Source: Thermoplasmatota archaeon
GTDB lineage: Archaea > Thermoplasmatota > SW-10-69-26 > JACQPN01 > JAJPHT01
Length of the DNA stretch: 64,000 bases
Reading direction: 5' to 3'
Assembly: GCA_035540375.1 (NCBI GenBank)
Contig: DATLGO010000048.1
Span: 27,772-91,771, forward strand
Part shown: piece after piece, positions 1-64,000 of the stretch
Layout: each line of letters begins with the position of its first letter
How positions within the stretch are numbered: the stretch's first letter is position 1
Program-made: the position numbers and the translations under genes
Notes under the pieces: generated by a model
The model's input: only the letters and a program-made list of their open reading frames with translations
Databases searched by the model: none
Told to the model about the DNA's origin: nothing

Positions 1-202
1 CGACGTAATCCGCGGGCTTCCACTTCCGCCAATGCGTCAGCTCGAGCTTCATCGCGTCCGGCGTCGTGCCGACGAACGCGATCTCCGCGTCCGTCTCCGG
101 AATTTCGCGCCGGGAGAGGAGCTTGAGGCCGAAGTGCTTCGTGTAGAACGCGATCGCGCGGTCGAGATCCCGCACGTTGAGGCAGCAGTGGTCGAGCCTC
201 AC
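1..202 (-). CDS. VOC/glyoxalase-family protein (methylmalonyl-CoA epimerase/glyoxalase I-like), 3'-truncated by window edge
   Basis: The reverse complement translates as VRLDHCCLNVRDLDRAIAFYTKHFGLKLLSRREIPETDAEIAFVGTT..., a typical VOC N-terminal beta-alpha-beta-beta-beta module. A GTG start overlaps the stop of the downstream usp gene (GTGA). Confidence 0.55.
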   Translation of the reverse strand, partial: MRLDHCCLNVRDLDRAIAFYTKHFGLKLLSRREIPETDAEIAFVGTTPDAMKLELTHWRKWKPADYV

Positions 203-645
203 GGCCGGACCACCGTGACGGTGACCGGCGCGTGGCGCACGACCTTGTCTGCGACGTTCCCGATCGGGAAGTTCGCGAGCTGCTCGTACGACTTGTGCCC
301 GAGGATGATCTCGTGCGCGCCGAGCTCGCGCGCCGCCACGAGGATCATCTCCGCGGACTCGCCCGCACGGACCTCGACCGAGACCTTGATCTTCTTCTCC
401 TTGAGCGGCGCCGCCGCGGCCTCGAGCCGCTTCCGGGCATTCTCCGCGAACGACCCCGCCCCGACGACCTTCGAGAGATCGACCCCGGGAAGGAGCATCT
501 TGCTCAGGAAGCTTTCCTGGAGCGAGGACGGGACGACGGTCACGAGGACCACCTCGTCGCCCGCCACGGCCGCGCGGCGGGCGGCGTAGGCGAGGGCGGC
601 TTCCGAGGGCCCCGAACCATCGAAGGCGACAAGCAGGCGAGACAT
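199..645 (-). CDS. universal stress protein (UspA family)
   Basis: MSRLLVAFDGSGPSEAALAYAARRA...VLVTVV...HEIILGHKS...VTVTVVRP is the Usp fold with its ATP-binding-type motifs. The start is taken at the internal Met of the 199..738 ORF. Confidence 0.7.
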   Translation of the reverse strand: MSRLLVAFDGSGPSEAALAYAARRAAVAGDEVVLVTVVPSSLQESFLSKMLLPGVDLSKVVGAGSFAENARKRLEAAAAPLKEKKIKVSVEVRAGESAEMILVAARELGAHEIILGHKSYEQLANFPIGNVADKVVRHAPVTVTVVRP

Positions 646-829
646 CAGCTTCGCGCACGCTTCGCGCGACCATAAAACGACGGGTCGCCCGCGTCGAGGA
701 AAGCGTCGCCCACCTGGGATGACGGCCGCGGGTCCCAAACGCCGGGTGTCGGGACCAGGCTTCGGGTCCCGGACCGGGACCGCGCCCGTTGCGCGCTCCG
801 GGTTCGGAATCCCGCTGAAAAGATCCGAA

Positions 830-1510
830 CTACATCACGCTCTTGATCTTCGACGCCACGAACCCGGCGCCCTTGCGCAGGCTCACCTCGAAGACCGGGA
901 CCTCCTCGGCTTCGAGGAGGGAGACGAGGCCGCGGGCTTTGGGCATCCAGAGATGACGTCGGCGGACGGTCCCCGCGTCGCGCCAGCGCAGGACGGCGAG
1001 CGCGTCGGCCGCGTCGGCGAGGCGCGCGTGCGCGGCGCCGTCGAGCGTGCCCGCCGCGTGCACGAGGATTGCGAGGAAGCCGACGTCGGCCGCCTGGTCG
1101 CCGAGGGCGCGCGCGAGGGCGTCGACGCCCTTCGGGTCGCCGAGCGTCGCCGTCGTCTCGGCGACGAGCACGTCCCCCCGCCCGAGCGTCCCGGCGAGGG
1201 CGAGGAGGGCGCCCGCGCGGTCCCGCTCGGCGAGCGTCAAGGGCTTCGCCTTGAACGCCTCCTTGCGGCCTGGAAAGAGCTCGTTGCGCTCGCGCACGAG
1301 CCTCGCCTCGCTCCGGGCCGCCGAGGCGTAGACGAGCTCGCGTCCCATGTTCTCGCTCGCGGCGGCGGCGAGAACGGTCCACGCGAGTTCGGGCGCGCCC
1401 GCGCCAGGCTCGCCGTCGAGCACGACGAGGGCGCCGACGGGGAAGCCCCCGTCGAGCGCCTGGTCGAGGACGACCGAGCCTGTGCCGAGCCGCGCGGCCG
1501 CATGGGCCAT
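830..1510 (-). CDS. RecA-superfamily (KaiC/RadB-like) ATPase-domain protein with a degenerate Walker A
   Basis: LDQALDGGFPVGALVVLDGEPGAGAPELAWTVLA resembles the KaiC/RadA P-loop region but lacks the G-K-T/S residues. The large opposite-strand Arg-rich ORFs here are treated as artefacts. Confidence 0.45.
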   Translation of the reverse strand: MAHAAARLGTGSVVLDQALDGGFPVGALVVLDGEPGAGAPELAWTVLAAAASENMGRELVYASAARSEARLVRERNELFPGRKEAFKAKPLTLAERDRAGALLALAGTLGRGDVLVAETTATLGDPKGVDALARALGDQAADVGFLAILVHAAGTLDGAAHARLADAADALAVLRWRDAGTVRRRHLWMPKARGLVSLLEAEEVPVFEVSLRKGAGFVASKIKSVM

Positions 1511-1567
1511 ACGACAACGCGGCCGCCCGCGCGGAAGAAGATTCGCGATCGCGGGTCGAACCCGCGA

Positions 1568-2284
1568 TCAGATGCAGCCCATGCGCTCCGCGCCGAGGAT
1601 CTCGCCGCGCGCGCTGTCGGACCACAACGGATCGACGAAGGGGTTCGCGTGGAAGCGCACGACGCCGGAAGGGTAGCGGGCCGCGACGCCCGCGACGTGC
1701 CGCGCGGCGTCGGTCGCGAAGAGACCCTGGTCCTCCGGCACGACGAGCAGTCGACCCATCGGGAGGAGATTCACGGTCTCGAGGTAGCTCGTCCATCCGC
1801 GCGCGCGGGCGGCGGCGAGCGCCGGCGAGTCGGCCCGGGGCATGGGCTCGCGGGGCGGGAACCAGGTCGGGGCTCCGTAGAGCCAGTGCAGCACCTGCAC
1901 CTCCGCGACCTTCGTCGCGCCGTAATCGACGCCGAGCGCGACCGGCGTGCGGTCGCCAGGGGGCGCGACCCGCGCGAGCGCCGCGGCGAGGTCGCCGCGG
2001 CCGACGGGCGGGCGGGGGGCGACTTCGAAGGCGAGGTCCCCCCGGTCGTCGCGCACCGTGAAGCGGGGCTCGGCAAGGGAGAAGGCCCGGTCGAACGCCA
2101 CCCGCTTGTAGGCGCGCGCGAACGCGGTCGCGAGACGGAGCGCCGCGAGACCCGAGGGCGCCCCGAGCACCTCCGGGACGTCGCGCGGGAGGTCGCGCGC
2201 GCGGGCGGTCGCGAGCTCCGCAAGGAGCCGCTGGGCCTCCGCCGCGCCGTTCGTCATGGGCCCCGCTTCGCGCTCGTCGGTCAT
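1568..2284 (-). CDS. hypothetical protein
   Basis: 238-aa ORF with an ATG start and GC3-rich codon use consistent with the genome. A hairpin (1541-1563) lies immediately downstream. No family recognised. Confidence 0.4.
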   Translation of the reverse strand: MTDEREAGPMTNGAAEAQRLLAELATARARDLPRDVPEVLGAPSGLAALRLATAFARAYKRVAFDRAFSLAEPRFTVRDDRGDLAFEVAPRPPVGRGDLAAALARVAPPGDRTPVALGVDYGATKVAEVQVLHWLYGAPTWFPPREPMPRADSPALAAARARGWTSYLETVNLLPMGRLLVVPEDQGLFATDAARHVAGVAARYPSGVVRFHANPFVDPLWSDSARGEILGAERMGCI

Positions 2285-2358
2285 GAACCTTGCCGAGGCG
2301 CCCCGGGGGACGGAACGCTCTTAAACCGTGTCGGGTTTGCCGCCGCGAGGTTGTTCCC

Positions 2359-3255
2359 TTGACGACGAAGGTCGGCTTCGTGGGCGCGGGCAAGATCGGC
2401 TCGAACGCCGTGTACTCGACGCTCCACCGCGTGGACGTGGACGAGATCGCGATCGTGGACATCGTGGAGAACCTCGCGGTCGGCGAGGCGATGGACCTCA
2501 ACACGGCGGCCGCGGGCCTCGGCAAGCGCACGCGCGTCGTGGGCGGCACGGACTACGCGCTCCTCAAGGGCGCGAAGGTCGTCGTCGTCTCCGCGGGCCT
2601 CGCGCGCAAGCCCGGCATGACGCGCGAAGACCTCCTCGCGAAGAACGCGGGCATCGTCAAGGACATCACGGCGAAGGTCCTCGCCGTCGCGCCCGAGGCG
2701 CAGATCAACTTCGTCACGAACCCCGTCGACCCCCTCGTGTACGCCGCGTGGAAGTCGAGCGGCAAGCCCCGCTCCCAGATCTACGGCATGGGCGCGCTCC
2801 ACGACTCGATGCGCCTCTGGGACGTCCTCCGCGACTCCGTGAAGGCGCCCGTGTGGAACGACGCGTGGATCCTCGGCAACCACGGCGAGCAGATGTTCCC
2901 CGCGGCGGGCCTCGCGCGCACGGGCGGCGCGAAGGTCGACTGGGCTCAGGCCAAGGAAGCGGTCCGGGGCCGCGCGGCGAGCATCATCGAGAAGAAGGGC
3001 GCGACCTACTACGCGCCCGGGATCGCCATCTCGCAGATGGTCCAGGCCGCACTCGGCCAGGGCCCGAAGCAGTTCATCCCCGTCGTGTGCGTCCTCGACG
3101 GAGAGTACGGCCAGCAGGACGTCGCCCTCGGCGTCCCCGCGATCCTCTCCGAGCGCGGCGTCGAGAAGGTCATCGACCTCCCCCTCAAGGGCGAGGATGC
3201 CGACTGGATGGCCTCCGCGGCGAAGGCCGTGAAGGACCAGATCGGGCAGATCTAG
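2359..3255 (+). CDS. mdh: malate/L-lactate dehydrogenase (LDH/MDH family)
   Basis: KVGFVGAGKIGS (NAD-binding GxGxxG), VVVSAGLARKPGMTREDLL and ILGNHGE catalytic-His region. The probable TTG start is at 2359; the track ORF from 2290 carries an unlikely Arg-rich leader. Confidence 0.85.
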   Translation: MTTKVGFVGAGKIGSNAVYSTLHRVDVDEIAIVDIVENLAVGEAMDLNTAAAGLGKRTRVVGGTDYALLKGAKVVVVSAGLARKPGMTREDLLAKNAGIVKDITAKVLAVAPEAQINFVTNPVDPLVYAAWKSSGKPRSQIYGMGALHDSMRLWDVLRDSVKAPVWNDAWILGNHGEQMFPAAGLARTGGAKVDWAQAKEAVRGRAASIIEKKGATYYAPGIAISQMVQAALGQGPKQFIPVVCVLDGEYGQQDVALGVPAILSERGVEKVIDLPLKGEDADWMASAAKAVKDQIGQI

Positions 3256-3290
3256 CACCATTGAGTTCGGGGCCTTCAGCGGGCACTCCG

Positions 3291-3318
3291 TCGCACAGCG
3301 CTGCGGCGCTGTGCGACT
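3291..3318 (+). terminator. perfect 12-bp stem hairpin (gtcgcacagcgc-tgcg-gcgctgtgcgac) just after the mdh stop
   Basis: The inverted repeat was read directly from the sequence. It is intergenic between convergent genes. Confidence 0.45.
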
Positions 3319-3433
3319 GCGTGCCAAGGGAGGGTGCTATCCGCCCCCTCCCTTGACCCTCCCGTGGACCAGGGGGCTCGCGCCCCCTGGACCCCCGACC
3401 CAAACCCGCGTTTTCCTGACGAACGAGGCCCGG

Positions 3434-3522
3434 GTTTTGCGGCCCCCCTTCCGCCATGCTCGGGTTCTACGGCCCCCTTCCGCCATGCTCGGGTTCTGTG
3501 GCCCCCTTCTACGCCTGCTCGA
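3434..3522. repeat. three contiguous ~29-nt tandem repeats (gggttctNNggccccc(c)ttccgccatgctc), the third degenerate
   Basis: Read directly from the sequence. It lies in the convergent intergenic region between mdh and the e2b2-family gene. Confidence 0.6.
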
Positions 3523-3624
3523 GGTGCGGCCCCCTCTGAAGGACGACGGCGTGTTACATTTGCGCATCGTCGAGGGTGAGCACCTTGCTCGTCCGACGAA
3601 TCGGCTCGACGGAGGGGTCCGGGC

Positions 3625-4533
3625 TCAGAGTTCCCAGGTCTTCCGCGCGAGGTCGCCGACGGTCGCGGGCGCGGCGGGGCCGAGCTCCGTGAGCGTCTCC
3701 GCGATCCAGGCCGCGGGGGTGACGTCGAAGACGGGGTTCAGGATGCGCACGCCCGGCGCGAGTTCGCCCTCCCGCGCGACCTCCGCGCTTTCGCGCTCCT
3801 CGATCGGGACGTCGCGCCCCGCGCGCGAGGCGAGGTCGACCTTGTACGTCTCCGCGCAGACGCGGAAGGGCTTCCCGTGCGCGCGGGCCGCGAGGGCGAC
3901 CGCGCTCGTGCCGACCTTGTTCACGACGTCGCCGTTCATCGCGACGGTGTCCGCGCCCACGAACACGCCGTCGAGCGTCGGCATGAGGTGCAAGACCGCG
4001 CTGTCGACGACGTACGTCGTCGCGATGCCCGCCTCGACAAGCTCCTTCGTCGTGAGGAGCCCCTGCCGCCACGGCCGCGTCTCGGTCGCGAAGACCTCGA
4101 ACGCGAGGCCCCGCCGCGCGCCTTCGCGGAAGACCGCGAGGGCGGCCTGGCTGTTGCAGTGCGTGAGGTAGCGACCGCCCTCGCGCAGCCGGTCGGCGCC
4201 GTGCGCGCCGATTGCGGCGACGGCCTTCTCGCTGCGGTCCGAGAATTCCTTCGCGGCCACGCGGAGCGCCTGCCGGGCCGCCTCCTCGCCGCGCGGGAGC
4301 GCGCCGCGCGCGCGACGGACCACGAACGCGACGGCATTCATGAGGGACACGGCCGAGGGGCGGGTCGCCATGAGCGTCGCGGCGGCGCGCTCGAGTTCGC
4401 GCGCGAAGTTCTCGCCGCGGAAATCGGATTCCCACACGGCGAGGGCTTCGGCGGCGTAGCGGCCGATCTTCCCCGCGCCGCGCACGCGCATGCTGCGGAT
4501 GTCTTCGGCCATGGAGGCGAGCGAACGGTCCAT
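3625..4533 (-). CDS. ribose-1,5-bisphosphate isomerase (eIF-2B alpha/beta/delta-like, e2b2 family)
   Basis: MDRSLASMAEDIRSMRVRGAGKIGRYAAEAL...THCNSQAALAVF...VGADTVAMNGDVVNKVGT is the eIF2B-like isomerase family. The start is set at the internal Met; the upstream Pro/Gly-rich extension of the track ORF is a translated simple repeat. Confidence 0.8.
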   Translation of the reverse strand: MDRSLASMAEDIRSMRVRGAGKIGRYAAEALAVWESDFRGENFARELERAAATLMATRPSAVSLMNAVAFVVRRARGALPRGEEAARQALRVAAKEFSDRSEKAVAAIGAHGADRLREGGRYLTHCNSQAALAVFREGARRGLAFEVFATETRPWRQGLLTTKELVEAGIATTYVVDSAVLHLMPTLDGVFVGADTVAMNGDVVNKVGTSAVALAARAHGKPFRVCAETYKVDLASRAGRDVPIEERESAEVAREGELAPGVRILNPVFDVTPAAWIAETLTELGPAAPATVGDLARKTWEL

Positions 4534-4589
4534 GATGCGGAATCCTTCGGCGTCCGCGCCGAATAACCTTGCGGCTTCGTCCGCGCGGA

Positions 4590-4800
4590 TCGGTCCCGGA
4601 CCCGGACCCGGGCCCGACGCCCGGCGCCCGGACCCGACGCCCGAGCCCGGTCCCGACGCCCGACACCCGACGCCCGGACCCGGTCCCGAATCCCGGACCC
4701 GGTCCCGAATCCCGGCGCCCGGCTCCCGGGCCCGGTTCCCGAATCCCGGGCCCGGCCCCCGGCGCCCGGCACCTGACGCCCGGTCCCGGGACCCGATCCC
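4590..4800. repeat. about 210 bp of low-complexity cccgg(a/c)/cccgacg hexamer-like repeats
   Basis: Runs of ggacccggacccgggcccgacgcccggcgcccggacccgacgcccgagcccggtcccgacgcc... lie directly upstream of the e2b2-family start. Confidence 0.6.
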
Positions 4801-5451
4801 GGCAAGCACTTTCAGCCCACCCCCTCCCTCGAAGCTATCGCGGCGGCGCGCCTCGTCGGGGTTGGAGATGCACCCCTTGGACCTCCTCCTCTGCGAAACC
4901 GGGTCCCGTTGCTCCGACTGTCACTGGTGGACCGCGCGCGGCTGCTCGCTCTTGGCGCGCCTCGACGCGGCCACCGAACAGCTCACCGCCGCCGCGCGCC
5001 CGACCCGCGCGGCGCCCATCCCTGTCATGCCGGCGGCCACGGCCGTCGCCTGACCCGCATCCCCGACACGAACCCGGAAGGCGCGCTCCGCCCCCGTCCG
5101 TACGATGGATGGGAGGGCATCCCTAAGGCTGTGCTTCCAACCGCGCCTTCCGGGGTTCGTCGTGTCGACGCGCGGCTCGTTCGTCACACCCCCTCGAGCA
5201 GAGGCGGCGAGCCGGATATGCGTCCGACGCCGTTCGAGACGATCTTCCATCTGGGGCTTTGCAAAGCACATGGGGACGTGGACGTCGATGGAAACGAAAG
5301 AGCCATCTCTGAAATCCCATGAAACAGCGTTTACGCTCCCGCGGGGAGAGGACGAACCAGAGATCGTATGGCCGATCATCAGTCCACAGGCGTCGTTTCC
5401 ATCACGTGTCGCCGAGGAGCGGTCGCTAGAACAACCAAGGATGCCAATCCA

Positions 5452-6864
5452 TCAACGACAGTAGGGATGATCTCGATAACTTGGGAAGTCAGGTTGGGAT
5501 CTTCGTTGATTCGTGGACCAAATATCCTTAGGAACATCCAAGAATACGAATGAGCCGTCCCGGAGGTCCAGGATGACGATTCTTGCGCGAAGCGACCGGT
5601 TGTCGAGGAAAAACAGGGCGTACTCGTAATGATCCATGTAGACCTTTGGCTGCCGGCCGAAGGTCGTAATATTGGTGATCTGGGCGTCCCGCAAGTTCAT
5701 CATGATGGCGACGCGCTCTCGCGCGGCATCCAATGGGAGAATGAGGGAGTTGTCGGTGTCGCGGGGAGGCGCGCGCACCATGGGAGTCTTCGAGATAACC
5801 TTGAGCGTTTCGCGTTCACCCACGAGCGGGAGTGGGTTGTTTAGGATATCCTTCTGAACCTTGAATTCAAGGGCGGCCGTGGAGGCGGTCGACTGCAGCA
5901 AGATCGTCATGGTATAGGTCTCTCTGTCGACGTTTCCAACGACGCGGGAGCATCCCGCGTAAGCAAAGCGAGCCGATTGAATCGCCGCAGAGGGGTGCGC
6001 CCGCAGGAATCGCTCGACATCGCCGTCATGTTCGCGAGCCCATTCCAGGGCCTCCGCGATCCCGATCGGGCCCGGTTCTCCTTCGGGCAATTCTCGACCT
6101 CGCATGCGCGCCAGTTCTACTGGCGGCACCGCCCGGTGTTCATGGGCCGTGGAAATGATTCCGCCCTGCCCCCGCGCGTATTGTTGAAGCGTAAATTTGT
6201 AGGGGCCGCTTCGGATCGCGGTCGGAAATGGAACGCCATCACACAGGGTTACCGCGCCCTCTCGAATCAACCACGGAGAGATGCCGCTCGACCAGGTGGA
6301 TCCACCGCCCGTGGCCGGCGCCGAAACTTCGATCAACCGACAGCCGTGAGAACTCCCTGCAGGGGCCGGGATAGAACGATACCGAGGATCGAGGGCATTC
6401 AGAGCGGGCCCTGCGTCGCCGCGGAGGCGCCCGAAGAGGGGACCTACGCCGAGGAAGCTCGGCGTTCCCCGCATGCCGTAGTTTATGACCGTCCGCCCCG
6501 CTTCACACGTTTCCATGCTCTCTTCGTCGTATCGGCAGCCATAATCAACGGCGATGAGATTGCCTTCGCCATCGAGATATTCCGTGTGGTGAGGCGGAAA
6601 TCCGTGACCCTCAATTTCACCGTCGAACCCCACGTCGAGGCGATGCGCTTCCGCCTCCCGCCCAAACCGATCGAGGAAAGGCGACCTCGGGCCTACGGCC
6701 AACTTCAAGCTACCTTCAACAGGCCCGGTCACATTGAAAACTGCCCAGGATCCTTCCTCGAGAGCAGGCAGCGTCCACGCATCGGTCGCGGTGAAACAAC
6801 CGATGAAGGAAGGCGCGAGGACAACGATGGCCCACGCCGACCGTTGCTTCAACAGGCCCCCCAC
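5452..6864 (-). CDS. secreted hypothetical protein (N-terminal signal peptide)
   Basis: 470-aa ORF with an N-terminal hydrophobic signal (MGGLLKQRSAWAIVVLAPSFIGCFTA). It lies in a GC-poor (~50%) island and overlaps the upstream gene by 16 nt. Confidence 0.5.
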   Translation of the reverse strand: MGGLLKQRSAWAIVVLAPSFIGCFTATDAWTLPALEEGSWAVFNVTGPVEGSLKLAVGPRSPFLDRFGREAEAHRLDVGFDGEIEGHGFPPHHTEYLDGEGNLIAVDYGCRYDEESMETCEAGRTVINYGMRGTPSFLGVGPLFGRLRGDAGPALNALDPRYRSIPAPAGSSHGCRLIEVSAPATGGGSTWSSGISPWLIREGAVTLCDGVPFPTAIRSGPYKFTLQQYARGQGGIISTAHEHRAVPPVELARMRGRELPEGEPGPIGIAEALEWAREHDGDVERFLRAHPSAAIQSARFAYAGCSRVVGNVDRETYTMTILLQSTASTAALEFKVQKDILNNPLPLVGERETLKVISKTPMVRAPPRDTDNSLILPLDAARERVAIMMNLRDAQITNITTFGRQPKVYMDHYEYALFFLDNRSLRARIVILDLRDGSFVFLDVPKDIWSTNQRRSQPDFPSYRDHPYCR

Positions 6865-7382
6865 TCGGCAGGTTGGGAAACGGACTCCAGATCACCCCAC
6901 GAGGAGGCCGTTGCCTCCGCCATGGCGCACACCCATTCGATGTCCGGGGCGCCAATATACCCAACGAGAAGGCCGGCGCCGCAGGGATCTGCGCTTGCCG
7001 GCATGTTCGAACATGTGTCGGTGCGCGTCACCTCGGAAACCACGCCTCCCGTCATCTTGAACGTGGCCGTCAACACGGCACTCTCAACCGGCCCGGTCAC
7101 GGAAGCTGCGGCCTCGATTCGCCGCGACCCCCAGATGTTGATCCAGGTCTCTACGCAGATGGATAGGCCGCAGGAGGGCGGATTCGAGAAGCACTCCGTC
7201 GTCGGAACGTTCTCGGCGTTGCACCCGTAGCACGAGGGTCCCGTCTCATCCGCCGCGCAGGGTCCGCATCCGACCATGGCTTCGTTCTCGTCCACGTAGC
7301 AACTGTCGACGCCGGTCTCCGCACCTGTGGAAGGGAGATTGACCGCAAGTAGAACGAAGGCGATGAGCATCGGGGCTTTCAT
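6849..7382 (-). CDS. small Cys-rich secreted protein
   Basis: Signal peptide MKAPMLIAFVLLAVNLPSTGA, then about 16 Cys in ~165 aa (CYVDENEAMVGCGPCAADETGPSCYGCNAENVPTTECFSNPPSCGLSIC). Confidence 0.45.
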   Translation of the reverse strand: MKAPMLIAFVLLAVNLPSTGAETGVDSCYVDENEAMVGCGPCAADETGPSCYGCNAENVPTTECFSNPPSCGLSICVETWINIWGSRRIEAAASVTGPVESAVLTATFKMTGGVVSEVTRTDTCSNMPASADPCGAGLLVGYIGAPDIEWVCAMAEATASSWGDLESVSQPAEWGAC

Positions 7383-7437
7383 CACATCCGACAAGACCCC
7401 CCCCGCATCAATGTTGCGCGGGCCCGATCATGTCAGG

Positions 7438-8556
7438 TCACAATCGGAATCTTTCGAAGAACCCCTTCCGCCGCTCGGTTCCGTCGAGCTCCGCGAGCGC
7501 CTCGAGGAGCTTGCGCTGTTCGCTCGAGAGCTTCGTGGGCGTGTACACCTTCGCGTGCACGAGGAGGTCGCCGCGCGCGGGGCGGCCGAGCGTCGGGAGG
7601 CCCCTGCCGCGGATCGTGAACACCTCGCCGGCCTGCGTGCCGGCGGGAATCGCGAGCGTCTCGCGGCCGCCGCCGAGGAGCGGCACGTCGAGCGTGTCGC
7701 CGAGGGCGGCCTGGCTGAACGTGAGCGGGACGACGACGTGCAGGTTCTCGCGCTCGCGCGTGAACGTCGCGTGCTCCCTCACGCGGATCGTCGCGTAGAG
7801 GTCGCCCGAGGGCGCGCCGCGCGGGCCCGCGTCGCCTTCGCCGCGCAATCGGAGGTTCATGCCCGACTCGACGCCGGGCGGGATGCGGACCGTGAGGCGG
7901 CGGCGTTCGCGCGCGAGGCCCGCGCCCTGGCACGTCGCGCAGGGGTCGCGCACGAGCACGCCGCGGCCGCGGCAGTCGGGGCACGCGCCGACCTGCGTCA
8001 TGACGCCGAACGGCGTGCGCGCCATGCGGCGGATCTCGCCCGTCGCGTCGCACGTCGGGCAGCGGACCGCGCCGCGGCCGCCCTTCCGGGCGCCGGACCC
8101 GTCGCAGGCGGCGCAGGATTCGAGGCGGGCGACCTCCACCGTCTTCTCGGCGCCCTCGAGGACGTCCTCGAGCGTGACCTCGAGCGGAACCTGGAGGTCC
8201 GCGCCGCCCGCGGGGCCGCGGCCCGCGAAGCCGCCGCGGCCGCCGAAGAAGGCGCGGAGGATCGAGTCGAGGTCGAAGCCGAACTCGCCGAAGTCGGCGC
8301 CGCGGAAGATGTCCTCCTCCGAGTAGCGCTGGTCGAAACCCGCGTGACCGTGGCGGTCGTACACCTGGCGCTTCTCGTCGTCCGAGAGCACGGCGTACGC
8401 TTCCGAGACCTCCTTGAAGCGCTCCTCGGCGCCGGCCTCTTTGTTGCGGTCCGGGTGGAGCTTCAGCGCGAGCTGGCGGTACGCCTTCTTGATCTCGTCC
8501 TTCGAGGCGCCCTTCGCGAGGCCGAGGATCTCATAGTAGTCGCGCTTCGACGGCAT
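7438..8556 (-). CDS. dnaJ: chaperone DnaJ
   Basis: J domain (DYYEILGLAKGASKDEIKKAYRQLALKLHPDRN), a G/F region, four CxxCxGxG zinc-finger repeats and a C-terminal domain. The start is at the internal Met of the track ORF. Confidence 0.95.
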   Translation of the reverse strand: MPSKRDYYEILGLAKGASKDEIKKAYRQLALKLHPDRNKEAGAEERFKEVSEAYAVLSDDEKRQVYDRHGHAGFDQRYSEEDIFRGADFGEFGFDLDSILRAFFGGRGGFAGRGPAGGADLQVPLEVTLEDVLEGAEKTVEVARLESCAACDGSGARKGGRGAVRCPTCDATGEIRRMARTPFGVMTQVGACPDCRGRGVLVRDPCATCQGAGLARERRRLTVRIPPGVESGMNLRLRGEGDAGPRGAPSGDLYATIRVREHATFTRERENLHVVVPLTFSQAALGDTLDVPLLGGGRETLAIPAGTQAGEVFTIRGRGLPTLGRPARGDLLVHAKVYTPTKLSSEQRKLLEALAELDGTERRKGFFERFRL

Positions 8557-8678
8557 CCGCAGGTCGGGATGATGGCGAGGACGGCTTGAACCTGACGGAC
8601 GCGCGACCGTTGTTCGAGGTCCCGCATTGGAAAAAAGAGGATCCGCGGCGCGCCTCCGCGGCGCGCCGTGGAGCTGAA

Positions 8679-9560
8679 TCAGGCGTGCCACGCCGTCATG
8701 GCGCCGCCAGCCCACACTTCGACGAGCGGCGTGCAGGAGAGCGGCTCGAACACGGTGACGTGCAGCGCGTTCACGAATTCGCGGGAGTAGGGATTCGCGC
8801 CCGGCGCCCCCTCGTGGATGACCTCGTGCAGGACGATGCGGGCCGCGGGGCACGTCGTGACGACGCTTGGAACGTCGATGACCTGATTCGGGGCCGTCGT
8901 GATCGGCACGTTGATTGAATTCACCGTCAGCGTCGCGACGTGCGAATTCTCCGTGTACCCGACGGACCAGGGCTCGAGCTTCGATTCAGCCCGCAGGACG
9001 CTTGCGCGGATGACGGTCGCGCCGAAACTGATCGTCAGGTCCTCGACTTCGCCGACGCCGCGGAAGGGAATAGGCGCGGCCGAACCGAATTGGGCCTCGC
9101 CGTAACCGTTGAGCGTCGAGGCGTCGATGGTCACCCCAAGGGGCGCAAGGTAGACTCCGAGGACGGTCTCGTCCTCGATCTGGGGCCCTTCGGGCGCGTG
9201 CGCGCGGGCGGGGGCGAAAATCGTCGAGAGCGGCAACCAGGGCGCTGCGACGGCGAGGCCGAAGCCGGCGGCTTCGAAGCCCCGGGCGTAGGTGAAGCAA
9301 TCGACGACATTCCTGTACAGGGGATAACCCTGTGCCTTTTCGTCCTCGCTCGGTCGGACGTGACAGCACGTGTCGCTCTGCAGCAGGCCGAGTTGCCCGA
9401 CGAAGCCTTCGGCACAGGGCGGGGCGCTGCACAGGTGCGCGTGGCCGAGGATGGGCCCGTTGATGTCGTTGCACCGGCCGTGTTCCGCCGCGGCGGGGAC
9501 CGCGACGGGCGCGACGAAAGCGATTGCGAGCAAGCTGATCCAGATGGGTTTTCCGTTCAT
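8679..9560 (-). CDS. secreted hypothetical protein inserted between dnaK and dnaJ
   Basis: Signal peptide MNGKPIWISLLAIAFVAPVAVPAAA. Cys-containing mature protein with no recognised family. Confidence 0.5.
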   Translation of the reverse strand: MNGKPIWISLLAIAFVAPVAVPAAAEHGRCNDINGPILGHAHLCSAPPCAEGFVGQLGLLQSDTCCHVRPSEDEKAQGYPLYRNVVDCFTYARGFEAAGFGLAVAAPWLPLSTIFAPARAHAPEGPQIEDETVLGVYLAPLGVTIDASTLNGYGEAQFGSAAPIPFRGVGEVEDLTISFGATVIRASVLRAESKLEPWSVGYTENSHVATLTVNSINVPITTAPNQVIDVPSVVTTCPAARIVLHEVIHEGAPGANPYSREFVNALHVTVFEPLSCTPLVEVWAGGAMTAWHA

Positions 9561-9673
9561 GGAAGCCTCCCGATGGATCCAACGGGAGCCATCTATGTAA
9601 GGTTGATTGCGCAGACCGGCTTACCCGCGAGCGCCGTCCCCCCGCTCGACGCGCCATCGGAGAACGCTCGTCG

Positions 9674-11617
9674 TTACTTCTTCTCCACGTCGTAGTCGAC
9701 GTCGATCGCGTCGGGGCCCTCGCCCTTCGCGGTGCGCGTCGTGGTCTCGGCGTGCGCGTCGGGCCCCGCGGCGCCCGGCGGGGGCGCGTTCGCGGCGGCC
9801 GCGGCCGCGGCGGCCTGCTGGTAAAGCGCCGCGCCGACCGCCTGGATCGCCTCGGCGAGCTCCTTGGAGCGGTCGCGGATCTCCGAAACGTTCCCGCCCG
9901 CAAGGGCCGCCTTGAGCGCGTCGAGCGCGCCCTGCACCTTGCCCTTCGCGGCGGCGTCGGCCTTGTCGCCGGCCTCGGCGAGCGTGCGCTCCGCGAGGTA
10001 CGCCATCGAGTCGGCTTCGTTCCTGACCTCGATCTCCTCGGCGCGCGCCTTGTCCTCGGCCGCGAAGCGCTCGGCGTCGGCGCGCATGCGCTCGACTTCC
10101 TTCTCGTCGAGGCGCGTCGAGCCCGTGATCGTGATCTGCTGCGCCTTGCCCGTGCCGAGCTCCTTCGCGCTCACGTTGAGGATGCCGTTCGCGTCGATGT
10201 CGAAGCTGACCTCGATCTGAGGGATGCCGCGCGGCGCGGGCGGGATGCCGTCGAGCCGGAAGCGGCCGAGGGACTTGTTGTCCTTCGCGAGCGGCCGCTC
10301 GCCCTGGAGGACGTGGATCTCGACCGTGGTCTGCATGTCGGCCGCGGTCGAGAAGACCTTGCTCCGCTTGGCGGGAATCGTGGTATTGCGCTCGATGAGC
10401 GCCGTCGTGACCCCGCCGAGCGTCTCGATCCCGAGGGTCAGGGGCGTGACGTCGAGGAGCAGGAGGTCCATGACCTCGCCCGTGAGGACCCCGGCCTGGA
10501 TGGCGGCGCCGAGGGCGACGGCCTCGTCGGGGTTCACCGACTTGTTCGGCTCCTTGCCCGTGACGCGCTTCACGAGCTCCTGGACCGCGGGAATGCGGGT
10601 GGATCCGCCGACGAGGATGACCTCGCTGAGGTCCGTGCCCTTGAGGCCCGCGTCGCGCAGCGCCTGCTCGGTGGGTCCGCGGCAGCGCTCGAGGAGATCG
10701 CGGACGAGGTCCTCGAACTTGGCGCGGGTGAGATCGACGTCGACGTGGCGGGGCTGCCCGTCCTTGCCGATCACGATGTAGGGAAGGTTGATGTTCGTCT
10801 TCTGGACCGTCGAGAGCTCCTTCTTCGCCTTCTCGGCGGCTTCGCGCAGGCGCTCGCGGGCGGAGCGGTCCTGGAGGAGGTCGATGCCGTTCTTCGCCTC
10901 AAAGTCCGCGGCGAGGTGGCGCACGATGCGGTCGTCGAAGTCGTCGCCGCCGAGGTGGTTGTCGCCCGCCGTCGCCTTGACCTCGAAGACGCCTTCGCCG
11001 AACTCGAGCACCGACACGTCGAACGTGCCGCCGCCGAGGTCGAAGACGAGCACCGTCTCGCCTTTCTTCTTGTCGAGCCCGTAGGCGAGCGCGCTCGCGG
11101 TGGGCTCGTTCACGATGCGGAGGACCTCGAGGCCCGCGATGCGGCCCGCGTCCTTCGTCGCCTGGCGCTGCGAGTCGTTGAAGTAGGCGGGGACCGTGAT
11201 GACGGCCTTCTCGACCGTCTGGCCGAGGTACGCCTCGGCGTCGCGCTTGAGCTTCTGGAGCACGAACGCGCTGATCTCCTCGGGGCTGAACGCGCGGCCC
11301 TTCGCGGGGATCTGGATCGCGACCTTGCCGGCGTCGCCGCGCGTCGCCTTGTAGGAGACGCGGGCGGCCTCGTCGCGGGTCTCGTCGAACGTGCGGCCCA
11401 TGAAGCGCTTGACGGACGCGACCGTGTTCTCCGGGTTCGCGACCGCCTGGCGCTTCGCGACCTCGCCGACGACGAGCTCGCCTTCCTTGGTGAACGCGAC
11501 GACGGACGGGGTCGTGCGGGCGCCTTCCGCGTTGGGGATGATCTCCGCGTGGCCGCCCTCGATGACGGCGACGGCCGAGTACGTGGTCCCGAGGTCGATG
11601 CCGATGACCTTGCTCAA
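9674..11617 (-). CDS. dnaK: chaperone DnaK (Hsp70)
   Basis: [18 protein letters not shown]..., [12 protein letters not shown] and the full-length 647-aa Hsp70 architecture. Confidence 0.97.
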
Positions 11618-11669
11618 GGTTCAGGGCCTCCTGGCGGTCGCCGCATAAGTCGGAGCTTCAATATAAACG

Positions 11670-12254
11670 TCACGGCTCGCCCGCGGGCTCGTCGGCCGTT
11701 TCGTCGGGCGCGGGCCGCGCCGCGGCGACCTTCACCTTCGCGGGACGCAGGACGCGGCCGCGCAGGCGGTATCCGCGCTCGAGCTCCTTGATGACCACGC
11801 CGGGGGCATAGGCGTCCGTCTCCTCGCGCATGACGGCCTCGTGCACGTTCGCGTCGAAGGGATGCCCTTCGGTGTCGATGCGCTCGATGCCCTCCTTCTC
11901 GAGGAGCGCGCGCATGTCGCGGAAGATGAGGCGCACGCCCTCGTAGAGCGCCTCCTCGGACCCGGACTGCTCGAGGGCCCGGTCCACGTTGTCGAGGATG
12001 GCGAGGAACGGGAGGAGCATCGCCTCGCGGCCCTTCTCGCGCGCTTCGTCGACGTCCTTCCGCGCGCGGCGGCGGAAGTTGTCGAAGTCGGCCTGGAGGC
12101 GGCGCAGCCGGTCCAGGTGCTCGGCGGCCTCGGCGCGGGCCTTCTCGACCTCGGCGCGCGCCGCCGCGAGGTCCGTTTCGAAGCGGGCGCGGGCCTCGTC
12201 CGGGCCCGCGGCCGGGGCGGCGGGGTCGCCCGCGGCTTCCGTCGTGTCCGTCAT
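11670..12254 (-). CDS. grpE: nucleotide exchange factor GrpE
   Basis: The coiled-coil region plus the LLPFLAILDNVDRAL and GHPFDANVHEAV motifs are typical of GrpE. It sits directly upstream of dnaK. Confidence 0.9.
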   Translation of the reverse strand: MTDTTEAAGDPAAPAAGPDEARARFETDLAAARAEVEKARAEAAEHLDRLRRLQADFDNFRRRARKDVDEAREKGREAMLLPFLAILDNVDRALEQSGSEEALYEGVRLIFRDMRALLEKEGIERIDTEGHPFDANVHEAVMREETDAYAPGVVIKELERGYRLRGRVLRPAKVKVAAARPAPDETADEPAGEP

Positions 12255-12313
12255 GACGCCCCGATGAAGGGCCGGCGCGACAAAAGCGTTTCGCGCCGCG
12301 GCGAAAGCTCATC

Positions 12314-13039
12314 GTGCCGCGACGCCTCCCCGCCCGCGTGCGCCTCGCGCTCCTCGCCGGCGTCCACGCGAACCTGCCCGCCTTCGAGGCCGTCCTCGCC
12401 GCCCTCCGGCGCGAGACGCTGGACGAGACCTTCGACCTCGGGAACCTCGTGGGGTTCGGGCCGCACCCCACCGAATGCGCCGGACTCTCCGGGAAACGCC
12501 GTCTCGAAGGGCTCCTCGGATCCTTCGAGGCCGCGGCCTTCGGCGAGGCCCGCGTGCCGCGCGACGCCTTCCCGCTCGCGGCCGACCGCGCGGCGTTCGA
12601 GGCCGTCGTCGAGCGCCTCCGCGCGACGCTTCCCGCCGCGGACCAGCGCCGACTCGGGGCGCGGCCGCCCACGCGCCGTCTCGTCGCGGACGGCCGCCGC
12701 GTCGTCCTCGCGCACGGTTCCTCGGCCTCGCCGTTCGAGCGCGTCCCGCTCGACTCGGACGACACGCTCCTTGCCCGCCATCTCGACGCGGCGCGCGCCG
12801 ACGTGCTCGTCCTCGGCCACGCGCCGCGCGTCGCGACGCGCCGCGTGGGCGAGCGTCTCGTCGTCTGGTGCGGGTCCGTCGGGCGGGCGCGCGATCCGCG
12901 GGGCCGACGCGTCGCGGAAGCGGCGTGGTGCATCCTCGACACGGCCGGGCCCTCGGTGGAACCCCGCGCGACGGCCTTCGACCTCGCTTCGGTCGAACGC
13001 GACACGCTTAAGAGCGCGACCCCGGATTCCTCGCTGTAG
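12314..13039 (+). CDS. metallophosphoesterase-family protein (YfcE/calcineurin-like, some motif substitutions)
   Basis: GVHANLPAFEAVL, LGNLVGFGPHP, VLAHGS and LVLGHAP follow the phosphoesterase motif order. The first metal-binding Asp appears substituted. Confidence 0.55.
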   Translation: MPRRLPARVRLALLAGVHANLPAFEAVLAALRRETLDETFDLGNLVGFGPHPTECAGLSGKRRLEGLLGSFEAAAFGEARVPRDAFPLAADRAAFEAVVERLRATLPAADQRRLGARPPTRRLVADGRRVVLAHGSSASPFERVPLDSDDTLLARHLDAARADVLVLGHAPRVATRRVGERLVVWCGSVGRARDPRGRRVAEAAWCILDTAGPSVEPRATAFDLASVERDTLKSATPDSSL

Positions 13040-13043
13040 CGCT

Positions 13044-14675
13044 GTGCCGTCCACCGCGAGCCACGATCCCGAAGTCTCCCTGGCCCGCCGGCCCCAGGAC
13101 CTCGCCGGACGGGAGTTCGACCTCGTCGTCATCGGCGGCGGCATCAACGGCACGGGCGTCGCGCGCGACGCGGCCCGCCGCGGCCTCAAGGTGGCGCTTC
13201 TCGAGAAGGAGGACTTCGGCTACGGAACGACCGGCCGCTCCACGCGCCTCATCCACGGCGGCCTCAGGTACCTCGCGATGCTCGACTTCGGGCTCGTGCG
13301 GGAGTCGCTGCGCGAACGCGAGATGCTCCTCAGGAACGCGCCGCACCTCGTCGAGCCGCTCGCGTTTCTCGTTCCGCTCTACAAGGGCATCTCGCCGGGC
13401 AAGACGAAGCTCAAGGCGGGCCTCACGCTCTACGACGCGCTCTCCTACGACAAGCGGATGCCCGCGCACCGTTTCCTCTCGAAGGACGAGACGCTCGCCG
13501 AAGAGCCTTCGCTCAACCCCGAGGGGCTCGACGGCGCGCTCCTCTACTACGACGCGCAGGTGCCGCTCGTCGAGCGGCTGTGCCTCGAGAACGCTCTCGA
13601 CGCGGCCGCGCACGGCGCGGTCGTCGTGAACCACCTTCTTGTGCTCGACTTCGTGCGCGAGGGCACGTCGATCGCGGGCGTGCGCGTGAAGGACCGCCTC
13701 TCGGGCCGCGAGGACGTCGTGCGCGCGAAGACCGTCGTGAATGCGACGGGGCCGTGGCTGAACGTCCTCGACGTGCACGTGGAGGACAAGCGCCTGCGCA
13801 TGACGAAGGGCATCCACATCGTCGTGCCGCCCGTCGTGAGGCACGCGGTCGTGCTCTTTGCCGAGGACGGGCGCCTCTTCTTCGCCATCCCTTGGCTCGG
13901 GCGCACGCTCGTCGGCACGACCGACACGGACTACGCCGGCGACCTCGACAAGGTCGCGGCGACCCGCGAGGAGGTCGACTACCTCGTCGAAAGCGCGCGC
14001 CGCATCATTCCGGGCGCCGACGTCTCGGGCGTCCAGTTCACGTGGGCGGGCGTCCGCAGCCTTCTCAACGTGGAAGGGGTGAAGGAGGGCGCGGTGACGC
14101 GCAAGCATTTCGTGATCGACCACGCGAAGGAGGGCGTCCACGGCCTCTTCTCGATCGTCGGCGGCAAGATCACGCCGTACCGCGGCGTCGCCGAGGAGGT
14201 CGTCGACAAGGTCGCGAAGGCGCTCAAGGTGCGCGCCGCGTGCGACACCGGGAAAGCGCCCCTGCCCGGCGCGCTCGACCCGGACGGCCAGGCCGCGTGG
14301 GTCGCCGAGGCCGCGGCGAAGCGACCCGGGTTCCCGGTCGCCTCCCTCGAGCACCTCGCGAGGGTCTACGGGCGGCGCGCGGGCGCCGTGCTCGCCCTCG
14401 CCGACCAGGACCCGACGCTCTCGTCGACCGTGTGCGCGCATTCGCCGACCCTCAAGGCGGAGGCCGTCTTCGCGGCCCGCCACGAGGCGGCCCATACGCT
14501 TGCGGACGTGATCCTGCGCCGCACGCTCCTCGGCCACGCGCCCTGCGAAGGACGCCACGTCGCGCCCGACGTCGCCGCGCTCATCGCCCCCGTCCTCGGC
14601 TGGGACGACGCGCGCCTGTCCGAGGAGGTCGCCGCCTTCGAGGCGGCGGTCGACCTGCGCCACCTGCACGAGTGA
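13044..14675 (+). CDS. glpA: FAD-dependent glycerol-3-phosphate dehydrogenase (GlpA/GlpD family)
   Basis: FDLVVIGGGINGTGVARDAARRGLKVALLEKEDFGYGTTGRSTRLIHGGLRYL is the N-terminal FAD fold, with full-length similarity across the protein. A GTG start follows the upstream gene's stop; the long 11841..14675 track ORF is a frame read-through artefact. Confidence 0.85.
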   Translation: MPSTASHDPEVSLARRPQDLAGREFDLVVIGGGINGTGVARDAARRGLKVALLEKEDFGYGTTGRSTRLIHGGLRYLAMLDFGLVRESLREREMLLRNAPHLVEPLAFLVPLYKGISPGKTKLKAGLTLYDALSYDKRMPAHRFLSKDETLAEEPSLNPEGLDGALLYYDAQVPLVERLCLENALDAAAHGAVVVNHLLVLDFVREGTSIAGVRVKDRLSGREDVVRAKTVVNATGPWLNVLDVHVEDKRLRMTKGIHIVVPPVVRHAVVLFAEDGRLFFAIPWLGRTLVGTTDTDYAGDLDKVAATREEVDYLVESARRIIPGADVSGVQFTWAGVRSLLNVEGVKEGAVTRKHFVIDHAKEGVHGLFSIVGGKITPYRGVAEEVVDKVAKALKVRAACDTGKAPLPGALDPDGQAAWVAEAAAKRPGFPVASLEHLARVYGRRAGAVLALADQDPTLSSTVCAHSPTLKAEAVFAARHEAAHTLADVILRRTLLGHAPCEGRHVAPDVAALIAPVLGWDDARLSEEVAAFEAAVDLRHLHE

Positions 14676-14692
14676 GCCGGGGAAGGAGTTAA

Positions 14693-16339
<1,647 letters not shown>

Positions 16340-16343
16340 CGCG

Positions 16344-16952
16344 ATGCTCGTCGCGCTTACCGGAACGCCCGGCGTCGGCAAGACCACGGTCTCGGACCTC
16401 GCGGGCCGCCTGAGGCCGGGCGCGCGCGTCGTGCACCTCGGCGACTGGCTCGCCGAAGCGGGCCTTCTTGCGGAGCGCGACCCCGCGCGCGGATCGTTCG
16501 AGGTGGACACGCGGCGCATGCGGCGCGCGTTCCGCCTCGCGCACGCGGACGTGCCGGCCGGAACGACGGTCCTCGTGGAAAGCCACCTCGCGCACCACCT
16601 CGACGTCGACGCTTGCCTCCTCCTGCGCGTCGATCCCGCGACGCTCCACCGGCGCCTCTCGGCGCGCGGCTGGAGCGAGGCGAAGGTGCGCGAGAACGTG
16701 GAGGCGGAGGCGCTCGACGTCCTTGCCGCCGAGGTGCGCGACCATTTCGGGGGCGACGCGTGCGACGGCCCGCTTGCGCCGGACGAGAAGCCCTGGGCGC
16801 TCGAGCTCGACGCGACGACGATGCCGCCCGAGGCCGTCGCGGCGGCCGTGTGGGAGGCCGTGGACGCGGGCGGGCGCGCAAGCGGCGAAGGCTTCAAATG
16901 GCGCGCGGTGGGTTCCGTCGCCTGGCCCCTCGACGCGCTTCCGTGGCTTTGA
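16344..16952 (+). CDS. putative adenylate kinase / NTPase Fap7 (AK6) homologue
   Basis: P-loop MLVALTGTPGVGKTTV at the N-terminus, 202 aa, immediately downstream of pyrG. Confidence 0.7.
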   Translation: MLVALTGTPGVGKTTVSDLAGRLRPGARVVHLGDWLAEAGLLAERDPARGSFEVDTRRMRRAFRLAHADVPAGTTVLVESHLAHHLDVDACLLLRVDPATLHRRLSARGWSEAKVRENVEAEALDVLAAEVRDHFGGDACDGPLAPDEKPWALELDATTMPPEAVAAAVWEAVDAGGRASGEGFKWRAVGSVAWPLDALPWL

Positions 16953-17034
16953 GGGCCGCCGTCCGCCGGAGAGAGTTTCCCTGGTCCTCGATCAGTACCG
17001 CAAGAACCTGGACTGGTTCATCTCGCCGATCGCG

Positions 17035-17616
17035 ATGGGATTCCACCGCGTCGGCATCACCCCGAACGCGCTTTCGGTCGTTTCGCTCGTTTTCGCGGCG
17101 CTTGCGGGCGGCGTCTTCTTCGTCGCGACGCGCGAACGGCCCGAGCTCATGCTCGTTGCTGGCGCGCTCGTCGCGGCGAACGCGCTCCTCGACGCCCTCG
17201 ACGGGAAGCTCGCGCGCCTCACGAAACAGGAGACGCGCCGCGGCGACTACCTCGACCACGTCATCGACCGCTACGCGGACGTCTTCATCCTCGGCGGCCT
17301 CGCGCTTTCGCCCGTGGGCAACGTGTACTGGGGCCTCGGCGCCGTGAGCGGCGTCCTCCTCACGAGCTACATGGGAACGCAGGCGCAGGCGCTCGGCCTC
17401 GGCCGCGACTACGGCGGCCTCCTCGGCCGCGCCGACCGGCTCGTCCTCCTCATGGCGATGCCGTTCGTCGCGTGGTACGTGTTCGTGTCCGACATCCACC
17501 TTCCGTGGGACGCGAGCCCGATGACGCTCCTGCTCGCCTGGTTCGCCCTCGTGGGGAACGTCACCGCGATCCAGCGCTTCGCGAAGGGTTGGAAGGAACT
17601 CGGCGCCGGGAAGTGA
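17035..17616 (+). CDS. CDP-alcohol phosphatidyltransferase (archaeal phospholipid synthase family)
   Basis: Signature DALDGKLARLTKQETRRGDYLDHVIDRYAD (D-x2-D-G-x2-A-R...G-x3-D-x3-D) with multiple TM helices. The ATG at 17035 is the first canonical start. Family-typical N-terminal residues (LDQYRKNLDWFISPIA) lie upstream in frame without an ATG/GTG/TTG. Confidence 0.65.
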   Translation: MGFHRVGITPNALSVVSLVFAALAGGVFFVATRERPELMLVAGALVAANALLDALDGKLARLTKQETRRGDYLDHVIDRYADVFILGGLALSPVGNVYWGLGAVSGVLLTSYMGTQAQALGLGRDYGGLLGRADRLVLLMAMPFVAWYVFVSDIHLPWDASPMTLLLAWFALVGNVTAIQRFAKGWKELGAGK

Positions 17617-18300
17617 TCACTCGGGAAAGAGTCCCGAGCCGTCCTCCCACGCCGCGAGGACCTCGGTCATCACGGTCCAGATGCTCAGGCTCTCGGGGTG
17701 GAGACTCACCGTCTCCGTCGCGAGCTTCCGCACGTCCGTCCGGAAATCGCCCTTCGGGAAGCCGCCGAGCACGAGCGTGAGGTCGCCCGCGCGCGCCTTC
17801 TCCGAGAAGTAGCGGTGCGGATTCACGCGCCTCGCCTCCTCGGAGAGCGCGACGACGGGCCCCTTCGCCTCCTCGCGGATGACGCGCTCGAGCGTCCACC
17901 CGCGTTCAAGCCGGAAGAGCGGCGGGTCCTGCGGGACGACGCCGAAGCGGTAGAGCTGCTCCATGAGCCCGATGAACCTCGGCTGGTTGCGCATGATGCG
18001 CGTTTCCGGCGAGACGCGGATGAGCTCGTCGTTCCGCGTGTGCACGAGCAGTCGCAGGCCGCCGGCCTTGTTGAGCACCGAGTCGAGGCCGAGGAGCAGG
18101 AAGAAGTGGACCATGTCCGGCCGGCCGCGCCGCATCCCGTCGGGGAACCCGCGCAGCGCGTCGTGATGGACGGACGCGTCCAGGATCGTGCGGCCCGCGC
18201 GCTCGCCGCGCCGGCCCGCCGCCTTCTGCATCGCGGGGTGGTGCTTGAGCCGCTCGGGCACGAGCTCGAGTTCGCTCTCCGCGAGGACGACCGTGAGCAC
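17617..18300 (-). CDS. nep1: ribosome biogenesis protein Nep1 (EMG1; SSU rRNA pseudouridine N1-methyltransferase, SPOUT)
   Basis: MLTVVLAESELELVP...PDMVHFFLLLGLDSVLNKAGGLRLLVHTRNDELIRVSPETRIMRNQPRFIGLMEQL matches Nep1 family features. Confidence 0.8.
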   Translation of the reverse strand: MLTVVLAESELELVPERLKHHPAMQKAAGRRGERAGRTILDASVHHDALRGFPDGMRRGRPDMVHFFLLLGLDSVLNKAGGLRLLVHTRNDELIRVSPETRIMRNQPRFIGLMEQLYRFGVVPQDPPLFRLERGWTLERVIREEAKGPVVALSEEARRVNPHRYFSEKARAGDLTLVLGGFPKGDFRTDVRKLATETVSLHPESLSIWTVMTEVLAAWEDGSGLFPE

Positions 18301-18376
18301 GCGCGGCCAATCCTCGCGCCCGCCATGAGGGTTTCGGACCGCGCCGGGTCGTTTCGCCGCGCTCGCCCCGCCCCTT

Positions 18377-18838
18377 ATGTGCCCCCTCGCCTGTCCGCCG
18401 GGCGTGAGCGCGTTCCGCCCCCGCTTCGAGTCGGGCCTCCTCGCGCCCGTCCTCGCCCATTTCGCGGCCGAAGGCTACACGCTCGCGACGGAGGTGCCCG
18501 TGAACGGCCGGCTCGCGGACGTCGTCGCGGCGCGCGCGGACGAGGTGGTGGCGGTCGAGCTCAAGCTCGACGACTGGCGCGGCGCCTTCCGGCAGGCGAC
18601 CGCCTACCAGGTGGGCGCCGACCGGGCCTTCGTCGCCCTTCCGCTGCTCGTCGCGGCGGGCGTCATGCACGCCCCCGTCTTCGACCAGGCGGGCGTCGGG
18701 CTTCTCGGCGTCAACCACCCGAAGGGCGACGTGCGCGTGCTCCTGCCCGCGCGACGCTCGGGCCGCCACCTGCCCTTCATGGCGGCGGCCCTGCGCGACG
18801 CGATCCTCGCGGGCGCGCCGCCGTCAGCGGACGCCTGA
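18377..18838 (+). CDS. hypothetical protein, possible PD-(D/E)xK nuclease-like fold
   Basis: RLADVVAARADEVVAVELKLDDW gives a D...E-x-K arrangement. The call is weak and the start is uncertain. Confidence 0.35.
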   Translation: MCPLACPPGVSAFRPRFESGLLAPVLAHFAAEGYTLATEVPVNGRLADVVAARADEVVAVELKLDDWRGAFRQATAYQVGADRAFVALPLLVAAGVMHAPVFDQAGVGLLGVNHPKGDVRVLLPARRSGRHLPFMAAALRDAILAGAPPSADA

Positions 18839-19252
18839 CGGCGATTCCGCGAGGCGGCGGAAGGCTTCGAGGTCGCGCTCGACGAGACGCTCGTCGACGC
18901 CGAGCGCGTCGACCACGGCCTGCTTCACGCCGGAGGGAAGCGCCCAGTCGATCTTGACGCTCACGCGCGTCTTCCCCGCGCCGACGGGCTCGAAGCGGAC
19001 CTCGCCGGACTGCCCGGAACCGCCGACGGCCTGCCATGCGACGCGTCGGTTCGGCTCGAGCGCGGTCGTCCGCGCGTCCCATTCGACCGTCTGGCCCGCC
19101 GCCTCGACGCGCCAGTGCGTCGCATCGGGTCCCGTGCGGCGCACCTCCTCGACGTTCTCCATGAAGCTCGGGAAGCGCTCGAAGTCGGTCCAGAGGTTGT
19201 AGACGCGATCGACGGGCGCCGCGACCTCGATGCTCTTGTCCACGGTCGGCAT
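18824..19252 (-). CDS. SRPBCC-superfamily protein (polyketide cyclase/dehydrase-like, START/Bet v1 fold)
   Basis: MPTVDKSIEVAAPVDRVYNLWTDFERFPSFMENVEEV...WRVEAAGQTVEWDARTTALEPNRRVAWQ is the typical SRPBCC pattern. Confidence 0.6.
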   Translation of the reverse strand: MPTVDKSIEVAAPVDRVYNLWTDFERFPSFMENVEEVRRTGPDATHWRVEAAGQTVEWDARTTALEPNRRVAWQAVGGSGQSGEVRFEPVGAGKTRVSVKIDWALPSGVKQAVVDALGVDERLVERDLEAFRRLAESPSGVR

Positions 19253-19285
19253 GATAGGCCCGGTCCACGCCCGGCGGGTTGAGGG

Positions 19286-19657
19286 TTGCGGCCGCCTCGT
19301 CGCTGGGCTTTTCTGGCCGTCCGCCTTCCCGCCTGCGTGAAGCGCGTCCTTGCCTACGTTCCCGACCTGCTCTTCCGATCGCGCGTGCGCGGCACGGCCT
19401 CGGCCGCGGGCGTCGAGGTCGTGTTCGCGTCGAACGGGCCGGACCTCGCCGCGAAGGCGGCCTCGGGCGGCTTCGACCTCGCGCTCGTGGACCTCCACGC
19501 GCCCGGCGCCCTCGCGCATCTGCCGCGCGGCGTGCGCGTCGTCGGCTTCCACAGCCACGTGGACGTCGCGACGCGACGCGCGGCCGAGGCTGCGGGCGCG
19601 GAAGCGTACACGAACTCCGCCTTCGTCGAGGCCCTGCCGAAGATCCTTCAGGCGTGA
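19286..19657 (+). CDS. stand-alone CheY-like receiver (REC) domain protein, atypical
   Basis: RVLAYVPDLL...GVEVVFASNGPDLAAKAASGGFDLALVDLHAPGALAHL...VRVVGFHSHVD...AGAEAYTNSAFVEALPKIL follows REC topology. The phospho-acceptor Asp context (LALVDL) is present, but the N-terminal acidic pair and the conserved Lys are degenerate. The likely start is GTG near 19340. Confidence 0.4.
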   Translation: MRPPRRWAFLAVRLPACVKRVLAYVPDLLFRSRVRGTASAAGVEVVFASNGPDLAAKAASGGFDLALVDLHAPGALAHLPRGVRVVGFHSHVDVATRRAAEAAGAEAYTNSAFVEALPKILQA

Positions 19658-19724
19658 GCGCGGAAACCCCGTTCGGGGGCCGTCAATCCTTTATGGGGCG
19701 GCGCGCTCAGGAGGAGCGGTCATC

Positions 19725-21167
19725 ATGCCCAAGGTCCGACTCCCCACGCCCCTTCGCCCGTACGCCGGCCACCAGGCCGTCGTCGAGGTCGAAGGCGCGA
19801 ACGTCGGCGAGGTCCTCCGCCGCCTCGTCGCGAAGCACGAAGGCCTGCGCGGGCACCTCTTCGACGAGCGTGGACGGCTGCGTCCGTTCGTGAACGTGTA
19901 CGTCAACCAGGAGGACGTGCGCACGCGCCAGAACGACGCGACCCCCGTCGCCGACGGGGACGTCGTCATGATCGTGCCCGCGGTCGCGGGCGGCGCAGTC
20001 CCCGCGAAGGGCGCGGGCGGCGTCGGGATCCTCGGCCGCGACGAGACGGCCTACTACGCGCGTCACCTCATCCTCCCCGAGGTCGGCCTCAAGGGACAGG
20101 AGAAGCTCAAGCGCGCGAAGGTGCTCCTCGTCGGCACGGGCGGCCTCGGCGCGCCGGCCGCGCTCTACCTCGCGGCCGCGGGCGTGGGCCGCATCGGCCT
20201 CGTCGACTTCGACCGCGTCGAGGCCTCGAACCTGCACCGGCAGGTGCTCTTCTCGGCCTCGGACGTCGGACGACCGAAGGCGGAGGCGGCGGCCGCGCGC
20301 CTGCGCTCGCTCAACCCCCACATCGAGGTGGACGTCCACGACACGACCTTCACGAGCGCGAACGCGCTCGACCTCCTCGCCGGCTACGACATCCTCGTGG
20401 ACGGCACGGACAATTTCCCGACGCGCTACCTCGCGAACGATGCCGCGGTCCTCTCGGGCAAGCCGAACGTCTACGCGAGCATCTTCCGCTTCGAAGGCCA
20501 GGCGTCCGTGTTCGCGACGCGAGACGGACCCTGCTACCGGTGCCTCTACCCCGCGCCGCCGCCGCCCGGCCTCGTGCCGAGCTGCGCCGAAGGCGGCGTC
20601 CTCGGTCTCCTCCCCGGCGTCATGGGCACGATCCAGGGCGTCGAGACCGTGAAGCAGATCCTCGGCATCGGCGAGTCGCTCGCGGGGCGCCTCCTGCTCT
20701 TCGACGCGCTCGGGATGGAATTCACGACGCTCTCGCTGCGCAAGAACCCCGACTGCCCCGCGTGCGGCGCGAAGCCCACGCTCACGGGCCTCATCGACTA
20801 CGAGGAATTCTGCGGCGTCCGCGCCCACGAGGACGCGATTCCCTCGGGCGTGCCCGCGATCGCGCCGCGCGACGTCCACGCGCGCCGCGAGGCGAAGGCC
20901 GACCTCACGCTCGTGGACGTCCGCGAGCCGCACGAATGGGAGATCGGGCGCATCGCGGGCGCGATGCACGTGCCGCTCGGCGAGGTCGTCGCCCGCGCTT
21001 CCGAGATCCCGCAGACGGGCGAGGTCGTGGTCTACTGCCGCTCGGGCGCGCGCAGCGCCCGCGCGACGGAGACGCTGCGGGGCCTCGGCTTCCGCAACGT
21101 CAAGAACCTCGAAGGCGGCATCCTCGCCTGGGCCCGCGACGTCGACCCCACCGTCGCGACGATCTGA
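19725..21167 (+). CDS. fused MoaD/ThiS-like Ubl (ending in GG) + MoeB/ThiF-type E1 adenylyltransferase + C-terminal rhodanese domain
   Basis: Residues 1-90 (MPKVRLPTPLRPYAGHQAVVEVEGANVGEVLRRL...VNVYVNQEDVRTRQNDATPVADGDVVMIVPAVAGG) are the MoaD/SAMP beta-grasp with a terminal Gly-Gly. They continue in frame into the E1 (KVLLVGTGGLGAPAALYLAAAGVGRIGLVDFDRVEASNLHRQ, CxxC...CxxC) and a rhodanese domain (VVVYCRSGARSA active-site Cys). A GGAGG RBS precedes the ATG. Confidence 0.85.
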   Translation: MPKVRLPTPLRPYAGHQAVVEVEGANVGEVLRRLVAKHEGLRGHLFDERGRLRPFVNVYVNQEDVRTRQNDATPVADGDVVMIVPAVAGGAVPAKGAGGVGILGRDETAYYARHLILPEVGLKGQEKLKRAKVLLVGTGGLGAPAALYLAAAGVGRIGLVDFDRVEASNLHRQVLFSASDVGRPKAEAAAARLRSLNPHIEVDVHDTTFTSANALDLLAGYDILVDGTDNFPTRYLANDAAVLSGKPNVYASIFRFEGQASVFATRDGPCYRCLYPAPPPPGLVPSCAEGGVLGLLPGVMGTIQGVETVKQILGIGESLAGRLLLFDALGMEFTTLSLRKNPDCPACGAKPTLTGLIDYEEFCGVRAHEDAIPSGVPAIAPRDVHARREAKADLTLVDVREPHEWEIGRIAGAMHVPLGEVVARASEIPQTGEVVVYCRSGARSARATETLRGLGFRNVKNLEGGILAWARDVDPTVATI

Positions 21168-21174
21168 GGCGCGC

Positions 21175-21534
21175 ATGGCCGATTGGGTGCGCATCCCGGA
21201 CGGCGCGCGGCTCGGGGAAGGCGACCGCCTCGTCGCCGAGGCCGCGGGACGCCGTCTCGCCCTCGCGCGGGCGGGCGGGAAGCTCCGCGCCTTCGACGAG
21301 CGGTGCCCCCACCGGGGCGGCCCTCTTTCGGAAGGGACGCTCGCGGGGCGCCTCCTCACGTGCCCCTGGCACGCGTGGACCTTCGATCTCGAGACGGGCG
21401 CGCACGTCGTCAACCCCGACGCCGGGGTCGGCCTCCACGCGGTGCGCGAGGACGGTCCCGACGCCCTCGTCGCGCTCGAGGCCTCGCCGCCCCCCCACGG
21501 GCCGTATTATCGCGGGACCCTGCCGGGCCCATGA
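21175..21534 (+). CDS. Rieske [2Fe-2S] domain protein (NirD-like small subunit type)
   Basis: CPHRGGPLSEGTL...CPWHAWTFDLETG carries the CxH...CxxH Rieske ligands. It starts 8 nt after the E1-fusion stop. Confidence 0.75.
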   Translation: MADWVRIPDGARLGEGDRLVAEAAGRRLALARAGGKLRAFDERCPHRGGPLSEGTLAGRLLTCPWHAWTFDLETGAHVVNPDAGVGLHAVREDGPDALVALEASPPPHGPYYRGTLPGP

Positions 21535-21618
21535 CGTTCGCTGGGACGGGTTCATGAAGGGAAATCCACCCGGGACGCATGCGTTCTTATAGCAGGCCTT
21601 GAAGAATCGCCTGCAAGG

Positions 21619-21939
21619 ATGCCCGCTCCCGACGTGCTCTTTCCCGTCATGGATCTCGTCCTGGCCGGCGCCTACGCGGCCTGGTTCACGTCGTTCGCCA
21701 CCAAGGCGCGCGCGGAGGACTCGCTCCGCAGAATGGTCTCGCGGCACGGCGAGGTCCGCCGCTCGGCGCTTGCGGCCGCGGCCGGCCTCGCGGCGCTCGT
21801 CGCGAGCTATCTCCTCGCGGCCCTCGGGGGCCTCGATCCCGCGTCGTGGCTCAAGCTCGCGGCGTATCCGTTCTTCGTCTACGGCGTCTTCTGCCTCGCC
21901 CGCGCGACGTTCGCCGACGCCCGGGGGGCTCCCGCGTGA
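21619..21939 (+). CDS. small membrane protein (hypothetical)
   Basis: 106 aa with two or three predicted TM helices and a TATA-like ttatagc about 30 nt upstream. Weak support. Confidence 0.3.
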   Translation: MPAPDVLFPVMDLVLAGAYAAWFTSFATKARAEDSLRRMVSRHGEVRRSALAAAAGLAALVASYLLAALGGLDPASWLKLAAYPFFVYGVFCLARATFADARGAPA

Positions 21940-22277
21940 CGGCCCAGGACGCCCTCCTCGCGCAGGCCTTCATCGCGGCCGCGCTCCTCGGCCTCGTCGT
22001 CCTCTTCGCCGCGCGCTTTGCGACGCCCGCGCGGACGCAGGCCGCCCTCGAGCGCCTCCTCCGGAAAAGACTCGTGTTCCAGATGGGCGCCTTCCTGCTC
22101 GTGGCGGGCATCGCCGTCTCCGCGATCGCGGATGCGACGCGCTGGCTCACCGCGCTTCCCGAGAACGACCTCACGGTGGCCGCGCCCACCGCGGCCGGCT
22201 ACCTGCTCGTGGTCCTCGGCGTCGGAGCCTTCGTCCACGCCGCCCGTCACGACGGGGACCGCCCGCGCCAAGGTTGA
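21936..22277 (+). CDS. small membrane protein (hypothetical)
   Basis: The GTG start overlaps the previous stop (GTGA). Hydrophobic helices AFIAAALLGLVVLFA and GAFLLVAGIAVSAI. Weak support. Confidence 0.3.
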   Translation: MTAQDALLAQAFIAAALLGLVVLFAARFATPARTQAALERLLRKRLVFQMGAFLLVAGIAVSAIADATRWLTALPENDLTVAAPTAAGYLLVVLGVGAFVHAARHDGDRPRQG

Positions 22278-22304
22278 AATACCCCCACGGGGGATCGGCC
22301 GCCC

Positions 22305-23666
<1,362 letters not shown>

Positions 23667-23859
23667 TTGCGCCTTCGCTCAACCGCGCGGGCCGCGGAAG
23701 ACGGAGCCGCGCTCGACCTCGCCCATGTCGAGAATCGCTGTGACGCGCGCCGTCGCCCGTCGCCATCCGACGATCCCGCGAGGGCCCTCAAGGGCCAGCG
23801 ACGCCGGGAGCCGGGCGAACCCGGAAGGAGCGCAGGCGCGCGATGGACCGGGGCCCTTG

Positions 23860-24129
23860 TCAGGCGACGGGGCCGGATTCCTCGCTCGCGAGGATGGCGG
23901 AGACCTCCTCGCGCGCGACCTCGCGGACCATCTCGACACCCTTCGCGAACCGGCTCGTGAGCACGAAGGCCTGCACGGCCCGGTGGTCCGGCGCGCGGAT
24001 CTTGACCAGGATCTCGAAATGGCCGTAATGGACGTGATGCCGCTCGAGCACGGTCGGATCGCGACCGAGCCGTTCGAGCACGGCGTCCACCTGGCCGGGC
24101 AAGGCGTCGACGAGCACGTAGGCTTCCAA
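23860..24129 (-). CDS. stand-alone Lrp/AsnC C-terminal (RAM) ligand-binding domain protein
   Basis: MEAYVLVDALPGQVDAVLERL...VHYGHFEILVKIRAPDHRAVQAFV is the RAM-domain pattern. 89 aa. Confidence 0.6.
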   Translation of the reverse strand: MEAYVLVDALPGQVDAVLERLGRDPTVLERHHVHYGHFEILVKIRAPDHRAVQAFVLTSRFAKGVEMVREVAREEVSAILASEESGPVA

Positions 24130-24356
24130 GTCCTCTCCCCCATCTTCACGAGGGACGGGAGGGTCCTAAGGCTTCCCGGGCCTGCAATGGGAATCTTCAA
24201 ATACGGGCGGGGGGTTCCAGCGGCCGATACCGCGCGGCTGCGAGGGCCTGCGGCCGGGAATTCTCCCGGGCGCTGCGTGTCCGAGCCTACCCCGCGCGGC
24301 TTCAGCCGGCGTGGCGCCTGAAGTCGGGAATCACGTCGAGATAGGAGGAATCCACC

Positions 24357-25628
24357 ATGGCCGAGAAGCCGCACATGAACATCGTGTTCATCGGGCACGT
24401 CGACGCCGGCAAGTCCACGACTGTCGGCCGCGTCCTGCTCGACACGGGCACCATCGAAGCGCACATCATCGAGAAGCTCCGCAAGGAAGCGGAGGAGAAG
24501 GGCAAGGGCGGGTTCGAATTCGCCTACGTCATGGACAACCTCAAGGAGGAGCGCGAGCGCGGCGTCACCATCGACATCGCGCACAAGAAGTTCGTGACGA
24601 ACAAGTACTACTTCACGATCATCGACGCCCCCGGCCACCGCGACTTCGTCAAGAACATGATCACGGGCGCGTCGCAGGCTGACGCGGCCGTGCTCGTCAT
24701 CTCCGCAGTCTCGGGCATCGAGGCCCAGACGAAGGAGCACATCTTCCTCGCGAGGACCCTCGGCGTCGAGCAGCTCATCGTGTACGTCAACAAGATGGAC
24801 GCGCTGCAGCCCGCCTTCGACCAGAAGAAGTTCGACGCGCTCAAGGAGCAGATCGAGACGCTCATCCGGACGGTCGGCTACAAGAAGGAGAACGTTCCGA
24901 TCATCCCCGGCTCCTCGTACAAGGGCATCAACATCACGAAGGCCCCGGCCGAGATGGGCTGGTTCAAGGGCCCGACGCTCCTCGACGCCATGAACGGCCT
25001 CAAGGAGCCCTCGAAGCCCACGAACCTCCCGCTCCGCCTCCCGGTGCAGGACGTCTACTCGATCACGGGTATCGGCACGGTGCCGGTCGGCCGCGTCGAG
25101 ACGGGCATCCTCAAGATCGGCGACACCATCATCTTCAACCCCTCGGGCGCGACGGGTGAGGTCAAGTCGATCGAGATGCACCACGAGCAGCACCAGCAGG
25201 CCGTCCCCGGCGACAACGTCGGCTTCAACGTCCGCGGCATCGACAAGAAGTCGATCCGCCGCGGCGACGTCGCCGGCAAGGCGGACAACCCCCCGAAGGT
25301 CGCGAAGGCCTTCGTCGCCCAGATCGCCGTCCTGCAGCACCCCTCGGTCATCGCCGCCGGCTACACGCCCGTGTTCCACATCCACACGGCCCAGCTCGCG
25401 TGCACGTTCGAGGAGCTCCAGAAGAAGATGGACCCGAAGACGGGCCAGGTCAAGGAGGAGAACCCCCAGTTCCTCAAGACCGGCGACATCGCGATCGTGA
25501 AGATCCGGCCCTCGCGCCCCCTCGCGATCGAGCGCTCCAAGGACATCCCCCACATGTCCCGCTTCGCGGTCCGCGACATGGGCACGACGGTCGCCGCCGG
25601 CCTGTGCCTGGACCTCGAAGAGCGCTGA
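24357..25628 (+). CDS. tuf: translation elongation factor aEF-1 alpha
   Basis: [27 protein letters not shown]...[20 protein letters not shown], archaeal-type. A GGAGG RBS lies 7 nt upstream. Confidence 0.97.
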
Positions 25629-25660
25629 GCGCAGCGAAGCGCGAAGCGAGGTCCAGGCGA

Positions 25661-25682
25661 GCACGAACCCGCAGGTTCGTGC
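25661..25682 (+). terminator. hairpin gcacgaac-ccgcag-gttcgtgc downstream of tuf, flanked by a 25-nt direct repeat of the tuf 3' end
   Basis: The inverted repeat was read from the sequence. The same core recurs at about 49605. Confidence 0.4.
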
Positions 25683-25816
25683 GGTGCCTCGACCTCGAAG
25701 AGCGCTGAACGCTCGATTCGCCGGCCTCGGCCGGGACCCGCGCCGCAGGGGATCTGCGGCAGTCCTTTCTTTTCACCCTCGATGGACGAGCCGCGGCCGC
25801 GTCGCGTCAGCGGAGC

Positions 25817-27109
25817 CTACAGGGTGTCCGCGAGCCAGGCGAAACACGCGGGCTCCGGCACGCCCCGGGCAATGGGTGGCGCAAGAAGCAGCGACGGGCA
25901 CCCCGTCGCCTCGCGCTCGAGCGTCACATCGTACACGCCTTCGGTCTCCCCGCGCCAGAGCGTGATCATGAAGTTCGCACCCGCTTCCCCGAGGAGGCGC
26001 CAGCGGACGGCGCAGGGATCGTCGCTCGAGTATCCGACCACGAGGGCGCCTTCGGATTCGACGTTCGCGGCGATCGGTCGGCAATCCCGCGTCCGGATCG
26101 TGAGGATCGCGTGCTCGCCCGCGTCCAGCGTCGCCACGTAGGCGTCCTCGTGGTCGACGTCGTCGATGCATCCCGTCGTCCCGCCGAAGCCGAGGGGGTG
26201 GACGCGGCCGTAGCGGGACGTGTCCCATGACGTGCCGCCATCGCCGATCCCGAGGCAGGCCCGGGGCGCGAGGGGATGGAGCGCGATCGCGAAGCGATAC
26301 GCCGTGCCGATCTCGTCGGTGGTCCGCGCCGTAACATGGTATGTGCCATGGACCCGGCCGAGGTCGATCTCGTGCGGGCCGCAACCGTAGACGAAGATTC
26401 CCGTGTAGGTCTCGAGGCCGGCGTGGAAGCGCACGCGGCAATCGTCGCTCTCGAACCGCACGACGAGGCGGTGATCCTTGGGAACATCGATCCGGTAATC
26501 GTCCTCGTCGTCGTAGCGGTCGAGGCAACCCGTGAACGCACCGGCCGCGAGCCACGGACCGGTATAGGAGGCCGCGTCCTGACCCGTACCCCCGTCGTCC
26601 TGGGGGGTCGGGCAGAATCGGGGCTCCGGCGAGTCCTTGGCAAGGGTCAACCGGTAGGCGCCGTTCCCTTCGATGCGCCACAGGTGGACCGTGTGCGTGC
26701 CGGTGCCCTTCGCGACGTAGGCCACCCGCAGGGCCCCGCATCCGTCGCCGCCATTCTGGTCTTCGGCCGCATATGCGTTCGATATCCACACGAGGAATCG
26801 GCCGCACCCGGTCCGGTCGACGGTGAGGTCGTAGCGGTGGCCCGCCACCGCCCCGAACGTGTAGAAATCGGACGCAGATCCCGCGAACGGTGGTGATTCC
26901 TCGTTGCCGATGCAGCCCTCGTAGGTGCCTTCCGCGATGGCCACAGGGCTCGACTCGGTCGCGTCGCGACCGCTCCCGGCGTCGTCGGAGGCGCTCTCGA
27001 ACGGCGCGCACCAGGGCGAGGCCGCGACGGGACCGGCGGTTCCCGCGGGGGCCGCAAAAAGGAACGCGACGGAGACCAGGAAGGCGAGGCTTCGGAAGAC
27101 GGCCGTCAC
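25817..27109 (-). CDS. secreted protein with 3-4 tandem PPC-like (pre-peptidase C-terminal-type) beta-sandwich repeats
   Basis: Signal peptide MTAVFRSLAFLVSVAFLFAAPAGTAG. Repeated modules containing D-x-Y-x-F/I...G-x-x-Y/H-x-L/V-V...C (for example DFYTFGAVAGHRYDLTVDRTGC and DDYRIDVPKDHRLVVRFESDDC). Confidence 0.55.
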   Translation of the reverse strand: MTAVFRSLAFLVSVAFLFAAPAGTAGPVAASPWCAPFESASDDAGSGRDATESSPVAIAEGTYEGCIGNEESPPFAGSASDFYTFGAVAGHRYDLTVDRTGCGRFLVWISNAYAAEDQNGGDGCGALRVAYVAKGTGTHTVHLWRIEGNGAYRLTLAKDSPEPRFCPTPQDDGGTGQDAASYTGPWLAAGAFTGCLDRYDDEDDYRIDVPKDHRLVVRFESDDCRVRFHAGLETYTGIFVYGCGPHEIDLGRVHGTYHVTARTTDEIGTAYRFAIALHPLAPRACLGIGDGGTSWDTSRYGRVHPLGFGGTTGCIDDVDHEDAYVATLDAGEHAILTIRTRDCRPIAANVESEGALVVGYSSDDPCAVRWRLLGEAGANFMITLWRGETEGVYDVTLEREATGCPSLLLAPPIARGVPEPACFAWLADTL

Positions 27110-27497
27110 GGGACCTCAGCCCGGGGCCGTCGACATGAACTTTGTCGTGTCCTCGCGCGCGTGACAGCCGTCGCGCCCGCCCTGCGGCCGCGCGCCCTTC
27201 GCGGGCGCGGCCACACCTGTTCGAGGAGCGTGGGGACCACGAACACGACCGTGTCGCGCGCGATCTTCCCGGCCTCGTTCGTCGTGAGGACGTCCGCGAC
27301 GCGCTCGTCGACGTCCTCCCCGTCGCCTCGATACGGCCCGCCTCGGTCTCGATGGGGCCCGTGGGCCGGCCCTTGAAACGGAAGAGCACAGGGGGTGGCC
27401 TCGGGAGCCGACGACGCGCTCCTCGGCCCACCGCACGTTCTCGCCTTCCCCGCACGCGCCTCGCGCGGGCGGCGAGGATGAGGGTCGTGGCCGGCCT

Positions 27498-29222
27498 TCA
27501 GAGGCTCCGGATCACGTCGCAGTCGAACACCGTGTCGACCACGATTCCGTCCGGACTGTTGTATTTCACGCCCACGATCTCGGTGCACGCGCGGACGCCG
27601 GATTCGAGGGTTCCGGTCGGGAACACGAGGTGGCGGGCCGACGTGTAGACCCCCACGGTGCCCTGCGACGGGCTCGCCGTGCTCGCGAGGTGGATCGTGA
27701 TGGGATCCGTCCCCGAATAGAGGATGCGACGGGGCTCGCCGACGCAGTTGTCCAGGGTGGGGTTCGCCTTGCACGCCGCGCCGAGAACCGCCGGCGGATC
27801 CACGAGGAGGACGCCGGGCGTGGGCCAGACGGTGAGCGGCGTGATCGTGAGGGTGAGGTTCGAGTTGTGGCCCCCTTGGGGCGTCGAGATGCCGATCGGG
27901 TTGAACTCGCCCGCGGAATCATCGTACTGATCGGGAAGCGGTCGGCTCCCGCCCTCGTAGGGGTCGGCGGCCGCGATGCCGATGAAGCCGTCGCCATTGT
28001 AGTCGCGCCAGATGCCCGTGCGCACCTCGAACGCGAGGATGCCGGGCGCGGACGCGCCGTCGGGGGTGCCGACGCGCTCCATGCTCGAAGCGCCGAGGCC
28101 GGTGCGGGGCAGGAGGTCGAGCCAGCCGCGGGCTTCGGCCGCGAACTCGGCGTGGCGGCCGGCGGCGCTGTTGCCGCTCCCGAGGTCCGTTTCGCGCTCG
28201 TAGCGGGGGAAGAGGGCTCCCATGGCGGGCCCGAGGGTCGCGCCGAGGGGCGTGTCGCCGAGCGGGACGGGTCCGGGCCGGCACCGATTGGGGCAAAGCC
28301 CGAGGCTCGGGCTGCTCACGGCGTTCGTGAACGGCGCCGCGACGGCCCCGTACAGGGCCGCGACGGGGCCGGGGGCCACCGCCGAGTACAGGTCCACGTC
28401 GACGAGCGTGGTGTCGCGCGGGATGAAGGGGAAGCGGGGATCCTCGCCGGGGAGGAGAATGATGTCGTTCGCGGTGACGACCGTGATCCGCTGGAGGAGC
28501 GACCCCTCCGTGAAGACCATCACGTCCTGGTTCGAGCCGGTGTCCCAGAAAGCGTTCTGTCCGATGAGCTTGTAGGTGAAGTCCGGCTGGGTCTCGCGCG
28601 GACGCGAGTAGGACGCCAGGTTGGGGTGGCTGCCGGGTTCCACGAAGCTCGCGAGGGCGGCGCCCACGACGCCGCTCGCGGTCGCGCTCTTGATGATGAC
28701 CCATTCGTTGCCGTCCCCGCCGGACCAGGGGGCCCCCACGGAGCGGGACGACGTCTGCGAGGATCGAATGACGTTGTCCTCGTTCGCGTCGTTCCACAAG
28801 CCGAACCAGGCGTGGAACTTCGCCGCGCCCGGCAGAATCGTGGGGGGAAGGCCCAGGCGGCGCGTGAGGCTGTCGCCGCGGTGCGCGTCCTTGTACGCCC
28901 CGTCCACCGACGTCGCCGTATTCGGGGGCCCGACGAGCGCGGGATCCGCGTAGCGCAGCGCCTCGAAGTAGCCGAAGCTCGCATGGTAGCTGTCCAGGAT
29001 GCGCACGCCGACCGGCGGGTGCGAAAGCTGGGTCGGGGTCAGAGGGCAGCTCTCGCTGCCACTCGTATGCACCGCCTTCACGCAGTTCGACTGTCCGAGG
29101 TCGGCTTCGAACGATGGAGGCTCGGCGAGCTCGACGGACACGTCCGTCGCAGCTTCGAGGCGGTAGGGGTCCTGCGCGAGGACCGACGGGACGACCAGGG
29201 ACAGGACGAGAAGCAGCGCCAT
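27498..29222 (-). CDS. secreted hypothetical protein (574 aa)
   Basis: Internal Met start with signal peptide MALLLVLSLVVPSVLAQ. The upstream part of the track ORF overlaps the divergent hydrolase gene and is rejected. Confidence 0.5.
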   Translation of the reverse strand: MALLLVLSLVVPSVLAQDPYRLEAATDVSVELAEPPSFEADLGQSNCVKAVHTSGSESCPLTPTQLSHPPVGVRILDSYHASFGYFEALRYADPALVGPPNTATSVDGAYKDAHRGDSLTRRLGLPPTILPGAAKFHAWFGLWNDANEDNVIRSSQTSSRSVGAPWSGGDGNEWVIIKSATASGVVGAALASFVEPGSHPNLASYSRPRETQPDFTYKLIGQNAFWDTGSNQDVMVFTEGSLLQRITVVTANDIILLPGEDPRFPFIPRDTTLVDVDLYSAVAPGPVAALYGAVAAPFTNAVSSPSLGLCPNRCRPGPVPLGDTPLGATLGPAMGALFPRYERETDLGSGNSAAGRHAEFAAEARGWLDLLPRTGLGASSMERVGTPDGASAPGILAFEVRTGIWRDYNGDGFIGIAAADPYEGGSRPLPDQYDDSAGEFNPIGISTPQGGHNSNLTLTITPLTVWPTPGVLLVDPPAVLGAACKANPTLDNCVGEPRRILYSGTDPITIHLASTASPSQGTVGVYTSARHLVFPTGTLESGVRACTEIVGVKYNSPDGIVVDTVFDCDVIRSL

Positions 29223-29346
29223 CGATGCGATACGCACAGGCAGGCCTCGGTCCCGAGGTCGGCCAACGGGAGATATAGATACCGGCCCCACGTCGGGGCG
29301 AGGTCGCCCACAATCTACTTCTACGCCCGAGCGGGATCGGCGCGGG

Positions 29347-31404
29347 ATGACCCGCGCCATCGTCCTCGCCCTTCTCCTCGCGCTTCCCGCCGCCCTCGCC
29401 GGGTGCTTCGCGCCCGCCGATGAGGACCTGCGCCCCGGAAGCGTCGACCTGCTCGAGGGACTCGTCGTCGAGGGCGCGAAGGCGACACGTCTCGAAAACG
29501 GCGACCTGAACCTCGTGTGGGAGGGCGTGATCGAGGGCAAGAGCGTCCCCGTCGTGTTCCCGGTCCCGGAGGGCGTCACGTACGTCGAGGCGACCGCGAC
29601 GGTTCCTGCCGGACGCTCGCTCGACCTGCGCGTCGTCGGCAACTCGACGGGGCGGCTCCTTTGCAACACCCACAAGACGGCGAGCTTCCTCGTCGACGCG
29701 AAGGGCCGCGTCTCGTGCTCGGGCCTCGGCGTCGCGTCGCCGGGCGAGGACTGGAAGGCGATGCTCGGCGCGTCGAATTCGCTCTCGGCGCCCGCACCGT
29801 TCGTGCTCTCGGTGAACCTCAGCACCGCGCCCCTCGACGGGTCCGCCGCGCTCATCCGCTGGGACCGGCTCTCGCGCCCGATCCACAAGGCGCTCGAGAC
29901 GGAGACGGTGAAGGTGCCCGCAAGCGTCGACGGGGCGAAGCTCCACGTCGAGGTCACGCGCCCCGCTATCGAGGAGAAGGTTCCGACCATCCTCGTGTCG
30001 AGCCCGTACAACTACAATGCGCGCGCGGCGGGCAACCGCCCGTCGGATTCGCTCATCCTCGCGATGGTGCCGCGCGGGTATGCCGTCGTCGTCGCGGACG
30101 TGCGCGGCTTCGGCAACTCGGAAGGGTGCGTCGAGGTATGGGGTCCGAAGGAGCAGAAGGACCAGTACGACCTCGTGGAGTGGGTCGCCGCGCAGCCGTG
30201 GAGCGACGGCAAGGTCGCGTTCTACGGGCAGAGCTACGTGGCGACGACCCCCGTCGAGGCGGCCGTCCAGCGCCCGCCCCACCTCACGACGATCGCGATC
30301 GTCGCGCCCGTCATGAACACGTGGGCCGACTGGCACTTCGGCGGCGTCCCGAACGGCGAAAACGTCGGGTCTCCGCGCAGCTACCAGCAGGGCGGCACGG
30401 AGACGACGCCCGAGGACGGGAACCCGCTCGCGACGGTCGCGCACACGGCGAACGGCTTCTGCGACGTCACGCTCGCGGCGCGCGCGAACGACCCGCGCGC
30501 GCTTTACGACGCGTTCTACAAGGAGCGCAACTTCACGGCGCGCGCGAAGGAGATCAACGTCCCCGTGTTCTACACGCAGGGCTTCTGGGACGAGAACGTG
30601 AAGGGCGAGATGATCGTCGGCTTCTTCGACGCGCTCGACGTCCCGAAGCGCGCCTTCTACGGCCCCTGGCACCACCAGCACGCGGTGCGCGCGGACATGG
30701 AGCTCACGCTGCGCGCCTGGTTCGACCACTGGCTCAAGGGCATCGAGACGGGCGTCATGGACGGACCCCTCGTCGAGGTCCGCACGCCGCAGGGCCTCGC
30801 GCGCGAGGCCGAATCGTGGCCGCCGGCCCACGCGACGCCGCGCGCGTTCCACCTCGCGTCCGGGAAGCTCCAGGACGCGTCCGGGGCGGGCGAATCCACG
30901 TATCTCGCCTTCCCCGCGAAGACGGTCCTCGCGAACCTCCTCCCGATGGCGCCGACGCCGACCGCGGTCCGCTTCGCGTCGGAGCCGCTCGCCGAGCCTC
31001 TCTACGTGTCGGGCAAGGGCGTGTTCCGCTTCAACGCGAAGCTCGCGGGCGCGGACAACTCCTACTTCGCGGCGTACCTCCGCGACGTCGCGCCCGACGG
31101 AACCTCGACGCTCCTCACGTTCGGGTGGCTGAACGCGGCCCATCGCTTCGGGCACGAGCGGTACGAGCCGGTGCCGCCGAACGCCCCCGTCGCGTACGCG
31201 CTTTCGCTCCTTCCCGCGGACCACGTCGTCCTCGCGGGCCACAAGCTCGTCCTCGAAGTCCGCTCGGCGGACCTCGCGGACTGGTCGCAGGCCGGCGGCG
31301 CGACGGAACCCGGTCTCGTGACGCTCGACCACGCGCGAAGCGCGCTCGAGCTGCCGACGCTCCCGCTCGAATCGCTCGCGCCCGCGCCGCGGTCGGCCGC
31401 GTGA
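29347..31404 (+). CDS. CocE/NonD-family alpha/beta hydrolase (X-Pro dipeptidyl-peptidase S15-like), lipoprotein-type signal
   Basis: MTRAIVLALLLALPAALAGC (lipobox-like). ...VADVRGFGNSEGCVEVWGPKEQKDQYDLVEWVAAQPWSDGKVAFYGQSYVATT matches the S15 family nucleophile region, with a C-terminal beta-sandwich. Confidence 0.8.
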   Translation: MTRAIVLALLLALPAALAGCFAPADEDLRPGSVDLLEGLVVEGAKATRLENGDLNLVWEGVIEGKSVPVVFPVPEGVTYVEATATVPAGRSLDLRVVGNSTGRLLCNTHKTASFLVDAKGRVSCSGLGVASPGEDWKAMLGASNSLSAPAPFVLSVNLSTAPLDGSAALIRWDRLSRPIHKALETETVKVPASVDGAKLHVEVTRPAIEEKVPTILVSSPYNYNARAAGNRPSDSLILAMVPRGYAVVVADVRGFGNSEGCVEVWGPKEQKDQYDLVEWVAAQPWSDGKVAFYGQSYVATTPVEAAVQRPPHLTTIAIVAPVMNTWADWHFGGVPNGENVGSPRSYQQGGTETTPEDGNPLATVAHTANGFCDVTLAARANDPRALYDAFYKERNFTARAKEINVPVFYTQGFWDENVKGEMIVGFFDALDVPKRAFYGPWHHQHAVRADMELTLRAWFDHWLKGIETGVMDGPLVEVRTPQGLAREAESWPPAHATPRAFHLASGKLQDASGAGESTYLAFPAKTVLANLLPMAPTPTAVRFASEPLAEPLYVSGKGVFRFNAKLAGADNSYFAAYLRDVAPDGTSTLLTFGWLNAAHRFGHERYEPVPPNAPVAYALSLLPADHVVLAGHKLVLEVRSADLADWSQAGGATEPGLVTLDHARSALELPTLPLESLAPAPRSAA

Positions 31405-31722
31405 TCACGCAAGCGGCGTCGGCGCGAATCCGGCCGCAAGGCGCGCGAGGAGGTCGCGCGCCGCGTCCCACTCCTCGCGTCCCTCGGACGTGGCCTCGAA
31501 GCCGCGCGCCGTTTCGATGGCGCGCGCGTCCCGCAGGAGCCGGTCGAGGCTGTCCTCGGCGACGTCGCGGTCGAGCGCGGGGTCGAACGCGGAAAGGCGC
31601 GCAAGGAGGTCCTCCCGGCGTCGCGGGGCCGCCGCGACCTCTGAAAGGATGAGCGACTCAGCGACCGTCCGTCGGGCGCGGTCCAGGTACTTTTCTCCCA
31701 AGGTGCCCAAGGTCCCTTTCAC
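31405..31722 (-). CDS. hypothetical protein
   Basis: 105-aa ORF with an ATG start and genome-typical codon use. No family recognised. Confidence 0.3.
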   Translation of the reverse strand: MKGTLGTLGEKYLDRARRTVAESLILSEVAAAPRRREDLLARLSAFDPALDRDVAEDSLDRLLRDARAIETARGFEATSEGREEWDAARDLLARLAAGFAPTPLA

Positions 31723-31866
31723 CCGACGTCGCAGGCGGGCGGGCGAGCAAGAACGTGGCGCCTTGGAGAAGGGCTGTACAACAATCCTTGACCGGATTCC
31801 CGCGCGAGCCCGGGCGGGCTCCTATCGAGGCGAATCTTCATCATCGAGGCCGCGCGTGGGCGCGGC

Positions 31867-32394
31867 ATGCGGTTCTCGTTCGAGGCGGCGGGGTTCGACC
31901 TCGCGCCGGGCGCCCTTTTCGGCGGCGAGATCCTCGCGGAGCCCGGCCCCGGCGGCCTGCGCGCGGAGCCCGCGGGAACCCCGGACCGCCTCCACCTCGT
32001 GGACGGCCGCATCCGCGCGACGGGCCGCGTGCTCTACGCGGCCCGGGAGACGTGGACGCGGAGCGACCTCGGCGCCGAGCCGCGGCGCCGCGTCGTCGCC
32101 TCGCTCTTCGCGGGAGGGCTCACGGTCCTCGTCATCGCGGATGCCGGCGACGAGCCCCGCGAGGGCGTCCCCGCGACGGTCGAGGGCCCGTTCCGCATGG
32201 TCCTCGCCCCGGGGGACGAGCGCGCTCCGCCCCGGCCGCGCGCGGACAGCCTCGTCACGTGCCCGCTGACCTTGCGCACGGCGCACGTCGCGCCGGGAAG
32301 GACGCCGGTCGTCGAGGCCGACGTCGTCCGCGTGTGGCCGGTGGAGGTCCTCATGCCGGGGGAAGGCGGGCGCGCCGAGCGCCTGCGCCTGTGA
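31867..32394 (+). CDS. hypothetical protein
   Basis: 175-aa ORF with very high GC3 in this frame. No family recognised. Confidence 0.35.
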   Translation: MRFSFEAAGFDLAPGALFGGEILAEPGPGGLRAEPAGTPDRLHLVDGRIRATGRVLYAARETWTRSDLGAEPRRRVVASLFAGGLTVLVIADAGDEPREGVPATVEGPFRMVLAPGDERAPPRPRADSLVTCPLTLRTAHVAPGRTPVVEADVVRVWPVEVLMPGEGGRAERLRL

Positions 32395-32512
32395 AGCAAA
32401 GGTATAAGACGGACCACGGATTCCAGCGGTTGCTCCCGAGGTTGTTCCGGGCCCGAAGAGCCGGGATCCGGAAGGAATTCGGGGCCTTCAGCAACCCCTC
32501 GAGGTCGAAACC

Positions 32513-32824
32513 ATGGCTCACACGGCCCGCATCTCCCTTGCCGGCACCGACCCCAAGAAGGTCGACAGCGTCTGCATCCAGATCAAGACCATCGCCGAGC
32601 GCACGGGCGTCCGCATGTCCGGCCCCGTCCCGCTCCCGACGAAGCGCCTCGTCGTCCCCGCCCGCAAGTCGCCCGACGGCGAGGGCTCGGAGACGTACGA
32701 CCACTGGCAGCTGCGCGTCCACAAGCGCCTCATCGACATCGACGCCGACGAGCGCGCCCTCCGCCAGCTCATGCGCATCCAGGTCCCGGACTCGGTCAAC
32801 ATCGAGATCGTCCTCCGCACGTGA
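32513..32824 (+). CDS. rpsJ: 30S ribosomal protein S10 (uS10)
   Basis: [76 protein letters not shown], archaeal uS10. Confidence 0.95.
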
Positions 32825-32906
32825 GGACCCGACCGGTCCACAGGGGCGGTCCGCCACAGGGGAACGCGCGATGCGTTCAAGAGGGTGGAGGAGAGACGAC
32901 AGCACC

Positions 32907-33122
32907 ATGTCGGACCTTCGCTCGTTCATCGGCAGCCGCTGCCCCCACTGCGCCCAGGACATCCTGCAGCCCGCTCCGGAGACCGCGCGGATGCCGATCA
33001 AGGACCGCCTCTCCTGCCTCGCGTGCGGCACCGTCTTCCGGCTCGCGGACCTCGAGGAGCGCGTCGCGCGCGGCGGATTCCTCGCGCGCCTCTTCGCGCG
33101 CCCCGACCGGCGCTCGGCCTGA
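32907..33122 (+). CDS. small zinc-ribbon protein (71 aa; CPHC...CLAC)
   Basis: MSDLRSFIGSRCPHCAQDIL...LSCLACGTVF has two CxxC pairs. A GGAGG RBS is upstream, with a hairpin downstream. Confidence 0.5.
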   Translation: MSDLRSFIGSRCPHCAQDILQPAPETARMPIKDRLSCLACGTVFRLADLEERVARGGFLARLFARPDRRSA

Positions 33123-33135
33123 GCCAAGATTTTAG

Positions 33136-33161
33136 GCGCGCCGCGGACCTTCGCGGCGCGT
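33136..33161 (+). terminator. hairpin gcgcgccgcg-gacctt-cgcggcgcg after the zinc-ribbon ORF
   Basis: The inverted repeat was read from the sequence. It abuts the GTG start of the next gene. Confidence 0.35.
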
Positions 33162-33726
33162 GCGCCTTCTCTCCATTCTCCTTCCCGAGGGCTTCGACGA
33201 GGCCGACGCCGCCCTCGCGTTCCACACCCTGCGCGCGGCGCGGGCCCTTGGCGCCTCCTTCGAGACGGAGCTGCTCGCCGCCGACCCCGTGGTGCTCGGC
33301 GCGCACGGGCTGCGCGTCCTTCCTTCCCGCCTCGGGTGGGACCTCGCGCGAAGCGAGGCCATCGTTATCCCGGCCGTCGACCCCGCGCGCCTTCCCGCGA
33401 CGCTCGAGGACGCGACCCTCCTGCGCGCCCTCGCCCGCTTCGACACGGGACGTCGCCGGGTCTGCGCGCTCGGGAACGGAGCGCAGCTCGTCGCGCGCGC
33501 GGGACACGTCCGCGACCGGCGCGTCGCGGGCGCGGGCCCCCCGGGCGAGGTCCTTCGCGCCTCCGGGGCGACCGTGGAGCCGGGCCCGGTCGTCGTCGAC
33601 GGCCACGTGATCACCACCCTTCCCGGCGCGCGCGCCCGCCGGGAGGGCCTCCTCGCGCTCGTCGCGGCCCTCGAGGGGGAAGCGTTCGCCGCGCGGCTTG
33701 CGGCCGAGGGCGCCGCAAGGGCTTAG
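33160..33726 (+). CDS. DJ-1/PfpI-family protein (class I glutamine amidotransferase-like)
   Basis: RRRVCALGNGAQLVARAG is the nucleophile-elbow Cys and VVDGHVITTLPGA follows. GTG start. Confidence 0.65.
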   Translation: MRLLSILLPEGFDEADAALAFHTLRAARALGASFETELLAADPVVLGAHGLRVLPSRLGWDLARSEAIVIPAVDPARLPATLEDATLLRALARFDTGRRRVCALGNGAQLVARAGHVRDRRVAGAGPPGEVLRASGATVEPGPVVVDGHVITTLPGARARREGLLALVAALEGEAFAARLAAEGAARA

Positions 33727-33750
33727 CCCTCGCCCGCCCGTCGCGGAGCC

Positions 33751-34224
33751 GTGCCCGTCGACGAGCAGGTCCGCAAGACGCTCAGGGTCCCCGCCGAACT
33801 CCCGCCCGTCGCGAAGCTCCTCGGGATGGACCTCGCGAGCGTCGGGGCCGGCATCGCGACCTTCACGCTCGTCGCGGACGAGCGCCACCACAACCCGATG
33901 GGTTCGGTCCACGGAGGGATCCTCGCGGACCTCGCGGACGCCGCGATGGGCTTCGCGGTCATCAGCACCCTCGCCAAGGACGAGACGTTCACGACCGTGG
34001 AGATGAAGGTCGACTTCATCCGCCCGGTCTTCTCCGGGAAGCTGAGATGCCTCGCGCGCGTCGTGAACCGCGGCCGGACGCTCGCGTTCGCGGAGGCGGA
34101 GATCGAGAACAAGGAGGGGAAGATCGTCGCGAAGGCGACGAGCACGAACATGGTCCTCAAGCGCGCGGGCGACGCCGACCCGTTCCACCACCGCCTCCGC
34201 CACCGCGAGGGCCACGACGGGTGA
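33751..34224 (+). CDS. PaaI/4HBT-family hotdog thioesterase
   Basis: NPMGSVHGGILADLADAAMGFAV...TVEMKVDFIRPV...LRCLARVVNRGRTLAFAEAEI is the canonical PaaI motif order. Confidence 0.75.
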   Translation: MPVDEQVRKTLRVPAELPPVAKLLGMDLASVGAGIATFTLVADERHHNPMGSVHGGILADLADAAMGFAVISTLAKDETFTTVEMKVDFIRPVFSGKLRCLARVVNRGRTLAFAEAEIENKEGKIVAKATSTNMVLKRAGDADPFHHRLRHREGHDG

Positions 34225-34284
34225 GCCGCGGAGCGATTCGCAACGGTTAGATAGGCTCACGCGCAGTCGAGCACGGGTATCGGG

Positions 34285-35025
34285 ATGCCTCTCGACTTGA
34301 TCAGCATCGGCGTCGGCGCGGCCGCGGGCGGGATCGCCACCGCGATCGCCCTGAATCTCGGAGTCCGCAAGGTGAGGAGCGCGCCCCTGCGCGTATCGCC
34401 CCTCTGGGGCGTCGACGACGTCCGCTCGCCGGGCGCCGCGCCCCCGCGCATCATGACCGAGTACATCGGCGAGGGCGTCGCCATCCCGGACGGCGCGCGC
34501 ATCCTCGTCCCGAAGACCTCGCTTGCCACGGTGCCTCCCGACGTGCTCGCGCGCGCCGAGGTCCGCACGCACGCGGAAGTGCACACGAACGTCGTCATCG
34601 GCGACGACCGCGTGCTCGTCGTCTCGGGGGCGCTCCGCCCGAAGACCTGGGCCGCCTCCACGCTCGACGAAGCCGCCGTCGCGCGCCTCAAGGCCGAATT
34701 CCAGCGCCTCTGGGAATCCGCCGAGCCCTACTTCGAACGCGTCACGGTCGCGGAGGCCGGGGAGTTCGCGGGCCGCATGGTCGAGATCACGGGCACCGCG
34801 GGCGACCTCGTCGACTACCAGTCCCGCAAGATGCTCAAGGTCACCGACCGCGAAGGTCGTTCCGTGAGCGTGGTCACGAAGGACGCGGGCGCTGCCGGCT
34901 TCCAGGGCGCGACCGTCCGCGTGACGGGCCGCGTGAAGGGCGACGGCGCCCACCCCTTCATCGAGGCCCGGTCGATCGAGCGCGTCGCGACCGAGGAGCG
35001 CCGCGCCGCGGTCCCGGTCCGATAG
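34285..35025 (+). CDS. membrane-anchored hypothetical protein
   Basis: N-terminal TM helix (LISIGVGAAAGGIATAIALNL) followed by a soluble domain. No family recognised. Confidence 0.4.
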   Translation: MPLDLISIGVGAAAGGIATAIALNLGVRKVRSAPLRVSPLWGVDDVRSPGAAPPRIMTEYIGEGVAIPDGARILVPKTSLATVPPDVLARAEVRTHAEVHTNVVIGDDRVLVVSGALRPKTWAASTLDEAAVARLKAEFQRLWESAEPYFERVTVAEAGEFAGRMVEITGTAGDLVDYQSRKMLKVTDREGRSVSVVTKDAGAAGFQGATVRVTGRVKGDGAHPFIEARSIERVATEERRAAVPVR

Positions 35026-35065
35026 GCCCGATCGTTTTTTCTCCCCCGCGGGGCCTTGCGGCCCC

Positions 35066-36370
35066 GTGGGTTCCCTTCTCGTCCGGAACGCCGTGATCCT
35101 CACCCAGGATGCCGCGCGCCGCGTCGTGCGCGGGGACGTCCTCGTCGAGGACGGCGTCATCGCCGCCGTCGGCGAGGTCCGCGCGACCCGCCCCGACCGC
35201 GTCGTGGACGCCGCGGGCGGCCTCGTCACGCCCGGCCTCGTGAATGCGCACACGCACGTCCCGATGACCCTCTTCCGAGGGCTCGGCGACGACCTCGTGC
35301 TCGAGCGGTGGCTCGAGGACCGCATCTGGCCGGCCGAGCGCAGGCTCGACGAGCGCGCGGTGCGCGCGGGAATGCGGCTCGGCCTCGCCGAGATGATCCG
35401 CACGGGCACCACGCTCTTCGCGGACATGTACTTCTTCCCCGAGGCCCTCGCGGAGGAGACGCGTCGCGCGGGCCTTTACGCGGTCGAGGCGCACACGTTC
35501 CTCGACTTCCCCACGCCCGACGCCAAGGTGGAGGAGATGGAGTCGAAGGCCCGCGCGTTCGTGAAGCGCTTCGCGGACGATGCTCTCGTGACGCCCGCGC
35601 TCGGGCCGCACTCGACCTACGCCTGCTCGGAGGCGACGCTTGCGAAGGTCTCCGGGCTCGCGGACGAGCTGGGCGGCGCGCGACCCCTGCGCGTCCTCAC
35701 GCACTGCGCGGAGACGAGGCGCGAAGTGCTCGACGTCGAGGCGAGGAACGGGCGACGTCCCGTCGGGGTCTTCGAGAGGGCGGGCCTCTTGCGCGACGGC
35801 GTCGTCCTCGCCCACTGCGGCTGGGTGACGAAGGAGGAGGCGCGCCGCATCGGGGCCGCCGGCGCGTCCGTCGCCCACTGCCCCGTCTCGAACATGAAGC
35901 TCGCGACGGGCGGCGTCATGCCGCTTCCGGAGCTCGACGCCGCGGGCGTCGCGGTCGGCCTCGGGACGGACGGCGCGGCCTCGAACAACACGCTCGACGT
36001 CCTCGAGAGCGCGAAGTTCGCGGCGCTCGCGCAGAAGAACCACCGGTGGGACCCGACCGTCGTGCCGGCTGAGCGCGCGCTCGACCTCGCGACCCGCGAC
36101 GGCGCGCGGGCGCTCGGCTTCGGGGACGTGACGGGCTCGATCGAGCCCGGCAAGCGCGCGGACCTCGTCCTCTGGTCGACGGACGCGCCGCGGATGGCGC
36201 CGATCCACGATCCCGTGAGCGCGCTCGTCTACGCCGGGCGCGGCGACGACGCGCGCCTCGTCGTCGCGGGCGGCCGCGTGCTCTACGAGGACGGTCGGTT
36301 CGCGACGCTCGACGTGCCGCGGGTCGTGCGCGAGGCGCGGTCGGAGGCCGAGCGCGTCACGCGGCCGTGA
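35066..36370 (+). CDS. mtaD: amidohydrolase, 5'-methylthioadenosine/S-adenosylhomocysteine deaminase (MtaD/guanine deaminase family)
   Basis: GLVNAHTHVPMTLFRGLGDDL..., HCAET, and HCPVSNMKLATG...GLGTDGAASNN follow metal-dependent amidohydrolase motif order. Confidence 0.85.
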   Translation: MGSLLVRNAVILTQDAARRVVRGDVLVEDGVIAAVGEVRATRPDRVVDAAGGLVTPGLVNAHTHVPMTLFRGLGDDLVLERWLEDRIWPAERRLDERAVRAGMRLGLAEMIRTGTTLFADMYFFPEALAEETRRAGLYAVEAHTFLDFPTPDAKVEEMESKARAFVKRFADDALVTPALGPHSTYACSEATLAKVSGLADELGGARPLRVLTHCAETRREVLDVEARNGRRPVGVFERAGLLRDGVVLAHCGWVTKEEARRIGAAGASVAHCPVSNMKLATGGVMPLPELDAAGVAVGLGTDGAASNNTLDVLESAKFAALAQKNHRWDPTVVPAERALDLATRDGARALGFGDVTGSIEPGKRADLVLWSTDAPRMAPIHDPVSALVYAGRGDDARLVVAGGRVLYEDGRFATLDVPRVVREARSEAERVTRP

Positions 36371-37040
36371 CCTTCTCGACGAGGCGCGTCTCCTCGATGC
36401 GCCAGACGCCGCGGTCGCGCCGCCATTCGGGCGTCGCGCGCGTGACCTCGACGCGGGAACGGAAGAGCGGTCCGTCGAGGACGATGGTCTCGTATTCGCC
36501 GCCTTCCCCGGCTGGGTTGATGCCCTTCGACCGCGCGAGCGCCTCGAGCGCGTCGCGCGACTCCTTCGTGAGACGGCGTCCGAGCCACTCGGGGCCGAGG
36601 CCGTCGGCGCTGGCCGCGACGAACCTCACGTCGAAGGCCCCCGCGATGAGCGTGTCGAGGATCTCGAGCGGCGGCTTGTGCCAGAGCGGCGTGAAGGTCT
36701 TGAGGCCGAGCCGCTCCCCGACGCGCTCGACCCGGACGCGCTGGTATTCGCTCGCGACGGCGCCCGCGACGAGGCCGTCCACGTCGAGGCCTTCGAGGCC
36801 GCGCGCGAGGTCGTCCACCTCGCGCTCGGCTTCGCCACCGCTCTCGATCGTCACGAGCGGGAGGCCGATCGCCTCGGCGAGGACGGGCGCGACGTGGAGG
36901 TTCGGGACGTGGAACATCCACGAGTCGTCGCGGGCGGGAACGACCGTGACGAGGTGGGTGACGTCCCAGCCCTGCGAGCGCGCGACCCATGCCGCGAGCG
37001 TCGAGTCCTTGCCGCCCGAGAACAGCGCGGCGACGCGCAC
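36357..37040 (-). CDS. PP-loop ATP pyrophosphatase, MJ0570/diphthine-ammonia ligase (Dph6)-like
   Basis: VRVAALFSGGKDSTLAAW carries the SGGxDS PP-loop. The GTG start overlaps the TAG stop of the upstream CN-hydrolase gene by 1 nt. Confidence 0.65.
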   Translation of the reverse strand: MRVAALFSGGKDSTLAAWVARSQGWDVTHLVTVVPARDDSWMFHVPNLHVAPVLAEAIGLPLVTIESGGEAEREVDDLARGLEGLDVDGLVAGAVASEYQRVRVERVGERLGLKTFTPLWHKPPLEILDTLIAGAFDVRFVAASADGLGPEWLGRRLTKESRDALEALARSKGINPAGEGGEYETIVLDGPLFRSRVEVTRATPEWRRDRGVWRIEETRLVEKVTAA

Positions 37041-37837
37041 TATCGGCCCGCCTCGAGCAGCGCGCGGAGGATCTCGGGCCGGGTGTCGCGCAGCGCCGGA
37101 CGCTTCGCGCGCGCCTCGCGGACCTCGGCGAGGTCGATCTCGAGGCGCAGGATACCGGGCTCGTCGTCGGGAAGCCTCGCCTTGAGGTCGCCTTTCGGAC
37201 CCCACGCCTGGGCGCCGCCCCAGAACGGGATGGTGTCCTGGAAGCCCGCGATGTTCGTGTAGAGGAGGAAGGCGGTCGTTTCAATCGCCCGGGCGGGCAT
37301 CACGGCCTCGAAGTAGCGCTTCGACGTGACGGGGGACGCGCTGATGCAGACGATGATGTCGGCGCCCGACATCGCGAGCGTCTTCGTCACCTCCGGGAAG
37401 AAGAGGTCGTAGCAGATCGCGAGGCCGACGCGGCCGTGCGGGGTTTCGAAGACGGGAAGCGTCGAGCCTTCGCGGAACCAATGCCCCTCCTCGAACACGC
37501 TGAACGTGGGGAGGTACACCTTGTCGTAGGCGCCCTCGAGCCCGGGACCGATGATGTAGGCCGCGTTGTGCACGACGCCCCGCGCGCGGCCTTCCCGAGG
37601 CCCTCCCACGACGACGGTCATGTCCTTCGCGCGCGCGGCGTCGCGGATCGCGCGGACGGCCTCGGCCGTCTCGGCCGCGGCGAGCGGGATGCCGTCGCGC
37701 AGGCCGTAGCCCGAGAGGTACATCTCGGGAAAGGCGACGAGGTCCGCGTCCTCGCGCCGCACGACGTCGAGGACGTGGGCGAGATTGTCCTTGACGCTGC
37801 CGAGCACGGGTCGGTGGGCGACGAGCGCGACGCGCAT
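37040..37837 (-). CDS. carbon-nitrogen hydrolase (nitrilase-superfamily) protein
   Basis: MRVALVAHRP...LVAFPEMYLSGY (Glu), ...KVYLPTF (Lys), ...GLAICYDLFFPE (catalytic Cys). The start is at the internal Met of the track ORF. Confidence 0.75.
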   Translation of the reverse strand: MRVALVAHRPVLGSVKDNLAHVLDVVRREDADLVAFPEMYLSGYGLRDGIPLAAAETAEAVRAIRDAARAKDMTVVVGGPREGRARGVVHNAAYIIGPGLEGAYDKVYLPTFSVFEEGHWFREGSTLPVFETPHGRVGLAICYDLFFPEVTKTLAMSGADIIVCISASPVTSKRYFEAVMPARAIETTAFLLYTNIAGFQDTIPFWGGAQAWGPKGDLKARLPDDEPGILRLEIDLAEVREARAKRPALRDTRPEILRALLEAGR

Positions 37838-37874
37838 GCGGGGGCATCGCGCGGCCCCCCCATTGAACCTTTTT

Positions 37875-38744
37875 ATGCGGAGGGGGCGTTCCTGCCGCGT
37901 GGACCTCGCCCCGAACGCGGACATCCCGGCCGCGCGCCGCATCCTCGTCCGCTTCCTTGGCGACGCCGTCGAGCGGGCCCGCGCGGAGGGCGTCGTGCTC
38001 GGGGTCTCGGGCGGCGTCGATTCGGCCGTCGTCCTCGGGCTTGCGGTCGAGGCCCTCGGCTGCGCGCGCGTCGCGGCCTTCGCGATGCCGCACGCGACCT
38101 CGGACCCGACGGACGAGGCGCACGCGCGGCTCGTCGCGGAGCGCTTCGGGGTCGGCCTCGCGCGCGCGGAGGTGACGCCCATCACCGACGCGGTGGAGGC
38201 CGCGCTCCCCGACACGCCCTTCGATGCGCGCTCGCGCGGAAACGCGAAGTCCCGCGCGCGCATGATCCTGCTCTACGCGCACGCGAACGCGACGAACCGT
38301 CTCGTGCTCGGCACGGGCAACAAGAGCGAGCTCCTGACCGGCTACTTCACGAAATACGGCGACGGCGCGGCGGACCTCTACCCGCTCGGCGACCTCCTCA
38401 AGACGGAGGTGTTCGCGCTCGCGCGCCTTCTCGGCGTCCCGGAACCCGTCGTCGCGAAGCCCCCGAGCGCGGGCCTCGCGCCGGGGCAGACGGACGAGAG
38501 CGACCTCGGCATCGCGTACGCGGACCTCGACCGCGTCCTCGTCGGCCTCGAGGCGGGCCACGACGCCGCGACGATCGCGCGCGTCGCGCGCCTATCGCCA
38601 GCCCTCGTCGAGCGCGTCGTTCGGAGGATGCGCGATTCCGAGCACAAGCGATCGAGCCTCGTCGTGCCGAAGCTGAGCTTCCGGACCCCGGGCCTCGACT
38701 GGAGACAGCCCCGCGAGGGCGCGGCGGCGGAGGGAACACGATGA
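37875..38744 (+). CDS. nadE: NH3-dependent NAD+ synthetase
   Basis: VVLGVSGGVDSAVVLGLAVEALG (PP-loop SGGxDS), ...NRLVLGTGNKSELLTGYFTKYGDG. The start is at an internal Met (track ORF 37785). Confidence 0.85.
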   Translation: MRRGRSCRVDLAPNADIPAARRILVRFLGDAVERARAEGVVLGVSGGVDSAVVLGLAVEALGCARVAAFAMPHATSDPTDEAHARLVAERFGVGLARAEVTPITDAVEAALPDTPFDARSRGNAKSRARMILLYAHANATNRLVLGTGNKSELLTGYFTKYGDGAADLYPLGDLLKTEVFALARLLGVPEPVVAKPPSAGLAPGQTDESDLGIAYADLDRVLVGLEAGHDAATIARVARLSPALVERVVRRMRDSEHKRSSLVVPKLSFRTPGLDWRQPREGAAAEGTR

Positions 38745-39250
38745 CGCGGATCCTCGGCGTGAGCGGCACGCTCCGGAAGGGCGGGAACACGACCATCCTC
38801 CTCGAGGAGGCCCTCAAGGCCGTCGCGGGCCGCGCGGAGACGGACCTCGTCGCGCTCGCGGACGCGGCGAACGGCGAGCAGCCGCCGAAGGCCGCGCTCG
38901 CGGATCTCGCGCGCCGGTTCGAGGCCGCCGACGCGGTCCTCATTGCGACCCCGAGCCACTTCGGCGCGCCGAGCGCCGCTCTCAAGGCGCTCCTCGACGA
39001 GACGTGGGAGGCCGCGAAGGCGCACCGTCTCGAGGGCAAGCTCGCGGCGGCGCTCGTCGTCGAGGCCGAAACGGGCGGGGAGCTCGCGGCGCAGGCCCTC
39101 GCGCACTGGGCGCACGTCCACCGCATGGATTTCCTCGGCTACGTCGTGGGCCGCGGGCTCAAGGAGCGCGAGGTGCTCTTCGACATCAAGGCCGTGCGCG
39201 GGGCGCGCGGGCTCGCAACTCGGGTCGCGGACCGCCTCGAGAGGCGCTAG
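38741..39250 (+). CDS. NADPH-dependent FMN reductase / flavodoxin-like fold oxidoreductase
   Basis: MTRILGVSGTLRKGGNTTILLEEALKAV...AVLIATPSHFGAPSAALKALLD. The start overlaps the nadE stop (ATGA). Confidence 0.7.
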   Translation: MTRILGVSGTLRKGGNTTILLEEALKAVAGRAETDLVALADAANGEQPPKAALADLARRFEAADAVLIATPSHFGAPSAALKALLDETWEAAKAHRLEGKLAAALVVEAETGGELAAQALAHWAHVHRMDFLGYVVGRGLKEREVLFDIKAVRGARGLATRVADRLERR

Positions 39251-40176
39251 CCTTTCGCGAGGTCCAGCTCGAACTCGCCCCCCGCGCACCGCACGGTGGA
39301 CTTTTCGCGCGCGAGCGCGTGGCCTGAAGGGCATCGGGCCTTGCGGACGAGCTTCTCGACCCACGCGTCCCTGAACGTGGCGTCGTCCGCGGCCGTGCCC
39401 GTGAACGTCTCGATCTTTGCGAGGATCTCCTTCGTCTCGGGCGTGGTCGCAAGCGCGGCAAGCGCGGCGTCGGTGGCAAGCGGCGTCGTCGGCGCCCGGA
39501 GCCGGTTCTGGAAAGCGAAGGCGGCCGCGAGCCCCACGAGGAAGCCCGAGAAGTGGCCCCACCACGCGATGCCGGTCTGGGCGAACATGTAGGCGACGTT
39601 GAAGCCGAGATAGATGAGGAGCACCCCGAAGCTCGGGAACCAGAACACCATGATCCCGAGAAGGATCGGGAGGTTCTTCCTCGGGAAGAGGACGGCGTAC
39701 GTCGTGAGCACGCCGAAGATCGCGCCCGAGGCGCCGACCGCAAGCGAGAACGGCGAAACGATCCGCGGGAGGATCTCGGCCATGCCGAGGTGGCCGAGCG
39801 CGGCCGCGAAGCCCGCCGCGAAGTAGACCACGAAGAACGTCCGCTCGCCCAGACGATCCTCGAGCGCGGCGCCCGCCGTGAGCAGGATGAAGAGGTTTCC
39901 GACGAGGTGGAACGGGTCCGCGTGCACGAACATGTAGGTGAGCGGAGCCCACCAGGTCGCGCCCGAGAGGAAGGCTTCGCTCCTCAATCCGAGCTGGAGC
40001 GTGACGAAGGGGTCCGCAAGCTGCAGCGCGAAGACGGCCATGCTGAGCACCCCGAGGCCATAGGCCTTGGGGAACGCCCGCAGGCGGACGATGACGACGG
40101 TGCCCACGAGGATCAGGGCGAGGCCGGCGATCGCGAGTCCCGTCGGGAGCAGGGCCACGCCCGCGTCATGGCGCAA
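39247..40176 (-). CDS. rhomboid-family intramembrane serine protease with C-terminal zinc-ribbon-like tail
   Basis: AVGASGAIFGVL (GxSG) and FHLVGNLF (His region), with six or more TM helices. C-terminal CPSGH...RCAGG. The probable TTG start is at 40176; the upstream part of the track ORF is Arg/Pro-rich junk. Confidence 0.65.
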   Translation of the reverse strand: MRHDAGVALLPTGLAIAGLALILVGTVVIVRLRAFPKAYGLGVLSMAVFALQLADPFVTLQLGLRSEAFLSGATWWAPLTYMFVHADPFHLVGNLFILLTAGAALEDRLGERTFFVVYFAAGFAAALGHLGMAEILPRIVSPFSLAVGASGAIFGVLTTYAVLFPRKNLPILLGIMVFWFPSFGVLLIYLGFNVAYMFAQTGIAWWGHFSGFLVGLAAAFAFQNRLRAPTTPLATDAALAALATTPETKEILAKIETFTGTAADDATFRDAWVEKLVRKARCPSGHALAREKSTVRCAGGEFELDLAKG

Positions 40177-40531
40177 GCGGCGGAAAAGCCCGTCGGAGCC
40201 CCGCCTCGCGCTCGGCCTCGCGCTTGAGGTCGACGAGGTGCCGCTCCACCCCGGTCGCGAGACGGGCGCGGCGAAGGCGCGCCGCGAGGTTCTCGGCCAG
40301 GTTCGCGGGCGCGAGCGCCACGCCGTGGACGACTTCGGTGCCTTGGGGCGTGGCCCGCAGCACGTACCAGGCCTCGCGTCGGGCGTCGAGCGGCCCGCGC
40401 GGGCCCCCGCCAGGCCCTTCGTACCGCGCGATGCCGGCGCGACGCGCGCCGCGGGCCTCGAGGACGCGGGCGACGGCGTCGGCGGGAGCATCGACGACGA
40501 CCGTGGAGGCCTCGCGGATGAAAACGGGCAT
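40166..40531 (-). CDS. hypothetical protein (121 aa)
   Basis: Internal Met (MPVFIREASTVVVDAP...) of the 40166..40909 ORF; the upstream part is Arg/Gly-rich and implausible. Confidence 0.35.
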   Translation of the reverse strand: MPVFIREASTVVVDAPADAVARVLEARGARRAGIARYEGPGGGPRGPLDARREAWYVLRATPQGTEVVHGVALAPANLAENLAARLRRARLATGVERHLVDLKREAEREAGLRRAFPPLAP

Positions 40532-40557
40532 GCGCGCGCGAGCCCGCGGCGCCCGCA

Positions 40558-41178
40558 TCAATCTTTTCCCTGGCGGGCCCGGAGGGCCGCGACCACGCCG
40601 TCGAAACGGGCGACGTCCAGCACGAGGACCGCGCGCCGGCGCTCGGCGTGCTTCAGGGAACGCTCGGCGATCGCGGACTCGCGGGCGGCCTCCACGGCGG
40701 CGAGGCCCTTGATGCGGCGGAGGGAGCGGTCCCACGCGCGGGCGAAGGCCTCGGGCGTCGAGGCCTCCGGGGGTCGCTTCACCATGCGTCGGACGAGGCG
40801 GCCGTACCTCAGGAGCGACCACGTTCCGACCTCGCTCGTGAAGGTGTCCTCGTACTCCTCCTCGGTGAGGTCGACGGCCTCGACGGGAACGCCCTTCTCC
40901 TTCGCCCACGCGAGGGCGGCCACGAGGTCGGGCGGCGGAAGCGCGACCTCGCCGAATCGTTCGAGCGCGACCGCGTAGGCGGCCTCCGCGTCGGCGAGGG
41001 AGTCCGGGTCGACCTCGCTCGATCCCCGCTCGAGCGCCGCGAGCGACTCGACGCTCAACGCGAGAAGGAGGACGTCGGGCGGCTCGCGTTCGAGGGCGGC
41101 GAGGAGAACTCTCGCCTCGTTCGCGAGCCCGTGGACGCAGCCGAGGACGACGAGGTTGCGGACGCGCTCGGTCTCCAC
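40558..41178 (-). CDS. TraB/GumN-family protein (putative)
   Basis: LVVLGCVHGLANEARVLLAALEREPPDVLLLALSVESL resembles the TraB N-terminal motif (GTAHVS...PDVVAVEL). Confidence 0.4.
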   Translation of the reverse strand: METERVRNLVVLGCVHGLANEARVLLAALEREPPDVLLLALSVESLAALERGSSEVDPDSLADAEAAYAVALERFGEVALPPPDLVAALAWAKEKGVPVEAVDLTEEEYEDTFTSEVGTWSLLRYGRLVRRMVKRPPEASTPEAFARAWDRSLRRIKGLAAVEAARESAIAERSLKHAERRRAVLVLDVARFDGVVAALRARQGKD

Positions 41179-41182
41179 GTCG

Positions 41183-41389
41183 TCACCGGAACTTCTCGAC
41201 CTGGTGGTTCTTCGTCTCGACGGAGACGATCGCGCGGTTCGCGAGCGCGACGACGGCCTCCATCCCGACCTCGGCGGCGACGGCCCCGGGGAACGTCACG
41301 AGGACCGTCAGCTTGCGGCCGTCCACCTTGAAGCTCTGCTCGATCGTGACGGGGCCTTCGAAGCGCTTCGTGGCCTCGGCGTCGGACAT
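41183..41389 (-). CDS. small hypothetical protein (68 aa)
   Basis: ATG start and intergenic spacing consistent with a gene. No family recognised. Confidence 0.3.
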   Translation of the reverse strand: MSDAEATKRFEGPVTIEQSFKVDGRKLTVLVTFPGAVAAEVGMEAVVALANRAIVSVETKNHQVEKFR

Positions 41390-41414
41390 GGGTCCCGGGA
41401 GCCCAAGGGGGGGC

Positions 41415-42188
41415 CTAAAGGCTTCGCCCGCCGCTCGCGGTGACGGCCCTGAGGAGGCTCACGGGGCTCGCCATGCCGACGAGGCGTCCCTCGCCATCGA
41501 CGACAGGCGCGTCGCCCCAGTCCTCGAGGGCCTCGAGGAGGACCCCGCCGGGGGCGCCCGCGCGGACGCCTTCCCACGCGTCCGTCGCGAAGTCGCGCAC
41601 GGGGCCCGAGAGGACGCCGGGGGGGTTGCCCGGCATCGCGCGACCGTCGGCGCGGTCCCGGTTCAACCCGGCCTCGAAGAGCGCGCGGCGTCGCAGGATC
41701 GACCGCACGCGGCCGCGGGCGTCGACCACGGGAAGCGCGTCGACGCTCACCTCGTGGAAGTGGTGGAGCGCCTCGCCCATCGACTGGTCCTCGGCGAGCG
41801 CGGGCACCTCGACGAGGGCGTCCGAGGCCGCGATGCCGTCGACCCCGAGCGCGCGCGCGACGTCGAGGGCGGACACGTAGCCCGCCGCGCGCCGCTGGTC
41901 GCCGACCGGCATGTGGTCGACCGCGTGGTCGGTGAGCGCGCGCGCGACTTCCTCGAGCGTCGCGTCCTCGGCGACGACGCCCGTGCCGATCGCGAGGCGT
42001 TCGAGACGCTCGCGGGCCGGGAGGGCGCTCTTCGTGAGCCTGCGAAGATTGAGGATGCCCCACGGGCGGCCGCGGTCCGCGACGAGGGGTCGGTCTCGGG
42101 CCTCCCCCTTGAGCCACCCCGCAACGCTCGACACGGGCTCGCGCTTGTCCACCAGGGCGAAGTCGGTGCGGATGAGGCCCTCGATCAT
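41415..42188 (-). CDS. CBS-domain protein (tandem CBS pairs)
   Basis: Repeated CBS-like units (DHMPVGDQRRAAGYVSALDVARAL and LPVVDARGRVRSILRRRALFEA). Confidence 0.55.
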   Translation of the reverse strand: MIEGLIRTDFALVDKREPVSSVAGWLKGEARDRPLVADRGRPWGILNLRRLTKSALPARERLERLAIGTGVVAEDATLEEVARALTDHAVDHMPVGDQRRAAGYVSALDVARALGVDGIAASDALVEVPALAEDQSMGEALHHFHEVSVDALPVVDARGRVRSILRRRALFEAGLNRDRADGRAMPGNPPGVLSGPVRDFATDAWEGVRAGAPGGVLLEALEDWGDAPVVDGEGRLVGMASPVSLLRAVTASGGRSL

Positions 42189-42337
42189 GCGTCCCCCTCT
42201 CCCCTGGAGACTCGTCAAGGGTTGTGGCCGCTTCCTGGGAAAGGTTCGGACTCGGAACGCTTATGGCCGACCCCCCGCGATACCGTCGACGTGCACGGCA
42301 CGCCGGAGTCCGTTCCCGGTCGACCGGGGGCGCGCTG

Positions 42338-43627
42338 ATGGAGCCCTCCTTCTGGGTCGGTTTCGCCCTCTCCGTCGGCCTCGGGGGGCTCATCGGGCTC
42401 GAGCGCGAGCATCACGCGGACGCGAGGAAGGAGGTCATCGCGGGCGTCCGTACGTTCCCGCTCGTGTCGCTTTCCGGCTACATGATGGCGGTCGTCGGCA
42501 TCACGGCGGGCGAACCCCTCGTCCTCGCCGCGGGCGTCCTGTTCATCACGCTCCTCGCGATCGCGTTCCTCATCGTGCGCCACCGGCTTGGCGTGACGGG
42601 CCTCACCTCGCCCGTCGCCCTCGTGGTCACGTTCCTCCTCGGCTTCCTCGTCGCGTACAATTTCATCCAGGAGGCGCTCGTCATCGGTGTCGCGACGACC
42701 TTCCTCCTCCTCACGAAGGAGCGCCTCCACGGCTTCGCCTTCGGCCTTGACGACGAGGAGATGCTCGGCGCGCTCCAGTTCATCGCGGTCGCGTTCATCG
42801 CGCTCCCCCTCGCCTCCAACCTTCCCCCGGAGGTCGACGCGCTCCCCTTCGTGGGACGCGGTCAGGTCGTCGACCCCTACCGCATCCTCATCATTGCCGT
42901 GCTCGTCTCCGCCGTCTCGTTCGCGGGGTTCATCGCGATGCGGGCGCTCGGGAACGCGCGTGGCACGGAGGTCATGGGCCTCCTCGGGGGCCTCGTGAAC
43001 TCCGAAGCGACGACCGCGAGCCTCGCGACGACGGTGCGCGACCACCCGGCCCTCGCGGGGGCGGCCGCCACGGCCGTGCTCCTCGCGATCGGCACGATGC
43101 TCGCGCGCATCCTCGTGATCGCGGGCCTCGCGGACCCCACCTTCGGCGTTCTCCTCGCGATGGCCCCCGCGATCATCGCGATGATGCTCGTCGCGGCCAT
43201 CTACGCCTACCTTCGGTGGCGCACGAGCGAGGACGCGGCGCCCGAGGGCCCGATCCGTCTCAAGAACCCGTTCGCCGTCGCGCCCGCGCTGCGCTTCGCG
43301 GCCCTCTTCGCGCTCCTGGCCGGACTTTCGGAGGCGATCGCCCTCCGCTTCGGGGAGGTCGGCGTCTACGTGACGGCCCTCTCCGGTTTCTTCACGGCGG
43401 GGGCGAACGTCGCGAGCCTCGCGACGCTCTACGCGACGGGCAAGATCAGCCTGCAGGTGGCCGCGACGACCGCGATCGCGACCTCCGTCTTCGGGGTCGT
43501 GAACAAGTTCGTCGTGCTCCGCACGATGAGCCTCGACCTCCTGAAGCGCGTCGGGACCGCGCTCGCCGCGACGACGGCCGCGGGCGTCGCCGCCCTTGCG
43601 GCGCTCGTCGTCCTCGGCGTGTTCTGA
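42338..43627 (+). CDS. MgtC/SapB-family membrane protein with DUF4010-like C-terminal domain
   Basis: MEPSFWVGFALSVGLGGLIGLEREHH is the MgtC N-terminal signature, followed by about 10 TM helices. Confidence 0.65.
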   Translation: MEPSFWVGFALSVGLGGLIGLEREHHADARKEVIAGVRTFPLVSLSGYMMAVVGITAGEPLVLAAGVLFITLLAIAFLIVRHRLGVTGLTSPVALVVTFLLGFLVAYNFIQEALVIGVATTFLLLTKERLHGFAFGLDDEEMLGALQFIAVAFIALPLASNLPPEVDALPFVGRGQVVDPYRILIIAVLVSAVSFAGFIAMRALGNARGTEVMGLLGGLVNSEATTASLATTVRDHPALAGAAATAVLLAIGTMLARILVIAGLADPTFGVLLAMAPAIIAMMLVAAIYAYLRWRTSEDAAPEGPIRLKNPFAVAPALRFAALFALLAGLSEAIALRFGEVGVYVTALSGFFTAGANVASLATLYATGKISLQVAATTAIATSVFGVVNKFVVLRTMSLDLLKRVGTALAATTAAGVAALAALVVLGVF

Positions 43628-43630
43628 GCC

Positions 43631-45157
43631 TCAGATCTCGCGGATGTCGTGGAGACGCTGGAGGAGCATGCCCTCGAGCCGCACGGGCGGCGTCTTCTTC
43701 GCGAGGGCGACGGCCTCGCGGAGCTTGTACTCGCTTTCCGCGTAGATGGTGAGAAGGGGCTCGCCCTGGTCAACCTTGTCGCCGCGCTTGTGGTGCACGA
43801 AAAGGCCCGCGCCCTTGTCGCGCGGAGACCCGGTCGCGCGCGCAAGCGCCACGATGGCCTTGTTGTTGATGCCCGCGACGTAGCCGTCGTCGGTCGCGTT
43901 GATCGTCTCCTGGAACTTGCCGACGGGAATGTCGCCCTTCGGGACCTTGCCGCCCTGCGCCTCCACGATCTCCGTGAACTTCGCGAGGGCGCGGCCCGAC
44001 CTCAGGACCTCCTCCGCCCGCGCGTGGCCGAGCCCCCGGCCCACGACGCCGCCCATCTCGAGCGCGATGCCCGCGATTGCGACGGATTTCTCAATGAGCG
44101 AGCGGGGCGCGTGATCGAGACCGCGCAGGGCCGCAAGGGCCTCGTTCGCCTCGAGCGCGCAGCCGATGGTCTTGCCGACGGGCTGGCCGCCGTACGTGAT
44201 CGCGCACTCGACCTCCATGTCGAGGCGGTCGCCGAGCTCCATGAACATGCGGCCGAGCTTCCGCGCGTCGTCGACGGTCGGGAGCTTCGTGCCCTCCCCG
44301 GTGGGAAGGTCCATCACGAGCTTGTTCGCGCCGACAGCCTTCTTCTTCGCCATGACGGAGGCGAGAAGCTGCGCCGGGGGATCGAGCGAAAGCGGATGCT
44401 CGACGCGGATGATGATGTCGTCCGCGGGCGCGAGGTTCACGCCGCCGCCCCAGCACATGACGCCGCCCGTCTTCTTCGTGATGCGGTAGATCTCCTCCGC
44501 GTTCAGGTTCACGGGACCGAAGACCTCCATGACGTCCGCGGTACCGGCGGCGCCCGTGACGGCGCGGCTCGACGTCTTCGGGATGAGCAGCCCCTCGGCC
44601 GCGATGATCGGGACGACGAGGAGCGTGATCTTGTTCCCGGGCACGCCGCCGATCGAGTGCTTGTCGAAGACGACCTCGCCGCCGAAATCGATCGTCTCGC
44701 CGTATTTCACCATGGACCGCGTGAGGTGCTCGATCTCCTCCATGTCCATGTCGTTGATCTCGAGGGCCGTGACCCATGCGGAGAGCTCGACGTCGGAGAG
44801 CGTGCCGTCGACCACGTCGACGATGATCTTGTCGATCTCCTCCTTCGAAAGCTTCGCCTTGTGCATCTTCTTCTTGATCGCGGCGATGGACTGCGGCTTC
44901 TCGGCCGGGTAGAGCCGAAGGACGGCGCCGTCCCCGACGTCGAAGCGCGTCTTGAGCTCGAGGAAGACTCCGACCTCGCCGGGTTGCACGACCGAATCCG
45001 TGGTGTCGACGAGCGCGGTCACGGTCTCGTCGTTCTGGACGCGCACGCGGTCCCCGGGGTGGACCCCGAGCGCCTCGGCGTCCTCCTTGTGCAGGAGAAC
45101 CTGATACTTGCCGAGGTCGATGTCGAAGATGCGCGTCTTGAGCTCTCGTCCCATCAT
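43631..45157 (-). CDS. deoA: AMP phosphorylase (archaeal thymidine-phosphorylase-family DeoA)
   Basis: Archaeal-type N-terminal extension (MMGRELKTRIFDIDLGKYQVLLHKEDAEALG...) plus pyrimidine-nucleoside phosphorylase core (HSIGGVPGNKITLLVVPI, TSSRAVTGAAGTAD). Confidence 0.9.
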   Translation of the reverse strand: MMGRELKTRIFDIDLGKYQVLLHKEDAEALGVHPGDRVRVQNDETVTALVDTTDSVVQPGEVGVFLELKTRFDVGDGAVLRLYPAEKPQSIAAIKKKMHKAKLSKEEIDKIIVDVVDGTLSDVELSAWVTALEINDMDMEEIEHLTRSMVKYGETIDFGGEVVFDKHSIGGVPGNKITLLVVPIIAAEGLLIPKTSSRAVTGAAGTADVMEVFGPVNLNAEEIYRITKKTGGVMCWGGGVNLAPADDIIIRVEHPLSLDPPAQLLASVMAKKKAVGANKLVMDLPTGEGTKLPTVDDARKLGRMFMELGDRLDMEVECAITYGGQPVGKTIGCALEANEALAALRGLDHAPRSLIEKSVAIAGIALEMGGVVGRGLGHARAEEVLRSGRALAKFTEIVEAQGGKVPKGDIPVGKFQETINATDDGYVAGINNKAIVALARATGSPRDKGAGLFVHHKRGDKVDQGEPLLTIYAESEYKLREAVALAKKTPPVRLEGMLLQRLHDIREI

Positions 45158-45760
45158 GTCAGGCGTTCCTCCGCGATTCGGCGTGCTGATCTGGATGCGT
45201 GATGCGGTTCATGGAGAAGTCTCCAAAGGGCGCGCGACGTCCGCGCGCGGTCACGGTTTTCTCGATTGCCATATTCCTGGGTCGTCGAAGGAGATAAACT
45301 TTCCACCAACGGGACTCCGTCGGGCCTCGCTCGCGCCGCTCGGCTCCGGCGGCGCAGGCGGTCCCCCGGGGACCTCCCCGCGCCACGCGGCGTCCTCGAT
45401 CGCCTGCCTCGCGGCGCCCGCGCCCGCGGGAGCGTTGCGCCCGCCGAGCCGGGCGGCGCCGCGCGCGGGGCATCCGTCGGGACCGCGGGGCCCGCGCTCG
45501 CCAGGACCGGTGCCGTCGGCGGCGCCGCGGCGCGCCGCTTGCTGACGGTCGGGGTCGCCGCGGTCATGCCGCCGCGGCGTGGCCGCGGGCGTCCATAAGC
45601 GTGGTGCCTGGGCGGCGCGCGGCAGGGCGGACGACCGCGCGCCCGGGGGCGGATCCACCGGGCCCGGGACCTCGCGCGCCCGGCGGCGCCGTGCGGGCGG
45701 GCCGCGCGAGGCGCAAGGCCCGCGGGGTCGCGGCCCGTCCTTGGGCCAAGGAGCGCAACC

Positions 45761-45768
45761 CTATATAC
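45761..45768 (+). promoter_or_regulatory. archaeal TATA-box candidate (ctatatac) about 36 nt upstream of the PAC2-family ATG
   Basis: It is the only AT-rich octamer in a 640-bp, >75% GC intergenic region. The spacing fits a leaderless or short-leader transcript. Confidence 0.4.
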
Positions 45769-45800
45769 TCTGGGCGGTCTAACCGCCGCCGAGGACGATC

Positions 45801-46553
45801 ATGGACAACGAGCGCGATCTGACGGTCCACGAGTTCCAGGAGGTCGACCTCCGCGGCGCGACGATCATCGACGGGTTCCCGAGCGTCGGCCTCGTGAGCA
45901 CGATCACCGCGAACTACCTCATCGACGTGCTCGAGCTCGAGCAGATCGGGATCATGGATTCGAAGTGGTTCCCGACGGTCTCCATCGTCCGCAATGGCGT
46001 TCCCCTGTACCCCGTGCGCATCTACGCGGGGAAGGGCGTGTGCGTCTTCATCTCCGAGTTCCAGCCGGCCCCCAAGCTCATCCGGCCCATCGCCGAGGCC
46101 ATCATGCAGTTCGCGCTCGCGAAGGGCGCGAAGACCGTCATCTCGCCCGAGGGGCTCGTCATCGATTCCGAAGGCGAGAAGGCGGAGGACGAAGTCGGGG
46201 TCTACGCGCTCGGGTCCACCGAGGAGACGCGGGCGATGCTGCAGAAGCACGGTCTCGAGCAGTTCGGCAACGGCATCATCACGGGCGTCTCGGGCGTCCT
46301 GCTGAACCTCGGGAAGAAGGAGGGCTTCAACGCCATCTCCATCCTCGCCGAAGCGAACCCGAACTACCCCGACGCGCGCGCCGCCGCGAAGGTGATCGAG
46401 GTCATCAACGGCCTCCTCGACCAGGTCGACATCGACGTGAAGCCGCTCTACAGCGAGGCGGAGAATATCGAGCGGACCCTCCGCATGATGCAGAAGCAGG
46501 CCGCCCCCGCCGCCGCGCCGGACCGCGACTCGGTCCCGCCGATGTACGGCTGA
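45801..46553 (+). CDS. proteasome assembly chaperone PAC2-family protein (archaeal)
   Basis: ATIIDGFPSVGLVSTITANYLIDVLELEQIGIMDSKWFP is the PAC2 N-terminal signature. Confidence 0.7.
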   Translation: MDNERDLTVHEFQEVDLRGATIIDGFPSVGLVSTITANYLIDVLELEQIGIMDSKWFPTVSIVRNGVPLYPVRIYAGKGVCVFISEFQPAPKLIRPIAEAIMQFALAKGAKTVISPEGLVIDSEGEKAEDEVGVYALGSTEETRAMLQKHGLEQFGNGIITGVSGVLLNLGKKEGFNAISILAEANPNYPDARAAAKVIEVINGLLDQVDIDVKPLYSEAENIERTLRMMQKQAAPAAAPDRDSVPPMYG

Positions 46554-46593
46554 CCCGGGAGACGCTTAAGCCGCAAGGCTGCGTTCCCGCCGC

Positions 46594-48447
46594 GTGGACT
46601 ACGCGCGCCTCTGCTCGTACTACGACCGGCTCTCCGCGACGCGCGCCCGCCTCGAGCTCACGGGCATCCTCGTCGAGCTCGTGAAGGAGGCCGACGCCGA
46701 GGACCTGCCGCGCATCGTGTACCTCACGCAGGGCAAGCTCTACCCCGATTTCGTCGGCGTCGAGCTCGGACTCGCGGAGAAGCTCGTGATCCGGGCGCTC
46801 GTCTTCGCGACCGGCCACACGGAGGAGGCCGTCGTCGCGGCCTACCACGCGGCGGGCGACCTCGGGGACGCCGCCGAGAAGCTCCTCGGGGGCGAAGTGA
46901 AGGCCGGCAGGAAGACCGCCGCCGCGAAGCGCCAGTCCACGCTCTTCGGATTCTCGGGCCCCGAGGAGGAGACGAGCCGCGAGCCGCTCACCGTCGCGCG
47001 CGCCTACGCGGCCTTCGAATCGATCGCGCAATCGACGGGGCCGGGGTCCCAGGAGCGCAAGCTCGCGACCCTCCAGGATCTCCTTCTCGGAACGGAGCCG
47101 CGCCAGGCGCGATACCTCGTGCGCACCGTCACCGGCAAGCTCCGGCTCGGCATCGCCGACATGACCCTCCTCGACGCCCTCGCGCAGGCCTACGCGACGA
47201 AGGAGGACAAGGCCGCGCTCGAGCGCGCCTACAACGTCTCGAGCGATCTCGGCCTCGTCGCGCGGCGCGTCCGCGAAGGCGGCCTCGACGCCCTCTCGAA
47301 GCTCCAGGTCAGGGTGGGGGTGCCGCTTCGCGCCATGCTCGCCGAGCGCCTTCCGACCGCCGAGGAGATCCTCGCGAAGCTCGGGGGAAAGGCCGCGGTC
47401 GAGTACAAGTACGATGGGCTCCGCGTGCAGGCGCACATCCCGGAATCGGGCCCGATCAGCTTCTTCTCGCGCCGCCTCGAGAACCTCACCGTGCAGTTTC
47501 CCGACGTCGCGCAGGCGCTCAGGGCCTCCATGAGGGGCCGCGAAGCCGTCGTCGAGGGCGAGGTCGTCGCGGTCGACAAGACGACCGGCGAGATGCTGCC
47601 GTTCCAGGAGACGAGCCAGCGCCGCGGGCGGAAGCGCGACCTCGACCAGGTCGTCGAGGACGTGCCGGTCGCGATCTATCTCTTCGACTGTCTCCTCGCG
47701 GACGGCGAGGACCTCACGGGCCGGACGCTTCCCGAGCGCCGCGCCGCGCTCACGCGGCTCTTCCCGGGCGACGAGTCCGTCCGCCTCAGCCACTACCGGG
47801 TCGTCGAAACGAGCGACGAGCTCGTGCGCATCTTCGACGAATCCGTCGCGGACGGCGCGGAAGGCATCATGTGCAAATCGATCGCCGAGGACTCGACCTA
47901 CCGCGCGGGCGCCCGCGGCTGGCAGTGGATCAAGTTCAAGCGCGACTACCGGGCCGAGCTTTCCGACAGCCTCGACCTCGTGGTCGTCGGGGCCTTCACG
48001 GGCCGGGGTCGCCGCAAGGGGTGGCACGGCGCGCTCCTCATGGCCGCCTACAATCGCGAGGAGGACGTCTTCGAGACGGTGTGCAAGCTCGGCACCGGCT
48101 TCGACGACGCGACGCTCGCCGCCCTCGTCGAGGAGCTCGCCCCCACGACCGTCGAAGCGCGGCATCCCCGCGTGCGCTCCCGCCTCGCGGCCGACACGTG
48201 GTTCGTCCCCACGCTCGTCGCGGAGGTGCGCGGCGCGGAGCTCACCCTCTCGCCCATCCACACCGCGCTCGCGGACGTCCTGAAGAGCGGGTCGGGGGTC
48301 GCCGTCCGCTTCCCGCGCTTCACGGGGACCTGGCGGCGCGACAAGGCCCCCGAGGACGCGACCTCCACGGCCGAGGTTCTCGCCATGTACCAGGGGCAGC
48401 GTCGGGGGGCCGCCGAGGACGCCCCCGGGGAAGGCACAGACATATAA
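46594..48447 (+). CDS. lig: ATP-dependent DNA ligase
   Basis: AVEYKYDGLRVQAHI contains motif I KxDG. The adenylation and OB domains are in conserved order, with an archaeal/eukaryotic-type N-terminal DNA-binding domain. Confidence 0.93.
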   Translation: MDYARLCSYYDRLSATRARLELTGILVELVKEADAEDLPRIVYLTQGKLYPDFVGVELGLAEKLVIRALVFATGHTEEAVVAAYHAAGDLGDAAEKLLGGEVKAGRKTAAAKRQSTLFGFSGPEEETSREPLTVARAYAAFESIAQSTGPGSQERKLATLQDLLLGTEPRQARYLVRTVTGKLRLGIADMTLLDALAQAYATKEDKAALERAYNVSSDLGLVARRVREGGLDALSKLQVRVGVPLRAMLAERLPTAEEILAKLGGKAAVEYKYDGLRVQAHIPESGPISFFSRRLENLTVQFPDVAQALRASMRGREAVVEGEVVAVDKTTGEMLPFQETSQRRGRKRDLDQVVEDVPVAIYLFDCLLADGEDLTGRTLPERRAALTRLFPGDESVRLSHYRVVETSDELVRIFDESVADGAEGIMCKSIAEDSTYRAGARGWQWIKFKRDYRAELSDSLDLVVVGAFTGRGRRKGWHGALLMAAYNREEDVFETVCKLGTGFDDATLAALVEELAPTTVEARHPRVRSRLAADTWFVPTLVAEVRGAELTLSPIHTALADVLKSGSGVAVRFPRFTGTWRRDKAPEDATSTAEVLAMYQGQRRGAAEDAPGEGTDI

Positions 48448-48641
48448 ACCCACCCGGCCACGGGAAGCCCGTTGCCGCCTGTCGCGGAGACGCGCCCCAG
48501 CTTCGGATCGGTCCATCCAATCGTGAGAAAAGCTCAGGAGGCCCGACGAATTTCCGGGAGCCACGGCCAGCCTAGCTCGGGTCAGTCAGGACCCCCTCTC
48601 CACAGTGCACCCTCTCCCGCCCCCGTGGAGGCAACGCCCGC

Positions 48642-49487
48642 GTGAATGACTTCCGCGCGGGACCCCTCAGCGTGGACAAGGCCTTCTACGCAGCGTTGAA
48701 GCTGCACGTCTACAATTCGATCAACGACTCGCTCCTGAACGCCCTCCTCGGGGGGCGCTCCATCACCATCACGGACGACGTGAAGCTCGAGATCGCCCGC
48801 TTCACGGCCCGCCGGATCAACCACATCTTCGTCTCCGAGAACGGGAACCGCCCGAACTCGTCCTGCGAGTTCTACGGCTTCACGAGCCACAAGGTCCGCG
48901 AGAAGCTCATGGACTTCGAGGAGCGCGGCATCATCGAGCTCACGGGCAAGGGCCTGCGGGACGCCTTCACGTACCGCTGGCGCGCGCCGATCAAGCACTG
49001 GGAGATCTGCTCGTACATGCGCTTCAGGCGCCTCACGGGCGACGACCTGACGCTGAATCTCGAGCTCACGCGGGTGTTCCAGAACGTGGGCCTCGAGACG
49101 TTCACCCTCCAGGATTTCATGGGCTTCTACCACGAGGCCCACGGCGAGGAATACGGCAACACGCGCTGGGGCAAGCGCAAGTTCGAGAGCCTCGTGAACT
49201 CCTACGCCTACCAGTCCTTCCTGAAAAGCCGCCTCGAGAAGCTCGTCTCCCGCAAGCTCGTCGTCGCGACCGAGAAGGACCAGTTCGCCCTCAATCCCGT
49301 CGCGCAGGACGCGGTGAACCATTTCGACCTCTTCGTGAACGAGGTCGCCTACCACCCGTCCCGCGAGATGTGCCGCGCGTGCCCCATGGACGCGCTCTGC
49401 CGCGCGGGCTCCACGCAGCTCGTCGTCATCACGCTGAACAAGAATCAGGACCCCCTTCCGACGCCGCCGACGCTGAAGATCGAGTAG
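48642..49487 (+). CDS. hypothetical protein (281 aa), possible winged-helix segment
   Basis: GTG start. The amino-acid composition (N, F, Y, K-rich) is atypical for this genome. SHKVREKLMDFEERGIIELTGKGLRDAFTYRW resembles a wHTH. C-terminal CRACPMDALC. Confidence 0.45.
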   Translation: MNDFRAGPLSVDKAFYAALKLHVYNSINDSLLNALLGGRSITITDDVKLEIARFTARRINHIFVSENGNRPNSSCEFYGFTSHKVREKLMDFEERGIIELTGKGLRDAFTYRWRAPIKHWEICSYMRFRRLTGDDLTLNLELTRVFQNVGLETFTLQDFMGFYHEAHGEEYGNTRWGKRKFESLVNSYAYQSFLKSRLEKLVSRKLVVATEKDQFALNPVAQDAVNHFDLFVNEVAYHPSREMCRACPMDALCRAGSTQLVVITLNKNQDPLPTPPTLKIE

Positions 49488-49491
49488 GCTG

Positions 49492-49514
49492 GCCGCCCTC
49501 CTTCTCAGGGCGGC
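49492..49514 (+). terminator. hairpin gccgccct-ccttctc-agggcggc immediately after the stop of the 48642..49487 gene
   Basis: The inverted repeat was read from the sequence. Confidence 0.4.
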
Positions 49515-49604
49515 GTCGGAAGCGACGGGGTCACCCCGAACCAGCCCGCATCAGGACCCCCTTCCGACGCCGGCGAAGGCGGCGCCAAAGCGCCGCCAAG
49601 CCGC

Positions 49605-49625
49605 CAACGAACCCGCAGTTCGTTG
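49605..49625. repeat. hairpin caacgaac-ccgca-gttcgttg, sharing its core with the tuf-downstream hairpin and flanked by 28-31-nt direct repeats
   Basis: Read from the sequence. The direct repeat ggcggcgcc(aa/gc)agcgccgccaagccgcc lies at about 49578 and 49634. Confidence 0.5.
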
Positions 49626-49712
49626 AGCGCGAAGGCGGCGCCGCAGCGCCGCCAAGCCGCCGCCGAGCCCACAGGCTCGGCGAGCGCCGACGCTGAGGAC
49701 GGATCGCCGAAC

Positions 49713-50387
49713 CTACGCCGCGCGCCGCGTCTTCAAGGCGAGGTACCCGAGCGACGCGAGCGTCGTGAGGCCGACGAGGACGGCGGCCCCGTGGAGGCTG
49801 CGGGCCTCGACGCTCGCCCCGAGGACGGGGTGGAGGAGGCCGAAGATCGTCGGTCCCATGAGGACCGCGACGAGCACGATCGCGGCCGCGATCGCAAGAA
49901 GCCTCAGCTGACCCGCCCGGACCGCGGAAGCCGCGGCATCGAGGCGCGCGATCGTGCCGGGGGGCGCGGCCGCGGCGACGTGGAGGAACTTCGCGGCGAG
50001 GGTCGCGTTCTCGACGAAGACGACGAACCCGAGCCCGCCGGCGAGCGCGATCACCCATTCGAGGAGGGACGGAAACGCGGTCGCGACGGGGAGCGCGACG
50101 AGGATCGCGAGAAGGCCTCCCGCGGCCGTCTGGAGGTAGGCGAGGCGTTCGCCGCGACCCTCCGGGTCGTTCTCGACGTTGAAGCGCGAGGCCCGCACGA
50201 GCCCGTGCCGCGCGATCGCGGTGGCCGCGAGGCCCGCGGCGAGGGTGAGCGCCGGAATCTCGACGACGCCGAGGAACGGACGGTCGCCGAGGAGGGCGAG
50301 GCCGCCCGTCGCGAGGGCCGTCGTCGCGAGGCCCGCGGTCGCCATCGCGATGCTCGATCGGGCGCCGCGGCCGATGTCGCGCGTCAA
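49713..50387 (-). CDS. polytopic membrane protein, last gene of the MoxR operon
   Basis: 224 aa with at least five hydrophobic helices. The start overlaps the DUF58 stop by 4 nt (ATGA). Confidence 0.5.
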   Translation of the reverse strand: MTRDIGRGARSSIAMATAGLATTALATGGLALLGDRPFLGVVEIPALTLAAGLAATAIARHGLVRASRFNVENDPEGRGERLAYLQTAAGGLLAILVALPVATAFPSLLEWVIALAGGLGFVVFVENATLAAKFLHVAAAAPPGTIARLDAAASAVRAGQLRLLAIAAAIVLVAVLMGPTIFGLLHPVLGASVEARSLHGAAVLVGLTTLASLGYLALKTRRAA

Positions 50388-51640
50388 AGCAGCGCCTCCC
50401 GGGCGAAGGTGACGGTGATCGGCTCGGCGGTGTCCCAGTCGACGACCACGGCGCCGTAGGACTTCATCTGGGCGATGGCCGTCTCGCGCTCGAGCATCGC
50501 GGTCTCGTACTCGGCCGTGCCGGGCGCGATGCCCGCCTTCTCGAGGAAGGCGCCCGCGCGCGGGGTGACCACGAGGACGCGCATCTCGTAGGCGCGCAGG
50601 GCGCGAACGGCCTCGCTCGCGGTGCCGTCGTCGAGGAGGTTCGAGATGAGGATGATGGGGCTTCGCGGCTTCAGCATCGGGAGGATCTGTCCCACGGCCT
50701 CGAGGGCCTTCATCGCGCCCTTGCCGTCGGCGTCCGCGAGGGCCTCCGAGAGCGGGATGATGGGCTTCTCGGTGCCGGTGAGGCGGACCTCGCGGATCGC
50801 GTCCTCGTAGAAGATGAGCCGCATCTTGTCCCGGCGCTTGAGGAGGAAGCCCGCGAGCGAGACCGCGGCGCGCGATCCGTACACGATGGCGTTGTCGCGC
50901 ACGGTGCCGAGGCGCGCGATCTCGCGGTTGTCGAAGAGGATCGTGACGCGGGCCTGCGTCTCGCGCTCCGTCTGGTTGACGATGAAGTTCTTGCTGCGCG
51001 CGCTCGCCTTCCAGTTGATCGATCGGTAAGGGTCGCCCGTCATGTATTCGCGCAACGCGAAGAACGACGAGCCGTAGCCGGGTTGGCCGACGATGTAGTC
51101 GCCCGCGACGACGAGCGGGAACTTGCTCTTCGTGAGCGCGTCCCGCAGGTCGAATTGGCGCGGGTAGATCGTGAGGAACGTCACGCGGTCCACGTCGTTG
51201 TCCTCGTGGAAGAGCCCGAACGCGTCCTGCACGCGGAGCCGCACCGGCCCGAGCGAGAACTTCCCCTTGATGGGCGCGCGGAGCACGTAGTCCATCTCAA
51301 GCGGCTCCGCCGAGAGCGCGGTGAGGACGTAGTTCGAGCCGCCCGCGATCTCGAGACCGGGCGGGAGGGTGTCGCGGATCTCCGCGAACACCCTTCCGCG
51401 AAGGCCCTTGGCCTCGACGCGGAGCCGCGTCTTGACCTCGGCGCCCTCGTGGCCGACCTGGCTCGAGGTCTCGCGCGTGGCGCGGATGTCGACGGACTTC
51501 ACCGTGAAGGCTGCGGCGGCGAGGAGGGCGAGGCCCGCGAGGCCCGCCGATCCGACGACCGGCGCGTCGAACACGAGGCCGACCGAGACGAGCAGTCCCG
51601 ATCCGGCCGCGGTGAGCGCGCCCTTCAGGGTGAGCTTCAT
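50384..51640 (-). CDS. DUF58-family protein (MoxR partner), two N-terminal TM helices
   Basis: GDYIVGQPGYGSSFFALREYMTGDPYRSINWKASARS is the hallmark DUF58 motif. Confidence 0.85.
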   Translation of the reverse strand: MKLTLKGALTAAGSGLLVSVGLVFDAPVVGSAGLAGLALLAAAAFTVKSVDIRATRETSSQVGHEGAEVKTRLRVEAKGLRGRVFAEIRDTLPPGLEIAGGSNYVLTALSAEPLEMDYVLRAPIKGKFSLGPVRLRVQDAFGLFHEDNDVDRVTFLTIYPRQFDLRDALTKSKFPLVVAGDYIVGQPGYGSSFFALREYMTGDPYRSINWKASARSKNFIVNQTERETQARVTILFDNREIARLGTVRDNAIVYGSRAAVSLAGFLLKRRDKMRLIFYEDAIREVRLTGTEKPIIPLSEALADADGKGAMKALEAVGQILPMLKPRSPIILISNLLDDGTASEAVRALRAYEMRVLVVTPRAGAFLEKAGIAPGTAEYETAMLERETAIAQMKSYGAVVVDWDTAEPITVTFAREALL

Positions 51641-51647
51641 CGACGTC

Positions 51648-52667
51648 TCACACGGTGGGAACCGGCGCCTCGCGGACGATCTCGTTCACGACGTCGTGGT
51701 TCTTGACGCCCCGGATCTTCGATTCGGGCCGCAGGATGATGCGGTGGGCGAGGATGTGGGGCGCGACGAACTTGACATCGTCGGGGACGACGAAGTCGCG
51801 GCCCGACATGGCGGCCTTGCTGCGGCAGGCCTTGAGGAGCGCCTGCGAGCCGCGCGGCGAGGAGCCGACGTAGATGTCGGGGTGGCCGCGCGTGCGGACG
51901 ACGAGGTCGGCGATGTAGTCGATCATCTCGTCCGAGATGTAGATCGTCTCGATCGTCTGCTGCATCGCGATGACCTGCTGGGGGTTCGTGACGGCGGACA
52001 CGTCGACGTCGTCCTTCGCCCGACGGATGCGGCGGCGCAGGATCTCGGCCTCGTCGGCCTTCGCGGGGTACCCGACGCTGAGCTTCATGAGGAAGCGGTC
52101 CATCTGGGCTTCGGGCAGCGGGTAGGTACCTTCCTGCTCGACCGGGTTCTGCGTCGCCATGACGAGGTACGGCTTGTCGAGCTTGAGCGTCGCGCCTTCG
52201 ACCGTGACCTGGCGCTCCTGCATGGCCTCGAGGAGAGCCGATTGGGTCTTGGGCGGGGCGCGGTTGATCTCGTCCGCGAGCAGGATGTTGGTGAAGACCG
52301 GGCCCGGGCGGAAGTTGAACTCGCTCGACTGCTGGTTGTAGACGTACGTGCCCGTGATGTCGCCGGGAAGCACGTCGGGCGTGAACTGGATGCGGCGGAA
52401 GTCGCAGCCGGCCGCGCGCGCGAACGTGTTCGCCATGAGCGTCTTCGCCATGCCGGGAAAGTCCTCGAAGAGGATGTTGCCCGACGAGAGGATGTTGATC
52501 GTGACGAGCTCCAGCACCTCGCGCTTGCCGACGATGACCTTCGCCACCTCGTCGATGAGGCGCTTCGTCGTGTCGGCGAGCCGGACGACGTTCGGGTTCG
52601 GGGGGCGCTGCGGGCGCGCCTGGGCGAACGTCTTCGCTGCCTGGGGTTTCGTGGCCATGATTATCAC
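51648..52667 (-). CDS. MoxR-family AAA+ ATPase
   Basis: ILFEDFPGMAKTLMANTFARA (Walker A variant, AAA_3), LLADEINRAPPKTQSALLEAMQERQVT (Walker B and sensor), 339 aa. Confidence 0.93.
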   Translation of the reverse strand: MIIMATKPQAAKTFAQARPQRPPNPNVVRLADTTKRLIDEVAKVIVGKREVLELVTINILSSGNILFEDFPGMAKTLMANTFARAAGCDFRRIQFTPDVLPGDITGTYVYNQQSSEFNFRPGPVFTNILLADEINRAPPKTQSALLEAMQERQVTVEGATLKLDKPYLVMATQNPVEQEGTYPLPEAQMDRFLMKLSVGYPAKADEAEILRRRIRRAKDDVDVSAVTNPQQVIAMQQTIETIYISDEMIDYIADLVVRTRGHPDIYVGSSPRGSQALLKACRSKAAMSGRDFVVPDDVKFVAPHILAHRIILRPESKIRGVKNHDVVNEIVREAPVPTV

Positions 52668-53890
52668 CTGCTGCCTTTGCCGTAGTTCCGGATCCTTGTC
52701 AGGAGATCCTTGAGGGTATCGTCATCGCTTGCGCCGTTTTCGCCGCGCACGACGCGACGCAACCGGTCGTCGGTCGCGAGGACCGCGAGCGTTTCGGGGG
52801 CGGGCGACTCCTCGCGCACGCCGTGGACGGCCCGCACGCGCTCGCGCGCGAGGCGCGTAATGCGCTCGATCGGGCTCGCCATGGGGGAGGTCCGGACGCG
52901 GGCGAGGCCGCTCCGGTGGTGCGTGAGCCGCTCCTCGGGTTTGACGAGGGCGAGGAGCACCGCGATCGCGAGGCCGAGGGAACCGAGGAAGATCCACTGC
53001 CAGAACGGGTCCTTCGTCGGCACGACGAGCGACGCGAGGCCCGCCGCGGCGAGCCGGGCCTGGGGCGCGGGCGCGTGACGCGATTCGTCGAAGAGGATGG
53101 TTCCGGCGTTCGACCCGCGGGCGAGCGCGTCGGGGAGGGCGAGGGCAAACTTGCGGTTGTCGCTCCCTGCGGCGTCGAGCATCTCGTTCGTGAAGAGGGC
53201 GGGGTCCGCGATGAACATGACGGTGCCGCGGCCGTGCGCGACGACGACCATCTGGGGGAAGGGACCCTTCGTGTCCGTGTCGTCCTTGCGGCGGTTCCCG
53301 TCGTTGTCGAGGTACGAGTCCGGCGAGCTCGTCGCGACGATCCGGGCCGAGGGGTTCGCGCCGGAAAGAAGGCTCGGGCTCACGGTGAGGGCCGTGGGCT
53401 CGTTGAGAAGGAGGTCGAAGGTCAGGTCCTCGCCCTTGCTCGTCGTGAGGAGCGCGCGGGCGCGGGCGAGCGAGACGTTCTTCTGGAAGTTGGAGTCGAG
53501 GAGCGGCACCTTGTCGAAGGTGACGCCGAACTTGACGGCGAGCGTGTTCGCGAAGCCGAAGTCGTCCGCGACCACGAGGACGCCGCCGCGCGTCACGAAG
53601 TCGTCGAACGCCTCGATCTCGGAGGCCGAGTACGGCCGGCTCACGCCGACCGCGAACACGATGTGGGCCGCGGGATCGGAGACGCCGCGCAGCACGAGCG
53701 GCGTCGAGGCGATGGTGTCCGTGTTGTACCCGAGGCCCCCCGCGAGGCTCGCGCGGTACGCGCCGAGATCCGCGCGGCCCGAGCTGTAGGATCCGAGCTC
53801 CGGGGGCGGGGAATAGAGGATCGCGACGACGGCGCCCCCGACAATGAGGGCGGCAAGGAGGACGGCCGCGAGGCCGAGCGCGCGCTTCAC
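52664..53890 (-). CDS. DUF4350-like protein (N-terminal and C-terminal TM helices flanking a large extracytoplasmic domain)
   Basis: The GTG start (VKRALGLAAVLLAALIVGG) overlaps the stop of the giant upstream gene (GTGA). C-terminal TM FWQWIFLGSLGLAIAVLLALV. The stop overlaps the MoxR start (GTGA). The 5' 2.4 kb of the track ORF 52664..56311 overlaps the giant gene out of frame and is rejected. Confidence 0.6.
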   Translation of the reverse strand: MKRALGLAAVLLAALIVGGAVVAILYSPPPELGSYSSGRADLGAYRASLAGGLGYNTDTIASTPLVLRGVSDPAAHIVFAVGVSRPYSASEIEAFDDFVTRGGVLVVADDFGFANTLAVKFGVTFDKVPLLDSNFQKNVSLARARALLTTSKGEDLTFDLLLNEPTALTVSPSLLSGANPSARIVATSSPDSYLDNDGNRRKDDTDTKGPFPQMVVVAHGRGTVMFIADPALFTNEMLDAAGSDNRKFALALPDALARGSNAGTILFDESRHAPAPQARLAAAGLASLVVPTKDPFWQWIFLGSLGLAIAVLLALVKPEERLTHHRSGLARVRTSPMASPIERITRLARERVRAVHGVREESPAPETLAVLATDDRLRRVVRGENGASDDDTLKDLLTRIRNYGKGSR

Positions 53891-56800
53891 GCGCCCGCCT
53901 CCTTCGCGCCGCCCTTCGTGCGCCGGATGCGCGCGAGGTCGGCGTTGAGCGCGGCGAGCGCGCTCAGGGCGCGGTCGCGCTCGGCGGGCCCGACGCCGTG
54001 GGCGGAGTACCGCGCCTCCTCGAAGAGCGAGACGAGCGCGTCGAGCGGCGCCGCGCGCACCGGGAGAGCCGCCTTGACGGCGGCGCCGAACTCCTGCGCC
54101 GTGACGTCCGGCGTCGTCGTGTACCCGAATTTCACGAGGTAGTCGCGCAGGCGCCGGTAGGCCATGAGAATGGTGGCCGAGTACTCGTCGCCCGCGACGA
54201 GCGCGGCCTGCGTGTCGAGGAGGATGCGCTCGGCCTCGGTGACGCGGCTCTTCCTGTACCAGGCGACGAGGAGGCTCACGATGGCCGCGACCGCGAGAGC
54301 GCCGATGAGCGCGAGGACCCACGAGTTGCCGGCGCCGCCGAAGGCGCCCGTGGAGATCTGGATGCGGGTCGCCTCGTTCGTGGGCAGCAGGTCGTCGGTC
54401 CCGCCGAAGCGCACGTCGAGGTCCGAGGCGCCCGCTCCGGTGACCTTCCCCGGGAAGGAGGCGTGGCCGGTCGCGTTCGTCTTCAGCGTGAACGGGTAGT
54501 ACGAGCCGCTGAAGTGGACGCGGAGCACGGCGTTCGGGACGCCGAGCCCCTCGTCGTCGAGGAGCTGGACGGTGCCCGTGAAGCTGTCGCCCACCGCGAG
54601 CTTGCGGGGGACCACGACCTCGAGCCGGGTCATGCTGATGACCTCGACGAGCGCGATCGCCGAGGCGGGCGTGTGGCTCTGGTCGCCCGCGTAACGGACC
54701 TCGATCGGGACCCGGGCGCGCTCGAAGTCGGCCGGGATGAGGGCCGCGACGTGGAAGCTCCCGTTCGGGGCCGTGCTCGCGCGCGCGAGGAAGGAGCCGT
54801 TGAAGATGAGCTCCACGGAGGCGCCGGGGACGCCGAGGCCGTTCTCCTGCTTGAGGCGGCCGTCGAACTCGAAGACCTGGCCGCGCACGGCGCGCGGGGG
54901 CGGGTGGATCTCGAGCACGGTGCGCGAGAGCAGGCGCAGCGACCCGGTCGCCCCCGAGGGCGCGTAGAGCGTGGAGCCCTCGTAGCGCGCCTCGATCGGG
55001 TAGACCTTCGCGGCGACCCCGGAGGTGTCGAAGCCGGCCTCGGCCTCGCCGCGGAAGTCGGTCGGAGTGACCGTCACGGGCGATCCGAGGAAGGTGACGC
55101 CGACGATCTCGCCGCCGATGGGCCGGCCGGCGTCGTCGTGGAGCGTGAAGTTGTACACGACCTCGCCGATCGCGGCGGTGAGGTGGGGCATGCGAATCGA
55201 GGTCGCGCTCAGGACGCGCACCGTCGAGACGAGCTCCGGCGCCCCGCGCAGGAGGCCGTCCGCGCTCCCGTCGTAGCGGGCGCGCGCGAGGACGGGGCCG
55301 AGGCTCGCGTTCGCGGGGAGCGTGAGGGGCGCGCGGAATCCTCCGGTCGCGTTCGTCACGAAGACGCCGAGATGGCGCTCGCCGAGCGTCACGTTCACGC
55401 TTTCGCCGCGGACGGGCCGCTCGTAGGCGTCGACGACGACCCCGACGAGCGCCTGCGGAACGCCGCGCACGAGGGCCTTCGTCTCGAGGCTCACGCGCGT
55501 CGCGGACGTCGCCGGAACGCGGATCGAGGTCGAGGCGGGCCCGTAGAAGTCGGATCCCGCGAATCCGAGCGCGAACGTCACGCTCCCGACCTTGGGATAG
55601 ACGTTCCTCGGGATGGTGAGCGAGAAGGTTCCCGTCGCGTTGTCCACGCGCGCCTGGGTCGCGTAACCCTCCGTCGAGATGCGGATGACGAGCGCGTCGC
55701 GCGAGGTGGGGTCGCGCGCGGGGCCGCCGCCCACGTCCCGGAGGGTCCCCTGGATGACCGCGTCCTTCGCGATGTCGAGCGCCGTGACGCGGATGAGGTC
55801 GGCCCCGAGGGGCTGGAGGATCTGCGCCTCGAGGACGGGCCGGGCCCGGATGGTGACGAAGCTGAGCTTCTGCGAGGAGGCCTGGTAGAGGTCGGATCCC
55901 TCGAAGACGAGGGAAACGGGCTGGTTGCCAGGACTCGAGTCCTCGGGGATGAGGATCTTGAAGGACGCGACACCCTGCGCGTTTGTAACCGCCGTGTGGA
56001 GCGCTCCGAGGAAATGGAGACCGACGGTCTCGTTGCCGACGACCGCCCCCCGGAAGTTCCTGAGGGTCGCCTCGGCGACGAGATCGCCTCCCGCAACCGC
56101 GATGAGACGATCGTTCAGCACGCGGCCGGAGATCTTCGTGGGGAACGCGATCGCGACGCGGGCCTTCCCCGTCGAGGCGCCGTAGAGCTCCGATGGCGTG
56201 GTCTCGAGCGGGAGGTCGAAGTAGCCCGGCTCCTGGGCGGCGCCGGTCGGGAAGCTGATGTTGAACCGCCCCTCCGCGTCCGTGGTCGCGCTCTTGCGGA
56301 CGCCGTTCCACGTCATGAGCACCGGCCTCCGCGGCGCGGGGTCACCCGACCCGTCGAGGAGGCGCGCGGTGCCCCCGATCTCGCCGTTCGGCGTCGTGCG
56401 GAGCGTGGGTCCGGCGTCGAACGTGGTCGGCGTGCGCAGGCGGAGCGTCTGTGTTGCCACCACGGGCGTCTCGAACGTGCCGCGGATGCCCCGGGCCCGG
56501 TAGACGGTGGAGCCCGCGCCGTCGACGACGTCGGCGGCGGTCCACTCCGCGTGGGCGCCGATGCCGTAGCTCCAGAGAAGGACGCGGTAGCTCGTGATCG
56601 CTGGATCGAGCGCGACGGAGGCCGTGTCGAGGGTCCAGCTCACCGTGGATCCCGGAGCGTGGACCTTGCCGAAGAGCACCACCGGGCCGCAGCTCGAGGG
56701 AATGGTGACGGATTGCGCGCGCACGAGCGAAAGCGTGAGCGAGAAGCGGCCGGCGGCGTCCGTGAACGCCACGCCCGCGACGCGGGACGGGTCGCTGCGG

Positions 56801-59800
56801 GCCCTCAGGTTGTCCTTCGAGGCGTCGTTCCAGGCGAGGTTCGCGAGGATGGGGACGCAGGCGCGGTTGACCCAGTTGCGCGTCGAGGCCGCCGGGGCGA
56901 GCGTCCCGTCGACCGCAAGCGAGCCCCCCTTGAGCAGGATGTCGTCCTGACCGGAGTGGTGCGTCACGACGAGGTCCTGGATCACGACGTCCGCAAGCGC
57001 TTCCCAGATCGGGCACGTGTCGCCGGGAAGTCGGGTCGAGGCCACGCTGAGGCGGCCTTCGCGCATCACCCAGGCGTTCCGGAAGGCGGGGTCCGCGGGG
57101 TCCGCCTCGCCCGTGTTCATCTGGTCGTAGAACGGGTGCGGATCCTCGCCGACGAAGTCGTTCAGCCCGTCCTTGTCGTAGTCGAAGTTGTTGCCGAGGA
57201 TCTTGCCCGTGATCGGGTCGATGAAGCCGTCCTTGAAGGGCGGTCCCGCCTTGCACGAGCGCGTCGCGATGTTCGTGTCCGTGCGGTTGCCCGCGGCGCC
57301 GAACCACCAGGTGCCGGTCCACGACGGCGGGCGGCCGATGTCGTACCGCTGGCCTTCGGACAGGTCGCCGAAGCGCGAGACCGTGCGGGTGTCCTGGAGC
57401 GGGTCGTACCCGTAGAGCTGCTCCCACCCGTCGGGGATCCCGTCGTCGTCCGAATCCTCGTCCGTGGGGGAGGTTCCGACGGCGCACGTTCCCCCGTCGG
57501 GGCATCGCTCGCCGTAGAAGATGTATCCGCCCGGAATGCGCGTGTGCACGATGCCCGCGGCGATGAGCGCTTCGACGTGCTCCGCAAGGTCCGGCTTCGA
57601 GAGCGTCGCTTCGCACGTCGCGGGGAGGGCGCCGCCCGCAAGCTGCGCCTGCCAGTTCGGGCCGTCGAGGAGGCCGTCGCCGTCGGTGTCGAAGGCGACG
57701 ACGCTCGTCGGGGGATTGAGCGCGAGCTCGTCGGCGGCGCTGAGGCCGTCGCAGTCCGCGTCGGAGGCGCCGAGGTCGTCGAGCGGGTTCAGCGGATTGG
57801 ATCCCGCGAGCTTCCCTTCCTCGGTGACCTCCTTGCCGTCGCCGAGGCCGCCGAAGTCGCTGTCGGGATTGAGGGGATCGGTCGGGCCCGGCATGCCGGG
57901 CTCGAAGGAGACCTTCCACTCGTTGACGTTCGAAAGCCCGTCGCCGTCGCAGTCCGATTTCCCGCCGAGGGGGTTGCGCGGCTCGAAGAGGCTCACGCAG
58001 GAGACGTAGGCGGGGCTCGCCGAGGCGAGCCGGCGCGTGCGCGCCTCCCACCAGTCCGGCATCCCGTCGCCGTCGGTGTCCGGCACGAGCGGGTCCGTGC
58101 GGTTCTCGTACATCTCGCGCCAGGTCCAGCGGAACGGGCCCTGGATGATGTAGACCGTGAATTCCTCGGCGCGGCCCTGGGCCTTCACGCGGTGGTACCC
58201 GTTCGTCGGGGCGAGGAGGGTCTCCGAGGGCGCAAGCGTCGCGGGCGTGCCCTCGGGGACGCCGAGGGTGCGCACGTACGTGGTCTCGAACCCGGTGGCG
58301 TTCACGTCGCCGGGCTTGAGCGGGTCCATGCAGCCGCACGGCGACGCGACGCCGGGGGCGTGCGAGCCGACGCGGGAGAAGTAGTATTCCCACCCGTCGG
58401 GAACGCCGTCGCCGTCCGAGTCCGCGCGGTGGGGATCGGTCTTGAGCGCGTACTCGTCGAGGTTCGTGAACGCGAACTGGAACGGGAACAGGGTGCCGAC
58501 GCGGTGGTCCACGCCGTCGCCGTCGAGGTCGCGCGTCGTGTCGGAGAGCCCGTCCTTGAGGCACGACCCGAGGCTGTCGACCCGCGTCGGATCGAGGTCC
58601 CACGCGAAGCACGCGTGGACGTACCAGGCGTGGCGGATCTCCCAGCCGTCGTCGAGCGAGTCCCCGTCCGTGTCGAAGAGGGCGGGATCGGAGGCGGGGA
58701 AGGGGTACGCGTCGAGCGCCCCCGGGGCCGCGAGGCGGCGCTCGGGCTTGAGCTCGGCCCCGTCGTTCACGCCGTCGCCGTCGGCATCCGCGTTCACGAC
58801 GTTCGGGGCGTCCTGCCAGCGGCCGCAGCCTTCGCCGAGGCGTCCCTGGGGCAGGAGCGCCTCGCGGGCCTGCTGGAGCGACCACGTCTCGCCCTTGCAG
58901 CGGCGGTGCTGGTCGATGATGCGGTTCAGCTCCTCGGGCGTCGCCTGCTGGGAGCGGGTCGTCCAGTACTCGACCTCGGCGCCGTCGAGGATCCCGTCGC
59001 GATCCGTGTCGGACTCGACGGGGCTGAGCGGCGGGGACACGGCGAAGGCGACCTCGTCGAGATCGTCGATGCCGTCGAGGTCCGTGTCGGGCGTGAGGGG
59101 ATCGAGCGCGCACGGGACGCCCGCCTTGGCGGCCGTGTCGTAGCAGAAGTCGACGCGGCGGCCCGCGATGACCGAGAAACCCTGACGCTTCTCGAAGTCG
59201 GTGAAACCCGAGTTGGCGCTGTCCGCGCGGGCGGGATTGCTCCACACGTGCGTCGTGCGACCGTCGACCGTGACCGACCAACCGAGGACGACCTCCTCGA
59301 AGTCGTTGAGGCCGTCGCCGTCCGTGTCGCGCCGCCGCGGATCGGCGCCCGAGAGCGCCTCCTCGAGGTTCGTGAGGCCGTCGCCGTCGGGGTCCGTGAG
59401 CGGCCCCACGACGAAGGCGGGAAGCGAGGCGCGCGAGAGCCACGCGGGGAGCGAGATGTGGGTGAGGAGCGCCGCGCGCACGCCGCCGCCGTCCGCCGCC
59501 GAGAGCGGGTCGAGCCCGTGCGCGACCTCCCACGCGTCCGACATGCCGTCGCCGTCGGAGTCCGCCCGCGTCGGGGAAAGCCCGCGCGCGAAGAGGGGCG
59601 CGAGCTCGTCGCCCGAGAGGTTCGCGTAATTGAAGCGGGCCGCGGTCCAGCGGAACTTCTCGAGCACCGTCATGCCGGTCCCGTCGAGGCTCCGGTAGGC
59701 GAGGCCCGGGTCGAGGGCGTCGAGCTTCCAGTGGAGGAGCCAGCCGTCCGCGATGCCCGCGCCGCTCGTCGAGTATCGCGTCGCGTTCGTGCGCGTCTCC

Positions 59801-60465
59801 GTCATCTCCTTGAGATCCTCGAGACCGTCGCCGTCGGAGTCGAGGCGCGAAGGATCGAGGCCGAGCGCGAAGTTCTCGAGGTTCGTGAGACCCTTGCCCG
59901 AGCAGTCCCGCGTCGCATCGGGAACGAGCGGGTCCGGGCACGCGGTCCCGTTGTCGGGGCCGCGCTTCGCGTAACGGGCCTCCCAGGCGTCCGGGAGCCC
60001 GTCGCGGTCCGTGTCCGCGTGGTTCGGGTCCGTTCCGTGCCGCTCCTCGTCGCGGTTCGAGAGGCCGTCGCGATCGCAGTCGCCGTCCGCGTCGGGAACC
60101 ACGGGGTCGGGACAGTACGTTCCGGAGACGAAGTCGTAGCTTCGCTTCAGCGCCTCCCACGCGTCGGGAAGGCCGTCGCCGTCCGTGTCCGCGGAGTCGC
60201 GCGCCGTGCCGTAGGAGAACGTCTCGTCGAGGTCGGAGAGCCCGTCGCCGTCCGTGTCGATGAAGGCGAGATTGCCGTCCGGCGTCGCGGTCGCGAACTC
60301 GATCTGTCCCGTGCCCGCGGTCTGCGTGAGGCTCGGAAGGACGGCGGCGCCGACGAGGAGGTTCGCGAGGAGGACGAGCGCGAGGACCGCGGGAGCCACC
60401 TTCGCCTTCTGCGCCCAGGCCCACCGCGCCATGCGGGTCGCGGCTTCGCTTCCCGGAAGCGTCAC
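53887..60465 (-). CDS. giant (2192 aa) surface protein with a TSP3-like repeat region, a beta-sandwich domain array, a TM helix and a DUF4129-like cytoplasmic tail
   Basis: N-terminal signal/anchor (VAPAVLALVLLANLLVGAAVL). About 19 D-x-D-x-D-G-x-x-D-x-x-E repeats (for example DTDGDGLSDLDE, DSDGDGMSDAWE, DTDGDGMPDWWE). Repeated roughly 100-aa beta-sandwich modules. TM helix NSWVLALIGALAVAAIVSLLVAWY. C-terminal tail with ...TPDVTAQEF...LFEEARYSAHG... resembling DUF4129. Confidence 0.8.
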   Translation of the reverse strand: MTLPGSEAATRMARWAWAQKAKVAPAVLALVLLANLLVGAAVLPSLTQTAGTGQIEFATATPDGNLAFIDTDGDGLSDLDETFSYGTARDSADTDGDGLPDAWEALKRSYDFVSGTYCPDPVVPDADGDCDRDGLSNRDEERHGTDPNHADTDRDGLPDAWEARYAKRGPDNGTACPDPLVPDATRDCSGKGLTNLENFALGLDPSRLDSDGDGLEDLKEMTETRTNATRYSTSGAGIADGWLLHWKLDALDPGLAYRSLDGTGMTVLEKFRWTAARFNYANLSGDELAPLFARGLSPTRADSDGDGMSDAWEVAHGLDPLSAADGGGVRAALLTHISLPAWLSRASLPAFVVGPLTDPDGDGLTNLEEALSGADPRRRDTDGDGLNDFEEVVLGWSVTVDGRTTHVWSNPARADSANSGFTDFEKRQGFSVIAGRRVDFCYDTAAKAGVPCALDPLTPDTDLDGIDDLDEVAFAVSPPLSPVESDTDRDGILDGAEVEYWTTRSQQATPEELNRIIDQHRRCKGETWSLQQAREALLPQGRLGEGCGRWQDAPNVVNADADGDGVNDGAELKPERRLAAPGALDAYPFPASDPALFDTDGDSLDDGWEIRHAWYVHACFAWDLDPTRVDSLGSCLKDGLSDTTRDLDGDGVDHRVGTLFPFQFAFTNLDEYALKTDPHRADSDGDGVPDGWEYYFSRVGSHAPGVASPCGCMDPLKPGDVNATGFETTYVRTLGVPEGTPATLAPSETLLAPTNGYHRVKAQGRAEEFTVYIIQGPFRWTWREMYENRTDPLVPDTDGDGMPDWWEARTRRLASASPAYVSCVSLFEPRNPLGGKSDCDGDGLSNVNEWKVSFEPGMPGPTDPLNPDSDFGGLGDGKEVTEEGKLAGSNPLNPLDDLGASDADCDGLSAADELALNPPTSVVAFDTDGDGLLDGPNWQAQLAGGALPATCEATLSKPDLAEHVEALIAAGIVHTRIPGGYIFYGERCPDGGTCAVGTSPTDEDSDDDGIPDGWEQLYGYDPLQDTRTVSRFGDLSEGQRYDIGRPPSWTGTWWFGAAGNRTDTNIATRSCKAGPPFKDGFIDPITGKILGNNFDYDKDGLNDFVGEDPHPFYDQMNTGEADPADPAFRNAWVMREGRLSVASTRLPGDTCPIWEALADVVIQDLVVTHHSGQDDILLKGGSLAVDGTLAPAASTRNWVNRACVPILANLAWNDASKDNLRARSDPSRVAGVAFTDAAGRFSLTLSLVRAQSVTIPSSCGPVVLFGKVHAPGSTVSWTLDTASVALDPAITSYRVLLWSYGIGAHAEWTAADVVDGAGSTVYRARGIRGTFETPVVATQTLRLRTPTTFDAGPTLRTTPNGEIGGTARLLDGSGDPAPRRPVLMTWNGVRKSATTDAEGRFNISFPTGAAQEPGYFDLPLETTPSELYGASTGKARVAIAFPTKISGRVLNDRLIAVAGGDLVAEATLRNFRGAVVGNETVGLHFLGALHTAVTNAQGVASFKILIPEDSSPGNQPVSLVFEGSDLYQASSQKLSFVTIRARPVLEAQILQPLGADLIRVTALDIAKDAVIQGTLRDVGGGPARDPTSRDALVIRISTEGYATQARVDNATGTFSLTIPRNVYPKVGSVTFALGFAGSDFYGPASTSIRVPATSATRVSLETKALVRGVPQALVGVVVDAYERPVRGESVNVTLGERHLGVFVTNATGGFRAPLTLPANASLGPVLARARYDGSADGLLRGAPELVSTVRVLSATSIRMPHLTAAIGEVVYNFTLHDDAGRPIGGEIVGVTFLGSPVTVTPTDFRGEAEAGFDTSGVAAKVYPIEARYEGSTLYAPSGATGSLRLLSRTVLEIHPPPRAVRGQVFEFDGRLKQENGLGVPGASVELIFNGSFLARASTAPNGSFHVAALIPADFERARVPIEVRYAGDQSHTPASAIALVEVISMTRLEVVVPRKLAVGDSFTGTVQLLDDEGLGVPNAVLRVHFSGSYYPFTLKTNATGHASFPGKVTGAGASDLDVRFGGTDDLLPTNEATRIQISTGAFGGAGNSWVLALIGALAVAAIVSLLVAWYRKSRVTEAERILLDTQAALVAGDEYSATILMAYRRLRDYLVKFGYTTTPDVTAQEFGAAVKAALPVRAAPLDALVSLFEEARYSAHGVGPAERDRALSALAALNADLARIRRTKGGAKEAGA

Positions 60466-63400
60466 GGGGCGACCCTCCGCCTAAGGAGCAGGGCCGCGCC
60501 GAGCGCCGCGACGACGATCGCGAAGGCCGGAACGGGCGTGAAGGCGCCGCTTGATCGGGCCGAAAGGTCGTATTTGAGGGCGTTGTTCGCGCGGTTCTCC
60601 TCGTGGAAGCGGTTCGAGGGATCGATCGCGATCTCGAACGTCGAGGCCCGGATGACGTTCCACGGGAGCTGGATCTTGCGGGCCTCGTTTGGGGCGAGGC
60701 TCTCGAGCGTCGCGTTCTTCACGACCTGCCCGTCCGCGACGAGCGCGACCTCGACGCGGCTCGCGGGCACGGTGCCGTTGTTGAGGACGGTGATCTCGAA
60801 GAGGACGGTCTCGCCGACCGCGAAGCGGTTGGCCTTCGCGTCGACCTTCACGACGCTGAGGTCGAGGCGCTCGATCACGAGGTCGATCGGCGTCACGCGC
60901 TCGCGCTCCTGGTTGATGACGCCGCGGACCTCGAGCCGCGCGCTGTCGCTTGTGGCGTTGCGCGGCGCGGTGACCTCGAAGGCCACGCGCGTGGATTGGC
61001 CGGGCTCGAGCCTGACGATGCGGTCATCGGGCCGCTCGAACCGCATCGTCCAACCCGGGGGCGGGACGGTCTCGAGGACGATCTCCTCGGGACCGTTGCC
61101 GGTGTTCGTGACCGCGAGCGCGACGCGCGTCTTTCCGCCGGGACGGACGAACCCGTCGGACTCCACGATGGCCTCGTAGTCGAAGAATCGCTTCACGCGG
61201 GCCGCGACGACCTTCTCGAACAGGTGGCGCGAGCCTTCCGCGTCCGAGAGGAGGAAGCCGACGCCGATCGCGAATTCGCCCGGATCCTCGTTGGGCTTCG
61301 CGGCGACGACGACCGAGACGGCGCGCGCCTCGCCCGGCAGCAGGTCGAAGGTGCCCGGCGGATTGACCTCTGCGAAGGACCAGCCGGGCGGGAGCGCGGA
61401 GGGCACGAGAGAGACCCGCATCGCGCCGTTCGCGCGGCTTGCGATCTCGAAATCGAAGCTCACCTTGGCGCCCGGGTCGAGACTGCGGGGGAGCGGGGTC
61501 GGAACGACGAGTGTGAAGTTGTTGACGACGATGGCGGTCACGCGCGTCGCGTTCTCCTTGAGGCCGCCGTCGGCTTCCTCGGTGAGCGCGGTCGCCTTCA
61601 CCTGGAAGGGAAGCACCTGACCGACGCGCGCGCTCGGTCCCGGCAGCACCGAGAGGTTCACGACCCGGCTGTCGCCCTGGCCGCGGAGCGTCACGCGCGA
61701 AGGCTCGATCGCGTACGTCCAGTCGGGGGCCGCGGGGGAGACGACGCCGAGGACGACCTCCGTGTCGCTTCCCAGGTTCGTGACCTTGATCGGGAGGTGC
61801 GTCGTCGTTCCGGGCGTGACGCGGAAGGTCGAGTTCTCGGCGTCGACCCGAAGGTCCGTGCGGATGTTGATGCTCACCGTGGCCGTGACCTGGTCCTGGG
61901 TCGAGGCGTCCGCGACCGAGGCGCCCTGGACGACGAACTCCCATTGGAGGGGGAGGTCGTTGCGCGGCGCGCGCACGCGGAGCTTGACCTCCGTTTCGCC
62001 CTTCTCGGGGAGCGCGACGCGACCCTTGAGACCCGAGGAATCCGCGATGCGGCGGCCCGCCGCGTCGACGATCTCGGCCGTGAACGGGAAGCCGCCGGGA
62101 CCGCCGGGGCTCACGGAGAGCGTGACGTTGTCCGCGCCCGTGCCCGTGTTCTTCACGAGGACCGTGAACTCGTGCGTGCCCGCGGACTGGAGGCTCGCGA
62201 ACGAGGTCTTGGCCTGCGCGACGCGGCCGACGAACGACATCTGGAAGTCGTAACGCGTCTGCACGCTCACCGTGACGCGCGCGGTATCCTGGATGCGCGG
62301 GTTGGCTCCGCTCGTGAGCGTGAGGTTGAAGGTGATCTGCTCGCCGGTCTTCACCGAGGGGTCGATGCGGATCGCCACGGTGACGTCGCGCGTTCCGCCC
62401 GTCGGGATCGAGCGCTCGATCGCGGTCGAGACCGTGACGCGCCATTTCTGGGTCGAGCCCTGGAAGTCCTGGTCGATCTCGAAGTCGTCCGTGATGCTCG
62501 TGTTGCCGAGGCCGCGGCCGAGGTTCACCGCGGTGAGCGTGAACTTGGCCGTGTCGCCCGGCTTGAACGTCCCCGAAAGCGTTCGCTCCTTCCACGCGAC
62601 GAGGTTTCCGTAGAAGTTGACGATGCCGACCTCGATCTTCACGGGCGCGAGCGTGCCCTGGTAGAACGTCCCGTAGAGCTGGCTCCCCGGCGTGTACACG
62701 TTCACGAGCACGGGCTTCGACGCTTCCACGCGGAAGAAGGCGTCCTTCGCGCCCGACCGGAAGATGGGCTGGTTGTTCTGGCGCCACACGTAGTCGTTCT
62801 GGTTGAGCGTCCGCGTGAGGCGCGTCGTGAACTGGGTCGTGCCGTTCGCGAGGAGGGTTTCCTCCTTGACGGTCACGACGGTGTTGTTGTGGACGGGAAA
62901 GATGTTCATCCATCCCGGGAGGCTGTTCGACCCGGTGGAGGGGATGCGGACCTCGAAGACGCGGCCGCCGTCGAGACCGCCCGCGGCCATGTATCCTCGT
63001 CGGCCCGAGGCGACCGAGATGGGTCCTCCTTCGACCGCGTAGAAGGTCCAGGGCTCGGCGCGGTCGTTGTGCGTGTTCTGGCTCTGGACGTTCGAGCGGA
63101 CGGCGTGCGGCTTGATCGTGAGGGTTCCGTCGCAGTACGGGATGCGGCCGAGCTGCGGGGGCGTCGTGAGCTGGTCGCAGGTCGGCGAGACCATGCGCGT
63201 TCCGATGAACTCGGTGGGCGCGTAGGCTGTCGTCACGAAGGACCGCGCGAAGGCGCCGTAGACCTGGGTTCCCGCCGGTGCGCCGTGCTTCGACGGCATC
63301 TGGTAGAGATAGTTGTCGTTGGCCCCGGTCGTGAACACCATGATGCGGCCTTCGGCTTCGATCCGCATCGGCGATCCGTCCGACCCGACGAGGGTCGCGC

Positions 63401-64000
63401 TCGGGATGTTCACGGGCGTTTCCTTCGGAACGCGGTTCGACCACCTCGGGCCGCTCTGCGATACTCGAGCGTCGAAGATGCGCACCTCCGTGGGGCCGTC
63501 GAGCGCGACGATGTACATGGGGGTCGGCGACGTGTCGCTCTGGGGCGCGGACGCGGGAAGGAAGTGGAAGCGGCGACCGACGATGCCCCCGTCGACGGCG
63601 GGGACGACCGTCGCGGTGGGATAGAACGTCCCGACCGTCTCGGGCGGGTTGGGCCGGTAGAGGTAGTCCTGCCTCAGCGAGACCGTGACGGGCTTCGACG
63701 CGACGACCTTGAAGTAGAAATCCTGGTCGCCGTTCACGACGGTGACGGTGAGGGGCGTCGCCTGGAAATGGTCGCCCTCGATCACGATCCCGCCGTCGCG
63801 CATCTTCGTCTTCTCGTTGCCGGGGATGCAGGGCGGATTGTTCCGCGCCTCGCCGCAAAGCGGGATCGGATCGGGCTCGAAGTTCTCGAGCCGGTAGCGA
63901 TAGAGCCTGACGGTCGTGTTCGGGAAGTGCGGCATGACGTCGAGCACGGCCGGCGCGCCGGCTTCCGCGCCGTTCGCGGGAGCCCACCCGTAGAAGGTGG
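60462..64000 (-). CDS. giant surface protein with a CARDB/DUF11-type domain array and PGF-CTERM-like C-terminal anchor, 5'-truncated by the window edge
   Basis: Repeated CARDB-like units (FTVLVKNTGTGADNVTLSV; VKVDAKANRFAVGETVLFEITVLNNGTVPASRVEVALVADGQV). C-terminus ...GAFTPVPAFAIVVAALGAALLLRRRVAP. The stop overlaps the next start (ATGA). The reading frame stays open upstream to the window edge (no in-frame stop 63948-64000). Confidence 0.75.
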   Translation of the reverse strand, partial: TFYGWAPANGAEAGAPAVLDVMPHFPNTTVRLYRYRLENFEPDPIPLCGEARNNPPCIPGNEKTKMRDGGIVIEGDHFQATPLTVTVVNGDQDFYFKVVASKPVTVSLRQDYLYRPNPPETVGTFYPTATVVPAVDGGIVGRRFHFLPASAPQSDTSPTPMYIVALDGPTEVRIFDARVSQSGPRWSNRVPKETPVNIPSATLVGSDGSPMRIEAEGRIMVFTTGANDNYLYQMPSKHGAPAGTQVYGAFARSFVTTAYAPTEFIGTRMVSPTCDQLTTPPQLGRIPYCDGTLTIKPHAVRSNVQSQNTHNDRAEPWTFYAVEGGPISVASGRRGYMAAGGLDGGRVFEVRIPSTGSNSLPGWMNIFPVHNNTVVTVKEETLLANGTTQFTTRLTRTLNQNDYVWRQNNQPIFRSGAKDAFFRVEASKPVLVNVYTPGSQLYGTFYQGTLAPVKIEVGIVNFYGNLVAWKERTLSGTFKPGDTAKFTLTAVNLGRGLGNTSITDDFEIDQDFQGSTQKWRVTVSTAIERSIPTGGTRDVTVAIRIDPSVKTGEQITFNLTLTSGANPRIQDTARVTVSVQTRYDFQMSFVGRVAQAKTSFASLQSAGTHEFTVLVKNTGTGADNVTLSVSPGGPGGFPFTAEIVDAAGRRIADSSGLKGRVALPEKGETEVKLRVRAPRNDLPLQWEFVVQGASVADASTQDQVTATVSINIRTDLRVDAENSTFRVTPGTTTHLPIKVTNLGSDTEVVLGVVSPAAPDWTYAIEPSRVTLRGQGDSRVVNLSVLPGPSARVGQVLPFQVKATALTEEADGGLKENATRVTAIVVNNFTLVVPTPLPRSLDPGAKVSFDFEIASRANGAMRVSLVPSALPPGWSFAEVNPPGTFDLLPGEARAVSVVVAAKPNEDPGEFAIGVGFLLSDAEGSRHLFEKVVAARVKRFFDYEAIVESDGFVRPGGKTRVALAVTNTGNGPEEIVLETVPPPGWTMRFERPDDRIVRLEPGQSTRVAFEVTAPRNATSDSARLEVRGVINQERERVTPIDLVIERLDLSVVKVDAKANRFAVGETVLFEITVLNNGTVPASRVEVALVADGQVVKNATLESLAPNEARKIQLPWNVIRASTFEIAIDPSNRFHEENRANNALKYDLSARSSGAFTPVPAFAIVVAALGAALLLRRRVAP

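Follow-up and report, generated by a model that had tools for sequence, protein, structure and literature searches.

Does a proline-led motif, a short hydrophobic helix and a cluster of arginines at the very end of an archaeal surface protein constitute a sorting signal, or is it simply a membrane anchor? The question is raised by a locus in the 64-kb stretch of DNA that was analysed (the window), which belongs to a non-halophilic Thermoplasmatota MAG of 70% GC from an uncultured archaeon and contains archaeal genes for aEF-1alpha, Nep1, PAC2 and a Lig1-type ligase. The protein, here P0001 (NCBI name [quoted passage not shown]), is a NEW3/CARDB Ig-array surface protein; its ORF extends beyond the window edge, and residues 240–1417 of 1417 are encoded within it (60462..64000, minus strand, as are all tail and operon coordinates below). 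A preliminary description placed the tail on a giant, but its carrier is 1417 aa long and the giants are its neighbours, the upstream one of 3824 aa and the downstream one of 2192 aa. The last CARDB domain (60576..60863; PF07705, 56.5 bits, residues 1046–1141 of the window translation), for which PDB 2L0D is the only structure match, lies directly before the tail. Our preferred answer, held tentatively and with a probability of roughly 0.45, is that the tail serves as a sorting or anchor signal, PGF/PEP-like but without a model of its own, and belongs to a clade-specific tripartite class; judging by sequence, it seems related to archaeal sorting signals already described, from which it has diverged.

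A conserved tripartite tail

The Pro motif, short membrane helix and Arg cluster at the end of P0001 are real and conserved: the layout recognized in the preliminary description is present in the translation, recurs in the orthologs, and sits on an archaeal surface protein bearing a signal peptide. The ORF terminates at 60462 with ...SARSSGAFTPVPAFAIVVAALGAALLLRRRVAP and a stop, the minus-strand translation of 60462-63998 closes with ...NALKYDLSARSSGAFTPVPAFAIVVAALGAALLLRRRVAP and a stop, and the C-terminal peptide of the protein is ...AFAIVVAALGAALLLR. Together with its stop codon the tail occupies 60462..60563; the range given earlier, 60462-60560, is correct except for the first Ser codon of the peptide quoted with it. 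The tail comprises a linker, SARSSGAF (60540-60563); T-P-V-P, which lines up with the [V/T/L]-P-x-P of the clade motif (60528..60539; alignments A1 and A4); the P-A-F tripeptide to which attention was first drawn (60522..60530); a hydrophobic run of 15 aa between Pro and Arg, AFAIVVAALGAALLL (60483..60527); the Arg cluster RRR, with codons AGG CGG AGG (60474..60482); VAP (60465-60473); and the TGA stop (60462-60464). No long Ser/Thr-rich linker lies ahead of the motif, and no other ORF of the window has a hydrophobic run at its C-terminus.

Conservation is concentrated in a few positions. Eight organisms share the operon of P0001, each operon supplying two tails. All 16 tails begin with [V/T/L]-P, and in 15 of them a Gly directly follows either this Pro or another Pro two residues further along; the sole exception is P0001, with Ala in the Gly position. 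When 15 orthologs are aligned over their full length, mean column identity is only 36% and the linker between the CARDB domain and the tail is variable, yet conservation is at least 90% at P1394, the opening Pro of TPVP, and complete at R1413 and R1414. The spacing between the Pro and the Arg cluster is conserved across proteins that are only 25–36% identical. The columns occupied by PAF in P0001 read P-G-F (P0011), P-G-W (P0007) and P-G-A (P0005 and P0015) in orthologs, which indicates that Gly has been replaced by Ala, and a literal PGFEP occurs in P0008 and in the L015 ortholog. The proposed likeness of P-A-F to PGF is thus borne out by the aligned columns, but the emphasis on P-x-F is misplaced: because the upstream Pro of T-P-V-P is the best conserved, the clade motif is better written [V/T/L]-P-(x-P)-G-hydrophobic. 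The nearest counterpart of TPVP is AVPVPGL in the L014 giant. Both leading proteins of the operon share the class, in which this motif is followed by a 14–16-residue hydrophobic run and R3-4 at the extreme C-terminus. Judged by this conservation, the tail is more than a chance feature, and the copy in P0001 is slightly degenerate (Gly to Ala), so that its processing may be less efficient or may not occur. Signal peptides are present in all tail carriers examined, and in every carrier found a CARDB domain immediately precedes the tail, so that the tail could be inherited with the domain and not selected as a portable signal.

The hydrophobic segment is also shorter than true membrane anchors in the same organisms. 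In a control within the operons, where organisms and membranes are the same, tail runs measure 14, 14, 15, 15, 15, 16 and 16 aa, versus 17–29 aa for the transmembrane (TM) anchors of DUF4129 and DUF4350 proteins in the same operons, which are followed by cytoplasmic domains of 92–128 residues. In 95 of 128 homologs having a C-terminal hydrophobic segment, the chain ends no more than 13 residues past it; the median run is 16 aa in this short-tail class versus 19 in the long-tail class (Mann-Whitney p = 6e-6), and the run is bounded by Pro in 71/95 versus 15/33 (Fisher p = 0.0045). Across the 128, Pro is most frequent 16–20 residues ahead of the basic cluster.

Scores against sorting-signal models

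None of the curated sorting-signal models reaches its cut-off on full-length P0001. TIGR04126, the model on which the PGF-CTERM assignment was to be checked, fails on the tail, giving 11.7–14.0 bits against a cut-off of 24.5, and its alignment covers only profile positions 14–27, that is, the helix and RRR, with the motif outside. An in-silico PAF-to-PGF mutant scores 13.3 bits, still below the cut-off, and a Pfam search of P0001 gives no PGF-CTERM match; on these tests strict PGF-CTERM membership fails. Within the clade, 6 of 30 tails touch TIGR04126 at E <= 1 (best about 19 bits), and the literal PGF tails of homologs reach only 12.9–18.3 bits. Between them the same 30 tails match as many as 38 CTERM models, a promiscuity that speaks for composition and not for one particular family, and a profile built from them and run against 5.8 billion proteins retrieved only six weak, generic fragments.

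Some relatives do pass. The tail of the ortholog P0005 exceeds the PEP-CTERM cut-off (19.5 vs 16) with the whole profile covered, and P0011 scores 15.9 on the same model. In other lineages, homologs have at the same position either Loki- or Heimdall-CTERM tails (P0048 has a PGF[E/D] tail that scores 32.1 on Loki-CTERM, above the cut-off of 19.9; that of P0052 passes Loki-CTERM with 20.8 vs 19.9 and Heimdall-CTERM with 24.1 vs 24) or a plain TM segment with a long cytoplasmic tail. Varied anchor types at one position, a "choice of anchor", are typical of sorting signals (Haft), and the mixture seen here fits that pattern.

The operon and the search for a processing enzyme

The operon runs from a giant CARDB protein through the NEW3 protein, a DUF4129 giant, DUF4350, MoxR and DUF58 to a small membrane protein without a known family; in eight organisms the CARDB giant, NEW3 protein, DUF4129 giant and DUF4350 occur together, usually with MoxR and DUF58. 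The 3824-aa neighbour upstream of P0001 ends in the same type of tail. The preliminary description had set as its test whether the genome has an archaeosortase and other proteins with the tail, and this second carrier answers half of that test. Downstream, a 2192-aa protein (53887..60465) combines TSP3 repeats and Big/CarboxypepD-like domains with a 23-aa TM segment and a cytoplasmic DUF4129; its GTG start overlaps the TGA stop of P0001, and the AGG CGG AGG codons of RRR double as a Shine-Dalgarno-like purine run for it. There follow a DUF4350 (arCOG01314) membrane protein with about 92 residues after its TM segment (52664..53890), a MoxR-type AAA+ ATPase (AAA_3; 51648..52667), a DUF58 (vWA-like) protein (50384..51640) and a final gene for a 224-aa protein with 4–6 predicted helices (49713..50387). 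L009 has a full-length counterpart of this last protein after DUF58, and the L007 sequence includes the initial 70 residues of another. It gives no family match, shares no conserved catalytic-type residues among the three sequences compared, and its AF2 model is unreliable (pLDDT 61.7). The idea that the operon handles covalent surface attachment is unsupported; what it matches is the arCOG01314/MoxR/vWA neighbourhood, which Makarova, Galperin & Koonin 2015 (PMC5898192) predicted to form a complex for secretion or membrane remodelling.

A search for an archaeosortase or exosortase found none in the window plus 10 kb past each end (about 84 kb of genome), and none among the multi-TM ORFs of 37 related loci (622 kb with redundancy). 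No paper in the literature searched links archaeosortases, archaeosortase A (ArtA) included, to Thermoplasmatota. The window does encode a rhomboid (39250-40557; PF01694, 94.5 bits), 20 kb from the tail, which scores 29.3 bits on the rhombosortase model, far under the cut-off of 84 bits.

Sorting signal or permanent anchor

It is worth considering how the tail would work as a sorting signal. P0001 would be exported by its N-terminal signal peptide, which is evident in the sequence and predicts Sec export, and the tail would be the C-terminal membrane-targeting module of this Ig-array protein, its class marking the two cargo proteins that head an operon conserved in Thermoplasmatota. The short helix and Arg cluster would keep the C-terminus in the membrane with Arg inside, as expected from the positive-inside rule. 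By analogy, the cut at or near the Pro-Gly motif would be made by an archaeosortase/exosortase-type endopeptidase that is embedded in the membrane and encoded elsewhere, and a lipid anchor would then take the place of the helix, as ArtA arranges for PGF-CTERM proteins. In PGF-, PEP- and GlyGly-CTERM no spacer separates the motif from the helix, and the cutting enzymes are membrane-embedded (Haft 2023 bioRxiv); the motif of the P0001 class adjoins its helix in the same way. Against a sorting signal, the motif is loose, with one near-invariant residue only, where Haft's criterion is about three, and in H. volcanii ArtA no longer processes a signal whose PGF has been permuted (PMC6098224); P0001 itself is without the Gly.

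The main rival, itself plausible, is a stop-transfer anchor of type I: the tail would be permanent, its helix staying in the membrane and its Arg cluster giving orientation, with neither cleavage nor lipid, and the Pro or Pro-Gly would do no more than cap the helix and act as a hinge where the last CARDB domain meets the membrane. Relatives that are plainly TM-anchored with long cytoplasmic tails (P0003, P0004 and 33 of the 128 homologs) fit this well, as do the degenerate motif with its lost Gly, the failure to find a sorting enzyme at the loci searched, the similarly low scores of P0001 on many unrelated CTERM models and the meagre yield of the 30-tail profile. The next gene, whose start overlaps the end of P0001, accounts even for VAP and the AGG codons. 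However, a run of 14–16 residues is short for a stable span in organisms whose other anchors take 17–29, the Pro-to-Arg distance has been held while the proteins diverged to 25–36% identity, and homolog tails at this position pass Loki-, Heimdall- or PEP-CTERM cut-offs. We consider it unlikely that a different intramembrane protease sheds or matures the ectodomain, the candidates being the rhomboid, a CPBP/Rce1-type enzyme or the 224-aa protein. Small residues and Gly in the helix (AALGAA in P0001) suit rhomboid substrates, and a true rhomboid with weak rhombosortase similarity is present, as is a polytopic protein of the 224-aa type after DUF58 here and in L009, with the start of its counterpart in L007. 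Tripartite signals are also served by enzymes other than archaeosortases, GlyGly-CTERM by rhombosortase and MYXO-CTERM by myxosortase (Haft 2023 bioRxiv), although the tail has no Cys, which makes myxosortase-type logic impossible. Yet the rhomboid is unlinked to the operon and far from the rhombosortase cut-off, and the 224-aa protein shows no conserved catalytic-type residues in the three sequences compared, has no family match and gives no reliable model. Least probable of all, and in our view very improbable, is a canonical PGF-CTERM (TIGR04126/PF18204) cleaved by ArtA in just the way known from Halobacteria and methanogens. The identical layout, the alignment of PAF with PGF and the PGFEP of two orthologs speak for it; moreover, divergent PGF tails are known to escape TIGR04126, for which reason lineage-specific HMMs were built (PMC9723798), and here even literal PGF tails score low. 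The sub-threshold scores with the motif unaligned, the mutant that did not rescue them, the empty Pfam result, the few clade tails at E <= 1, the missing Ser/Thr-rich linker and the failure to find ArtA in about 84 kb and 37 loci all argue the other way.

Comparison with known systems

[quoted passage not shown] P0001 differs in its sub-threshold score, in the Ala that replaces the signature Gly, in the clade consensus centred on the upstream Pro, in having no long Thr/Ser linker, and in that ArtA was not found at the loci searched, nor is its lineage, Thermoplasmatota, linked to ArtA in the literature searched. Distant NEW3/CARDB homologs ending in [I/L/M]PGF[E/D] after the last CARDB domain provide a likeness to Loki-CTERM (NF033507) and Heimdall-CTERM (NF045529); the P0001 tail, however, matches neither model, and the two loci examined (P0048 and P0053, the latter of Asgard-like appearance) have a different gene context, without the MoxR operon. 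The V-P-x-P, helix and RRRR of the clade resemble the V-P-E-P of PEP-CTERM/exosortase (TIGR02595), although that system is bacterial, its acidic Glu is missing here and P0001 itself has no PEP-CTERM match. With the neighbourhood in PMC5898192, the operon shares DUF4350, the MoxR AAA+ ATPase, the DUF58 vWA-like protein and Ig-domain surface proteins of a kind predicted to be S-layer-like; it differs in that two very large CARDB/NEW3 proteins and a DUF4129 giant stand at its head, and in the C-terminal tail common to the two leading proteins, which the consulted parts of that paper do not mention.

Results

Sequence of the tail and its coding region

The gene for P0001, listed by NCBI as 'NEW3 domain-containing protein [Candidatus Thermoplasmatota archaeon]', extends past the edge of the window, and the complete protein of 1417 aa contains a Sec-type signal peptide, four NEW3 (NPCBM_assoc) stretches and a CARDB domain at its end; signal peptides were likewise found in 11 homologs and in the giant protein P0122. 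Translation of the minus-strand ORF that ends at 60462 gives the C-terminus ...NALKYDLSARSSGAFTPVPAFAIVVAALGAALLLRRRVAP*, with the C-terminal peptide ...AFAIVVAALGAALLLR, and the peptide and location reported in the preliminary description are correct to within one codon. Read in the direction of translation, all on the minus strand, the tail consists of T-P-V-P (60528-60539), the overlapping P-A-F (60522-60530), an uncharged run of 15 residues, AFAIVVAALGAALLL (60483-60527), and RRR (60474-60482), with VAP and a TGA stop downstream.

The coding sequence of this tail (60462-60482, minus strand, for its final part) has a feature of its own. The three arginines are encoded as AGG CGG AGG, and AGG accounts for only 4.3% of the Arg codons in ten genes of the window. 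The resulting AGGCGGAGGG lies 6-15 nt 5′ of the GTG with which the next gene begins, a codon that overlaps the P0001 stop as GTGA. Because of these rare codons and their position before an overlapping start, the Arg cluster seems to serve as a Shine-Dalgarno-like site as well. In contrast to this overlap, the junction between the upstream giant and P0001 is a 21-nt spacer containing GGAAAGAGGA.

Comparison with curated C-terminal signals

The tail had been described as a P-A-F variant of the PGF-CTERM sorting signal, and the corresponding profile (TIGR04126 / PF18204) does not recognize it. Against a cut-off of 24.5 bits, the P0001 tail scores 11.7 bits as a 38-aa segment and 14.0 bits as a 29-aa segment, with an alignment that covers profile positions 14-27 alone, that is, the helix and RRR; full-length P0001 gives no match to TIGR04126, and a Pfam search finds no PGF-CTERM match for it at E <= 10. 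At its C-terminal end the protein does have a hydrophobic helix and then a basic cluster (AFAIVVAALGAALLL, RRR, VAP, stop), and P-A-F stands in place of the Pro-Gly-Phe signature that should abut the helix. Changing P-A-F to P-G-F in silico yields 13.3 bits. P0001 is therefore not a strict member of the family, although this failure is weakly informative, since the literal PGF tails of its homologs score just 12.9-18.3 bits on the same model and lineage-specific PGF-CTERM HMMs have had to be built (PMC9723798). In Haloferax volcanii, permutation of PGF to PFG stops processing (PMC6098224).

One other model alone is nominally passed. The older MYXO-CTERM model TIGR03382 gives 16.0-16.1 bits against a cut-off of 15.85 with the isolated P0001 tail only, falling to 9.7 bits with the full protein. 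We reject MYXO-CTERM (TIGR03382 / TIGR03901) because the invariant Cys of the Myxococcota motif is absent, the host is archaeal and the score is lost in the full protein; the nominal pass reflects the composition of helix plus RRR. Thirty tails from the clade gave low-scoring matches to 38 different CTERM models. The tail of the ortholog P0005 passes PEP-CTERM (19.5 against 16), and the PGF[E/D] tails of the homologs P0048 and P0052 pass Loki- or Heimdall-CTERM. No curated family describes the tails of this clade.

Genomic setting

The window has a GC content of 70% and encodes aEF-1alpha, Nep1/EMG1, PAC2, a three-domain ATP-dependent DNA ligase and an AMP-phosphorylase-type enzyme; no tRNA genes or Rfam matches were found in it. 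This gene content, together with proteins that are not acidic (pI 8.3 for EF1A and 7.4 for CTP synthase), identifies the source as a non-halophilic archaeon, and the lack of acidity rules out a haloarchaeal origin. Elsewhere in the window, a choice-of-anchor P family protein (8682-9620, minus strand; NF040603, 53.9 bits, cut-off 27) has an N-terminal hydrophobic segment and lacks a C-terminal anchor. A single stop-to-stop frame at 19341-21164 (plus strand) combines a SAMP1/MoaD-like stretch, which scores 60.3 bits (cut-off 60) at residues 132-218, with a UbaA/MoeB-type E1 and then a rhodanese domain, representing either a fusion of a ubiquitin-like modifier with its E1 or two neighboring genes. 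In addition, an archaeal type IV pilus module, with a Pilin_N protein, a PilB-like ATPase and a PilC-like protein, lies ~5-9 kb past the low-coordinate end of the window (15242-19566 of L003, the adjoining stretch of the same genome).

P0001 is part of a tight minus-strand operon that begins outside the window with a 3824-aa CARDB giant (in L001, the stretch beyond the other end). P0001 is followed directly by a 2192-aa protein with TSP3 repeats, Big domains and DUF4129, then by DUF4350, a MoxR AAA+ ATPase, DUF58 and a 224-aa polytopic protein. This gene order recurs in L007, L009, L013 and L015, loci from other organisms. The last gene (49713-50387, minus strand) has counterparts at 22935-23621 of L009, where it is also last and behind DUF58, and from 23925 of L007, where only the first 70 residues are present; the two full-length copies, of 224-228 aa, share L[E/D]WVIALAG.LG. 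It matches no Pfam or NCBIfam family.

Conservation of the tail

An exhaustive phmmer search with P0001 yielded 545 homologs, of which 21 reached E <= 1e-30, among them full-length orthologs that are 28-36% identical; a word-index search returned only 3 matches with full-length P0001 and one with the upstream giant, whose N-terminal part has no match among genome and metagenome contigs. In 95 of the 128 homologs that have a C-terminal hydrophobic segment, the protein stops within 13 residues after it. Eight organisms share the operon (window/L001, L006, L007, L009/L017, L013, L014, L015 and L018); those that are named are Thermoplasmatota, Thermoplasmatales or Euryarchaeota archaea, with one labeled Halobacteriales. 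In each of the eight, both leading operon proteins bear a similar tail. The expectation that another protein of the genome would share it is borne out by the adjoining 3824-aa protein, which ends in AVPGLPALALVGVLVAAAVLGARRRR; further examples from same-operon proteins are AVPVPGLGVLLLVLIGVALAMPRRRRR, AVPGYEPLMTLALIGAAAVLMSRRRQM, NVPGPGFLLLVLTAAVGAVVTRRWRRW, RTPGFEPALLLLAALAAGAVLRRAPGRRGP and GLPGFEPGLLLAAVGAAAAASLMRRRRGGGPDG. The organism labeled Halobacteriales ('Halobacteriales archaeon MAG107', JAIVGT010000001.1, L015) has a GC content of 72.7%, proteins that are no more than mildly acidic, and tails with VPGLEP and LPGFEP; its label seems doubtful and was given no weight as evidence for ArtA.

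A full-length MAFFT alignment of 15 orthologs places the P-A-F of P0001 in columns occupied by PGF, PGW and PGA, with P1394, the first Pro of T-P-V-P, at least 90% conserved and R1413 and R1414 invariant. At the second Pro and the Gly, most but not all sequences agree. The resemblance of P-A-F to PGF noted earlier hence stands at the level of the alignment, but the motif of the clade is instead [V/T/L]-P-(x-P)-G-hydrophobic, of which P0001, judged from these sequences, carries a copy with Gly replaced by Ala. Proteins from Thermoproteota share with P0001 only an N-terminal 'WWNxxWHxRVP' domain (L030 9896-14467, L033 3785-8242, L034 9659-14137, L036 6631-9633) and end in another conserved tail, WEW, a helix and RR(R)PPFxS, which may be a further C-terminal signal confined to one lineage. 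Near the WEW-tail protein in L030 and L034 is the gene of a CopA-type copper P-type ATPase.

Discussion

The observation that P0001 ends in a proline motif, a short hydrophobic helix and an Arg cluster is confirmed, but its interpretation as a PGF-CTERM signal is only partly supported. We tentatively read the tail as a divergent C-terminal sorting or anchor signal, PGF/PEP-like but outside the current models, which is common to the two cargo proteins of a surface operon conserved in Thermoplasmatota and would be processed by an archaeosortase-type enzyme encoded elsewhere; we give this reading a probability of about 0.45. As a yardstick we used the eight attributes of tripartite sorting signals set out by Haft (2023; bioRxiv 10.1101/2023.06.07.544157), of which six are found here (1, 4, 5, 6, 2 and 8). 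The tail lies near the C-terminus, has a TM-like hydrophobic middle and 2-5 basic residues at its end, and belongs to a protein with a signal peptide (attributes 1, 4, 5 and 6). Multiple occurrences per genome (attribute 2) amount to two here and likewise two per operon in the seven other organisms, as read from the operon regions. Some homologs have no such signal (P0003 and P0004) or have a different one (Loki/Heimdall in P0048 and P0052; the WEW tail in Thermoproteota), corresponding to attribute 8. A motif of three invariant residues is absent, with only one Pro conserved in at least 90% of orthologs. As to attribute 7, which asks for carriers that have only the signal in common, each tail carrier found has a CARDB domain directly ahead of its tail, and a search with the tail profile brought up just six weak generic fragments, annotated as IPTL-, PGF-, PEP- or MYXO-CTERM.

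The main rival, which we consider a real possibility, is that the tail is a permanent stop-transfer anchor. The multi-TM ORFs of the 64-kb window and of 10 kb beyond each end (~84 kb: window, L001 and L003) include no archaeosortase or exosortase, those of 37 loci likewise gave none, and the literature searched yielded nothing useful on an archaeosortase in Thermoplasmatota, Thermoplasmata or MGII. On the other hand, the hydrophobic runs of the tails span 14-16 residues, as compared with 17-29 in the TM anchors of DUF4129 and DUF4350 proteins from the same operons and organisms, anchors that precede 92-128 cytoplasmic residues. Across all homologs, the median run is 16 residues in the short-tail class versus 19 in the long-tail class (p = 6e-6), the run is bounded by Pro in 71 of 95 short-tail versus 15 of 33 long-tail proteins (p = 0.0045), and Pro frequency is at its maximum 16-20 residues before the Arg cluster. 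Some homologs (P0003 and P0004) instead have a plain TM segment with a long tail, and others the tails that pass Loki- or Heimdall-CTERM (P0048 and P0052) or PEP-CTERM (P0005), a 'choice of anchor' across the family. The short runs, the Pro boundary and this choice of anchor together favor a sorting-type signal.

Cleavage of the tail by another intramembrane protease is improbable: a 436-aa rhomboid-family protein is encoded at 39250-40557 on the minus strand (PF01694, 94.5 bits), but it scores 29.3 bits on the rhombosortase model against a cut-off of 84, lies ~20 kb off and is not tied to the operon. We think it still less probable that P0001 is a literal PGF-CTERM protein and a substrate of archaeosortase A; P-A-F does share columns with PGF, and the sub-threshold profile scores persist in the P-G-F mutant. 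We would also venture, as an unlikely extension of the divergent-signal reading, that the [V/T/L]-P-(x-P)-G-hydrophobic motif, short helix and R3-4 form a Thermoplasmatota-specific signal marking exactly two giant Ig-array cargo proteins; the operon would then be a dedicated export-and-anchoring system, its putative processing enzyme being a divergent archaeosortase elsewhere or the operon's own 224-aa protein. As a candidate sorting enzyme the latter was rejected, having no family match and an unreliable single-sequence AF2 model (pLDDT 61.7, pTM 0.41).

It is worth considering what each outcome would mean. A mere stop-transfer anchor would be an ordinary finding. Should the tail be processed, then Thermoplasmatota, a large uncultured archaeal phylum with no such system in the literature searched, would join the lineages that use archaeosortase-type C-terminal sorting and lipid anchoring. 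A lineage-specific tail HMM would better annotate proteins now named only 'NEW3/CARDB domain-containing protein'.

The preliminary description also proposed that the operon handles covalent surface attachment, and nothing in the operon points to such chemistry. By Pfam, DUF4350, a MoxR AAA+ ATPase, vWA/DUF58 and Ig-domain surface proteins all occur in it. The literature searched contained no experimental test of an arCOG01314/MoxR/vWA operon, and a processed tail would provide a first entry point to the cargo of such operons. The P0001 operon matches the arCOG01314/MoxR/vWA neighborhood, for which Makarova et al. 2015 (PMC5898192) predicted, from comparative genomics, a role in secretion or membrane remodelling as a complex that includes Ig-domain 'S-layer-like' components.
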